The position numbers and the translations under genes are program-made. Below the pieces are notes generated by a model. The model saw nothing but the letters and a program-made list of their open reading frames with translations. It was not told the origin of the DNA and ran no database searches. Below, one piece after another: positions 1 through 32,000 of a stretch of 32,000 nt of DNA. Source of the stretch: Nitratidesulfovibrio vulgaris str. Hildenborough (GTDB lineage Bacteria; Desulfobacterota; Desulfovibrionia; Desulfovibrionales; Desulfovibrionaceae); assembly GCF_000195755.1 (NCBI RefSeq), contig NC_002937.3, forward strand, positions 1,560,001 to 1,592,000. The letters are read 5' to 3'. Position 1 is the first letter of the stretch, and the number at the start of each line of letters is the position of its first letter.

Positions 1-71
1 CGCACTGCGGCGCAGACATGGACAACGACGCGCGCGTTTGTACATCGTGTGGCAAGAGCGTGTCGTTCTAG
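1..71 (+). CDS. 3' end of a CDS (partial, begins upstream of the window) ending in a zinc-ribbon-like CxxC motif
   Basis: The frame ending at TAG 69-71 reads ...HCGADMDNDARVCTSCGKSVSF*. A strong terminator hairpin follows. Confidence 0.35.
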   Translation, partial: HCGADMDNDARVCTSCGKSVSF

Positions 72-102
72 CTGGTATCGCACCTGTCAGACCAGACACA
101 CA

Positions 103-125
103 AAAGCCCCCGCATCGGGGGCTTT
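103..125. terminator. Bidirectional rho-independent terminator between convergent genes
   Basis: aagcccccg / cgggggctt is a 9-bp GC-rich stem (103-111 / 115-123) with a 3-nt loop. It is flanked by AAAA on one side and TTTT on the other. It sits between the + CDS end (71) and the - CDS end (130). Confidence 0.7.
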
Positions 126-129
126 TGCA

Positions 130-630
130 TTACTCGGCATCTGCGTGGGCGGCTCGTTGTTCGCGTCGCCAGTCCCACGGGGGTTGCGGCATCCCTGCGG
201 CCCATAGGCCGCGTTGCGCGAGAGCTGCACGTATGGTCACCACTACCCACTCCACGCAAGGGAAGATGGCTTGGCAGTACTGCGGGTACACCCACGCCTG
301 ACCCGCGTCGAGCATGGCTGCGTTGACATCGACGTCTCCGTGCTGCACCCGCCCCACCACGCGACCGTATCGGTCGGTGTCCATCGTCCGCACGTCGATC
401 GTCCCCCCATCCGCGAGCATCTCGCGCAGGTAGTCGCGGGCCTCTGGCCCGCCGGGCTGTGCAAGCTCCGGGGCGTCCACACCATAGAGCCGTACCTTGA
501 CGACGTCACCGCTCGTGCGGCGGACGGTGAGCGTGTCACCATCGTGCACACGAAGTACGACGCCGGGCCACGCATAGACCAGCGAGGGACAGGTGAGCAG
601 GGCGCAGAGGAGGGCGGCGCGAATGAGCAT
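130..630 (-). CDS. Secreted thermonuclease (staphylococcal nuclease / SNase-like) with N-terminal signal peptide
   Basis: SNase hallmarks: VLRVHDGDTLTV...VRLYGVDAPE...GPEARDYL...DRYGRVVG...NAAMLDAGQAW. The start is taken at ATG 628-630 (MLIRAALLCALLTCPSLVYA/WPG) with AGGAAG 4 nt upstream. An alternative ATG lies at 649-651. The ORF-track start at 939 would bury the signal peptide. Confidence 0.8.
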   Translation of the reverse strand: MLIRAALLCALLTCPSLVYAWPGVVLRVHDGDTLTVRRTSGDVVKVRLYGVDAPELAQPGGPEARDYLREMLADGGTIDVRTMDTDRYGRVVGRVQHGDVDVNAAMLDAGQAWVYPQYCQAIFPCVEWVVVTIRAALAQRGLWAAGMPQPPWDWRREQRAAHADAE

Positions 631-998
631 ACGCTTCCTATACAGCAGCATGTGGGGCGTGACCATATCCGTGGCAGCGAAGGTCAGACGTTCATCAGGT
701 TGAGCATGCTTTGCTGCGGTGGGAGATCTTATGAGGTGTCGGAAGCGCTCATGAACTGGAGGGTGCTTTTTCCTCGTAGTTGCAATTAGCTGTTTTTCAT
801 CCATTTTTTTATGAGCGTAAATTTTTTTAAGAAAAAATACAGTCAATAAAAACAGGTTGTTAAAAAAACGAAGTGTCGATTTTGAATGGCTTTTCGCAGA
901 ATCTATGGACCGTGTGCAAGGGTTGTGGGGGGGGCGCACGACTGTTAAATGCTATTTGTCTCGGCATCATGTAGCGCAGTCCCCCAAAAGGAGGGTGC

Positions 999-1073
999 AT
1001 GACTAAAGCAGACATTCTCGTGTTTGTGAACGTCGCGCACGCAGTCATCGTCTGGGCTTTGAGTAGAGCCTAG
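999..1073 (+). CDS. 24-aa hydrophobic small ORF (MTKADILVFVNVAHAVIVWALSRA) with a strong SD; function unknown
   Basis: AGGAGGG at 989-995, ATG 999-1001, TAG 1071-1073. Too short for the ORF track. The 3' end abuts the convergent - strand terminator. Confidence 0.3.
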   Translation: MTKADILVFVNVAHAVIVWALSRA

Positions 1074-1074
1074 C

Positions 1075-1115
1075 AAAAAAGCCGACGGCCTCCCCGCGAA
1101 AGCGAGAAGGCCGCC
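1075..1115 (-). terminator. Rho-independent terminator closing the - strand tail operon
   Basis: On the - strand RNA: GGCCUUCUCGC-UUUC-GCGGGGAGGCC (11 pairs including two G-U). It is extended by two more pairs, then followed by a U6 run (plus-strand A run 1075-1080). Lies about 150 nt downstream of the last tail-region gene (stop 1263). Confidence 0.6.
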
Positions 1116-1156
1116 AAGTCTGAAGCGGGTCGATGCCGTACAGTAGCTACAGACCC

Positions 1157-1193
1157 GGAAAGGACACAGAGCTGGTACCTCTGTGTCCTTTCC
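1157..1193. repeat. Perfect 15-bp inverted repeat (hairpin) at the prophage edge
   Basis: GGAAAGGACACAGAG (1157-1171) / CTCTGTGTCCTTTCC (1179-1193) with a 7-nt loop. Only a weak T-rich tail (CTTTATGG) follows on the + strand. Confidence 0.6.
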
Positions 1194-1262
1194 CTTTATG
1201 GCACTGCACCTATTGAGGCAACAGATTTTCGGCATTATTTGCCGTTTTTTCGAGGCAAAACC

Positions 1263-1772
1263 CTACACCGGATAGCTCACTTCCACGACCTCCAGCGCTT
1301 CGAAGGTGGATGAGGATTCAACCATCGCTTTAAGTTCTGCCCGGCGCATAGCCAGCTTCTGCCGGGCATACTCAAGCCCGGTGAGATCGGTAGCAGCGAG
1401 CAACGCCGCTTCCACGGCCACCGTGGTGGGGGTGGGGTCGGAGAGGGCGATTACTCCAGCAAGGGCCGCATCGTGTCCGGCCCGGATGGCAGCCAGCTTC
1501 GTGGCCTTGGCCTGTTCCAGCGTCAGGGGCGGGGGCGGCGCATCGGCAGCGGCACGGGCCGACTCCCACGCGGCGAGGGCTGGCACAACCAGCACGTCAT
1601 ACTCGGTCTGTGTCACCGGGGTGTTCGGCGTGCCGTCGTTATGTTCCACCCACCCGGTGCGCCCATCCCACTGGATGGCATGCACGTGCCCCGGCAGGGT
1701 GAGGCTCACGTTGAGGCCCCGCCCGTCCACGATGACGAGGCTGTCGGCGGGAACGATGGTCACTCTAGGCAT
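1263..1772 (-). CDS. Phage tail-end hypothetical protein (possible tail fibre assembly/accessory protein)
   Basis: Start ATG 1770-1772 (MPRVTIVPAD...) preceded by AGGAGG. The ORF-track N-terminal extension to 2063 is an R/P/C-rich alternate frame of the upstream gene. It is the last gene of the tail operon. Confidence 0.6.
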   Translation of the reverse strand: MPRVTIVPADSLVIVDGRGLNVSLTLPGHVHAIQWDGRTGWVEHNDGTPNTPVTQTEYDVLVVPALAAWESARAAADAPPPPLTLEQAKATKLAAIRAGHDAALAGVIALSDPTPTTVAVEAALLAATDLTGLEYARQKLAMRRAELKAMVESSSTFEALEVVEVSYPV

Positions 1773-2103
1773 GGGGCACCTCCTGGAGGGCGATGGTGCG
1801 AGAATGTGCGGTCGCGCCCGCTGCGTTGTCTGCGCCGAGGGCGGCAAGGGTGATGGCCTGCGACGCCTCTGCCGCACGCACCATCTCGTTGCGCAGCGAT
1901 TCGGTAGCCGCCGCGCCCTGCCGCACCTGCTGTGCGTTCTCGATGAGCAGCACGGGCAGCCACGCCAGCGAGCATCCCCACTCGTCGATGTCCGCCCCGG
2001 TCTGCGGGTGCGTGCCGCGCAACTGCGTGAACAGGGCGCAGTCCAGTTGTCTGCATTCGACAAATCCCGCGAGCGGGCACAGGTTCTTGCGTTGCATCTG
2101 CAT
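1765..2103 (-). CDS. Phage hypothetical protein (112 aa, Cys-containing) downstream of the tail fibre
   Basis: ATG 2101-2103 lies 2 nt after the tail fibre stop. The 3' end overlaps the next gene's start by 8 nt. Composition looks protein-like. Confidence 0.55.
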   Translation of the reverse strand: MQMQRKNLCPLAGFVECRQLDCALFTQLRGTHPQTGADIDEWGCSLAWLPVLLIENAQQVRQGAAATESLRNEMVRAAEASQAITLAALGADNAAGATAHSRTIALQEVPHA

Positions 2104-2105
2104 GG

Positions 2106-2738
2106 CTAATCCTTTCTGGCGATGATGACGTCGACGTAGGCGAGGCGCAGGTCGAGGCCGTGTGAGTGTGAACCGTTGCCGCCAACGTAGTCCGTATACC
2201 GCGTGGCGTTACGTACGAACTTGGAACTAGAGGCAGGAGGCACGTCAGAGCTACCGCTCCAGTAGAAACCAACGCCAACGGCCTCGGCTGTTCCCCCGAA
2301 GTTAGAGTACCCCGCCAGAATACCCAACCTGTGACTTGGCATCTGCGAGGTTACCAGCGTCGTCGAGTCGACCATCGTACGGCTAAAAATAGAAGAGAAT
2401 CCCGTGACGCCGCCGCTCCCCACCGCCCCGGACACCACCCGCAACGCCCTGTCATTTAACGTCACGTCCTTCGTCCACCCTGTAGGGGCCGTCGACTGCT
2501 GAAAGAGCATCCGCGTCCCGGAAGGGAAAGATGCCCCACCGCCAGCCTGTTTCCATGTGACAGGGCTGGCGCTGATCAACATCCAAAGGGTGTTGTCGTC
2601 GAGTTGCCGGGCCAATTTCCCTATGCCACTGGCATCGACGCCAATGCCCGCTTCGCGCGCAGATTGATTTGCGTACTCCCATGCGTACGGCACGTGCATG
2701 TTGTCTGCGCCAGTTAAAGCACCGTGTAGTGTAGACAT
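2106..2738 (-). CDS. Tail fibre protein with phage tail-collar-like domain
   Basis: Motifs RMLFQQSTAPTGWTKD, ...LTSQMPSH... and GGNGSHSHG...VDVIIARKD are typical of tail-collar/MdpB-like fibre proteins. ATG 2736-2738 shares 1 nt with the gpJ-like stop (TGATG). The track start at 2741 is a TTG. Confidence 0.75.
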   Translation of the reverse strand: MSTLHGALTGADNMHVPYAWEYANQSAREAGIGVDASGIGKLARQLDDNTLWMLISASPVTWKQAGGGASFPSGTRMLFQQSTAPTGWTKDVTLNDRALRVVSGAVGSGGVTGFSSIFSRTMVDSTTLVTSQMPSHRLGILAGYSNFGGTAEAVGVGFYWSGSSDVPPASSSKFVRNATRYTDYVGGNGSHSHGLDLRLAYVDVIIARKD

Positions 2739-5518
2739 CAAAATACTCCCATGAGTTGCGTGGGTTCTCCGCCCACAGTCACATATACGGGAACCTCAAG
2801 CCCTCCATCCATTGCTGTGATGGGGCGGATGGATCCAGAAGGTGTGTTGAGAGCAAAGTCCACATCGACAGTCTGTCCGTCGGCGGGGTGGCCTGTAGCT
2901 GTCACTGCGATACGGTAGGCAAAGCCGACCTCAAGGTTGCGCACGATGAATGACGGATCCGCTGTCGTTCCAGCGAGCCACCAAGCATTGCCTCCACTGC
3001 CAAGCTTGCGCACGAAGATGGACCAACGCATGGCATCACCACGCCACGCGAGTGACACAAGGCGTTTGGCCACAAGGTCCTCTGTGACCTGCATGAGGGT
3101 TGCCACCAGAGCTGTGACGCTCGGCAGCGTGGCGCTGGATGGGATGCTCGGCGGCTGGCCTTCGTCGGCGTATACGGCCTCGTCGTACTCCAGTGCCTCG
3201 ATCTGCACCCGCATGTCTTGCGTGCGTGCGATGGAGAGCACGCGATACCATCGGGCGTTGCGTCCAAGCTCTCCCACTGTCACCGTGGCTGTTTCGGACG
3301 GGGCGAATTGAAGGGGGGCAGCAAGGTGCAAGGTGCTCGTGGAGGTGTGTTGCGAGACAGGAGCGAGGGTAACCGACTCGTGGAGCTCGTTGCCTGTGTC
3401 CGCGCATTGCCGGTCTACATGCCGAACAAGTACTTGATAGGTAGTTCCGGGTTCGAGGGTCACAGGCCTGTTGAGGGTGATTTCCGTGGGTGTGGCCGTG
3501 AGTACGCGTGCGGACTGTGTACGGTGCAGTAGATCATGTGCGATCTGGATGATGCGCCCGGGAGCGACGTGCGAGCCTAAGGCGTCGACATTGCATCGCA
3601 GGCTGATTGTGCGGGCCAGATACCGGTTGCATCTATCCATGTAGCGAGCCCAGCGGTATGCCTGTGCTTCCGTCGTGCAGGGATAGAGGGTTTCCTGCCG
3701 GATTCTCGGGGTACGGCCTGCAATGATCCCGTATTTTTCACCGGGGACGAAAAGCGTTTCCGGCCCGCGTTCGGGGTGGAACCATGTCACTTCCCAAGCA
3801 TCGGCCCGGTCTGTCAGGGCTGCATACCCTACACCGCATGTGCCGTTGAGGATGTTGGCTGGCGTGACCAACAGTCCTTGATCGGGGAATTGTTCAGGTC
3901 TGTCGCTGATACACCCAATGCTGGTGCCACGAGGGAGGATGCGGAACCTTCCGAATCGACCGAGATAGGACGCCGCTGTTTCAAAGTTCATATCGGTGTC
4001 AAAGTACATCGCGCCTGTGATGCCTTTCTCGTCACACCACGCGGCTGCATCCGCAAAGTCTTGGAGCGCGACTTGCGACACTGGCCAAGCGACCCCGTAG
4101 CGGCGGTTTAGCAACAGGTCGAGTGCCATCCATGCGGGGTTGCTAGCAGGCCGGGAGACAGTTCCACCGTTACCGTCCGGCAGGGGCAGGGTAGAGCGCT
4201 CTGCTGTGCAAGTGACGGTGAAGGCGCTGCCGTTCAGCTGGTCGGTAGCCAGTGCCCGAACCGCGAAAAGAGCCATGTTGGGAAGCCGGAAATCATCAGG
4301 CACGATCTCGTGGCAGTATTCCCACCATGTATCGCTCATATGCCTCGTGTCGCTGGCGGGTGGAGTGTTGAAGCGGACTCGTACCTCGTAGTGGCCAGTT
4401 GGAACGGCATAACGCCAATAGCGACGGACTGCAGCGCGCTGGGATGCGGTGATGGTCTGCGTATCCAAGTGGGTCCAAGCCGTGGCTCCAATGACCCGGC
4501 ATTCTATGTCGATGGTCACAGAGAGAGAATCAAGCCCGCCCTTGTCGTTGGCGTACCACAGCCCCTGCAAGCAGGATATGCCGATACCGATGCTCTGTGT
4601 GTTGTTCCCTGAGAGAGTGACAGTGTGCCAATTGGTGCTGATCTTCACTCCGACAGCCTGTTCACTCACAGCATCATTGAACGCAGGGATGACGCTCTGA
4701 TCGGGCGTTCCCTGTCGGGTTTCGACGACGACTTCGGTGTAGTTGCCGATGGGGTTGCCATTGATTTTCACGTCGGAGATAGCATCAACAGGCCCCTCTC
4801 CTATGATGAAGAGCATGTTCAAGTACTGCTTATCACCGTCCGTGCTGATGAATTGCCCCGCCTTGAATGGGGCAAAGTTCTCCTTTCTACCGTACAGGAT
4901 GGGGACAGGGCGTCCATTTTCGATGGGGTTGGTCGGTGCCCACCCATAGTTGGGTGACTCCTGCAGGGGGTCAGCTCCGATAGCGCGTCCGGATCCCACC
5001 CGGCCCGGAGGAAGTACGGCATTGATCGCGACGGCTCCCCCGACAGCCACGAGACCTCCTGCTATGGCGCCAGCCGTTCCCATCGCACCGGCCATGCCGA
5101 TGGCCGCTTCGGCGGAGATGAGACCTGCGCTCATCATGCCCGACATGGCCCCTGATACGAGCCAGCCTCCTATGGCCGGGGCTGTGACCAGCAATGCAAC
5201 CATGGCCACCGTCGCCAGTGGGTTTTTCCCTCCGCCTCCTCCCAAGGGGATGACGGTAGCAAGCACCGCATCACCGGGTTGCAGATCGTATATCTCCGCT
5301 TCGAAGAGCGTCAGCTTGCGGCCATTGATGGCAAACTGGATGTCGAAGGCCTCTGGGAGCTCGAATTCAGACGGGATGACTTCGGCAATGCGTAGTCCGG
5401 GGCGCCAAGCATGGTAGGCGCTATGCACATCAAGCGGATCGAGCCAGTTGAACGCTGTGGTTACAAGAACGCTAGCCGACTGCATCATAGCTCCAATACC
5501 CTGCCACGCGAGACGCAT
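2738..5518 (-). CDS. Host-specificity/central tail fibre protein (lambda gpJ-like) with an N-terminal gpI-like tail assembly domain (I-J fusion)
   Basis: The N-terminal ~200 aa carry a Gly/Ala-rich hydrophobic stretch plus ...NGRPVPILYGRKE..., as in lambda gpI. The rest matches the gpJ core (NPAWMALDLLLNRRYG, AWEVTWFHPERG, TTEAQAYRWARY..., GRIIQIAHD). Confidence 0.85.
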   Translation of the reverse strand: MRLAWQGIGAMMQSASVLVTTAFNWLDPLDVHSAYHAWRPGLRIAEVIPSEFELPEAFDIQFAINGRKLTLFEAEIYDLQPGDAVLATVIPLGGGGGKNPLATVAMVALLVTAPAIGGWLVSGAMSGMMSAGLISAEAAIGMAGAMGTAGAIAGGLVAVGGAVAINAVLPPGRVGSGRAIGADPLQESPNYGWAPTNPIENGRPVPILYGRKENFAPFKAGQFISTDGDKQYLNMLFIIGEGPVDAISDVKINGNPIGNYTEVVVETRQGTPDQSVIPAFNDAVSEQAVGVKISTNWHTVTLSGNNTQSIGIGISCLQGLWYANDKGGLDSLSVTIDIECRVIGATAWTHLDTQTITASQRAAVRRYWRYAVPTGHYEVRVRFNTPPASDTRHMSDTWWEYCHEIVPDDFRLPNMALFAVRALATDQLNGSAFTVTCTAERSTLPLPDGNGGTVSRPASNPAWMALDLLLNRRYGVAWPVSQVALQDFADAAAWCDEKGITGAMYFDTDMNFETAASYLGRFGRFRILPRGTSIGCISDRPEQFPDQGLLVTPANILNGTCGVGYAALTDRADAWEVTWFHPERGPETLFVPGEKYGIIAGRTPRIRQETLYPCTTEAQAYRWARYMDRCNRYLARTISLRCNVDALGSHVAPGRIIQIAHDLLHRTQSARVLTATPTEITLNRPVTLEPGTTYQVLVRHVDRQCADTGNELHESVTLAPVSQHTSTSTLHLAAPLQFAPSETATVTVGELGRNARWYRVLSIARTQDMRVQIEALEYDEAVYADEGQPPSIPSSATLPSVTALVATLMQVTEDLVAKRLVSLAWRGDAMRWSIFVRKLGSGGNAWWLAGTTADPSFIVRNLEVGFAYRIAVTATGHPADGQTVDVDFALNTPSGSIRPITAMDGGLEVPVYVTVGGEPTQLMGVF

Positions 5519-5900
5519 ACGGTGCTTCGGTCACGGTTGAGGTGTGGACGCCAGCTTCATTGAGAATGTGAACGAAGCGCCCTCTGCCGATGTACGTCGC
5601 AAAATGGTTAACAGCGCGGACGGCTCGTGCATCATGGCGTAGCGCGACAATGCACGGGATGACCGGGCTACCAAGGTGGACCCATATTCTCCGTTCGCGT
5701 TGGGCCCTGAATTCACGCGCGATGGCAAGTAGCTGCTCAGGGTCATGATGGAAGTCCGGCAGCTCGACCCCGAATAAGCGGTGGGTTGCCATTACGAGTC
5801 CCCAACAGTCGAAGCGAGGCGTCCCTGTTGCGGGATCCAGTTCTCCACGCCCTCCCTTCGCGTAACGTGCAGTGTAGAGTTCGGTCAGGCTAAAGCACAT
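5472..5900 (-). CDS. NlpC/P60-family tail assembly protein (lambda gpK / GTA g14-like)
   Basis: Motifs FDCWGLV (catalytic Cys) and ...NHFATYIG.GRFVHI (His) are typical of the NlpC/P60 fold. Positioned between the gpL-like and gpJ-like genes. Confidence 0.8.
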   Translation of the reverse strand: MCFSLTELYTARYAKGGRGELDPATGTPRFDCWGLVMATHRLFGVELPDFHHDPEQLLAIAREFRAQRERRIWVHLGSPVIPCIVALRHDARAVRAVNHFATYIGRGRFVHILNEAGVHTSTVTEAPYASRVAGYWSYDAVG

Positions 5901-6795
5901 AGTGTGCTCCTTTGCCGCAGAAGGGCACTCCGCCGAATAATTCGTTCCGGCCCGGATCGAGTGAGGCGGCGATTTCCCGGCATCGCGTCAGGGTGTGGTC
6001 GCATGTCCGCACGTGTGGGCAATCCTCCACTTGTCGCCACGTGCAGTAGTCGCGCAGGATCCGGCGTCCTATCACTGCTCCCCACACGTCGGGCCCTCCC
6101 ACCTCGATGGAAATCCAATCCATAGGCGGGGCGCATGATATCGATGCGTCCTGGAAGACGTACTCTGCGGTCGGGGCTGCTTCTGCTAAGAGATTCGTAT
6201 TGACGATGATGAGACGGCATCCCACCGGTTCTCGACCATTGGCTTTGCGCCAGTCTTCAAGTTGTTCCATCCAGCGGAGAGCGATGCCGTTTGCGTTGGA
6301 GACCCGTAGCTGCAGGGTTGCACGGCGGGCTCCTTCCCCCTCACGGTATTGTCCCAAGTCGAAGTTGAAGGCCTGCCAGATGTGTGAGCCGGGGCCTGAT
6401 ATGATTCCCCGCACTTCCCCTTCGAACAGCTCTCCCGCGATAAGCCGGTAGGTGGCCGCTGGTTGGGCGTCAATCTGCACCGCGTCGGGCTTGGTGAAGC
6501 TGGCCACGGTCTCCCACGTTGTGCCAGCTTGTCGTTGTAGTTCGATGGTGCCAGCGTCGATACCCGCATCGAGTGATACGGTCACCGCGCCGTACTCCCT
6601 CAATGTGTAGGCGATCGTGTCGGCAGGGGCGGAGAGGGTGCCTGTGGTGGCATCGATGTTCGGCCACGCCCACGAACGTGGATCACGTGCCAGCCGGATC
6701 GTTGTTCCATCCGGCAAAGCCAGTTCCGCCAGAACGATGTACGGATGCTCGCTGTGCGTGCGGTTCCGTTCGATGATTTCAGAGAGGCTGGGCAT
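5890..6795 (-). CDS. Minor tail protein, DUF2163/BR0599-like (gpL / GTA g13 position)
   Basis: The C-terminal CDHTLTRCREI...FGGVPF motif is characteristic of the BR0599 domain. Synteny with the NlpC/P60 and J-like genes. Confidence 0.7.
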   Translation of the reverse strand: MPSLSEIIERNRTHSEHPYIVLAELALPDGTTIRLARDPRSWAWPNIDATTGTLSAPADTIAYTLREYGAVTVSLDAGIDAGTIELQRQAGTTWETVASFTKPDAVQIDAQPAATYRLIAGELFEGEVRGIISGPGSHIWQAFNFDLGQYREGEGARRATLQLRVSNANGIALRWMEQLEDWRKANGREPVGCRLIIVNTNLLAEAAPTAEYVFQDASISCAPPMDWISIEVGGPDVWGAVIGRRILRDYCTWRQVEDCPHVRTCDHTLTRCREIAASLDPGRNELFGGVPFCGKGAHYVL

Positions 6796-6798
6796 GGT

Positions 6799-7149
6799 CT
6801 AAGCCTCTCTGACGATTTGTAGCTGTAGGTCTACGGCATACGTGCCGGGCTGTGAGCCCGACTGAGACCAGCGGGGAGAGTTCGGCTTGAGGCGTACGAC
6901 ATACGCCTTGGCTGTCGTGGGGTGCAGCCACAGAAAGCGCACAGCACGGTGCGACGCGCAGAAGGAGCGCAGGCTCTCGAATTGTGCAATACGGAGGCGA
7001 GGCCATTTAAGCGTCATCACCCCTTCACGAGGCGTACTGAATACGGGGCGCGCAGCGTCATCGCCGGATTCGAACTCTGATTCAATGTACGGGTCGTTTA
7101 CACATCGATCGATGCTTGTCGGGGCCGCGATGGTCGGAAAGGTATCCAT
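6799..7149 (-). CDS. Minor tail protein (gpM position), hypothetical
   Basis: ATG 7147-7149 lies 2 nt after the tape-measure stop, and its stop lies 3 nt before the next start. The call rests on synteny only. Confidence 0.6.
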   Translation of the reverse strand: MDTFPTIAAPTSIDRCVNDPYIESEFESGDDAARPVFSTPREGVMTLKWPRLRIAQFESLRSFCASHRAVRFLWLHPTTAKAYVVRLKPNSPRWSQSGSQPGTYAVDLQLQIVREA

Positions 7150-7151
7150 GG

Positions 7152-9950
7152 CTACCCCCCTGTGGCCACCGCATCGCGGAAGCCCATATAGTTGTTCCGG
7201 AGACTGTCGATCACGATGGTCATTACTTCGCGTCTTCGAGTGTCGTTGAAGTCGATGTGGGTGGACGTAATCTGCATGGGCGTGCCGCTTTCGTTGACAA
7301 TGCGCACCTCCATGTCACGGGGACCAGAGGCCTCCACAGGAGCTAGGCGCTTCATCTGTTCAGGGGTGAAGACCCCTTCGCCTCGTTTGAGGATTGCGGG
7401 GATCTCGTCGCTGGCGATACCACCACCATGATAACGCGGAGCATGGGTGTAGAGTCCAGAAGGCACGGCACGGGCAAAGGTGGCTTCCGCTCCGGCAATA
7501 CCCCCGGTGTGGTTGCCGAATCCGAGGATCTTGCCGAAGTCAAAGCCGCCGAATGCGGATGCCAGAGGGCCGGTGATGCTCTGGCGGATCTGGGCTCGTG
7601 CCAGATCTGCGATTACCGAGTCGACGAAGCTGGAGAAGTCCATCTTGCCCTTGGTGACGAAGTTGACCAGGGCGTCCTCCATGGATCTGAATGCTCCGGA
7701 GACCGCAGCCTCCATGCTCTTGGCCACATTCTTGGCCTCATCCGCATAGTCTCGAAGGCCGCGCTTGATGCCGTCGGATCCAGCGCGTGATAGGCGTAAA
7801 CGCTGCTCTTCGTACCACGCATCAAGCAGCTCTTTGTCCTGAACATGCTTGGAGTATGTCGCGAATTCCTGTTGCAGGACTCGTTGCTGCAGATCCGTGC
7901 GCCCTTTGAGTGTAGAGGCCGCTTTGCCGAGGAATTGAACATTGATTTCTTCAATGCGCTGTTGGCTTTTGAGCTCAAGCAATTCTCTGGCCTTCGCTTC
8001 TTCCTCCATGCGCTGCTGCGGGCTGGCCGCTCGCCACTCGTCGCTCTGCTTCCATTTCTCGATTGAGGAGAGCCCCCTTAGCCGCTCCATTTCAACGGCA
8101 TCCAGTCTGTTTCCGCCAATCGATTGCCGGTACACGGAGAGCTCTGCGGAGCGTTCGCGCGCTTGCTCCCCCCATCGTGTGATGGCTCCGTGGTATTGCT
8201 GCGGCGTCATGCCCAGCGAGAACGCCTTTTCAGCCTCTTGGCGCCATACCCGCATCTCCGGCGTCACGCTGCCAATGGTGCGTTGTAGTTTGGCGAAGCG
8301 CTGCTCAAATTGCTCTTGGGCTAAAGCAACGTCATCGCCGGATAGGCGGAGTACCTCTTCGTGCACCTCGCGCATGGCGTCTGACACTTTGTTTTGCTCC
8401 GAAGCATTGCTCCGCGTGATGCTTTTCAGCTTTTCGTTTCGCTCGGCTTCGACAGCCGCGATCTGCTGATTGTAAAGCGTGGCGTTGGCCAGATCTGCAT
8501 CGCGTGCAGCGGAGAGTTTGCGGATGGCCTCTTCTGCTTCGTTATTGATCTTCTTTATCTTTTCAGCTTCAGACTCTTTCATGAACGCAGAATAGGCAGA
8601 CCGGGCCGCACCAGTGATGCGCTCTATGCGGACACTATCTGACGTCTGGTCGGCGAAGGCGCCATCGCGTTGGCGCTGGCCAGCGTTTTTGCGCCACAGG
8701 TATTCATCTATCTGCGCTTGTGAGTAGCCATACTGCCCTTCGCCGATCAGCTCTTTGCCCTTGATGCCCAAGGCCTGCATTTCAGCGATGATGGAGCGGC
8801 GCTGGGCATTCGCTTCCATCGCGTCAGTAGCGTTCTTTAGGGCGCTTGATACGGCTTCGATGCCGCGCACTACGGCATCGGTATCCATGACACTGGCCTT
8901 GAAGCGTTCCCATTCCGTGGATAGGCGGTTGACTGCGGCCACGCTTTCAGACGCTGCGCCGGCGTATTCCGAGCGCAGGACGTTAGCCAGCTTGGGGAGC
9001 AGGTCGTCCGCGAGCACTTGTCCTTGTTCCAGCATCTTATCGAGCTCAGCCGTGGTGACGCCCATTGCCCGTGCCGCAAGGTTGAATGCCCCCGGCAAGC
9101 GTTCGCCGAGTTGGCCTCTAAGCTCCTCTGCCTGAACCTTCCCCTTCGACATCATCTGCGACAGCGCGATGAACACGCCGTTCATGTCGTCTTGCGAGAG
9201 CGCCAAAGCCGCTCCGGCTTGTGAGACAGCTTCAAAGATGCCTCTTGCATCGGCCTCCATACTTGTTCCCTTGGAGGCGGCGAAGAATGATTTGGCGGCA
9301 GCGGCAGTGGTTTGGAACTGCAGCCCGAGCCTGTTGCTTACTTCGTAGATGAACTGGAGCTGCTCTCGGGCGCCAGCGCTGCTGCCGGTGACGGTGGTAT
9401 AGGCACGGTTCAGCCTGTCGGCCTGCATTGCGGCATCGAAGCAGGCCTTAGCTGCTGCACCGGCAGCAAGCCCGATAGCCGCCACGTAGGGTACGGCCGA
9501 CATGGCCGCGCTCCCCAGCATTCGAGCACCACCTGTAACGTCGCCGCTCTTGATGCGGAATGACGCGAGCTCCATCGTGGACATGCCCGCGGCCTTACCA
9601 AGTGAAGAGAAGGCGCGCTCGGCTTCATTGATGGCCTTTTGTTCTAGAACTCGCTGCTGCAGTTGGCGGAGCCCGACCTCGGACAAGCCAGTGATCTTTG
9701 TCAGTGCTCCGAGTTCGGCTCCAAGCTTGGAGAAGTCGGTGCCCACTGCGGACGCTCGTCGCCCGACTTTCGAGAGATTATCCGTTAAGCCAGCAAGTGC
9801 GCTTTCAGCCTGCTTCGGTGAGATGGCACTATTCATGGCGTCAGCGATACCCGCAGCTTCCTGGCGGACAATCACTTTCGCGGCATTCAGATCTTGTTTG
9901 AGCTGTGAGTAGTCGCCGCTGATGACAACGGATACTCCGGGAATGCGCAT
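7152..9950 (-). CDS. Tail tape measure protein
   Basis: About 930 aa, Ala/Gln/Glu-rich helical protein. The C-terminal lambda-type TMP region reads NHTGGIAG...HAPRYHGGGI...PAILKRGEGVFTPEQM. Start chosen at ATG 9948-9950 (MRIPGV) with GGAGG 4 nt upstream. The track start at 9971 is a TTG. Confidence 0.9.
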   Translation of the reverse strand: MRIPGVSVVISGDYSQLKQDLNAAKVIVRQEAAGIADAMNSAISPKQAESALAGLTDNLSKVGRRASAVGTDFSKLGAELGALTKITGLSEVGLRQLQQRVLEQKAINEAERAFSSLGKAAGMSTMELASFRIKSGDVTGGARMLGSAAMSAVPYVAAIGLAAGAAAKACFDAAMQADRLNRAYTTVTGSSAGAREQLQFIYEVSNRLGLQFQTTAAAAKSFFAASKGTSMEADARGIFEAVSQAGAALALSQDDMNGVFIALSQMMSKGKVQAEELRGQLGERLPGAFNLAARAMGVTTAELDKMLEQGQVLADDLLPKLANVLRSEYAGAASESVAAVNRLSTEWERFKASVMDTDAVVRGIEAVSSALKNATDAMEANAQRRSIIAEMQALGIKGKELIGEGQYGYSQAQIDEYLWRKNAGQRQRDGAFADQTSDSVRIERITGAARSAYSAFMKESEAEKIKKINNEAEEAIRKLSAARDADLANATLYNQQIAAVEAERNEKLKSITRSNASEQNKVSDAMREVHEEVLRLSGDDVALAQEQFEQRFAKLQRTIGSVTPEMRVWRQEAEKAFSLGMTPQQYHGAITRWGEQARERSAELSVYRQSIGGNRLDAVEMERLRGLSSIEKWKQSDEWRAASPQQRMEEEAKARELLELKSQQRIEEINVQFLGKAASTLKGRTDLQQRVLQQEFATYSKHVQDKELLDAWYEEQRLRLSRAGSDGIKRGLRDYADEAKNVAKSMEAAVSGAFRSMEDALVNFVTKGKMDFSSFVDSVIADLARAQIRQSITGPLASAFGGFDFGKILGFGNHTGGIAGAEATFARAVPSGLYTHAPRYHGGGIASDEIPAILKRGEGVFTPEQMKRLAPVEASGPRDMEVRIVNESGTPMQITSTHIDFNDTRRREVMTIVIDSLRNNYMGFRDAVATGG

Positions 9951-10074
9951 CGTGCCTCCAACTGGAGGCAATCGCGTAGGGTGTGGGGGATAATGGGTGT
10001 GTCAGGCTCTGTTTGGGGCATCACCGTGTTCCAAGCGAAGTCCCTTCATGAACAAGCCGTCTGGGGAGGCGTTG

Positions 10075-10103
10075 TTGACCGTGTGTATTTCTGTGTGTAT
10101 ATT
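10075..10103 (+). promoter_or_regulatory. Sigma70-type promoter for hicAB
   Basis: TTGACC (10075-10080) - 17 nt - TATATT (10098-10103). AAGGAGG and the hicA ATG follow about 10-20 nt downstream. Confidence 0.6.
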
Positions 10104-10122
10104 CTACGCGTAAGGAGGCTGA

Positions 10123-10305
10123 ATGAAACGTTCAGACATCCTTAGGGCTCTTCAACGCGCAGGCCTCGTGCTTGACGAGGGTGGCAAACACACCAAGGTT
10201 TACACACCTGATGGAAGATTTGTCGCAACCGTTCCTCGCCACAAGGAAATCAAAGATTTTCTTGCCAAGAGGATTGCGGAACAGACTGGCGTGAAGTTGC
10301 TCTAG
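10123..10305 (+). CDS. hicA: HicA-family toxin (mRNA interferase)
   Basis: 60 aa, MKRSDILRALQRAGLVLDEGGKHTKVYTPDGRFVATVPRHKEIK..., the typical YcfA/HicA pattern (GKH.K......vp.H.ei). AAGGAGG RBS. Confidence 0.85.
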   Translation: MKRSDILRALQRAGLVLDEGGKHTKVYTPDGRFVATVPRHKEIKDFLAKRIAEQTGVKLL

Positions 10306-10310
10306 ACCGC

Positions 10311-10330
10311 GGGAGGGGCTCGCCCCTCCC
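10311..10330 (+). promoter_or_regulatory. GC-rich intercistronic hairpin between hicA and hicB
   Basis: GGGAGGGGC (10311-10319) tc GCCCCTCCC (10322-10330), effectively 8 bp plus a 4-nt loop. No U tract follows. Confidence 0.5.
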
Positions 10331-10353
10331 CATTAGCCCAGAGGAGAGATGGT

Positions 10354-10758
10354 ATGCTGTGTTATTTTGCAGCCTTTACGCCGGTCAAAGAGGGCGGTTT
10401 TGCAGTCCACTTCCCAGATATTCCCGAGGCTCTTACCCAGGGCGAAACCTTCCAGGAGTGCCTTGAGAACGCTGAGGATGTACTGTCGGAGGCTATTTCC
10501 GAGTACGCTGCTGCTCGCAAGCCCTTACCGACGCCAAGTACCTTACAGGAGGCGAAGGCCTACGCGGAACGGAATGACGCTGGGGCAGGGGAGTCTTTTC
10601 TGCAGCTTGTCCAAGCTCCCGGAACGGATACGACTCCTGTGCGAATCAATGTCAGTATTCCAAAGTATGTGCTTGAGCGCATAGACCGCAAGGCAAAGGC
10701 GCTCGGCATGAACCGGTCGCGCTTTTTGTCCGAAGCTGCGTTGCGGTGCGCAGTCTGA
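10354..10758 (+). CDS. hicB: HicB-family antitoxin with C-terminal RHH (CopG-like) DNA-binding domain
   Basis: FAVHFPDIPEALTQGETFQECLENAEDVLSE is the HicB N-terminal fold signature. RINVSIPKYVLERIDRKAKALGMNRSRFLSEAA is an RHH motif. GAGGAGAG RBS. Confidence 0.85.
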   Translation: MLCYFAAFTPVKEGGFAVHFPDIPEALTQGETFQECLENAEDVLSEAISEYAAARKPLPTPSTLQEAKAYAERNDAGAGESFLQLVQAPGTDTTPVRINVSIPKYVLERIDRKAKALGMNRSRFLSEAALRCAV

Positions 10759-10770
10759 CACCACCCCACA

Positions 10771-10803
10771 GGGCCGGGATAACCTCCCGGCCCTCTTCGT
10801 TTC
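10771..10803 (+). terminator. Rho-independent terminator after hicB
   Basis: GGGCCGGGA (10771-10779) taacc TCCCGGCCC (10785-10793), followed by tcttcgtttcc. Confidence 0.6.
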
Positions 10804-10833
10804 CACCCACACCCTATTCGATTGCCAATGATC

Positions 10834-11187
10834 TTACGGCTGGACACCGCTTTTCTTGTCGTTCCACTGCTCCATGAGCAGGGGAAACACTTCAGACTCA
10901 AGGCGTAGGCACCGGTCCATGTCGTCCCGAGTGCCGCCGTATGCATCAACGACCTGCGCCACGTCGGTAGCGCGCAGTTTTTGCGGTACCACCCCGCCCA
11001 TACCGACCGACAGCATGGGCCGGTTGAACTCGTGGAGGGTGGCCCAGACCTTCCACGCACACCTATTCTCAAACGCCAGCTCCGGGCGCGGACACTCGGC
11101 ACAGGGTGGGGCCCCGTCCCATGCCTCGGTGCAATCCTCACAGCTAGTGCCCGTGAGTTGCCACCGCGCCCAGTCGATCAGTTTTTT
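10834..11187 (-). CDS. gpT-like extension of the tail assembly chaperone, reached by -1 programmed frameshift (G-T fusion of about 240 aa)
   Basis: The slippery heptamer A_AAA_AAC (11187-11181) lies immediately before the G stop (TGA 11180-11178). The -1 frame opens exactly there (a TGA lies just upstream in that frame). It stays open for 115 codons to TAA 10836-10834 and contains the track ORF 10834-11016. Confidence 0.75.
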   Translation of the reverse strand, partial: KKLIDWARWQLTGTSCEDCTEAWDGAPPCAECPRPELAFENRCAWKVWATLHEFNRPMLSVGMGGVVPQKLRATDVAQVVDAYGGTRDDMDRCLRLESEVFPLLMEQWNDKKSGVQP

Positions 11188-11561
11188 TCAAGAGCCTGTG
11201 CCGCGGCGTCGGTCTGCTCAATGAGCCTGTCCAGCAGGCCGTTGACTAAGCGCGCGAACACGAGGCTTTCACGCATGAGTGTGGCCTTGTTCTCTGCGTT
11301 ACAGGGGATGGCCTTGCCGTGCTCGTCTTCGATGCCGTCCCAATCCATGATCGAGTAGTCCCAGATCAATTCGGACCGGCGAGCTTCGTCCACTTCGACA
11401 TCAACGGAGCGAACACCGCGCTTCCACACTTCGCGCTTGTTGGTCGTAGCGCTGTATATTTCGTCGAGGGCCGCGCCGTTGCACAGGCGTATGGTGAGAC
11501 GGGCGCCATCACCTATGTCGAAGGTCGTACCGGGGTTCAGATTGGAAAGGTTGAATTTCAT
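11178..11561 (-). CDS. Tail assembly chaperone (gpG-like)
   Basis: Positioned between the tail tube and tape measure genes. ATG 11559-11561 (MKFNLSNL) has AGGAGG upstream. It ends in a slippery site. Confidence 0.75.
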   Translation of the reverse strand: MKFNLSNLNPGTTFDIGDGARLTIRLCNGAALDEIYSATTNKREVWKRGVRSVDVEVDEARRSELIWDYSIMDWDGIEDEHGKAIPCNAENKATLMRESLVFARLVNGLLDRLIEQTDAAAQALEKN

Positions 11562-11569
11562 GGAGCCTC

Positions 11570-12733
11570 CTATTTCCATGTCAGGGTGATGGAGTCTTCA
11601 CCTTCGGTGCCGAGGGCTGTGTAGTCGATGGACACATCAAGAGTCGGGGCGTTGGCACTGACCTTGGGCACCTGCAGCTTGCAGCGAGGCATATCGATTT
11701 GGAGCTTCTTCCCTGCCGTGTCCCCGACGATCAGGGAGATTGCCTGTTCACTGCCAGCGATGCCGTCCATGAACTGCGCCATGTCATTCTGGCGGAAGTA
11801 GCTGGAGAGACTGCCGGTCACGCTTCGATTGTTCTCTGCGTAATCGGTGGGGTAGCCGTTTGTGGTGATTTCATCGTCCAGCATCTTCACCTTGTCGTCG
11901 TAGCTCAGCGAAAGCTCCTTGATGCTCTTGGTGATGCCGCCGATGGTGAGGCTGGTCTTACGTGATTCGAGTGGCGCCCCCACGGAGGTTCCTGCAGGGA
12001 GGTATCCTTCGATGATGTCGTCCTGCGTCCATCCTCCGGCCCCGACGCCCGTAGAGAGGGTCAGGGTGTTGGTGATCGTGTTCACTGCCGTTACGGTGTA
12101 TCCATTCACGCCTTTGTCGGCTTTGGTGGCGTTCCAGATCACAGCACCCACGGTGTACTTCTTGGCATCGTAGACCTGCACAGAGGTTGCGTCGGCGGTT
12201 GCAGTCGTCTTGACTGCATCACGCCCGGCCCAGCCCATCTGCATGAAGCTCCCGCCCACTTCGAAAAGAACCGCTCCCTTGTTCTTGGCCGACAGCCGAA
12301 GAGTCTCCGCCACCGCCCCGAGTGCGAAGAACACCGTGTGCCCGCGCTTGGCAAAGAGCGAGAAGGACGGTTTGGACATCGCGGGGCTGTAGACCACTGC
12401 GGATCCTCCGCTGACAGCCTTGCTCCCAAGGAGCGACTCAAACAGTACGTCACCCATGGGGACACTGCCTGCGGTCCCATCAGGGCGGGCGTAAATGGGA
12501 ATCGAGAACGTGCCAGCGAGCATGGCATCCTGGAACTGTGCCAGAACGTCGCGGCTGTTCTTGATCTCTTCCGAGTTGGTGAAGCTCGGGTTTTGGCTCA
12601 AATCGACGTATCCGGCAGGGATGATGAGCGGCGCGGCGGCGGCAGGGAAAGCCATTGCCCCGCGCATTGTCTCTTTGACCGCGAAAACGGTCTGCTGCCG
12701 TGCGGCGCCGATGATGTTGGTGGGAGCAGGCAT
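11570..12733 (-). CDS. Major tail (tube) protein
   Basis: 387 aa, located directly after the tail terminator-like gene and before the chaperones. ATG 12731-12733 (MPAPTNI) with AGGAGG 7 nt upstream. Confidence 0.7.
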   Translation of the reverse strand: MPAPTNIIGAARQQTVFAVKETMRGAMAFPAAAAPLIIPAGYVDLSQNPSFTNSEEIKNSRDVLAQFQDAMLAGTFSIPIYARPDGTAGSVPMGDVLFESLLGSKAVSGGSAVVYSPAMSKPSFSLFAKRGHTVFFALGAVAETLRLSAKNKGAVLFEVGGSFMQMGWAGRDAVKTTATADATSVQVYDAKKYTVGAVIWNATKADKGVNGYTVTAVNTITNTLTLSTGVGAGGWTQDDIIEGYLPAGTSVGAPLESRKTSLTIGGITKSIKELSLSYDDKVKMLDDEITTNGYPTDYAENNRSVTGSLSSYFRQNDMAQFMDGIAGSEQAISLIVGDTAGKKLQIDMPRCKLQVPKVSANAPTLDVSIDYTALGTEGEDSITLTWK

Positions 12734-12744
12734 GATGCATCCTC

Positions 12745-13131
12745 CTAAAGTTTGGCGATCCAAATTTCGTAGGTGATATGGTAGAGCCACAACCCGCCAT
12801 CACGAACGCGGGTCGCGTGTGTTCTCTCCATGCCGAGGTTGTTAGGGGTCCCGACCCCCGGCAAGTCACAGTCGTCATAGAGGGCAATCAGAGCAGAGCG
12901 GATTCTTTCCGCTTCTTCTGCACTGGAACGGTTGCTCACGATGGAGAATTGGACCTCGCAGCGGTCGGCAAACGGTGTGGAGACGTCGCTGACGAGAGTC
13001 ATGACGATGTAGGGCATCGCTGCGCGTTCGGGAGCCTCGGTGTCGTAGAGCCTGCCTTGTACGGATGCCCACAGGGGGGTGTGCGGCATCGCTGCGAACC
13101 GCGCGTAGATGGACTGCATCAGCGCTTGCAT
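12745..13131 (-). CDS. Tail completion/terminator-like protein (DUF3168-like)
   Basis: 128 aa starting MQALMQSIYARF... at ATG 13129-13131. Called from synteny after the HK97 gp10-like gene. The track extension to 13254 is a G/R-rich alternate frame. Confidence 0.6.
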   Translation of the reverse strand: MQALMQSIYARFAAMPHTPLWASVQGRLYDTEAPERAAMPYIVMTLVSDVSTPFADRCEVQFSIVSNRSSAEEAERIRSALIALYDDCDLPGVGTPNNLGMERTHATRVRDGGLWLYHITYEIWIAKL

Positions 13132-13133
13132 GG

Positions 13134-13631
13134 CTATCCTTCCCATCCGAAGGCGTCGGGCATGCCGAAATCGGCATGTGCCCCACCTCCCGCCGCGAAG
13201 CCTGCCATGCGGCGAGCCATGACCTTGGCAAGGGCCGGACGCAGGAACGGGCAAGCCGGCATGGCACGCACTTCCTTGGCGAAGATCAGCCCTCCATCGG
13301 AAGCCCAGACTCCATCGAGGAACATCCGCCCCTGTTTGGTGCTTTTGCGTGGGCCCTGCGTCCCAAACTCGACGAGATGCGCATGGGGTGCCGTAGCAGC
13401 TACGACAAGGACTCTTTCACCGTCGTCACCTCGCTCTCTCTTGATCTTGATGGACTTGCGCAGCGTTCCCGTTTTGTCGGCGAACGCGGACGATGCTCTG
13501 GCCTCGTTCCGTACTTCAGCGGCGATGGCCTCAAGCTGGGCTTCGGCGTATGCGCTGAATTCCCTCCAGTCGATGCTGGCCGGGAGGCTGATATCGACTT
13601 CTGCCCTGATGAACGAGTTGCGCCTACGCAT
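13134..13631 (-). CDS. HK97 gp10-family head-tail joining protein
   Basis: APHAHLVEFGT motif. ATG 13629-13631 overlaps the upstream stop by 8 nt. Confidence 0.75.
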   Translation of the reverse strand: MRRRNSFIRAEVDISLPASIDWREFSAYAEAQLEAIAAEVRNEARASSAFADKTGTLRKSIKIKRERGDDGERVLVVAATAPHAHLVEFGTQGPRKSTKQGRMFLDGVWASDGGLIFAKEVRAMPACPFLRPALAKVMARRMAGFAAGGGAHADFGMPDAFGWEG

Positions 13632-13950
13632 CGATGGACCTCTCAACGCACATGAGGTGCAGGTCCTGCCTCCGTTCGTTGGGGCACAGCACTGCATCGA
13701 TTTGAAAGATCCTTGTTCCGACCTGGATTCGCATGTCGGGCGTTATTCCTTCCCGGAATCGGATTCGCACGCGGTGTGAGACATCACTTTGGGCCTGCTT
13801 GGCGGCCATGTAGGCTTTGCCTGTTAACGGCTGCACCTCTGCCCAAAGGGTGTCCACGTCGACCCACGAATCGGAACCGCCTCCCATGCCGTCAGGGGTG
13901 CGAACCATCCTCTGCAAGGTAATCCTATGGCGAAGCGAACCGGCTCCCAT
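13624..13950 (-). CDS. Head-tail adaptor / head closure protein (SPP1 gp16 / HK97 gp9-like)
   Basis: LRHRITLQ...DG.GG....W..V.TLWAEV.PLTG pattern, 108 aa. Supported by synteny. Confidence 0.75.
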   Translation of the reverse strand: MGAGSLRHRITLQRMVRTPDGMGGGSDSWVDVDTLWAEVQPLTGKAYMAAKQAQSDVSHRVRIRFREGITPDMRIQVGTRIFQIDAVLCPNERRQDLHLMCVERSIDA

Positions 13951-14507
13951 CAGATGCCCCCAGGAATGATGAAAGGGTCGAGCAGGGCGTCTACGAATGT
14001 CCGAGGCATCTCGCCGATGACATGTCCCACGGCATAGGCTTCACGCTGTTCGTACATGGTTCCGATGCGCACGAGCATCCATTGCGTGATGGGGGCGGGG
14101 ACTTCCGGCCAACCAGCCTTGACCGTCATGCAGACATTCCCCCGTGGGAAGTCGGAACCCGGCGTCACGGTTGCCAGCATCGGCCTCTCGTTCACGGAAA
14201 CCCCTGAAGGGGTGAAGGTGTAACGCGAGGTGTCGACCCTGTTGCCCTCGACGCGTACCTCCGTGAGTTCAGTGCAGGGGGACAAGGGGAATGTGTACGG
14301 CCCGGTAATCCCGCCATCCACGACGACATCCCACAGTGATTCGCAGACAACACGGCCGATGAGGCCTTCGGCTTGCTGGCGTGCGGCGCTGATGAGTCCC
14401 ATCAAAAGCGCGTCATCTTGCGAGCCATCGACACGGCAATGCGTTTTGACGTGCTCTAGTGTGACTGGCTCTGCTGTGGCTGGTCTGATGCAGCGGATGG
14501 AGATCAT
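13950..14507 (-). CDS. Head-tail connector protein (gp6-like, DNA-packaging QLRG-type)
   Basis: The N-terminal ...VTLEHVKTHCRVDGSQDDALLMGLISAARQQAE pattern is typical of gp6-like connectors. Supported by synteny. Confidence 0.7.
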   Translation of the reverse strand: MISIRCIRPATAEPVTLEHVKTHCRVDGSQDDALLMGLISAARQQAEGLIGRVVCESLWDVVVDGGITGPYTFPLSPCTELTEVRVEGNRVDTSRYTFTPSGVSVNERPMLATVTPGSDFPRGNVCMTVKAGWPEVPAPITQWMLVRIGTMYEQREAYAVGHVIGEMPRTFVDALLDPFIIPGGI

Positions 14508-14510
14508 GGG

Positions 14511-14780
14511 CTAGGCCTCGGCCTTCTCTGGAGGCATCCCTATGCAAATGGGCTCAGGGATATCCTCCTCGAATACGTCCTTTTCGCGAGCTTCCGTGTC
14601 CGCAGCGCCATCACGCGCCAGTACCTCAATGATGTTGGCCGGGCCCACGAAGAACTGTCCTGACCGCACAGGATAGCCAAATTCGTGCAGGTCGATGAGA
14701 GCTCGGGCTTTGGTCAGTTCTTGTGAAGCCTCTGGGGCCTGCTGCTGTGCAGTGGAGGCGGGGTCGTTTTTCTTCGACAT
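14511..14780 (-). CDS. Small acidic phage head-module protein, function unknown
   Basis: 89 aa. AGGAGA RBS after the capsid-gene hairpin. Tightly packed with the neighbouring genes. Confidence 0.55.
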   Translation of the reverse strand: MSKKNDPASTAQQQAPEASQELTKARALIDLHEFGYPVRSGQFFVGPANIIEVLARDGAADTEAREKDVFEEDIPEPICIGMPPEKAEA

Positions 14781-14797
14781 GGCGATCTCCTGTGGCA

Positions 14798-14818
14798 GGG
14801 GCGGGGTGAACCCGCCCC
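14798..14818 (-). promoter_or_regulatory. Stem-loop immediately after the major capsid gene (mRNA stabiliser/attenuator type)
   Basis: GGGGCGGG (14798-14805) gtgaa CCCGCCCC (14811-14818). No U tract follows. Confidence 0.5.
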
Positions 14819-14825
14819 TTGGTGG

Positions 14826-16022
14826 TTAGGTGGCGGAGTTTTGGTAGAACTTGATGGCGTTGGTGTCCGTATTGACGCCGCCAGACCTGCAGAATGCGAG
14901 GAAGCCGATCTGCCCCTTTTTCATGAAGGCGGAGTCGGTGAATCGGTACATCTCCACCGACATGGCATCCCGGATGGTGTAGGCCTTGAGGTGGCCAAAG
15001 AGGATGGACTTGGCGTTGGCAGCCATGACCGCCATGTTCTGGTTGATGGCGTATCCGTAGCCGAGGATGGTGGCGGGAGCCGAGCCTGCCACATCAGGCA
15101 TCCAGAGCGGGCGGCCATCCCCATCTTTCAGCTTCTTGACGGCCTTCAGGGTGAGGTCGTGGAACATCCAGCGAGCGCCCAAGGCCCGGTATGCCGGGTC
15201 AACACTGTGCTCAAGGTCCACGAGGTCATCGTAGGTCACCGTGGCAGCCTGTCCGGTGGCCCCGACCTTGCCGGCCGAGATGTCCTTCAAGATGCCAGAG
15301 GGCTGTCCCGTGCCGGTGCCGAGGGTGAACATGCGGTTCTGGATGCGTGCAACACGAGTGGCAATGCGGCTGCGGATGAACGCTTCGATGTCGACGCCGC
15401 TGTCTTGCAGGAGTTCGATGGGGACGGCGATGGTCTTCGACGAGAACTTGTACACGGGCAGGCCTACGGTGCCGAAGCTGGCATCCGCATCGCTTGCCGC
15501 TGCGTTCTGATCGACGATCTCGCCTTCTTCACTGGTGCCGTCGCTGGTCGGGTAGTTCAGCGGCGCTCCGGATGCCGTGGTGATGATGGTGGCCACGTCC
15601 CGCATGCCGCCGAAGGCCTTCAAGGCTTCAATGATCGAGGTGGCCGTTTCGCGCGGGACAGTGTACCCGCCCTCGGAATCGGTGGTGGTGCTCATGGTGT
15701 TGAGCACACGGAAGTCATCCTCGGAAAGGGCTCTGTCTCCGCCTCGAAGCCATTTGGCGTAAATCGCGGCAGCGGGATTGGCAGTGTCTTTGGCCTTGCG
15801 TGCCGCCGCATCAGTGACGTCGGAGATGATGCATGCATCGGCTGCCAGGGCGACGGCCTTTTCGTGGCGTGCGATGGCCTCATCCAAGTCGGTGATGTCG
15901 GCAGCGAGAGCATCCAGCTTGGTCTTGATATCGTCGGGCAGCTTGCCGGGGTTTTGGTCGAGGATGTTGCGGTACTCCCGCGCCTTAGCCGTGCGCTCTT
16001 CGCGCAGAGACTGGATGGACAT
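14826..16022 (-). CDS. Major capsid protein, HK97 family (with N-terminal delta/scaffold-like coiled coil)
   Basis: The N-terminus SIQSLREERTAKAREYRNILD...LDALAADITDLDEAIARHEK is coiled-coil. The body matches the HK97 fold pattern. It follows the prohead protease. Start ATG 16020-16022 with AGGAG upstream. Confidence 0.9.
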   Translation of the reverse strand: MSIQSLREERTAKAREYRNILDQNPGKLPDDIKTKLDALAADITDLDEAIARHEKAVALAADACIISDVTDAAARKAKDTANPAAAIYAKWLRGGDRALSEDDFRVLNTMSTTTDSEGGYTVPRETATSIIEALKAFGGMRDVATIITTASGAPLNYPTSDGTSEEGEIVDQNAAASDADASFGTVGLPVYKFSSKTIAVPIELLQDSGVDIEAFIRSRIATRVARIQNRMFTLGTGTGQPSGILKDISAGKVGATGQAATVTYDDLVDLEHSVDPAYRALGARWMFHDLTLKAVKKLKDGDGRPLWMPDVAGSAPATILGYGYAINQNMAVMAANAKSILFGHLKAYTIRDAMSVEMYRFTDSAFMKKGQIGFLAFCRSGGVNTDTNAIKFYQNSAT

Positions 16023-16116
16023 AGCAAAACGCTCCTGTGCGTCGGAACGCCGGGCCATGTCGGGCGGGCGAGTGGGGTGAGTGGTGCGGGCGGGCCAGAG
16101 GCCGGACCGAAAAGGA

Positions 16117-16230
16117 CTACTGGAGAAGCGACCTCATGAGGCCGACGATGTGGCGGAATGTGTCGGGGAACCGGGTGCGCACAGCGTCTAGCATGCGCGC
16201 ATACTCCATGATCTTTTCGTCGCAGGTCAT
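16117..16230 (-). CDS. 37-aa ORF translationally coupled to the prohead protease (hypothetical)
   Basis: ATG 16228-16230 overlaps the protease TGA (ATGA). Sequence MTCDEKIMEYARMLDAVRTRFPDTFRHIVGLMRSLLQ. It fills the protease-capsid gap and is too short for the ORF track. Confidence 0.35.
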   Translation of the reverse strand: MTCDEKIMEYARMLDAVRTRFPDTFRHIVGLMRSLLQ

Positions 16231-16961
16231 GCGGTCACCTCATGGAAGCGGGCTATGCGTTCGTAATGGTCGCGCTCGCACGAGTCAGGGGTGTCATCGG
16301 TATCTGCATCGAGCACGTTGTCATCGACGACAGGAGCCTTTGCGTACACGCCAAGGTTCCAATTGGCCTGTGCTTTCGGTGCGGACTCCTCAATGGAGTC
16401 CGCAAGGCCCGCCTCGACAGCCTCTTGCGCAGTAAACCACGTCTCGGCAGCCATCATTTCTGCCATGTCGGATACGGATTTGCCGCATTTCTGCGAGTAC
16501 GTCTCGGCAAGCGTCCCGTCGAGTTTCTCGAGCAGGGATGCAGTCTGTATCAGGTCGTCACTGTTGCCAGCCGTGAACACCCAGGCCTTGTGGATCATCA
16601 TGAATGCGCCGGGGGCCATCAACACATCGTCACAGGCGATTGCAACGAAAGACGCGGCAGAGGCGGCATAGCCATCAACGTGCGCGATGACCTTGGCGGG
16701 GTGCCCCTTGATTGCGGCCTCCATGCATCGGGCAGCGAACACCTCCCCGCCGGGAGAGTTGATGCGCAAGTGGATGGTGCTGGCCGTGATCGCATTGAGC
16801 TCACGCACGAAGGCTTCGGCTGACACCCCTCCCCAATAGTCGTCGGTGACGATCACATCATAGAGGTAGATCGTCGCTTCTTCGCCGTTGGCTTCGGCTC
16901 TCATCGGTTTTCGCGCGGACGCTTTGGCATTGTCGCGCAGCAGGCGTAGCACATTAGGCAT
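16227..16961 (-). CDS. Prohead (head maturation) serine protease, ClpP/S14 family
   Basis: RINSPGGEVFAA...GYAASAASFVAIACD...MIHKAW matches ClpP-like motifs. Lies between the portal and capsid genes. Confidence 0.9.
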   Translation of the reverse strand: MPNVLRLLRDNAKASARKPMRAEANGEEATIYLYDVIVTDDYWGGVSAEAFVRELNAITASTIHLRINSPGGEVFAARCMEAAIKGHPAKVIAHVDGYAASAASFVAIACDDVLMAPGAFMMIHKAWVFTAGNSDDLIQTASLLEKLDGTLAETYSQKCGKSVSDMAEMMAAETWFTAQEAVEAGLADSIEESAPKAQANWNLGVYAKAPVVDDNVLDADTDDTPDSCERDHYERIARFHEVTA

Positions 16962-18213
16962 CGGCCTTTCCTCCTCGCGTCTCTGCGGGACGCTGCATGG
17001 TGTCGCCTCCTGCTATGGGGGGCAGCCCTTCGGCAGATCGGATTTCGTTCACGGTCATGAATCCAGGCTCCTGCATCGAGCCACGAGCCGTACGATAGTA
17101 TTCGCCACGGGTCTTCGTGTCACCGCGGGTGAGTTCTGATTCGTCGAACTCCGCGAAGTGACCGTCACCCCGGAAAATCTTGACCTCCAGTTCTTGTTCA
17201 AATGCCGTCAGATGGTCGTTGAGCGTGAAGGTCGTGAACCAACGGGCCATCTGTTCGACTCCGGCCCCCCACGATGACGTCTTTTCTGTCTCTCCGACCA
17301 TCACCGGCGGCACACCGAAGAACCTGCAGATGTCGATCACGCTGAACTGGCGCGACTGGATGAGTTGGGCGTCATCGGCGGTCATTGACAACTGCTTGGC
17401 CTCGCCGCCTTCTGTCAGTACGAGCGGCTTATGATGGTTATGAGCCCCGGCGTACCGCTCGCTGATGTGTGCGCGAATCATCTCGACGGCTTCGGGTGTC
17501 ATCTTTGCGGGGTATTGCAACGCGAAGGCTGACTGCATCCCGTTTGCGAAGAAGGCTGCGCTGGACTTCTCAGCGGCGAGACCAAGGCCGATGCCCTGAG
17601 CTGCTGCCGAAATGGTGGACAATCCCCGTTTGCCGTCCCATCCGACGTTGGGGATATGCAGCATGTCGTCTTGGTCGATCATGGACTGCGCACCGTCTTC
17701 CCAAGTCACGCGATAGAATAGACGGTTGCGCTCGACGCCGGGCAGCTTGTCCAAGCCGAGCTCCCAAGCCCAATAGATGGCTACGTTGCGTGGGTCGATG
17801 GGGTACAAGGCAACAGGATCCCCTGACCGGGTTCGAATGACATGGGCGTACGCATTCCCCTGCAACACCTTCGATTGCGCCAGAAACCGCCAGAACGTGG
17901 CTGCCGTCATAAAACGGTTGGGCCTGACGCGCAGCATGCTGGCTATGGTGTGTCCTGGGGCAATCTCTCTACCGTCATCGCGGCGTCGACGGTAGATTTT
18001 GACGGGAGCGGAGGCAATCGCCCCTCCGATTAGCCGAACGCAGGCGAATACGGCAGAGAAACGCATCGCTGTAGACTCGTTCACGATAACCCCGGAAGCT
18101 ACACGACTGCCTCCAAAGGTTTCAAACCATGAGTCGGCGTCAGCGAGGTTCAACGATGCTGCGTTTTTCGGTGACACTTCTTTGCGCCCCAAGATACGAT
18201 CGAGCCATCCCAT
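16954..18213 (-). CDS. Portal protein, HK97 family
   Basis: 419 aa, located directly after TerL (TGATG junction). Typical HK97 portal pattern (FACVRLIGGAIAS, GNAYA.., ...VGETEKTSSWG.GVEQ). Confidence 0.9.
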   Translation of the reverse strand: MGWLDRILGRKEVSPKNAASLNLADADSWFETFGGSRVASGVIVNESTAMRFSAVFACVRLIGGAIASAPVKIYRRRRDDGREIAPGHTIASMLRVRPNRFMTAATFWRFLAQSKVLQGNAYAHVIRTRSGDPVALYPIDPRNVAIYWAWELGLDKLPGVERNRLFYRVTWEDGAQSMIDQDDMLHIPNVGWDGKRGLSTISAAAQGIGLGLAAEKSSAAFFANGMQSAFALQYPAKMTPEAVEMIRAHISERYAGAHNHHKPLVLTEGGEAKQLSMTADDAQLIQSRQFSVIDICRFFGVPPVMVGETEKTSSWGAGVEQMARWFTTFTLNDHLTAFEQELEVKIFRGDGHFAEFDESELTRGDTKTRGEYYRTARGSMQEPGFMTVNEIRSAEGLPPIAGGDTMQRPAETRGGKADA

Positions 18214-19910
18214 CAGAGCACCACAAACCCTTGCGTAATGGTTCCGTCATCCACAGGGGCGGCAAGTGCTCGGCCCATGGCCATAATGGCCGCCACAGCA
18301 CCGTCGATCTTGTATTCTGCCCGATCCTTGCGTGGGAACACGTTGTCTTTGGCATCGGTATGGCAAACCACGTTCGATATGCACCACGTCAGTACAGGGT
18401 TGCCGTTGTGATGCAGCTTGCCGGAAGCCACCAACGCTTCGAGTTGCTTCATGGGCTCGCTGAAGTTCTTCACCGTGGCCCCGAACTCGACCATCGGGAT
18501 GCCTTCATCGGCCAAGTGGGTGACAAGCTGGGCCGCTTGGAAGGGGTCATATGGCATCTCTATGGGGGTAAGGAGCTTGGCCCGCTCTTTGATGCGCTCC
18601 TCTATGGCATCGTAGTCCACCATGCCGCCATCCGTGAGGGTGATCCATCCTGCGGTAGACCAACCTCGATAGATGTCGGCGTTCACTACGGATTCGAGTG
18701 CGTCGGTTGGCAGCCAGAAGTCTGCAAACAGATAGAAGTGCTCTCCGCGCTTGAAGAGATACGCGGCAGCGTTCAGGTCTAGTTTGCTTGCGAGGTCGAG
18801 AGCGAACCAGCACGGCTCCCCGGCGAAGTCTTCAATACGAAGCTCGGCATCGGCCTGCCGCTCCCACGTGGCCATGTTCATCCATGCACTTCGGGCATTA
18901 CACCAGACGTTCAGGTGCTTGGTCTTGAACGTATTCTGCTTGCTTGGATTCTGAATGGCTTTACGCAACTGCGATTGCAGGTAGTCCGCACGTACCGACA
19001 CCCCATAGTTAGGGTTCGCCTTGCGCAAGGACTCCTCACTCTGCCAGTCGTCACCATCGTCTATCGTGTAGATGATGCCGAAGAGTTCATTGTCTTGCAG
19101 GGTGTTATCCAGAACCTTCTGGACTCGCAGCCTCATGTCATAACACGGCCCGCCCAGATTGAAGCCTGCGGTCGTGATAACAACCATGAGAGGTTGGGAC
19201 CGGGCCCCCATGCCGGTGATCATCGTGTCGTAGAGCCGGGGACCGTCGTGTTCATGGTATTCGTCGACGATGGCGCAGTGGGGTGATGCGCCGTCGCCGG
19301 GATCGCCAATCAATGGTTCAAATTTGCTGGCTGTTCGGAGGATGTTCATGTTCTTTGCGCGAACATCCACTCCATAGTGATCCGTGAAGCCTTCGGCGCG
19401 AAGAGCCATGAGCCGAGCAGGGCCGTAGACCTCCCAAGCCTGTTTCTCCGTGGTTGCCCCGCTGTACACCTCGGCGCCTTCTTCGCCGTCCTCGGTGAGC
19501 ATGTAGAGTCCGAGCGGCGCGACAAAGCAGGACTTGCCGTTCTTGCGAGGAATCTCCTCATATGCCTCTCGAAAGCGCCGGAGCCCGTCTGCAGTCCTTT
19601 TCCAACCAAAGAGAGTGGTATCGATGAAGCATTGCCATGGTTCAAGGTGCAGCTTCTCGCGTTGGCGGGCCCATATGCCTTTGACATGGGGCATGAGCTC
19701 CTTGAATCGGCATATCCGCTCTGCGGCGTTGCGGTCGAAGTAGTAGGGGGCGTCTTTCACTCCGTCCCATCGCGTCAGGTCGTCGAGTTGCCGTTTACAG
19801 GCTAGCCGTACCCACTTGCACGCGAGCGTACGCCCGGCGACAACATCTCTGGCGTATTGCAAGCCAGCGTCAACGTGAGGATGGGAGGATTCTTTACTGA
19901 CCTTTGCCAT
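18213..19910 (-). CDS. Terminase large subunit
   Basis: 565 aa. Terminase_1-type ATPase (IPRKNGKS Walker A-like, ...AIVDEYHE Walker B-like) followed by a nuclease domain. Confidence 0.9.
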   Translation of the reverse strand: MAKVSKESSHPHVDAGLQYARDVVAGRTLACKWVRLACKRQLDDLTRWDGVKDAPYYFDRNAAERICRFKELMPHVKGIWARQREKLHLEPWQCFIDTTLFGWKRTADGLRRFREAYEEIPRKNGKSCFVAPLGLYMLTEDGEEGAEVYSGATTEKQAWEVYGPARLMALRAEGFTDHYGVDVRAKNMNILRTASKFEPLIGDPGDGASPHCAIVDEYHEHDGPRLYDTMITGMGARSQPLMVVITTAGFNLGGPCYDMRLRVQKVLDNTLQDNELFGIIYTIDDGDDWQSEESLRKANPNYGVSVRADYLQSQLRKAIQNPSKQNTFKTKHLNVWCNARSAWMNMATWERQADAELRIEDFAGEPCWFALDLASKLDLNAAAYLFKRGEHFYLFADFWLPTDALESVVNADIYRGWSTAGWITLTDGGMVDYDAIEERIKERAKLLTPIEMPYDPFQAAQLVTHLADEGIPMVEFGATVKNFSEPMKQLEALVASGKLHHNGNPVLTWCISNVVCHTDAKDNVFPRKDRAEYKIDGAVAAIMAMGRALAAPVDDGTITQGFVVL

Positions 19911-19914
19911 GGGG

Positions 19915-20382
19915 CTACCCGAGGGCTGCGAAGCCCTGCTTATTCTTTTCCCGGTTGCCTGCAGCCGCCACTCTTGTACGGCTGCTTGGCGTCATGCCGA
20001 ATTCGGTCAAGAACTTGTGCATCAGCAAGGCAGCACTGTTGGCAATGCCTACAAGCGGATGCTGGATGGTCGTACCGTTCGCCGTCACGGTCGTAAGGCG
20101 AGGGTTGTCAGGGTCGGCGTAAATTTGTGCTTCTGCTTCTGACCATCTCCCGTACGCCTGGCAGTATGCGGCGAGCGCTGCGCGGTCGATGTTGGAGAGG
20201 AGGCCAAGCCGATGCAGTTCATCCGTAATGCGGCCCCATTCCATCAGGGCTTCGCGCGAAAGGTGGCGAGGAGCAGAGGGAATCTCAGGGTTTGGGCGCG
20301 CTTCATGAGGGTTCATGCGACACTTTTGGTCGGTGCCTCGAAGAACCTTGAGGTTAGAAGGAATTGGTTTGCGCCCTGCCAT
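19915..20382 (-). CDS. Terminase small subunit, P27 family
   Basis: MAGRKPIPSNLKVLRGT... plus ...DRAALAAYCQAYGRW are typical of P27-family TerS. Confidence 0.85.
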   Translation of the reverse strand: MAGRKPIPSNLKVLRGTDQKCRMNPHEARPNPEIPSAPRHLSREALMEWGRITDELHRLGLLSNIDRAALAAYCQAYGRWSEAEAQIYADPDNPRLTTVTANGTTIQHPLVGIANSAALLMHKFLTEFGMTPSSRTRVAAAGNREKNKQGFAALG

Positions 20383-20465
20383 AACGAGTTCTGACCCCCC
20401 CTTTCATTTTGCACGCGTAAGAATCGAAGCCCGACATCGGTCTATCCCGGCCAAAGTACAAAGAA

Positions 20466-20864
20466 TCACCTCCCCCCACCCCTGATGCCGCGGAGCCCGC
20501 CGTCCTGCTGTGCGGTCTTGCGGCTATGGCAGGCATGGCAGAGGGGCTGGAGGTTTGCGCGATCGTCTGTGCCTCCCTGCGCGCGGCTGACGATGTGGTC
20601 GACATCCGTGGCGGCGGTGATGCGGCCCTGTGCAGCGCAGGCACGGCAAAGCGGCTCCTCGCGTAGCACCTGCGCGCGAAGCGCGCGCCATGCACTTCCG
20701 TAGCCTCGGGATGCCGCGTTGCCTCTCGTTCGATCATGGGCACGCTGTGCCGTGCGCTGTTCTTTCTTGGCGCACTCGGCATGATGAGGGCATAGGCCCG
20801 AAGGGTCTCTGGTGAGGGCTGTGCAGCCAGCGTGGCGGCAGATGCGCAGAGGACGTGCAGGCAT
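20466..20864 (-). CDS. HNH endonuclease (terminase-associated, HK97 gp74-like position)
   Basis: Contains ...C..C...G....A..VDHI......GG.D...NLQ.LC..CH..KT. AGGGAG RBS. Confidence 0.85.
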   Translation of the reverse strand: MPARPLRICRHAGCTALTRDPSGLCPHHAECAKKEQRTAQRAHDRTRGNAASRGYGSAWRALRAQVLREEPLCRACAAQGRITAATDVDHIVSRAQGGTDDRANLQPLCHACHSRKTAQQDGGLRGIRGGGR

Positions 20865-20883
20865 GTTGTTCTCCCTGAATGGG

Positions 20884-21132
20884 CTACCGGCCCCATATGA
20901 GCGGCCACAGTTTGGACGCTAGCCCACCGGCGACTCCGGCGGCTGCCATGAGCGCGGTGAGCACCAGTTTGCCGCCCTTGCGCTGCTGTTCGGCGTCTTC
21001 GAGGGCACTAACGCGTACGTCCAAGGCATCGATACGCTGGCCCCTGATGACGCACCGCTCGGCAAGCATGGCCTTGATGACGGCGATGTCGGCCTCTATG
21101 CGGGCCAGCCTTTGTTCTTCAGTCACGGTCAT
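20884..21132 (-). CDS. Lysis-cassette small protein: coiled coil plus C-terminal transmembrane helix (function unknown)
   Basis: ATGA overlap with the holin stop. Sequence MTVTEEQRLARIEADIAVIKAM...GKLVLTALMAAAGVAGGLASKLWPLIWGR. Confidence 0.55.
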   Translation of the reverse strand: MTVTEEQRLARIEADIAVIKAMLAERCVIRGQRIDALDVRVSALEDAEQQRKGGKLVLTALMAAAGVAGGLASKLWPLIWGR

Positions 21133-21479
21133 ATCCCCAGCCCGAGCATCCCCAGCAGGATGCGACCGATGAGGGCCATATCGTCAGAGGCATAGCCGAA
21201 CCACCCCACTGACGGGAAAAGCGCCACGAGAATGGGGCGCACGATGACCTGCCAAGCCAGCGCAACGCCGCACAGCAGCCCCACCACCGACCGCCACGAG
21301 CGGACGAATCCGATGACGCCCCCCTGCGACGACTGCACTTCGGCGGTGTTGGTCGCCTGCTGGCCCATGAGCCGCTCGTGCTCCTGCTGCCGTTCGGCGC
21401 GGCGATTGGGCAGCATGTCGGCCACACGGTCGACCACGCGGCCCGCAAGCCCTCCGGTGAGCATGTCGAGCCAGCCCAT
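21129..21479 (-). CDS. Holin (GTA-type 3TM holin family-like)
   Basis: The hydrophilic N-terminus contains ...NRRAERQQEHERLMGQQATNTAE. Hydrophobic segments follow (GFVRSWRSVVGLLCGVALAW, ILVALFPSVGWF, LIGRILLGMLGLGI). The start is coupled (TGATG) to the endolysin-like gene. Confidence 0.65.
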   Translation of the reverse strand: MGWLDMLTGGLAGRVVDRVADMLPNRRAERQQEHERLMGQQATNTAEVQSSQGGVIGFVRSWRSVVGLLCGVALAWQVIVRPILVALFPSVGWFGYASDDMALIGRILLGMLGLGI

Positions 21480-21886
21480 CACGCCCGCCCGAGGGCCATG
21501 TCGCAGCCCCGGCCCACCGTCGCGGAGTCGTAGGGGTGCTGGCCGTTCTCGTGCCTGATGATGCAGGCCACCAGTGCAGGCAGCACACGTGCCACGTCCA
21601 CTGCTTCGTCGGGTCGCACGCCAAGCCTGTCGGCCACGTGCATGACGTAGGCGTCGGTGTCGTTCTCGGAAGGTGGGGCCCAGCGCGTGATGATCTGGCG
21701 TATGGTCTTGAGACCGTGCTTGCGCTGGTAGTTCAGCAGAATGACGCCCATGGCACGGATGCCGTACTCAGGGGTCGAAAAGGTGCAGAAGTCGGGGTCT
21801 GGCTGCTCCGGCGTCAGTCCCTTCCACTGGTCACTGTGCCGGATGTTGCCGGGATTGTTGTTACGGATGCCGCGCGGAATGGCCAT
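21479..21886 (-). CDS. Putative endolysin / peptidoglycan hydrolase-like protein (RNNNPGNIR-motif family)
   Basis: GIRNNNPGNIRHSDQWKG motif. First gene of the lysis cassette, immediately upstream of the holin. The enzymatic class was not resolved from sequence alone. Confidence 0.55.
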   Translation of the reverse strand: MAIPRGIRNNNPGNIRHSDQWKGLTPEQPDPDFCTFSTPEYGIRAMGVILLNYQRKHGLKTIRQIITRWAPPSENDTDAYVMHVADRLGVRPDEAVDVARVLPALVACIIRHENGQHPYDSATVGRGCDMALGRA

Positions 21887-21972
21887 GGCTACGCTCCTGT
21901 TTGAGAGAAGCGTAGAACGATGGGGTGGGGGAAAGGCAAGGAAGGCAGGCTTGGAAACGGGGGTTTACAAGC

Positions 21973-21997
21973 AAAAAGCCTCGGTTCAAACCGAGGC
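21973..21997 (-). terminator. Rho-independent terminator after the PemK/MazF-like gene
   Basis: - strand RNA: GCCUCGG-UUUGAA-CCGAGGC followed by UUUUU (plus-strand A run 21973-21977). Confidence 0.65.
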
Positions 21998-22049
21998 GCT
22001 TCCGTACAAAGGCAGGTGGAGGGTCAAAGGCAATCCTGTACTTTTGACA

Positions 22050-22439
22050 TTATGATGATAACCCTGCTTTTTTCAAACTCTGTTTGGCTTGAGGGCTAGC
22101 AAATGTTTCACGTAACAGAGAAAGAACTTCAGAGATTTTTGCGTCACTCAATCTGCCGCTCACTCGGCGAATGATTTTTTTATGCACGGTTGCCAAGCGA
22201 ACAGGCCGAACGTACGAAGGTTCGTAGATTAAATTCCCATTTTCAATGTCTTTGCTGGTAATTTCAATGCAATCCTCAAAATTTGACTTCCTTTTGGTAA
22301 TCATGCAAACCAGCACATCATCGCCCATAACTTGAGCCACGATAAGTGTCGGACGATCTTTTGTTTCAGACATGTCTGTCGCGGGGAAATCACAATAAAC
22401 AATATCCCCGACGGAGTAATTACACGAGGTTTTATCCAT
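22050..22439 (-). CDS. PemK/MazF-family toxin-like protein
   Basis: Motifs VGDIVYCDFP...ETKDRPTLIVAQ...DVLVCMITKRK...YVRPVRLATV...GRLSDAKISEVL match the PemK/MazF SH3-like barrel pattern. ATG 22437-22439 overlaps the upstream stop by 8 nt. The track start at 22448 is a TTG. Lies in the AT-rich island. Confidence 0.75.
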   Translation of the reverse strand: MDKTSCNYSVGDIVYCDFPATDMSETKDRPTLIVAQVMGDDVLVCMITKRKSNFEDCIEITSKDIENGNLIYEPSYVRPVRLATVHKKIIRRVSGRLSDAKISEVLSLLRETFASPQAKQSLKKAGLSS

Positions 22440-22995
22440 GGCTCGCAAGAAAAGTTTCGGCAGACAACGTAGTACAAACGTCTGTCAGTTTTTCAATTTC
22501 ATCAAGCTCTTCTAAATACTCAATGAAAAGATTATGCTCCCTCCCTGTCACGTTGCGATACGCTTGGGAGAACTGCACAAAGCGTTTTTCATCCTTTGCA
22601 GCGAAAGCCCACTGTACGAGAGAGCCGAGCACTTTTTCGTCGCCTTTTATGCTATCATATATAGTCATTATGAGGTTGATTGCATCCAAGAATTGTCCTG
22701 CATAGGACATTGAAACGGCGTAATTCAAAATCAAAACATCTTCCTGCACAAATTGAAGTGAGCGCTTATGGTACTTGTGCATCAAGTCCCATTGCCCACG
22801 CGCAGCCGCAACACTTCCCAAAGCTGAAAGTCCCACGGGCACATTAAGATTCTGTAAATCGGTAGCCTTTTTTTGGATGTCGCGCAGCTTTCTCGCCAAA
22901 GACAGCTCATCAGTCTTTGAATGAACTACAACGTTCAATTCGCCTATTATGTCGTTAAACATAGAGATATGTGCGGGCAACGGCTGGGAATGCAT
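22432..22995 (-). CDS. 187-aa all-helical (TPR-like?) protein in the antitoxin position; no recognised family
   Basis: ATG 22993-22995 with a GAGGA RBS. AT-rich codon usage identical to the downstream toxin gene. Acidic C-terminal segment (EYLEELDEIEKLTD). Confidence 0.65.
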   Translation of the reverse strand: MHSQPLPAHISMFNDIIGELNVVVHSKTDELSLARKLRDIQKKATDLQNLNVPVGLSALGSVAAARGQWDLMHKYHKRSLQFVQEDVLILNYAVSMSYAGQFLDAINLIMTIYDSIKGDEKVLGSLVQWAFAAKDEKRFVQFSQAYRNVTGREHNLFIEYLEELDEIEKLTDVCTTLSAETFLASHG

Positions 22996-23058
22996 AGGTA
23001 ATCCTCAAAGGGCTAGATATCCAGCGTGTAGCCTTCTGCCCTATATTCACTAATACAC

Positions 23059-23081
23059 AAAAAAAAACAACCCCGCCGGGG
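23059..23081 (-). terminator. Possible weak terminator ending the early-right operon
   Basis: On the - strand: CCCC-GGC-GGGG mini-hairpin, then UUG and a U9 run (plus-strand A9 at 23059-23067). The stem is only 4 bp. Confidence 0.35.
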
Positions 23082-23103
23082 CTAAACGAACAATGAGGAC
23101 GTA

Positions 23104-23334
23104 TCACCTAGAACACCTGCCCGGCAAAGTCAATTTGGACGCCGAATCGACTCCGCTAGCAGTCGAATTCCACCTTACCCATGCGCAATGGGGTTCCCTG
23201 CGCGTGCCGGTGGCGCCACAGCCGGGGCAAACGTAGTCTGCATCTCGATCGTCCGGGCCGTAAACACGGGAAAACCTGAACCGAAGTTGAGTCCCGCAAT
23301 CCGGGCACAATGGAGCCCACGAAGGCCTCGCCAT
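23104..23334 (-). CDS. Small zinc-ribbon protein (CxxC...CxxC), hypothetical
   Basis: Contains ...LCPDCGTQL... and ...YVCPGCGATG. GGAGGA RBS. Last gene of the early-right operon. Confidence 0.55.
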   Translation of the reverse strand: MARPSWAPLCPDCGTQLRFRFSRVYGPDDRDADYVCPGCGATGTRREPHCAWVRWNSTASGVDSASKLTLPGRCSR

Positions 23335-23336
23335 TC

Positions 23337-23597
23337 TTAGCGTCCTCCTTCCATGAAGGCCGCCACGTCGAACCCTTCGTAGGTCTCAACCACTCGTATC
23401 GGAAATCCCTCATCGGGGAAGAAGGGCTGCACGAAGTAGTTGTGGAACCATGTGCAGGCTGTCAGCAGGTGATCGTCCCACCAACGTACGCCCAGCAGGG
23501 AAGGGCCGTGCTGCTCACCCTCGATGCCATACCAGCAGGTGGCGAAGTACACGCGGACTTTTGCCGTTGCCCATTCGGGATGGCTAGAACCGCTCAT
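23337..23597 (-). CDS. Phage hypothetical protein (86 aa, Trp-rich)
   Basis: ATG 23595-23597 (MSGSSHPEW...) overlaps the DUF1064 3' end by 14 nt. The track extension to 23780 is an alternate frame of DUF1064. Confidence 0.5.
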   Translation of the reverse strand: MSGSSHPEWATAKVRVYFATCWYGIEGEQHGPSLLGVRWWDDHLLTACTWFHNYFVQPFFPDEGFPIRVVETYEGFDVAAFMEGGR

Positions 23598-24078
23598 ATT
23601 CCCACGCTCCTCCTTTGCCTGCTTTGACAGCCACGAACGTGAACCACGGCTTCTGCTTGGCTGCGACCTTGATTTTGACTCGGGCATCGTCCTCCCAATG
23701 CCCTTTGACCTCGTGGAGTTCCACGCTTCCATCCGCGCAGATGACGAGGAAGTCCGGGGTGTAGAACGTCTTTTCCGCAAGTCTCAGTTTGACCCCTTCG
23801 TAGTCCCATCCCACGATGTGCCCGGCCAGCATCAGCCCCTCCAAGTGCTCGGCGTAGCGCGCTTCGGTCTTGTTCATGCCCTCGGTGCGGTAGCTGCGCC
23901 CAGAAGAGGGGAGCCGCCCCTTTGCGCGTGAGTGGCTTACTCGGGACTGTGTTCCGTGCCGTACGTGTTGAGGCTGTGGGCGCAACAGTGGGCGGGAGCC
24001 TTCTTGGGCCTGCTTGCGGCTCCATGCTTCAAGCCCTCCGGCCGCGCGGATCTCTGCCGAGGTGGCGGTGATGGTCAC
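23584..24078 (-). CDS. DUF1064-family protein (PD-(D/E)xK-like phage nuclease fold)
   Basis: ...NKTEARYAEHLEGL...YTPDFLVICADGSVELHEVKG...KIKVAA is the DUF1064 pattern. GTG 24076-24078 forms a GTGA overlap with the upstream stop, with AAGGAGAG upstream. Confidence 0.7.
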   Translation of the reverse strand: MTITATSAEIRAAGGLEAWSRKQAQEGSRPLLRPQPQHVRHGTQSRVSHSRAKGRLPSSGRSYRTEGMNKTEARYAEHLEGLMLAGHIVGWDYEGVKLRLAEKTFYTPDFLVICADGSVELHEVKGHWEDDARVKIKVAAKQKPWFTFVAVKAGKGGAWEYERF

Positions 24079-24482
24079 TGATCTCTCCTTTCCGTGCCGC
24101 GGTCGCGTTCGCGTTGCCTGTTGAGCCAAGCCCTTGCCTGTTCTCGGTTGAAGGCCATCTGCTCCTCGAACGGCAGGTGTGGTTCTGGCAATGCTAGCCG
24201 ACGGGACGCATCAAACTCCGCGATGGCTTTGCAGGCGGCGATGGCGTCAGCTATCGAGGGGAACCACCTCGATGTCCTGCGGTGGCGGCGTATGGCCCTC
24301 GTGATGACTTCCGGCGAGAAGTGGGCCAGATCCTCCAGCCATAGGGCAGCCATGCCCATGACTTGCTCCTCCGTTACCCCCGATCCGGGATAGGCCAGGG
24401 TACAATCCGCCAGTGCGTCCACGATCGCCTGTAGCCTCAGCCGCTGGGCGTCCTGTGGCCTTTCCGAGTATCTCGTCGACAT
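24075..24482 (-). CDS. G39P-like helicase loader/inhibitor domain protein
   Basis: LQAIVDALADCTLAYPG...EEQVMGMAALWLEDLAHFSPEVITRAIRRHRRTSRWFPSIADAIAACK fits the SPP1 G39P N-domain pattern (..YP....e....W...L.......v..A...h.....fPs.a.i). GGAGGGG RBS 6 nt upstream. Confidence 0.6.
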   Translation of the reverse strand: MSTRYSERPQDAQRLRLQAIVDALADCTLAYPGSGVTEEQVMGMAALWLEDLAHFSPEVITRAIRRHRRTSRWFPSIADAIAACKAIAEFDASRRLALPEPHLPFEEQMAFNREQARAWLNRQRERDRGTERRDQ

Positions 24483-25464
24483 TGAGTCCCCTCCGTGCTG
24501 CTACGTTGCGTGCGAGTAAGTCCCTTGTGCGCGATGCCTTCTGTGCTTGCGTGGCGACGCGTGGCCCGTCCCGCTGTGGGGGCGTCTGCACCTCGGGTTC
24601 GGCTTTCCACAACTGCCGGGCGATGAAGTTGCCGAGGGATGGCGCGAATCGTCGTGGGACGTCGCTGTCCCATTGGCCAGACGCCTCCCATCGGTCGATG
24701 GCAGCGTAGATCGCGCTTTGTCCGGGCCATGAGCGTGAGGCGAGTGCTGCGCGGTACTCTTTGAAGCCGTCCATGGGGCCACCGACGCGGCCATGGGCGT
24801 TGTAGTACGCTCGCAGCTCCTGCCATTCGAGCGAGGGCATGCTCTCCTCCGGGCCATCAGGCGGCGGCGGGGAGGCAGAGGTGTCGAGGGGGGCTTCGGG
24901 CGTTTCGGAACCGTCCTCGCGCGTGCGCGCGTAAGAGAGAGAATCTTCTCTTACGTAAGTAGGAGCAGGAGTACTACGATCCGTAGTACGGTCGTTGTAC
25001 GCCGTACCTTCGTCGTACGTACGGCGTACATACGGCGTACCTGAGGCGTACATTTGGTACTCGGACGCGGAAATTCCCTTGTATCCGTCGGCCTTTAGCG
25101 CAGCAGCTGTTTCCGGGGCCGTGCGAGCGAGTCGAGATAGCCGGGCTGCATCGCTTCGGTCGTCAGCCTGAGCGGCCCAAGAGTTGTGCTCCTGCCAGTC
25201 ATGGAGTTCCCATGTCCCTTCCTCGCCATCGAGGAATCGCCCGTGAAGCTCGGCTACCAAGGCTCCTTCGTCTCCGAGCCAGTCTGCGGCAAGCTCTACG
25301 TCGAGTGCATCCATGCCGCTGAGGTTGCCATCTGGCCTGTTCTGAGCCGCCCACATCCACAAGATCTGCAGCGAGCGGACGCCTTCCAGTCCGCAGCGCC
25401 GAGCCAATCGCTTGACCTTGGGGTGTGACCAAAACCCGACCGAAAGTCTGATGTCGGTGTTCAT
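24247..25464 (-). CDS. Phage replisome organizer (SPP1 G38P / DnaD-like N-terminal domain), origin-binding candidate
   Basis: The N-terminus IRLSVGFWSHPKVKRLARRCGLEGVRSLQILWMWAAQNRPDGNL matches the replisome-organizer N-domain pattern. ATGA-coupled to the MTase. The last ~78 codons overlap the next gene out of frame and look compositionally abnormal. Confidence 0.65.
   Translation of the reverse strand: MNTDIRLSVGFWSHPKVKRLARRCGLEGVRSLQILWMWAAQNRPDGNLSGMDALDVELAADWLGDEGALVAELHGRFLDGEEGTWELHDWQEHNSWAAQADDRSDAARLSRLARTAPETAAALKADGYKGISASEYQMYASGTPYVRRTYDEGTAYNDRTTDRSTPAPTYVREDSLSYARTREDGSETPEAPLDTSASPPPPDGPEESMPSLEWQELRAYYNAHGRVGGPMDGFKEYRAALASRSWPGQSAIYAAIDRWEASGQWDSDVPRRFAPSLGNFIARQLWKAEPEVQTPPQRDGPRVATQAQKASRTRDLLARNVAARRGLNVDEILGKATGRPAAEATGDRGRTGGLYPGLSRIGGNGGASHGHGCPMAGGSGPLLAGSHHEGHTPPPQDIEVVPLDS
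24971..25060. repeat. Iteron-like array I: ten GTAC cores with 11-bp phasing inside the replisome organizer gene
   Basis: GTAC starts at 24971, 24986, 24997, 25004, 25015, 25019, 25026, 25037, 25048 and 25057. Five consecutive 11-mers (GGCGTACNNNN-like) span 25001-55. The inverted repeat GTACTACG-atc-CGTAGTAC lies at 24971-24989. Confidence 0.75.
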
Positions 25465-26930
25465 GACGCGTCCCTTTCAGAGGGTGAGAGGGTATCCGTA
25501 GAATTCGTACCGAAAGCGTACATACGGTCGTAGTACGATCGTAGTACGGTCGTACTTACGTGCTGTGGGTTGTCTGCCATGGCTGACCCTCGCATACCGC
25601 GCTGGTGATTTCCGGAAGCTGTGCAAGCTGTGGACGCTTTCTGGTTTTTGATTTGCGTATTGAGGGTGGACTGGATGCGCTCACCAATCCAGCGCATCAC
25701 CGGCACGGCCATGCTGTTACCCAATGCCTTGTAGCGTGGCCCATCAGGACAGGCGGTGGCTGGTTTGTTTCGCCATGCTATGCGCGTGTAGTCGTCTGGG
25801 AACCCCTGCAAGCGCTCGCATTCGCGTGGGGTCAGGCGGCGCACGGACATGCCGTGTTGAAGGTGCTGGTCTGTACCCGTCGACAGGGTGAAGGCAGTAT
25901 CGTCGCTGCCGAGATAGCCCTTGCCCCCGCCTTTGCAGCCGCAACGCACCTTGAAGGCGTGGGCAGGGGCTGGAAAGCCAAAATACCCGTCAACAGTGCC
26001 GCCTCCTTCGCGACCGCGAATGGCAAGGGAACAGGGCACGAACAGGCCGGCACCTCCGAGGGCATGTTGGTCTTCACGCCCTTGCTTGGCTCCGAAAGCG
26101 GCGTTTAGCGTCGGCGCTATATCCACGGGCCACGGGATGAGATTCTCCGTCTCCGGATCCATCCGCTGGCCTTGTGAAGCCAAGAGAGGCTTTGCTGCTA
26201 TGTAGGTGTCCGCGTCAGCCCTGTGGCTTGAATTGGCCCGGGCGCGTAGGCATGCAGCTACGTCAGGGGTGGAGTGGCCTCTTGATGGTCCGTTTGAGTC
26301 TCCGCCTGCGCTGTCTGCGAAAGAGCCCGACGCAATTGCTCTGGTAATCTCTTTCCCCGCTTCTCTGCTCGGCGCAGGATTCCCCGACAGGCTGTGCCGC
26401 TCAAAAAGAACCGCTGCGGCACGTCGCCAGTCTCCAAGATGTCCGACAACGAACACGCGACGCCGTCGCTGGGGTACTCCAAAGTATTGAGCGTCAAGAA
26501 TGCGGTAGGCGAACCCATACCCGAGTTGCGCCAAGCCCCCGAGAAAGGCTCCAAAGACCCGTCCGCGGTCAATCGACAGGACTCCGGGGACGTTCTCCCA
26601 GACCACCCATCGGGGGCGTATGTCTGCAAGAAGGCGTAGGAATGCGAGGGTGAGGTTGCCACGAGGGTCATCCAGTCCTCTTCGGAGGCCTGCGACACTG
26701 AACGCCTGACAGGGAGTCCCGCCGACCACAAGGTCAACTGTTCCACGGTACTGCTCCATAACGATTGTGGTGAAGTCGCCAAGGTTCGGCACATTGGGGA
26801 AGTGATGCGCCAGAACGGCGCATGGAAATGGCTCGATTTCAGCGAACGCGACGGGGTGCCATCCAAGAGGGTGCCAAGCCACGGTTGCGGCCTCGATGCC
26901 CGAGCATATGGAGATGTAGCGCATGGTCAT
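25461..26930 (-). CDS. DNA (cytosine-5)-methyltransferase (orphan, no adjacent endonuclease)
   Basis: Motif I ISICSGIEAA, motif IV GGTPCQAFSVAG, motif VI WENVPG, motif VIII QRRRRVFVVG, motif X GNSMAVPV. Start taken at ATG 26928-26930 (MTMRYIS). Confidence 0.9.
   Translation of the reverse strand: MTMRYISICSGIEAATVAWHPLGWHPVAFAEIEPFPCAVLAHHFPNVPNLGDFTTIVMEQYRGTVDLVVGGTPCQAFSVAGLRRGLDDPRGNLTLAFLRLLADIRPRWVVWENVPGVLSIDRGRVFGAFLGGLAQLGYGFAYRILDAQYFGVPQRRRRVFVVGHLGDWRRAAAVLFERHSLSGNPAPSREAGKEITRAIASGSFADSAGGDSNGPSRGHSTPDVAACLRARANSSHRADADTYIAAKPLLASQGQRMDPETENLIPWPVDIAPTLNAAFGAKQGREDQHALGGAGLFVPCSLAIRGREGGGTVDGYFGFPAPAHAFKVRCGCKGGGKGYLGSDDTAFTLSTGTDQHLQHGMSVRRLTPRECERLQGFPDDYTRIAWRNKPATACPDGPRYKALGNSMAVPVMRWIGERIQSTLNTQIKNQKASTACTASGNHQRGMRGSAMADNPQHVSTTVLRSYYDRMYAFGTNSTDTLSPSERDAS
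25496..25558. repeat. Iteron-like array II (same family, same orientation) just upstream of the organizer start
   Basis: GTAC starts at 25507, 25518, 25533, 25544 and 25552. Tandem TCGTAGTACGN 11-mers are present. It shares exact GCGTACATACGG (25516-27 = 25024-35) and CGTAGTACGGTCGT (25540-53 = 24982-95) with array I. Confidence 0.75.
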
Positions 26931-27127
26931 CTTCTCTTTCCGAGCCATCGGCCATCGCGGCAGCGCTTTTCGCACCACGCCAGAGGGAGCCATTGCCAAG
27001 GCGGCGTGGTGATAGGGCAGGGGCGCAGGTGTGGATGCATGTTGAGCATGTGTCGTAAGGCCGGGATGCTGGATGCCCCGACAGAGTGCGGGGAGTTCGG
27101 ACGGCAGCGCTTAGGATCGTAGGGCAT
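26927..27127 (-). CDS. 66-aa ORF coupled at both ends (hypothetical; odd P/R/W/H-rich composition)
   Basis: TGATG overlap with the upstream gene at 27125-27129 and ATGA overlap with the MTase start at 26927-26930. Confidence 0.35.
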   Translation of the reverse strand: MPYDPKRCRPNSPHSVGASSIPALRHMLNMHPHLRPCPITTPPWQWLPLAWCEKRCRDGRWLGKRR

Positions 27128-27483
27128 CAGTTCCTCCGTGCCTGAATGCTTGCTCGTTTGTTCCAGAGCGCGGCGTAAAGAGCGTGAAGGCTCTTATGCC
27201 GGCTGATGCCCATGGTCACAGATCCGCCGTTCCGGTAGCGTTCGGGAGTGAGGCCGTTGAACACGCGGTCGCATTGATCGAGGGCTTGAAGGAGGGCTTT
27301 GCCGTTCGCTCGTGTGCAGTGGCGGTGGAATGCCAACGCGGCGCAGGCCAGAGCTTCAAGCACGTCGTGCTCGACGACTTCGACCGTGATCGTGCCTTCG
27401 CGGGAGTTGTCGGGCATTGGAGGGTCACCGGAGATGAACAGGGGTACGCCAGCCTTCAAGGCCCGTGCATCGGTCGAGTTCAT
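27127..27483 (-). CDS. Phage early hypothetical protein (118 aa)
   Basis: ATG 27481-27483 shares 1 nt with the CII-like stop. Protein-like composition. Confidence 0.6.
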   Translation of the reverse strand: MNSTDARALKAGVPLFISGDPPMPDNSREGTITVEVVEHDVLEALACAALAFHRHCTRANGKALLQALDQCDRVFNGLTPERYRNGGSVTMGISRHKSLHALYAALWNKRASIQARRN

Positions 27484-27896
27484 CACTGATCCCGCTCTCT
27501 GGCACGGACGAGCACGTCCTCCAGTTCTTTGATGGCTGCGCGAAGCTTGGGCATGAGGTCTGTATAGTGCGCCCCGGCCCGTGCTGCCCTAGTGAACTCC
27601 GTCACTGCCTCGTAGCCCTGCAAGCACTCGTCTTCCATGTTCAGCCCATCGGGAGCCCCGCCGAGGGGGCGCAGCCCGTAGCCCATGAACCCGGCAATGG
27701 CCTCAAGGGGGGCGACGGAATTGCATGCACGCATGAGCGGCACCAAAGACTCGACGCCGAGCTTTGCGCCTGAATCGTAGGGTGAGAGCTCGCGCGAGAG
27801 CGTGGACTTGTGCTTGCCGATCTCGGCAGAGATGGCCGTTAGGGTGCGGCCCGAGTTCTCCACCATGTCCATGAGGACATCTTCAAGTGCTCGCAT
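27483..27896 (-). CDS. Phage regulatory protein, CII/CP76-like HTH
   Basis: TLTAISAEIGKHKSTLSRELSPYDSGAKLGVESLVPLMRACNSVAPLEAIAGFMG resembles the 186 CII (CP76) family layout. AGGAGG RBS. Lies downstream of cro, as for cII. Confidence 0.5.
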   Translation of the reverse strand: MRALEDVLMDMVENSGRTLTAISAEIGKHKSTLSRELSPYDSGAKLGVESLVPLMRACNSVAPLEAIAGFMGYGLRPLGGAPDGLNMEDECLQGYEAVTEFTRAARAGAHYTDLMPKLRAAIKELEDVLVRARERDQ

Positions 27897-28106
27897 GGTT
27901 AAACAGCCTCCTGAGGAGTTTCATTTTAGCTTCGTGCCGGACGGGGTAGGGTGTGAGCATGGAAACGCTACACGTTAACGTCGCCCGCCTTAGGCGTTTG
28001 ATAGGCCTCATAGCCGTTGCAAGGCTCACTAATGAGCAAAACGTGGCGAGGATGCGCGTACCCACTGCCGGACGCGATCTTCCCAACCAGACGCTCGGCG
28101 CAGTGG

Positions 28107-28370
28107 TTAAGATTGCTTTGAAGCATCATGTTGATGGCTGCGCGGCTTGCGCGGAGTGCTGGGGGAGGTTGGGGTGCCAGCAAAAAGGTCAGGGCGCAGC
28201 TGCTCAAAGCTGATTCCGAGAGATCGTGCATAGGCGGCGCACGAGCCCAAATCAGGGAAAGACTTCCCTCGACAATGGCGCCATACCGTTGGGGTTTTCA
28301 GGCCTGACATGCGGGCAAGCGCTGAATAACTCAGACCTTGCTCTTCTCTGATTCTGTCGATGATGTTCAT
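28107..28370 (-). CDS. Cro-like XRE-family HTH regulator
   Basis: MNIIDRIREEQGLSYSALARMSGLKTPTVWRHCRG is an HTH. The gene is divergent from the CI-like gene. The start at ATG 28368-28370 is chosen because upstream in-frame ATGs lie inside or upstream of the predicted promoter. Confidence 0.7.
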   Translation of the reverse strand: MNIIDRIREEQGLSYSALARMSGLKTPTVWRHCRGKSFPDLGSCAAYARSLGISFEQLRPDLFAGTPTSPSTPRKPRSHQHDASKQS

Positions 28371-28377
28371 ATTTAAA

Positions 28378-28406
28378 ATATTACATCGGTGAAACATGAC
28401 GGTCAA
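28378..28406 (-). promoter_or_regulatory. PR-like sigma70 promoter for the cro/early-right operon
   Basis: - strand TTGACC (28406-28401) - 17 nt - TAATAT (28383-28378). The cro-like ATG begins 7 nt after the -10 element. Confidence 0.65.
28381..28395. promoter_or_regulatory. Operator-like site OR-a (TTACATCGGTGAAAC)
   Basis: 13/15 identical to 30388-30402. Overlaps the -10 of the PR-like promoter. Confidence 0.55.
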
Positions 28407-28413
28407 CGCTTCG

Positions 28414-28428
28414 CGCATGTCGATGCAA
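28414..28428. promoter_or_regulatory. Operator-like site OR-b (inverted, partial: TTGCATCGA core)
   Basis: The reverse complement is TTGCATCGACATGCG. Its first 9 nt are identical to the PL-region site. It is separated from OR-a by exactly 18 nt, as in the PL region. Confidence 0.45.
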
Positions 28429-28453
28429 CGAGTTGGCTGCTACCAAGCGAACT

Positions 28454-29107
28454 ATGAAGGCAAACCTTATCAACAAAAGAGCTTGGGACTCCATCTTGGC
28501 CAAGGTCAAAGACCTTGTTGAGCAAGGCATGACCTATAGCGCCATTGGAAAGATGCTCGGGAAGTCACCCGCCACCGTTAACAGGTGGGTCACGACTGGT
28601 GTGGGCGGAGATTCCACGCCTTTTGTCAATATGCTTCAATATATGGAAGCATTAGGACTTAAGTGGGGCGACATCGTTGAAAACCTTGAGCCTGCAGCCT
28701 GTGGTTACGGCTATGTTCGTAAGGTGCAAGCTAAGCTCGGAGCTGGCTCAAGCCTCATCACAAATGGAGATCTGGAAGGGATGTACGCGTTCCGGCAAGA
28801 CTTCATCAATGAGATGGGAGGCAATCCTGAGTCGCTGGTCATGTTTGATGTAATCGGAGCTAGCATGGAGCCAACTATACCCGATGGCTCCACCGTCCTT
28901 GTCAACCTGCGCGACACTTCAATCCGATCAGGGCTGATATACGCAGTGCGCGTTAACGACGAATTGCTGGTGAAGCGACTGATTCAAGAGCCTGGGCGCC
29001 TGCTATGTCACAGCGACAACCCAACGTTCGGCGATACTGTGATTGATGGAGAGAACCCGAACTTTGAGGTCTTCGGCAGGGTACGATGGCTTGCGAAACG
29101 AATGTAG
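28454..29107 (+). CDS. CI-like repressor: N-terminal HTH plus C-terminal S24 (LexA-type) autopeptidase domain
   Basis: HTH MTYSAIGKMLGKSPATVNRWV. S24 motifs VIGASMEPTIPDGSTVLV (Ser) and LVKRL (Lys). Candidate cleavage site LGAGS. ATG at 28454 (no SD, possibly leaderless or short leader), with an alternative TTG at 28433. Confidence 0.85.
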   Translation: MKANLINKRAWDSILAKVKDLVEQGMTYSAIGKMLGKSPATVNRWVTTGVGGDSTPFVNMLQYMEALGLKWGDIVENLEPAACGYGYVRKVQAKLGAGSSLITNGDLEGMYAFRQDFINEMGGNPESLVMFDVIGASMEPTIPDGSTVLVNLRDTSIRSGLIYAVRVNDELLVKRLIQEPGRLLCHSDNPTFGDTVIDGENPNFEVFGRVRWLAKRM

Positions 29108-29164
29108 CGGCACGTAAAGATGAGCTAAAGCCCAACTCGGGCAACACGCTAGTGAGGAAAAGGC

Positions 29165-30151
29165 ATGTGCGCTGGAGAAGACCAAGGCAATATTTTAGTT
29201 TTCAAGAAGGACAACAAGTTACCCAGCATAATCAATTCGACTGAACTCGGGGAGTACTTCAAAAACTCAAATTCAAACACATATCAAGATATACTAAATA
29301 ACCTGAACAGCATTTCAACAGCGCTGGATATTAAGTCGCTTATAGGTGACGGGGAAACATTTCAAATCATCGCAAAGAACGCAGACTTGATTGCTCCAGG
29401 TCAAGATGGACTTTATCCAGCAGTGTTAAGAGGCAAAGATGGGCGCATAGTCGAACACATAAAACTACGCAAAGCTGGCTTTGACTGCATGCAAGCGGCT
29501 CGCGTTGTTGGCACTCAGTTCATGCTTTTAAATATCGCTATGAAACTCGACGCCATCGATAAAAAGCTGGACACAATCAATAGCAATTTTCATATAGATC
29601 GCATTGCAAAGATTAAGTCTGGTCTTTCATCGCTTCGTACACTCCACCATTATGAGCAAGAGATTAGAGACCAAGAGGTCAGCAATACTCTTCAAACGCT
29701 TAGAGATGGCATGCATGCTGGCATCGAAGAACTTCGCTTCGACATCTCCAGGTGGCCCGATGAAACTACAGGATTTCTAGATGGATGGTTCGGGGATGGG
29801 GTCAAACAGGCAGAGCAGAGAATTGCAAAGTCACGAGAGACATTGTTTTACATTGCTGAAGCCCTGAAAGGAATGCTTGTTTGCGAGACACTGCGCAGCA
29901 ATCCTCAAATTCTTGCCATGGAGTCTCACTTCAAGGTTTTTCAGGACATGCTGAGCGATGGTATACTTGATATTGCAATTCGCAAATCAAGAATTCTTCC
30001 AAAATCTCGAACTGACATAAATGAATGTTTCTGGAATGAGGCTAAGGTCGAGCTCTTGAAACCCACAGTACAACTCGGATTCAAAATGCATGAGTCCATT
30101 GCAATCGAGATTCATACAAAAGATTTGGAGGTAGCAAGTCATGGCAAATAA
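29165..30151 (+). CDS. 328-aa soluble protein of unknown family (rexA position), AT-rich gene
   Basis: ATG 29165 with a GAGGA RBS, 57 nt after the repressor stop with no intervening terminator. Predicted helical/coiled-coil centre. I recognise no motif. Confidence 0.75.
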   Translation: MCAGEDQGNILVFKKDNKLPSIINSTELGEYFKNSNSNTYQDILNNLNSISTALDIKSLIGDGETFQIIAKNADLIAPGQDGLYPAVLRGKDGRIVEHIKLRKAGFDCMQAARVVGTQFMLLNIAMKLDAIDKKLDTINSNFHIDRIAKIKSGLSSLRTLHHYEQEIRDQEVSNTLQTLRDGMHAGIEELRFDISRWPDETTGFLDGWFGDGVKQAEQRIAKSRETLFYIAEALKGMLVCETLRSNPQILAMESHFKVFQDMLSDGILDIAIRKSRILPKSRTDINECFWNEAKVELLKPTVQLGFKMHESIAIEIHTKDLEVASHGK

Positions 30152-30320
30152 TAAGTGCACTGAGTGTGGTAGAGACCTAGTCGAAGGCGAAACTGAACTA
30201 TGCCCAAACTGTAAGCGTACAAAACATTCTACATGGAAAATGATAGGTTCCGTAGCTGTATTTGTGATCGCAGTGGTGGTAGTTATTGCCACTGGTAAAA
30301 AGCCTAACTTGGAGGCCTAA
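30141..30320 (+). CDS. 59-aa zinc-ribbon plus single C-terminal TM protein (rexB position)
   Basis: MANNKCTECGRDLVEGETELCPNCKRTKHSTWKMIGSVAVFVIAVVVVIATGKKPNLEA carries CX2CX11CX2C followed by a hydrophobic helix. It overlaps the upstream gene by 11 nt. Absent from the ORF track (<60 aa). Confidence 0.6.
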   Translation: MANNKCTECGRDLVEGETELCPNCKRTKHSTWKMIGSVAVFVIAVVVVIATGKKPNLEA

Positions 30321-30387
30321 TTCCATTACTGTCGTGATCTTCTCCCGGGCCATTTTCCTCGGGGCGGTTATTTTTTTGCAGCGCTCA

Positions 30388-30402
30388 TTGCATCGATGAA
30401 AC
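30388..30402. promoter_or_regulatory. Operator-like site OL-a (TTGCATCGATGAAAC, palindromic core CATCGATG)
   Basis: Same 15-mer family as 28381-28395. Lies 7 nt upstream of TTGACC. Confidence 0.55.
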
Positions 30403-30409
30403 GTTCTTC

Positions 30410-30438
30410 TTGACCTGACCTTTTCATCAATGCAAAAT
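30410..30438 (+). promoter_or_regulatory. PL-like promoter for the early-left operon
   Basis: TTGACC (30410-30415) - 17 nt - CAAAAT (30433-30438). Geometry is identical to the PR-like promoter relative to the operator pair. Confidence 0.5.
30421..30435. promoter_or_regulatory. Operator-like site OL-b (inverted copy: reverse complement TTGCATTGATGAAAA)
   Basis: 13/15 match to OL-a in inverted orientation, with an 18-nt spacer. Overlaps the predicted -10. Confidence 0.55.
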
Positions 30439-30696
30439 ATCTTCACCACCACCGAGGAACACCCCGCGAGCGGCGCCCAACCGGGCAGAGCGGACGGAAG
30501 GAGCGGAGGAGGGTGGTCCCGCCGGTCAGTAGCGAGGCTCGAACGACACGCGACGGCATGCAGGTAGCGTGGATCAGTAGGGAACCGGGACCGAAGGCCA
30601 TGAAGGCGGGCGGCATCAATGAATATGGATCGTTGCCCTTGGGATAGAGCGAAGGCCACCCACGGGACGGCGATCCGGAGAGCAGCCGGAGGGAAT

Positions 30697-30846
30697 ATGC
30701 CAACCATCATCACCAGAGTGAACGGCAGGCCTGTCAGGACGAAGCGGGCATGTATGCTGATCCTTCTGATCACGGCCGTTCAGATCTCGGACCTCAGGCT
30801 CGAGGCACGCATGTGGCAACGGGCAAAAGGGTGGGAGGTAGAGTAG
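30697..30846 (+). CDS. 49-aa ORF, first after the PL-like promoter; basic N-terminus (speculative N-like regulator)
   Basis: GGAGGG 3 nt before ATG 30697. Sequence MPTIITRVNGRPVRTKRACMLILL.... The stop lies 2 nt before the next ATG. Confidence 0.3.
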   Translation: MPTIITRVNGRPVRTKRACMLILLITAVQISDLRLEARMWQRAKGWEVE

Positions 30847-30848
30847 CC

Positions 30849-31145
30849 ATGAAGTGGTTCACCATCGCCTACACCCGTGAGGGAGCCGACCGGATCCATG
30901 CCGAAACGGCAGAGCACGCGAACGAGAGCGACGCGTGGCGGTACGCTGCCGACATGGCGGACTCCGAGCCCGGATACGAGGTCGAGGTCATGCCGCACTA
31001 TTTCACCATCCCCTCGAATCAGGGCCACAGCTACAGACATGAAGCCCGTGATGCTCGGAGCCGTACCGCCTTGGTTGGGTTGCATCACAAGGCCATCGCT
31101 GCCCGCGAACGGTTGACGCTCGCACGGCCGACGGCTTCAACCTAA
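30849..31145 (+). CDS. Phage early-left hypothetical protein (98 aa)
   Basis: ATG 30849 (MKWFTIAYTREG...) with GGGAGG upstream. The track start at 30750 is an upstream extension. Confidence 0.6.
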   Translation: MKWFTIAYTREGADRIHAETAEHANESDAWRYAADMADSEPGYEVEVMPHYFTIPSNQGHSYRHEARDARSRTALVGLHHKAIAARERLTLARPTAST

Positions 31146-31190
31146 GGCGTAGAGCCGTTTTTCCCCGACATCCCTGTCTAGGAGGACAGC

Positions 31191-32000
31191 ATGGATCAGG
31201 CACAGAATCTTGCGCCCATCTCGACGCACGCCCCCGTTCCGACCGGCAGCTTCATGCCTGTTACGGAGATGGTGGCCCAAGTAGGGCACATACAGGCCGT
31301 GATGCGGGCGGTCATGAAATCAGACGAACACTACGGAACCATCCCCGGATGCGGCGATAAGCCCACGCTGCTCAAGCCCGGCGCGGAGAAGCTCGCCATG
31401 ACGTTCAGGCTCGCACCCGAGTACGACATCCTCGAGCGTGACCTTGGGGGCGGGCACCGTGAATACCGGGTGACGGCACGGCTCGTATCCATTCTCACCG
31501 GTGTCTTTGTCGGAGCCGGGGTGGGGCTCTGCTCCACGATGGAGGGAAAGTATCGCTTCCGTACCGGCGAGGGCGAGGTCACGTCCGTACCGGTGCCCAA
31601 GGCCTATTGGGATACCCGAAAGAGCGATGCCGCGGCTGCTGCGCGGATCTTGCGCACCACAGCCAACGCGGCAGGGCTCGAAGGTACCAAGTTCGGCACC
31701 AAGAAGGATGACTCCGGGCGCTGGATGATCAGCACCCATGGGGAGCGGGTCGAGCACGACAATCCCGCCGACTACTACAACACCGTGCTCAAGATGGCGA
31801 AGAAGCGTGCCCTTGTGGACGCGGTTCTCACCAGCACTGCCGCCAGCGACATCTTCACGCAGGACGTGGAGGACATGCCCGAGGTCATTCCCGGTGCCGC
31901 CGCCACTGTGCAGCCCGCACAGCAGAAGGCGCAGGCCGCACCAAAGAAGGCTCCGGTGCAGCCGCAAGCCAATCAGCCGCCTACTGCATCCAGCGCACAA
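31191..32000 (+). CDS. Phage early protein, partial (runs off the window); possible ssDNA-annealing/recombination protein
   Basis: AGGAGGA RBS and ATG 31191, open for 270 codons to the window end (not in the ORF track because no stop is present). Motifs YGTIPGCGDKPTLLKPGAEKLAMTF and NTVLKMAKKRALVDAVLTSTAASDIFTQD. It occupies the position of lambda bet. The functional call is tentative. Confidence 0.6.
   Translation, partial: MDQAQNLAPISTHAPVPTGSFMPVTEMVAQVGHIQAVMRAVMKSDEHYGTIPGCGDKPTLLKPGAEKLAMTFRLAPEYDILERDLGGGHREYRVTARLVSILTGVFVGAGVGLCSTMEGKYRFRTGEGEVTSVPVPKAYWDTRKSDAAAAARILRTTANAAGLEGTKFGTKKDDSGRWMISTHGERVEHDNPADYYNTVLKMAKKRALVDAVLTSTAASDIFTQDVEDMPEVIPGAAATVQPAQQKAQAAPKKAPVQPQANQPPTASSAQ

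Follow-up and report, generated by a model that had tools for sequence, protein, structure and literature searches.

A TPR-scaffold protein paired with a predicted MazF toxin in a prophage of Nitratidesulfovibrio vulgaris Hildenborough suggests an interchangeable antitoxin family

In the usual description, a type II antitoxin consists of a DNA-binding domain to which a disordered tail that binds the toxin is attached. The MazE, PemI, and Kis antitoxins, which are about 70–90 aa in length, bind DNA through the N-terminus and neutralize their toxins through an extended, acidic C-terminus. Morons of lambdoid prophages, such as stx in Stx phages, can be inserted after the late terminator and ahead of the lysis genes. 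In the hub domains of Panacea (PanA, DUF4065) and NetFlax, one antitoxin domain has been found with several unrelated toxin folds (PMC8832971; PMC10440598). Here we describe a two-gene cassette in a prophage of N. vulgaris str. Hildenborough, DVU1510 and DVU1509, located on the minus strand at 22050–22995 of the window, the 32,000-nt stretch of contig NC_002937.3 (positions 1,560,001–1,592,000) to which all coordinates below refer. The pair resembles MazE-MazF, PemI-PemK, and Kis-Kid in having a PemK/MazF toxin with the catalytic Arg and Thr, a partner gene immediately upstream on the same strand that overlaps the toxin start, a short acidic end on the partner, and the form of a mobile two-gene unit. 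The partner itself, however, differs from MazE, PemI, and Kis in its size (187 aa versus 70–90 aa), in its N-terminal domain, which is a helical hairpin followed by three TPRs rather than an AbrB/SpoVT or RHH DNA-binding dimer, and in its tail, predicted to form a single long helix in place of an extended chain; it also displays no detectable sequence similarity to MazE. We consider it probable that the two genes constitute a horizontally acquired toxin–antitoxin (TA) cassette carried as a prophage moron, in which DVU1510 acts as the two-module cognate antitoxin of the MazF homolog DVU1509.

The GC content of the host genome is approximately 63%. Across 22050–23099 it was calculated to be 41–46%, against 58–71% in the flanks on either side; the abrupt drop noticed in the original prediction was thus real, while the accompanying estimate of 38–40% was slightly low. 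Per-gene GC values of the DVU1509/DVU1510 pair have been listed as 0.418 and 0.4415 (PMC10102598, Suppl. Table 5). A terminator scan placed an intrinsic terminator at 23059–23084 (minus strand), closing the upstream early operon after DVU1511. It consists of a stem (23084–23068) followed by a T9 tract, and the latter accounts for the U-rich element originally remarked at 23059–23081. The terminator expected at the other end, 21973–21997 (minus strand), was likewise detected by the scan, with a stem at 21997–21978 followed by TTTTT, 52 nt past the MazF stop codon and with the endolysin gene downstream of it. Direct reading of the leader of the island (22996–23058, minus strand) revealed a Shine–Dalgarno sequence for DVU1510, GAGGA at 23006–23002, with the ATG 6 nt further on, and a consensus scan detected a sigma-70-like promoter neither in this leader nor in the rest of the island.

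The island occupies a variable cargo slot having the early genes on one side and the lysis genes on the other. In the related prophages L028–L031, the flanking Zn-ribbon and endolysin genes are kept and the slot is filled with other low-GC cargo. Foreign composition and an insertion slot varying among related phages, by which a moron is recognized, were thus both observed, in agreement with the moron placement that had been proposed. As in the lambdoid morons, the cassette is low in GC, bracketed by terminators, and situated past the early-operon terminator, with the endolysin and holin genes immediately downstream, and the content of its slot differs between related prophages; it departs from them in that its cargo is a TA pair and in that no dedicated promoter was detected by the scan. 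The island and the surrounding 12 kb gave no DNA match in the GenBank phage collection. The two ORFs are intact, and they do not differ between Hildenborough, RCH1, and more than 260 assemblies except for two SNPs in one variant contig. A search of the island for a second antitoxin candidate yielded no Rfam match, no tandem repeat, and no further conserved ORF, the sole repeat being a weak direct repeat of 27 nt. Given the lack of a tandem repeat and of an Rfam match, we rejected both an antitoxin RNA and a small antitoxin hidden in the island.

DVU1510 (22432–22995, minus strand) encodes a 187-aa protein annotated as hypothetical. The ORF of DVU1509 (22050–22448, minus strand) opens with a TTG at 22448 and corresponds to 132 aa. 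The 8-nt overlap reported between the genes holds only if translation begins at the ATG at 22439, in which case the protein has 129 aa and not the 132 aa originally assigned, and it is the 129-aa form that is called by NCBI and found in all assemblies. The overlap, ATGGATAA (22432–22439, minus strand), joins the DVU1509 start codon with the DVU1510 stop codon in the sequence and in the gene calls of six assemblies. No strong Shine–Dalgarno sequence precedes the MazF ATG. Such an 8-nt overlap implies translational coupling of DVU1509 to DVU1510.

DVU1509 (22050–22439, minus strand) is predicted to be an endoribonuclease toxin of the PemK/MazF family. Its assignment to this family, originally made from the motifs GDIVYCDFP, KDRPTLIV, and VLVCMITKRK, all of which are present, was borne out by matches to Pfam PF02452 PemK_toxin (E = 6e-13; 49.4 bits, cutoff 23.1; covering positions 3–108 of the 109 in the profile) and to phrog_1936, "MazF-like growth inhibitor" (E = 9e-14). 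The single sequence of DVU1509 retrieved no match in a PDB search, and a profile of its eight-member subfamily was required; this profile matched S. aureus MazF (4mzm) and B. subtilis EndoA (4me7, 4mdx, and 1ne8) over the full length, with E values of 2.5e-4 to 2e-3. An SH3-like beta-barrel fold for DVU1509 may be deduced from these profile matches only, the single-sequence AF2 model having reached a pLDDT of only 43. In the subfamily alignment (A4), Arg29-Pro30 was invariant in all eight members and aligned to GVRP of MazF/EndoA, and Thr48, replaced by Ser in one member, aligned to AAIT (codons on the minus strand at 22355–22353 for Arg29 and 22298–22296 for Thr48). We take Arg29 and Thr48 to be the equivalents of the catalytic pair in MazF from B. 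subtilis and S. aureus (Arg25 and Thr48). The net charge of the MazF core (residues 1–112) is −1, and residues 113–129 form a basic extension missing in the homologs. DVU1509 matched none of the PADLOC defense models, and DVU1510 matched only a generic one ("TPR", E = 3e-4).

Residues 1–154 of DVU1510 (22534–22995, minus strand) make up the N-terminal module conserved in its family, as delimited by the AF2 model, the family profile, and an HMM. The AF2 model (pLDDT 96.8, pTM 0.86) contains ten helices, and the module is composed of a helical hairpin (H8–25 and H30–50) and three TPR helix pairs (H52–82, H86–116, and H120–150), ending at the family motif LTGxxH. Although the single sequence stayed below every Pfam TPR gathering score, the family profile matched consensus TPR structures over positions 55–150 with an E value of 2e-21, so that DVU1510 possesses the tandem 34-residue repeats matching TPR profiles that characterize a TPR protein. 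Foldseek searches with the model returned generic TPR proteins only, at a TM score of approximately 0.55, with CTPR, MamA, BepA, and OGT at the top. No MazE_antitoxin, RHH, AbrB, or HTH model of Pfam or NCBIfam matched DVU1510. The partner had been suspected from its letters to be all-helical and TPR-like, devoid of RHH, AbrB, and HTH motifs and distinct from the MazE/PemI type (AbrB or RHH); the AF2 model, the TPR profile, and the Pfam and NCBIfam scans agreed on every one of these points and identified a three-TPR protein instead. As DVU1510 has no DNA-binding dimer domain, operator-binding autoregulation is not expected. The polar residues H76, N91, S95, and H154 are invariant across the scaffold whichever toxin is paired.

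The acidic C-terminal segment noted in the original prediction corresponds to residues 155–187 (22435–22533, minus strand), NLFIEYLEELDEIEKLTDVCTTLSAETFLASHG, which carry a net charge of −7 and form a single long helix (155–186) in the AF2 model. Judging from the tail classes, the charge, and the AF2 model, this segment is the putative MazF-neutralizing tail. It bears the motif Y..E..E...L(S/T)..C, which is found in the tails of all MazF partners of the family. Acidity varies among the MazF-type relatives, with net charges from +1 to −10, and an RNA-mimicking tail is therefore no rule of the family. In general, the approximately 30–100 residues past the N-terminal module differ according to the toxin partner. 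All four YhaV partners end in FPEDD...P(D/E)L.V.PD...LVEGV, the ParE-paired member has an ..IPWExL.. tail, and the HEPN-paired member has a C-terminal domain of approximately 100 aa; in addition, the protein P0015 joins the scaffold of the MazF clade to a ParE-type tail. The YhaV-partner tails aligned at the right position with the toxin-binding half of Pfam PrlF_antitoxin, though the similarity did not reach the Pfam thresholds (E = 0.0074 and 0.17), and a comparison by hhalign with residues 60–105 of a manually entered E. coli PrlF sequence gave E = 1e-3 at a probability of only 20%. The C-terminal domains of a 250-aa subgroup carry no Pfam annotation. Some relatives contain the motif WxxPxxxExW, which is missing from DVU1510 and whose spacing equals that of the E. 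coli MazE C-terminus. This resemblance to MazE is at most a lead lacking statistical support: a profile of seven WxxPxxxExW tails searched against the PDB gave only noise (WDR5, E of about 0.7).

Word-indexed protein searches found almost no relatives for either protein, and the family became visible only when 1.84 billion cluster representatives were scanned in full with HMMER, which retrieved approximately 60 relatives, counted as clusters at 50% identity. Loci were located with the narrow alignment A3, as the family alignment A2 proved too diverse. A MazF gene follows the TPR gene within 40 nt in each of the eight independent MazF-type loci (among L002–L008, L023, and L024) whose sequence continues beyond the TPR gene; the consistent pairing of the 187-aa family with downstream PemK-like genes, which had been raised as a possibility, was thereby found wherever the contig reached far enough. 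The MazF homologs at these loci show 35–53% identity, and the flanking genes are unrelated between loci. The partner is thus upstream and the unit is kept in unrelated contexts, as in the gene order of type II TA modules. Furthermore, a Mantel test on the eight pairs showed that the identities of the TPR proteins co-vary with those of the MazF proteins (r = 0.63, p of about 0.003). Distant members are located directly upstream of other toxin genes, namely Toxin_YhaV (E = 2.5e-44; loci L015–L022), ParE_toxin (L038–40, one protein in three near-identical contigs), and HEPN (L025 alone, with 22.7 bits just above the cutoff of 22). An HMM of the N-terminal module, trained on residues 1–154 of the MazF-type members only, scored 81–118 bits with the YhaV, HEPN, and ParE partners, as one domain over the whole model, while generic multi-TPR proteins scored at most 26 bits. 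The architecture of a helical repeat plus a tail, as had been conjectured, fits this comparison in that residues 1–154 are kept across MazF, YhaV, ParE, and HEPN partners and the tail differs by toxin. Mobile or defense genes occur near several family members (DruA and IS66 in L016–18; integrases in L015 and L020–22), and L008 is an IMG/VR contig. In the literature, we found no description of a TPR antitoxin family with MazF, PemK, YhaV, ParE, or HEPN (in one paper, "TPR" abbreviated a species name), and the full-text search returned no mention of the DVU1509 and DVU1510 locus tags. These sequence comparisons suggest that DVU1510 belongs to an undescribed family of interchangeable antitoxins.

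Two further systems invite comparison. With PrlF-YhaV, the family shares the position of the distant relatives ahead of YhaV and their terminal segment resembling the C-terminal half of PrlF, at the sub-threshold level given above; it differs in that the YhaV-paired relatives have the TPR scaffold where PrlF has its AbrB-type N-domain and in that DVU1510 itself has a MazF-type tail. With the PanA and NetFlax hubs, it shares the pairing of one domain with several unrelated toxin folds, conserved two-gene operons, often in phages or on mobile elements, and a neutralization that would proceed by direct binding. The TPR fold of the DVU1510 family, however, is unrelated to that of PanA, the family is far smaller (approximately 60 clusters), and the toxins paired with it so far belong to four families, all of them RNases or of the RelE/ParE fold. 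No TPR fold is listed in the main text of the NetFlax paper.

Based on these features, we propose the following mode of action. DVU1509 would be a MazF-type, sequence-specific endoribonuclease toxic to its host, whose translation would be tied to that of DVU1510 via the overlap. Residues 1–154 of DVU1510 would fill the place of the classical AbrB, RHH, or HTH DNA-binding domain, serving possibly as a dimerization or stability scaffold, as a handle for a protease or chaperone, or as a sensor, and residues 155–187 would act as a toxin-specific acidic helix that directly binds the MazF dimer and blocks it. The same scaffold would be reused with a PrlF-like tail for YhaV, the ..IPWExL.. tail for ParE, and the approximately 100-aa domain for HEPN; such reuse with toxin-matched tails points to a promiscuous antitoxin platform.

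Published transposon data bear on this proposal. DVU1510 was non-essential in both RB-TnSeq and TnLE-seq, its insertion densities were similar to those of DVU1509 (0.235 versus 0.299 and 0.243 versus 0.278) (PMC10102598, Suppl. Table 5), and both genes were dispensable in three transposon data sets (PMC10102598). Non-polar insertions in a strictly required antitoxin would be expected to be depleted, which counts against an antitoxin role of DVU1510. Insertions in DVU1510 should, however, be polar on the translationally coupled toxin, and its dispensability is probably a polarity effect. In addition, because the canonical Phd antitoxin DVU1742 is likewise non-essential in the same table (PMC10102598, Suppl. 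Table 5), the TnSeq data are uninformative on the antitoxin role. The tolerance of DVU1510 for insertions at about the level of DVU1509 would also suit a TPR protein that is an accessory factor, such as an adaptor, a regulator of RNase specificity, or a scaffold, with DVU1509 being harmless in its native amounts or controlled from elsewhere, and so would the lack of a DNA-binding domain and of MazE-like sequence in DVU1510 and a MazF core that is not strongly basic (−1 over residues 1–112). We regard this explanation as improbable, since, with each of four toxin folds, the gene of the TPR protein precedes the toxin gene and abuts or overlaps it, and each type of toxin has its own type of tail. 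This is the signature of a cognate antitoxin and not of a MazF-specific accessory protein. Moreover, the tail of the YhaV partners resembles the toxin-binding part of a known antitoxin, PrlF, the island holds no alternative antitoxin, and an RNase with a conserved catalytic Arg/Thr pair should need an inhibitor. It is more improbable still, to the point of being hardly credible, that the pair is a recently arrived cassette that is silent or decaying in its host and has no current function. Gene GC of 41–44% in a host of approximately 63% points to recent transfer, the promoter scan was negative with a terminator directly upstream, and both genes are dispensable in the three data sets; yet the ORFs are intact and identical in Hildenborough, RCH1, and the more than 260 assemblies, the catalytic residues, the Shine–Dalgarno sequence, and the coupling overlap show no damage, and prophage morons and TA modules are normally dispensable in laboratory growth.

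The remaining alternative extends the cognate-antitoxin explanation rather than opposing it. DVU1510 might be a sensor-type antitoxin of abortive infection, in which a phage protein or peptide, or a host stress signal, by binding to the TPR module releases or destabilizes the tail; the MazF thereby freed would halt translation and protect lysogens from superinfecting phages. TPR domains are frequent ligand sensors in Avs/STAND and RRNPP systems. The location of the island in a prophage moron slot, the occurrence of relatives on mobile elements and beside defense genes (DruA/IS66, the integrases, and L008 as above), and the toxin-independent invariance of H76, N91, S95, and H154, which hints at a common ligand or partner, are all in favor of sensing, as are weak matches of DVU1510 to the generic PADLOC "TPR" model (E = 3e-4) and of the relative P0117 to Pfam TPR-S (E = 0.044). 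Both matches, however, represent generic TPR similarity under the curated thresholds. N91 falls, as judged by eye, where many TPRs have a conserved Asn, and its conservation may be structural; an array of three repeats and a capping helix would suit a plain dimerization or stability scaffold just as well. We therefore hold this sensing function to be unlikely, and we advance with the same reserve, as a tentative generalization, that the 154-residue TPR module is a general sensing platform for TA systems, which keeps a toxin-specific tail positioned for neutralization until its groove is filled by a ligand derived from a phage or from stress, and which tail swaps plug onto MazF, YhaV, ParE, or HEPN. 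If true, DVU1510-DVU1509 would be an abortive-infection switch that a prophage has brought into a sulfate reducer amenable to genetics. As classic ligand binders, TPR domains make the family a plausible source of trigger-sensing antitoxins.

The cognate-antitoxin explanation in itself has consequences for the family and for its host. It would put a small TPR scaffold in the place of the DNA-binding domain, together with at least four toxin families, and, if true, it would establish a new fold class for antitoxins and a new hub in the mix-and-match TA network. The family would constitute a natural tail-swap series, marking the likely neutralizing segment for each toxin. It would also give a name to proteins left as hypothetical by NCBI, Pfam, and PHROGs, and would flag overlooked antitoxins of MazF, YhaV, ParE, and HEPN genes now taken for orphans. 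The copy in D. vulgaris Hildenborough resides in an organism for which deletion tools, barcoded transposon libraries, and inducible prophages exist.

The island comprises two minus-strand genes, and both ORFs are present as first noted. DVU1509 (22050-22439, minus strand; 129 aa) is 100% identical to AAS95987.1/WP_010938801.1, annotated as a 'type II toxin-antitoxin system PemK/MazF family toxin', and the upstream DVU1510 (22432-22995, minus strand; 187 aa) corresponds to AAS95988.1/WP_010938802.1, annotated as a 'hypothetical protein'. A published gene table places them at chromosome positions 1582050-1582439 and 1582432-1582995, both on the minus strand (PMC10102598), so that the window corresponds to 1,560,001-1,592,000 of the strain Hildenborough chromosome. 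Both genes are also present in strain RCH1 and in more than 260 assemblies, and two SNPs were the sole difference in one variant contig of this region. The 8-nt overlap (ATGGATAA) holds for the ATG at 22439, from which the toxin is 129 aa long and not 132 aa as first read. GC content was 41-46% over 22050-23099 and 58-71% in the flanks on both sides, so that the drop is as abrupt as had been noticed, if less deep than the 38-40% estimated by eye. A terminator scan resolved the U-rich element at 23059-23081 as the T9 tract belonging to an intrinsic terminator (stem 23084-23068, minus strand), and likewise located the expected terminator 3' of the toxin gene (stem 21997-21978, minus strand). No promoter was found by a promoter scan between the upstream terminator and the DVU1510 start codon. 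A 27-nt direct repeat (22254-22280 and 22983-23009; 74% identity; common TTTGAGGATT), with one copy inside the MazF gene and the other spanning the SD and start of DVU1510, is probably a chance match.

The PemK/MazF identity proposed for DVU1509 was borne out by Pfam PemK_toxin, covered over the whole profile (E = 6e-13), by PHROG 1936 'MazF-like growth inhibitor', and by the profile of its eight-member subfamily, which aligned along the entire length of S. aureus MazF and of B. subtilis EndoA/YdcE (E = 2.5e-4 to 2e-3). The Arg29-Pro30 pair, invariant in the subfamily, aligned to GVRP and Thr48 to AAIT of S. aureus MazF and B. subtilis EndoA, the positions of the catalytic Arg25 and Thr48. As a single-sequence query DVU1509 found no solved structure, and AF2 run on that sequence alone gave a model of too low confidence to use (pLDDT 43). 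A basic C-terminal extension of 17 residues (residues 113-129; 22050-22103, minus strand; FASPQAKQSLKKAGLSS; net charge +3) was missing in all seven homologues compared.

DVU1510 stayed below every curated threshold in Pfam and NCBIfam and matched no DNA-binding model. The AF2 model built on a 31-sequence alignment was all-helical (pLDDT 96.8, pTM 0.86), with helices at 8-25, 30-50, 52-65, 69-82, 86-98, 102-116, 120-132 and 136-150 and a final long C-terminal helix at 155-186. The family profile matched consensus TPR proteins over positions 55-150 (E = 2e-21), and Foldseek with the model retrieved generic TPR proteins only (TM ~0.55). Taken together, the helices, the profile match and the Foldseek result thus described DVU1510 as three TPRs preceded by a helical hairpin and followed by a long C-terminal helix, in good agreement with the initial impression of an all-helical, TPR-like protein devoid of RHH, AbrB or HTH motifs. 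The acidic C-terminal segment noted at the outset was present in DVU1510 itself (net charge -7 for residues 155-187 and +1 for residues 1-154), but its acidity was not conserved among the MazF-type relatives.

A word-indexed search with DVU1510 recovered its own cluster and one relative only, and HMMER, run in full over 1.84 billion cluster representatives, yielded 108 hits. About 60 of these were 180-280 aa long and aligned over their full length; the others were long multi-TPR proteins matched only at about positions 48-100. Loci were retrieved from MAGs of Desulfovibrionaceae (L003-L006), from a metagenome (L007), from an IMG/VR contig (L008) and from short assemblies (L023, L024). In each of these a MazF homologue (35-53% identity) starts within 40 nt of the TPR stop, and the genes flanking them are unrelated to each other. 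TPR and MazF identities co-varied across the eight pairs (r = 0.63, Mantel p ~0.003). Since each of these loci carries the toxin and the identities co-vary, the survey of whether the family regularly precedes PemK-like genes was positive for the MazF-type loci. The sequence of L001 stops six bases past the TPR stop codon. In L001 and L004 (Desulfovibrionaceae, chromosomal) the pair lies directly downstream of genes for an anti-sigma-factor kinase (HATPase_c_2) and a STAS antagonist; in L008 the neighbour that abuts the pair, on the opposite strand, is a protein of 1124 aa (4089-7463) containing an LPD38 'large polyvalent protein' domain.

The more distant family members have neighbours other than MazF: four distinct proteins, P0036, P0117, P0119 and P0120 (loci L015-L022), immediately precede a Toxin_YhaV gene (E down to 2.5e-44), P0086 (L038-40) precedes a ParE_toxin gene, and P0045 precedes a HEPN protein (22.7 bits, cutoff 22). 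To tell relatives from TPR look-alikes, an HMM was built from residues 1-154 of the MazF-type members alone. Its scores were 95-118 bits for the YhaV partners, 91 for the HEPN partner and 81 for the ParE partner. Each match was one domain that ran to the last model position and took in between three quarters and almost the whole of the model; generic TPR proteins scored at most 26 bits, over ~50 positions. The motifs MH..HK.S, NYA.SL and W..LTG..H were common to all groups. Alignability was lost directly after LTG..H, and from there the tail tracked the toxin: Y..E..E...L(S/T)..C in MazF partners, ~7 of which also carry a W(D/N)(T/S)PEEDxAW extension; FPEDD...P(D/E)L.V.PD...L(V/I)EGV(E/D) in YhaV partners; ..I(S/P)WE.L...(L/M) in the ParE partner and two others; and an additional domain of ~100 residues in the HEPN partner and its relatives. 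P0015 (192 aa) combines a scaffold of the MazF-type clade (185 bits) with a ParE-type tail (DSIPWEKVKEELGL), an apparent direct and recent tail swap. The YhaV-type tail matched Pfam PrlF_antitoxin at sub-threshold level (E = 0.0074 and 0.17) within its C-terminal, toxin-binding half and at the corresponding position (profile 46-91 of 99), and by hhalign it lined up with E. coli PrlF across residues 60-105 (E = 1e-3, probability 20%). A subgroup of 250-277 aa (P0087, P0096, P0100, P0103, P0104, P0107) joins the TPR module to unrelated C-terminal domains of ~100 aa without a Pfam match; no toxin neighbour was visible for P0087 (254 aa), nor any adjacent toxin gene at L041, the one locus of this subgroup examined, and its members may represent orphans or fused systems. 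In metagenome contigs L016-L018 the TPR-YhaV pair is followed directly by a DruA (Druantia) homologue and an IS66 transposase, and in L015 and L020-22 it adjoins a phage-type integrase; these are mobile-element or defence-island contexts.

Modular type II antitoxins are typically built of a constant N-terminal module and a C-terminal segment specific to the toxin, and their gene lies just ahead of the toxin gene. Because DVU1510 shows this arrangement, we read it as the antitoxin of DVU1509, which it would bind and neutralise, residues 155-187 being the predicted neutralising segment; unlike in AbrB, RHH and HTH antitoxins, the constant module is here a TPR scaffold. No other antitoxin was found in the island, which held no tandem repeats, Rfam match or other conserved ORF. 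Several observations speak against this reading: the acidity of the tail is not a shared trait of the MazF-type relatives, a MazE-like WxxPxxxExW lead had no statistical support, and no promoter was detected. Against an antitoxin stands also the dispensability of DVU1510, which was non-essential by RB-TnSeq in two backgrounds and in an earlier TnLE-seq data set, with insertion densities of 0.235 and 0.243, similar to those of DVU1509 (0.299 and 0.278) (PMC10102598 Suppl. Table 5). We gave this dispensability little weight, since the canonical Phd antitoxin DVU1742 is likewise non-essential (PMC10102598 Suppl. Table 5) and insertions are expected to be polar: the MazF start codon, lacking a good SD of its own, overlaps the DVU1510 stop, so that toxin expression should be lost as well. 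As for the scaffold of this putative antitoxin, it could serve dimerisation or stability, act as a protease or chaperone handle, or be a sensor. The polar residues H76, N91, S95 and H154, invariant across toxin classes, are compatible with a common ligand and could equally be structural.

PHROG and Pfam matches to the neighbouring genes bore out the prophage setting, in phage order a replication initiator, a Holliday-junction resolvase, two small proteins, one of them the Zn-ribbon DVU1511, and the island, followed by endolysin, holin, HNH endonuclease, terminase, portal and capsid. Four IMG/VR prophages (L028-L031) have the resolvase, a DVU1511-like Zn-ribbon gene and the endolysin (78-80% identity) in common, and between the latter two, corresponding to 21887-23103, carry other low-GC cargo (GC 0.44-0.50 versus 0.63-0.64 for the locus): ~0.9 kb without a clear ORF on the phage strand (L028), a 215-aa and a 200-aa protein (L029), a 339-aa acyltransferase-like membrane protein (L030) and a 90-aa secreted protein (L031). 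The toxin-antitoxin pair was missing in all four. Because related prophages hold such varied low-GC cargo there, the slot is a cargo hot spot at the early/lysis gene junction, and the low GC, the terminators and this variation uphold the placement of the island as a moron. The same position is taken by stx in lambdoid phages. DVU1511 (23104-23334, minus strand), a 76-aa CxxC...CxxC zinc-ribbon with a weak DUF7563 match, is the final gene ahead of the terminator at 23084-23059; this position, kept in related prophages (43-53% identity), invites the question of a role in late-gene antitermination. At 24075-25464 (minus strand), a 405-aa ORF (24247-25464; PHROG replication initiation protein) and an alternative 135-aa ORF (24075-24482) share 236 nt, each in its own frame, and assemblies differ in which one is called (L009 against L010).

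The DVU1510 family has no model in Pfam, NCBIfam, PHROGs or PADLOC, and its member here is hypothetical in NCBI. Full-text searches for TPR antitoxins in connection with these toxins or with NetFlax, the mix-and-match toxin-antitoxin network, brought up no account of such a family, and TPR is not among the common folds that the NetFlax paper lists in its main text (PMC8832971, PMC10440598). Neither the toxin nor the general TA logic is unusual; what is new is the antitoxin scaffold and its promiscuity, and should the scaffold be a sensor, the significance of the finding would be raised.

Follow-up and report, generated by a model that had tools for sequence, protein, structure and literature searches.

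A two-gene cassette encoding a soluble helical protein and a small zinc-ribbon membrane protein lies in the rex position of a Nitratidesulfovibrio vulgaris prophage and is a candidate anti-phage module

The DNA analysed here is a stretch of 32,000 nucleotides from Nitratidesulfovibrio vulgaris Hildenborough (hereafter the window), in which a prophage immunity region carries two overlapping + strand genes directly behind the repressor gene. Gene A (29165–30151), called as an open reading frame, encodes a soluble 328-aa protein of an unannotated family. Gene B (30141–30320) encodes a 59-aa protein composed of a CX2CX11CX2C zinc ribbon (C6-x2-C9-x11-C21-x2-C24), a basic linker and one C-terminal transmembrane (TM) helix at about residues 33–51 (mean Kyte-Doolittle value 3.05). 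Basic residues flank this helix on both sides and the topology of B is a prediction only. Shine-Dalgarno-like sequences precede both start codons (GAGGA ahead of the ATG at 29165 and GGAGG ahead of the ATG at 30141), and the two reading frames overlap by 11 nt, through which B is predicted to be translationally coupled to A. The repressor gene (28433–29107) is separated from gene A by a 57-nt spacer (29108–29164, +) which contains the GAGGA sequence. No terminator-like site was found in this spacer by a terminator scan and it does not fold better than shuffled sequence (z = 0.43). The pair lies downstream of cI without an intervening terminator, and hence would be made in lysogens alongside the repressor. 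The gap, the overlap, the terminator-free stretch and the ribbon-plus-helix architecture of B had all been described in an initial annotation made from the sequence, and they are borne out by the reading frames, the scans, the Cys positions and the hydrophobic helix.

The gene upstream of the pair indeed encodes, as that annotation had it, a CI-type repressor with a helix-turn-helix (HTH) domain and an S24 autopeptidase domain (Peptidase_S24, E = 1.4e-19; HTH_23, 3.7e-6; phrog_4 repressor, 9e-34). Divergent from it lies a Cro-like HTH gene (28107–28418, −) with matches to Pfam HTH_3 (8e-6), to HTH_24 (5e-6) and to PHROG transcriptional regulator families; its true start is likely the ATG at 28370 (MNIIDRI...). 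A consensus scan placed a PR-like sigma-70 promoter (TTGACC-17-TAATAT; 28378–28406, −) reading into cro, with a −10 element that ends 7 nt ahead of this ATG and is overlapped by an operator-like site, TTACATCGGTGAAA (28381–28394, no strand). Upstream of cI, the same type of scan gave no PRM-like promoter. A half-site related to the operator-like motif is present at 28420–28432 and is complementary to 30384–30396.

On the other side of the cassette, a terminator-like hairpin (TCCCGGG...CCTCGGGG) followed by a T-run (30343–30377, +) lies 3' of B and would close the cI-A-B unit. According to the terminator scan, the hairpin itself spans 30343–30364. It is present in both the MFE and the centroid folds, the total energy being no better than that of shuffled sequences; the initial annotation had overlooked it. 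Beyond it come an operator-like near-palindrome, TTGCATCGATGAAA (30388–30401, no strand), and a PL-like promoter matching the consensus (TTGACC-17-CAAAAT; 30410–30438, +), which is directed away from the cassette and has the near-palindrome upstream of its −35 element. A second near-palindrome, TTTCATCAATGCAA (30422–30435, no strand), overlaps the spacer and the −10 element of this promoter. The PL-like module at 30388–30438 that had been read from the sequence is thus recovered as a consensus match with two near-palindromes. The motif shared by the PL-side sites and the PR-side site, TTNCATCRRTGMAA, occurs at 28381, 30388 and 30422 only within the 32 kb when at most one mismatch is allowed, the pattern having been derived from these same sites. 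In a near-identical metagenome copy of the region (L001), an A>G change at 30429 turns the 30422 site into TTTCATCGATGCAA, which is identical to the 30388 site in inverted orientation.

Together with a cII gene after cro (Phage_CP76, E = 2e-7), the divergent cI (HTH and S24) and cro genes and the repeated operators at both early promoters make up a lambdoid immunity region. The order PR/OR, cI, A, B, terminator, OL/PL reproduces the geometry of the rex slot, and the rexA-rexB position assigned to the cassette beforehand is confirmed at sequence level. The element carrying the cassette is a temperate siphovirus, and its TerL shows 51% identity to its counterpart in Pseudomonas aeruginosa phages, PMG1 and PP9W2 among them. 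A megablast comparison of the region with phages gave no match. Close relatives of the CI repressor were found neither in genome nor in viral collections, so that the contents of the slot in sister phages could not be compared. Searches for Rfam families and tRNA genes in the window returned nothing.

The A-B pair has a GC content of 42.8%, compared to 59.3% in the remainder of the window. In 200-nt windows, values of 39–49.5% were found over 29100–30400, against 59–65% downstream and 57–65% upstream of 28200, close to the contrast of about 40% versus 60–65% estimated earlier by eye. The region is 98.7% identical to its metagenome copy, from which gene A differs by 8 synonymous and 6 non-synonymous changes, gene B by 3 and 3, and cI by 4 and 0.

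An exhaustive HMMER search (E ≤ 1e-3) recovered 125 representatives of the A family, which forms about 125 clusters at 50% identity, nearly all of them metagenomic and without annotation; the best non-self homologue has an E value of 9e-30. The existence of these homologue clusters, the strength of the best match and the excess of synonymous over non-synonymous changes relative to L001 indicate that A and B are real, selected genes. The exhaustive search was needed to reveal the family, since word-index searches returned only a 98% identical copy (P0001) when queried with A and only P0057 and P0001 when queried with a 54-sequence profile. The distribution is extremely sparse, with 1–5 members per cluster. 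No family member was found by tblastn with A and with P0009 among 50,697 phage records and 72,556 plasmids, nor in IMG/VR contigs, and a scan of GTDB representatives with A was equally negative. The IMG/VR and GTDB pattern scans used A as the query, alignments A1 and A3 being too divergent for scans of this kind. As the phage records, plasmids and IMG/VR contigs hold no member, prophage carriage is therefore an exception within the A family.

An AlphaFold2 model of A built with an alignment (pLDDT 75, pTM 0.67; single-sequence pLDDT 34) consists of a helical bundle (residues 108–300) preceded by a conserved but poorly modelled segment (residues 60–107). This agrees with the earlier description of A as a largely helical protein lacking any assignable motif. 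A had no significant match in Pfam, NCBIfam, PHROGs, PADLOC, PDB or BFVD; PDB searches by sequence and by profile were likewise empty, and the profile and Foldseek searches revealed no domain recognisable as a sensor, an enzyme or a nucleic-acid binder. Among the candidate relatives considered, MP1, translin, designed repeats, MukF, ClyA and CorA were rejected as generic helical bundles (Foldseek against PDB and BFVD, E ≥ 0.05, TMq ≤ 0.32), and phrog_3698 as a marginal match (E = 0.054) absent from the other family members. Hence the check for a well-characterised non-defence family, which the initial annotation had named as a way to overturn its reading, placed A in no characterised family at all. 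Nor did Pfam, NCBIfam, PHROGs and PADLOC return anything consistent for the window proteins and 54 A-family members. In PADLOC-DB v2.0.0 (5027 models, systems to 2023) neither A nor B has a match at E ≤ 1, and the 54 members gave just three single, unrelated matches (E = 0.002–0.006).

A zinc-ribbon-TM homologue of B directly follows A in all 31 loci that extend downstream (15 of 15, then 16 of 16 further ones). These paired loci represent about 20 independent lineages and the two genes typically overlap by 4–17 nt. The B-type partners span 50–97 aa and share the motif CxxCGRxLxxGExxCPxC, its four Cys being invariant among 11 divergent partners; in one clade, partners of 88–97 aa carry two zinc ribbons in tandem. 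A single natural A-ribbon-TM fusion protein was found (P0070), possibly the product of a frameshift artefact. Across the family loci, a conserved third gene near the pair was looked for and not seen. These data show that A and B form an obligate, strictly conserved pair. Gene callers had also skipped the B-type partner in several loci (L004, L009 and L015), so that pair searches built on called genes would overlook the family. The expectation that the two genes recur as a pair next to CI-like repressors holds for the pairing and fails for the repressor: no CI, Cro or CII relative lies within the flanks of the other A-B loci, and the pair sits beside CI only in the window phage and in L001.

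Of 12 independent long contexts, a small sample assessed by eye and given here as a raw count, nine represent defence islands or mobile elements, the prophage immunity region of the window being one of them. In L014 the pair comes directly after a type III-A csm operon, 268 nt beyond csm5 and a 77-aa gene and in the same orientation; in L013, cas1-cas2 are a few genes away. The other neighbourhoods contain a type I restriction-modification system, AAA_15/21 ATPase, ParE/Phd and ERF genes (L004–L007); AbiEi/Eii, Fic, HipBA, resolvase, Nmad2/3 and PLD genes (L017); DUF2357-CSD, UPF1-like helicase and WYL genes (L015/L016); WYL/WCX, AAA and ERCC4 genes (L011/L012); patatin and AAA_13 genes (L027); and WYL, helicase and DUF3584 (JetC-like) genes (L028). 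Plain housekeeping surroundings were seen in the remaining three (L002, L009 and L029). The pair is also richer in AT than its flanks in L002 (40.8 versus 61.2% GC), L009 (38.7 versus 52.3%), L011 (35.6 versus 46.4%) and L004. Together with the low GC content in the window, these shifts lend sequence-based support to the horizontal acquisition of A-B, which had been proposed from the composition of the window cassette. The defence reading made at the same time is favoured by the nine contexts and gains nothing from PADLOC, where no match was obtained.

Defence genes have been documented in the position behind CI, examples being RexAB of lambda (PMC11077077) and RexABpp of P. putida (PMC12894663). 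Lambda rexA and rexB resemble A-B in being two same-strand genes that directly follow cI without a terminator in between, with a terminator and OL/PL beyond them, and in encoding a soluble protein of about 30 kDa and then a small inner-membrane protein (L018 annotation; PMC11077077). The proteins themselves are unlike, in line with the absence of RexA or RexB similarity stated at the outset. Alignment of the 54-sequence A profile with RexA by hhalign gave a probability of 0.2% (E = 0.26, 22 columns); in a Foldseek search of the PDB with the A model nothing was retrieved at E < 0.05 and RexA was absent from the top 50. RexA is a two-domain, RdgC-like DNA-binding dimer (PMC11077077), whereas A is modelled as a helical bundle. 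RexB (about 16 kDa) has four TM helices, while the 59-aa B combines a zinc ribbon with a single TM helix, and BLASTP of B against RexB produced no alignment at E ≤ 100. Moreover, there is no overlap between rexA and rexB, in contrast to the translationally coupled genes A and B. Further RexAB-type systems include PP_5643/5644 of P. putida prophage P1, gp30/31 of the actinobacteriophages Sbash and Butters, and CarolAnn gp44 (PMC12894663, PMC6426596, PMC7542560, PMC11077077). Like A-B, for which a defence role would be the counterpart, they are two-gene prophage sets near the immunity repressor that combine a cytoplasmic and a membrane protein. Activation of the P. putida system leads to membrane damage and growth arrest (PMC12894663). 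PP_5644 has four predicted TM helices (PMC12894663), a feature absent from B. The P. putida system was rejected as a relative of A-B, being a true RexA homologue outside this family.

Abortive-infection systems such as CBASS, Pycsar and retrons also employ short hydrophobic effector proteins with one or a few TM helices, which are encoded beside a larger cytoplasmic partner and presumed to act at the inner membrane. These share with A-B the small TM protein, the larger cytoplasmic partner gene and the location in defence islands, but they possess an identifiable signal-generating enzyme or reverse transcriptase, and A has no enzymatic signature. No PADLOC model matches a zinc-ribbon head on a TM effector. 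The best Pfam match of B is DZR, which like zinc_ribbon has the same CxxC...CxxC spacing; the match remains below threshold (E = 0.0012, 19.4 bits against a gathering cut-off of 27.3) and B differs from DZR in the fusion of its ribbon to a C-terminal TM anchor and in its own conserved motif, CGRxLxxGE. In the literature, no report matching a zinc-ribbon-TM defence pair was found and the CoCoNuT paper names no such partner. As judged from sequence, A-B matches no described family and is a credible candidate for a new anti-phage defence module. If it is an undescribed system, its sole membrane component would be a tail-anchored zinc-ribbon protein of 50–97 aa, and the fold of A would be one without relatives in PDB or BFVD.

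We put at about even the chance that A-B is a self-contained mobile two-gene module, most likely serving anti-phage defence, which sits in the rex slot of a temperate siphovirus and follows a RexAB-like logic. The chance that it is an undescribed autonomous two-gene anti-phage system, a cassette that spreads among the defence islands of environmental bacteria and was captured by a phage into the rex slot as an independent, non-homologous reinvention of RexAB, seems to us slightly below even. We infer a scheme in which the pair would be co-transcribed with cI and expressed in the lysogen. The C-terminal helix would anchor B by its tail in the inner membrane, leaving the zinc ribbon on the cytoplasmic side. 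A, as a non-enzymatic helical bundle, would bind this ribbon and stay at the membrane as part of a stoichiometric complex. An infection signal from another phage would then alter A, the putative sensor, which would free or reorganise B, the putative effector, or the A-B complex as a whole. Membrane integrity or energisation would be lost and the infection aborted, giving a defence phenotype of the exclusion or abortive type. Lambda RexAB excludes superinfecting phages by depolarising the membrane and arresting growth, and the scheme proposed for A-B would copy the logic of RexA and RexB without homology to either.

Genes expressed in lysogens beside the repressor often code for exclusion proteins. 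A-B could accordingly be a superinfection exclusion complex that blocks DNA entry or an early membrane step at the inner membrane while the host survives, which we regard as unlikely. The predicted layout of B, almost without a periplasmic part and with a cytoplasmic ribbon, suits an anchor or a DNA- or protein-binding module better than a pore; A is large relative to B and bears most of the conserved surface, and the P0070 fusion can be taken to show A working while tethered to the membrane. However, most family members reside in chromosomal defence islands near Abi-type, TA-type and nuclease systems and not in prophages, and no likeness to known Sie, Imm or Sp families was seen in PHROGs or PADLOC.

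Just as improbable, in our estimate, is a selfish addiction or toxin-antitoxin-like (TA-like) function, or another accessory role on mobile elements, in which B would be a small membrane toxin neutralised by A and the pair would stabilise its carrier element without any part in defence. The tight coupling of one small hydrophobic protein with a larger partner, the AT-rich and patchily distributed pair, and the frequency of TA systems (ParE/Phd, HipBA, AbiE) and recombinases next to it are all consistent with such a function. The gene order, large first and small membrane gene second, and the P0070 fusion nevertheless suit a separable toxin and antidote poorly. Many TA modules in islands are moreover defence systems themselves, so that this alternative overlaps with the defence module that we prefer.

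A role in the life cycle of the phage itself, by modulation of the CI/Cro switch, lysis or induction, appears very improbable. The pair does lie inside the immunity region and, at sequence level, within the cI transcription unit, and RexA reportedly shifts the lambda switch in the lytic direction (PMC11077077), an effect independent of exclusion. About 20 other lineages, however, lack any CI, Cro or CII relative in their flanks and are mostly found outside recognisable phages, the sequenced phages and IMG/VR contain no family member, and composition marks the pair as foreign to the window phage. We attach an equally small probability to A-B being an ancillary module of other systems, for instance an accessory membrane effector of type III CRISPR-Cas. 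Type III systems are known to include ancillary effectors that associate with the membrane, and the pairs behind csm5 in L014 and near cas1-cas2 in L013 fit such a role. Against this, cas genes are found in just 2 of 12 long contexts and nowhere in the 32 kb of the window, no CARF, SAVED or other signal-sensing domain was found in the family members, and no third gene recurs beside the pair. Finally, a housekeeping or stress function at the membrane, with a helical scaffold and a small anchor as in PspA-PspB/C or LiaH-LiaI, is hardly probable: a long-helix protein with a tiny single-pass partner and the three housekeeping neighbourhoods would fit it, but Foldseek retrieved no PspA, Vipp1 or ESCRT-III structures, the family is too thinly scattered, and in those very neighbourhoods the pair is a compositionally foreign insertion (41 versus 61% GC in L002).

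Should the preferred reading of A-B as a phage-borne defence module hold and lysogens be protected, the cassette would represent a new defence system made from two protein families without annotated relatives, one of them a very small zinc-ribbon-headed membrane protein. With a length of about 1.15 kb it is very compact and, if protective, would suit the study of cytoplasmic control over a single-pass membrane partner. Protection of lysogens would also mean that unrelated pairs, each of a soluble and a membrane protein, have come to occupy the slot behind the repressor by convergence.

The 328-aa gene A and the 59-aa gene B lie directly behind the phage repressor gene, and all features that the initial annotation claimed for this cassette were found in place. 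The CI-type repressor gene (28433–29107, + strand; HTH plus Peptidase_S24 at 1.4e-19) is followed by A (29165–30151, +) and B (30141–30320, +). The 57 nt separating cI from A include a GAGGA Shine-Dalgarno sequence, lack any terminator-like element and show no better folding than shuffles do (z = 0.43). The end of A overlaps B by 11 nt, with GGAGG ahead of the B start. The pair has 42.8% GC versus 59.3% in the rest of the window; in 200-nt windows, values were 39–49.5% across 29100–30400 and 59–65% downstream. A 24-nt inverted repeat (arms 29169–29192 and 30327–30350, 75% complementary, core GGAGAAGA/TCTTCTCC) brackets A-B almost exactly, one arm lying just inside the A start and the other just past the B stop; it may be coincidental, a remnant of the cassette's insertion, or a means of long-range pairing in the mRNA. 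Two promoter-like matches are located within the 3' part of A (29938–29994, +), 150–200 nt upstream of B. By position they resemble lambda pLIT, which transcribes rexB alone, but in DNA this AT-rich they are weak evidence.

On the opposite strand, a PR-like promoter (TTGACC-17-TAATAT, 28406–28378, −) reads into a Cro-like HTH gene (28107–28418, −). A CII-like gene (27483–27896, −; Phage_CP76, 2e-7) was also found and, downstream of it in the early-right operon, a C5 cytosine DNA methyltransferase gene (25461–26999, −; Pfam DNA_methylase, 2.7e-55), with no restriction gene noticed adjoining. The ATG at 28370 (MNIIDRI...) is the probable start of the cro-like gene; because it is only 7 nt past the PR-like −10 (TAATAT, 28383–28378), the cro transcript would have no leader or almost none. 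With the longer ORF, from 28418, cro and cI would be separated by only 14 nt. Downstream of B lies a terminator-like hairpin plus T-run (30343–30377), and the PL-like promoter module proposed past the cassette is present as TTGACC-17-CAAAAT (30410–30438, +). Near-palindromic 14-mers at 30388 (TTGCATCGATGAAA) and 30422 (TTTCATCAATGCAA) flank its −35 and overlap its −10, and a third copy of the motif, at 28381 (TTACATCGGTGAAA), lies over the PR-like −10. A scan of all 32 kb, allowing ≤1 mismatch to a pattern derived from these same three sites, found no further operator-like site. The next ~300 nt (30443–30749, +) show high GC content and a strong purine skew (AT skew ≤0.33, GC skew ≤0.27), with no Rfam match and no gene called in the counterpart from L001, a near-identical metagenome copy of the phage region; they may be an untranslated leader or antitermination region. 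Morphogenesis genes of a lambda-like siphovirus (TerL, portal, capsid, tape measure and J-like protein) make up the remainder of the window as a block.

The positions of the promoter-, terminator- and operator-like sites give the order OR/PR – cI – A – B – terminator – OL/PL, the mirror image of that in lambda (L018; cro – OR – cI – rexA – rexB – OL – N). A-B resembles RexAB in position and in its soluble plus membrane protein architecture but differs from it in homology on both counts: as initially noted, neither protein is similar to its counterpart (hhalign probability of 0.2% for A against lambda RexA, no alignment of B with RexB). Published work places defence genes in this slot behind cI both for lambda (PMC11077077) and for a prophage of P. 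putida (PMC12894663).

A and B are genuine genes: both ORFs are intact in L001, which is 98.7% identical across window 28456–32000, with synonymous/non-synonymous changes of 4/0 in cI, 8/6 in A and 3/3 in B. A substitution hot-spot (window 30320–30442, L001 1865–1985; ~13 differences including 2 indels in ~123 nt) spans the terminator and OL/PL-like module, divergence elsewhere being ~0.5% downstream and 0.6% in cI. The change 30429 A>G, window versus L001, turns the second operator-like site into an exact inverted copy of the first. L001 extends past the window end; there, the phage's early-left operon encodes a DUF1351 protein (3766–4662; 4.6e-69) with two unannotated 330–342-aa proteins on either side.

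When 1.84 billion cluster representatives were searched exhaustively with HMMER, A had 125 relatives with E ≤ 1e-3, 55 of them at E ≤ 1e-10 (best non-self 9.4e-30); nearly all are of 300–350 aa (median 326) and 20–31% identical. Those checked are nameless or "hypothetical protein", originate almost exclusively from metagenomes/MAGs and form clusters of 1–5 members. A and its relatives matched nothing in Pfam, NCBIfam, PHROGs, PADLOC or PDB sequences. In an AlphaFold2 model built on a 54-sequence alignment (pLDDT 75, pTM 0.67), residues 108–300 are confidently predicted as a helical bundle led by a 55-residue helix, and short N- and C-terminal strands are paired. Residues 60–107 are poorly modelled yet form the most conserved stretch (Y66, G82, V87, G93, I95, H98). 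None of the other conserved motifs (hnDRiaei..G, nAiQtL..G, P....ffDnW, KARLvP....PE..W and ieiEf.p.El) points to catalysis, and Foldseek against PDB and BFVD returned no hit better than E 0.05 and TM 0.32. In one representative, P0111 (445 aa), an N-terminal Toprim domain (43–115, E 8e-12), a domain found in several defence nucleases, is joined to the N-terminal half of an A-family protein (~265–433); this single case may be a read-through or contig-end artefact.

B has the zinc ribbon and TM helix described previously (MANNKC-TE-C-GRDLVEGETEL-C-PN-C-KRTKHSTWK-MIGSVAVFVIAVVVVIATG-KKPNLEA): a CX2CX11CX2C motif and, after it, a single helix of strong hydrophobicity. The proposal that A and B are kept together next to CI-like repressors held for the pair but not, outside this phage, for the repressor. 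Wherever downstream DNA was available, a small gene for a zinc ribbon and C-terminal hydrophobic helix lies 3' of the A homologue (15/15 contig look-up loci and 16/16 metagenome-scan loci, one frameshifted; ~20 independent lineages), usually with a 4–17-nt overlap. These partners are homologous, CxxCGRxLxxGExxCPxC being shared by them and the four Cys invariant; one clade carries a tandem double ribbon (88–97 aa), and in L004, L009 and L015 the partner had escaped gene calling. P0070 (393 aa) is one continuous A-ribbon-TM polypeptide. Such a Rosetta-stone fusion implies that A works membrane-tethered via B, although P0070 may be a frameshift artefact.

Defence islands or mobile elements surround the pair in nine of the 12 independent long contexts. 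The pair is found near cas1-cas2 (L013), with type I RM, AAA_15/21 ATPase, ParE/Phd, ERF and an IS (L004–L007), with AbiEi/Eii, Fic, HipBA, Nmad2/3, PLD and an immediately upstream resolvase (L017), behind a DUF2357-CSD protein and a UPF1-like helicase, WYL being close by (L015/L016), with WYL/WCX, AAA ATPases and ERCC4 (L011/L012), with patatin and AAA_13 (L027), with WYL, a helicase-RNaseH protein and JetC-like DUF3584 (L028), and in the window in a prophage immunity region. In L014 it comes right after cas6-cas10-csm2-5, on the same strand and 268 nt past the complete type III-A operon and a 77-aa gene (1769–11168). The other three contexts (L002, L009, L029) are housekeeping; the pair is compositionally foreign in L002 (41 vs 61% GC) and L009 (39 vs 52% GC). 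Several independent loci (L011 5215–6219, L019 2215–3249, L028 1529–2341, L015 20724–21062) have a WYL (BrxR/CapW-like) regulator gene no more than a few kb from the pair, those of L011 and L019 being mutually homologous. Comparison of the loci showed no recurrent third gene within 3 kb and no CI, Cro or CII relative in the flanks of any locus other than this phage's; sequenced phages, plasmids and IMG/VR yielded no family member.

These data fit a two-gene module that is mobile and autonomous and belongs to the gene pool of defence islands; this phage would have acquired it into its cI operon, where it would be expressed in lysogeny. Some defence role is fairly likely. The favoured reading is an abortive or exclusion mechanism at the inner membrane, where B would anchor A and/or be the membrane-active part and A would be an infection-responsive regulator; for the abortive version the chances are even. 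Exclusion of a non-abortive kind is improbable, and an addiction or TA-like module equally so. In the L014 lineage, the adjacent type III-A operon hints at a possible CRISPR-ancillary role; for the family, the distribution and the absence of linked genes count against this reading, as they do against a part in the phage's own switch or a membrane-stress function. Newly proposed candidate defence systems are now numerous. A-B matches none of the PADLOC (2023) systems or Pfam, NCBIfam and PHROG families, and the computational case for its predicted function is unusually clean (strict pair conservation, fusion and contexts). It would be best described as a two-gene defence cassette that is borne by prophages or islands, includes a membrane component and is not homologous to known ones.
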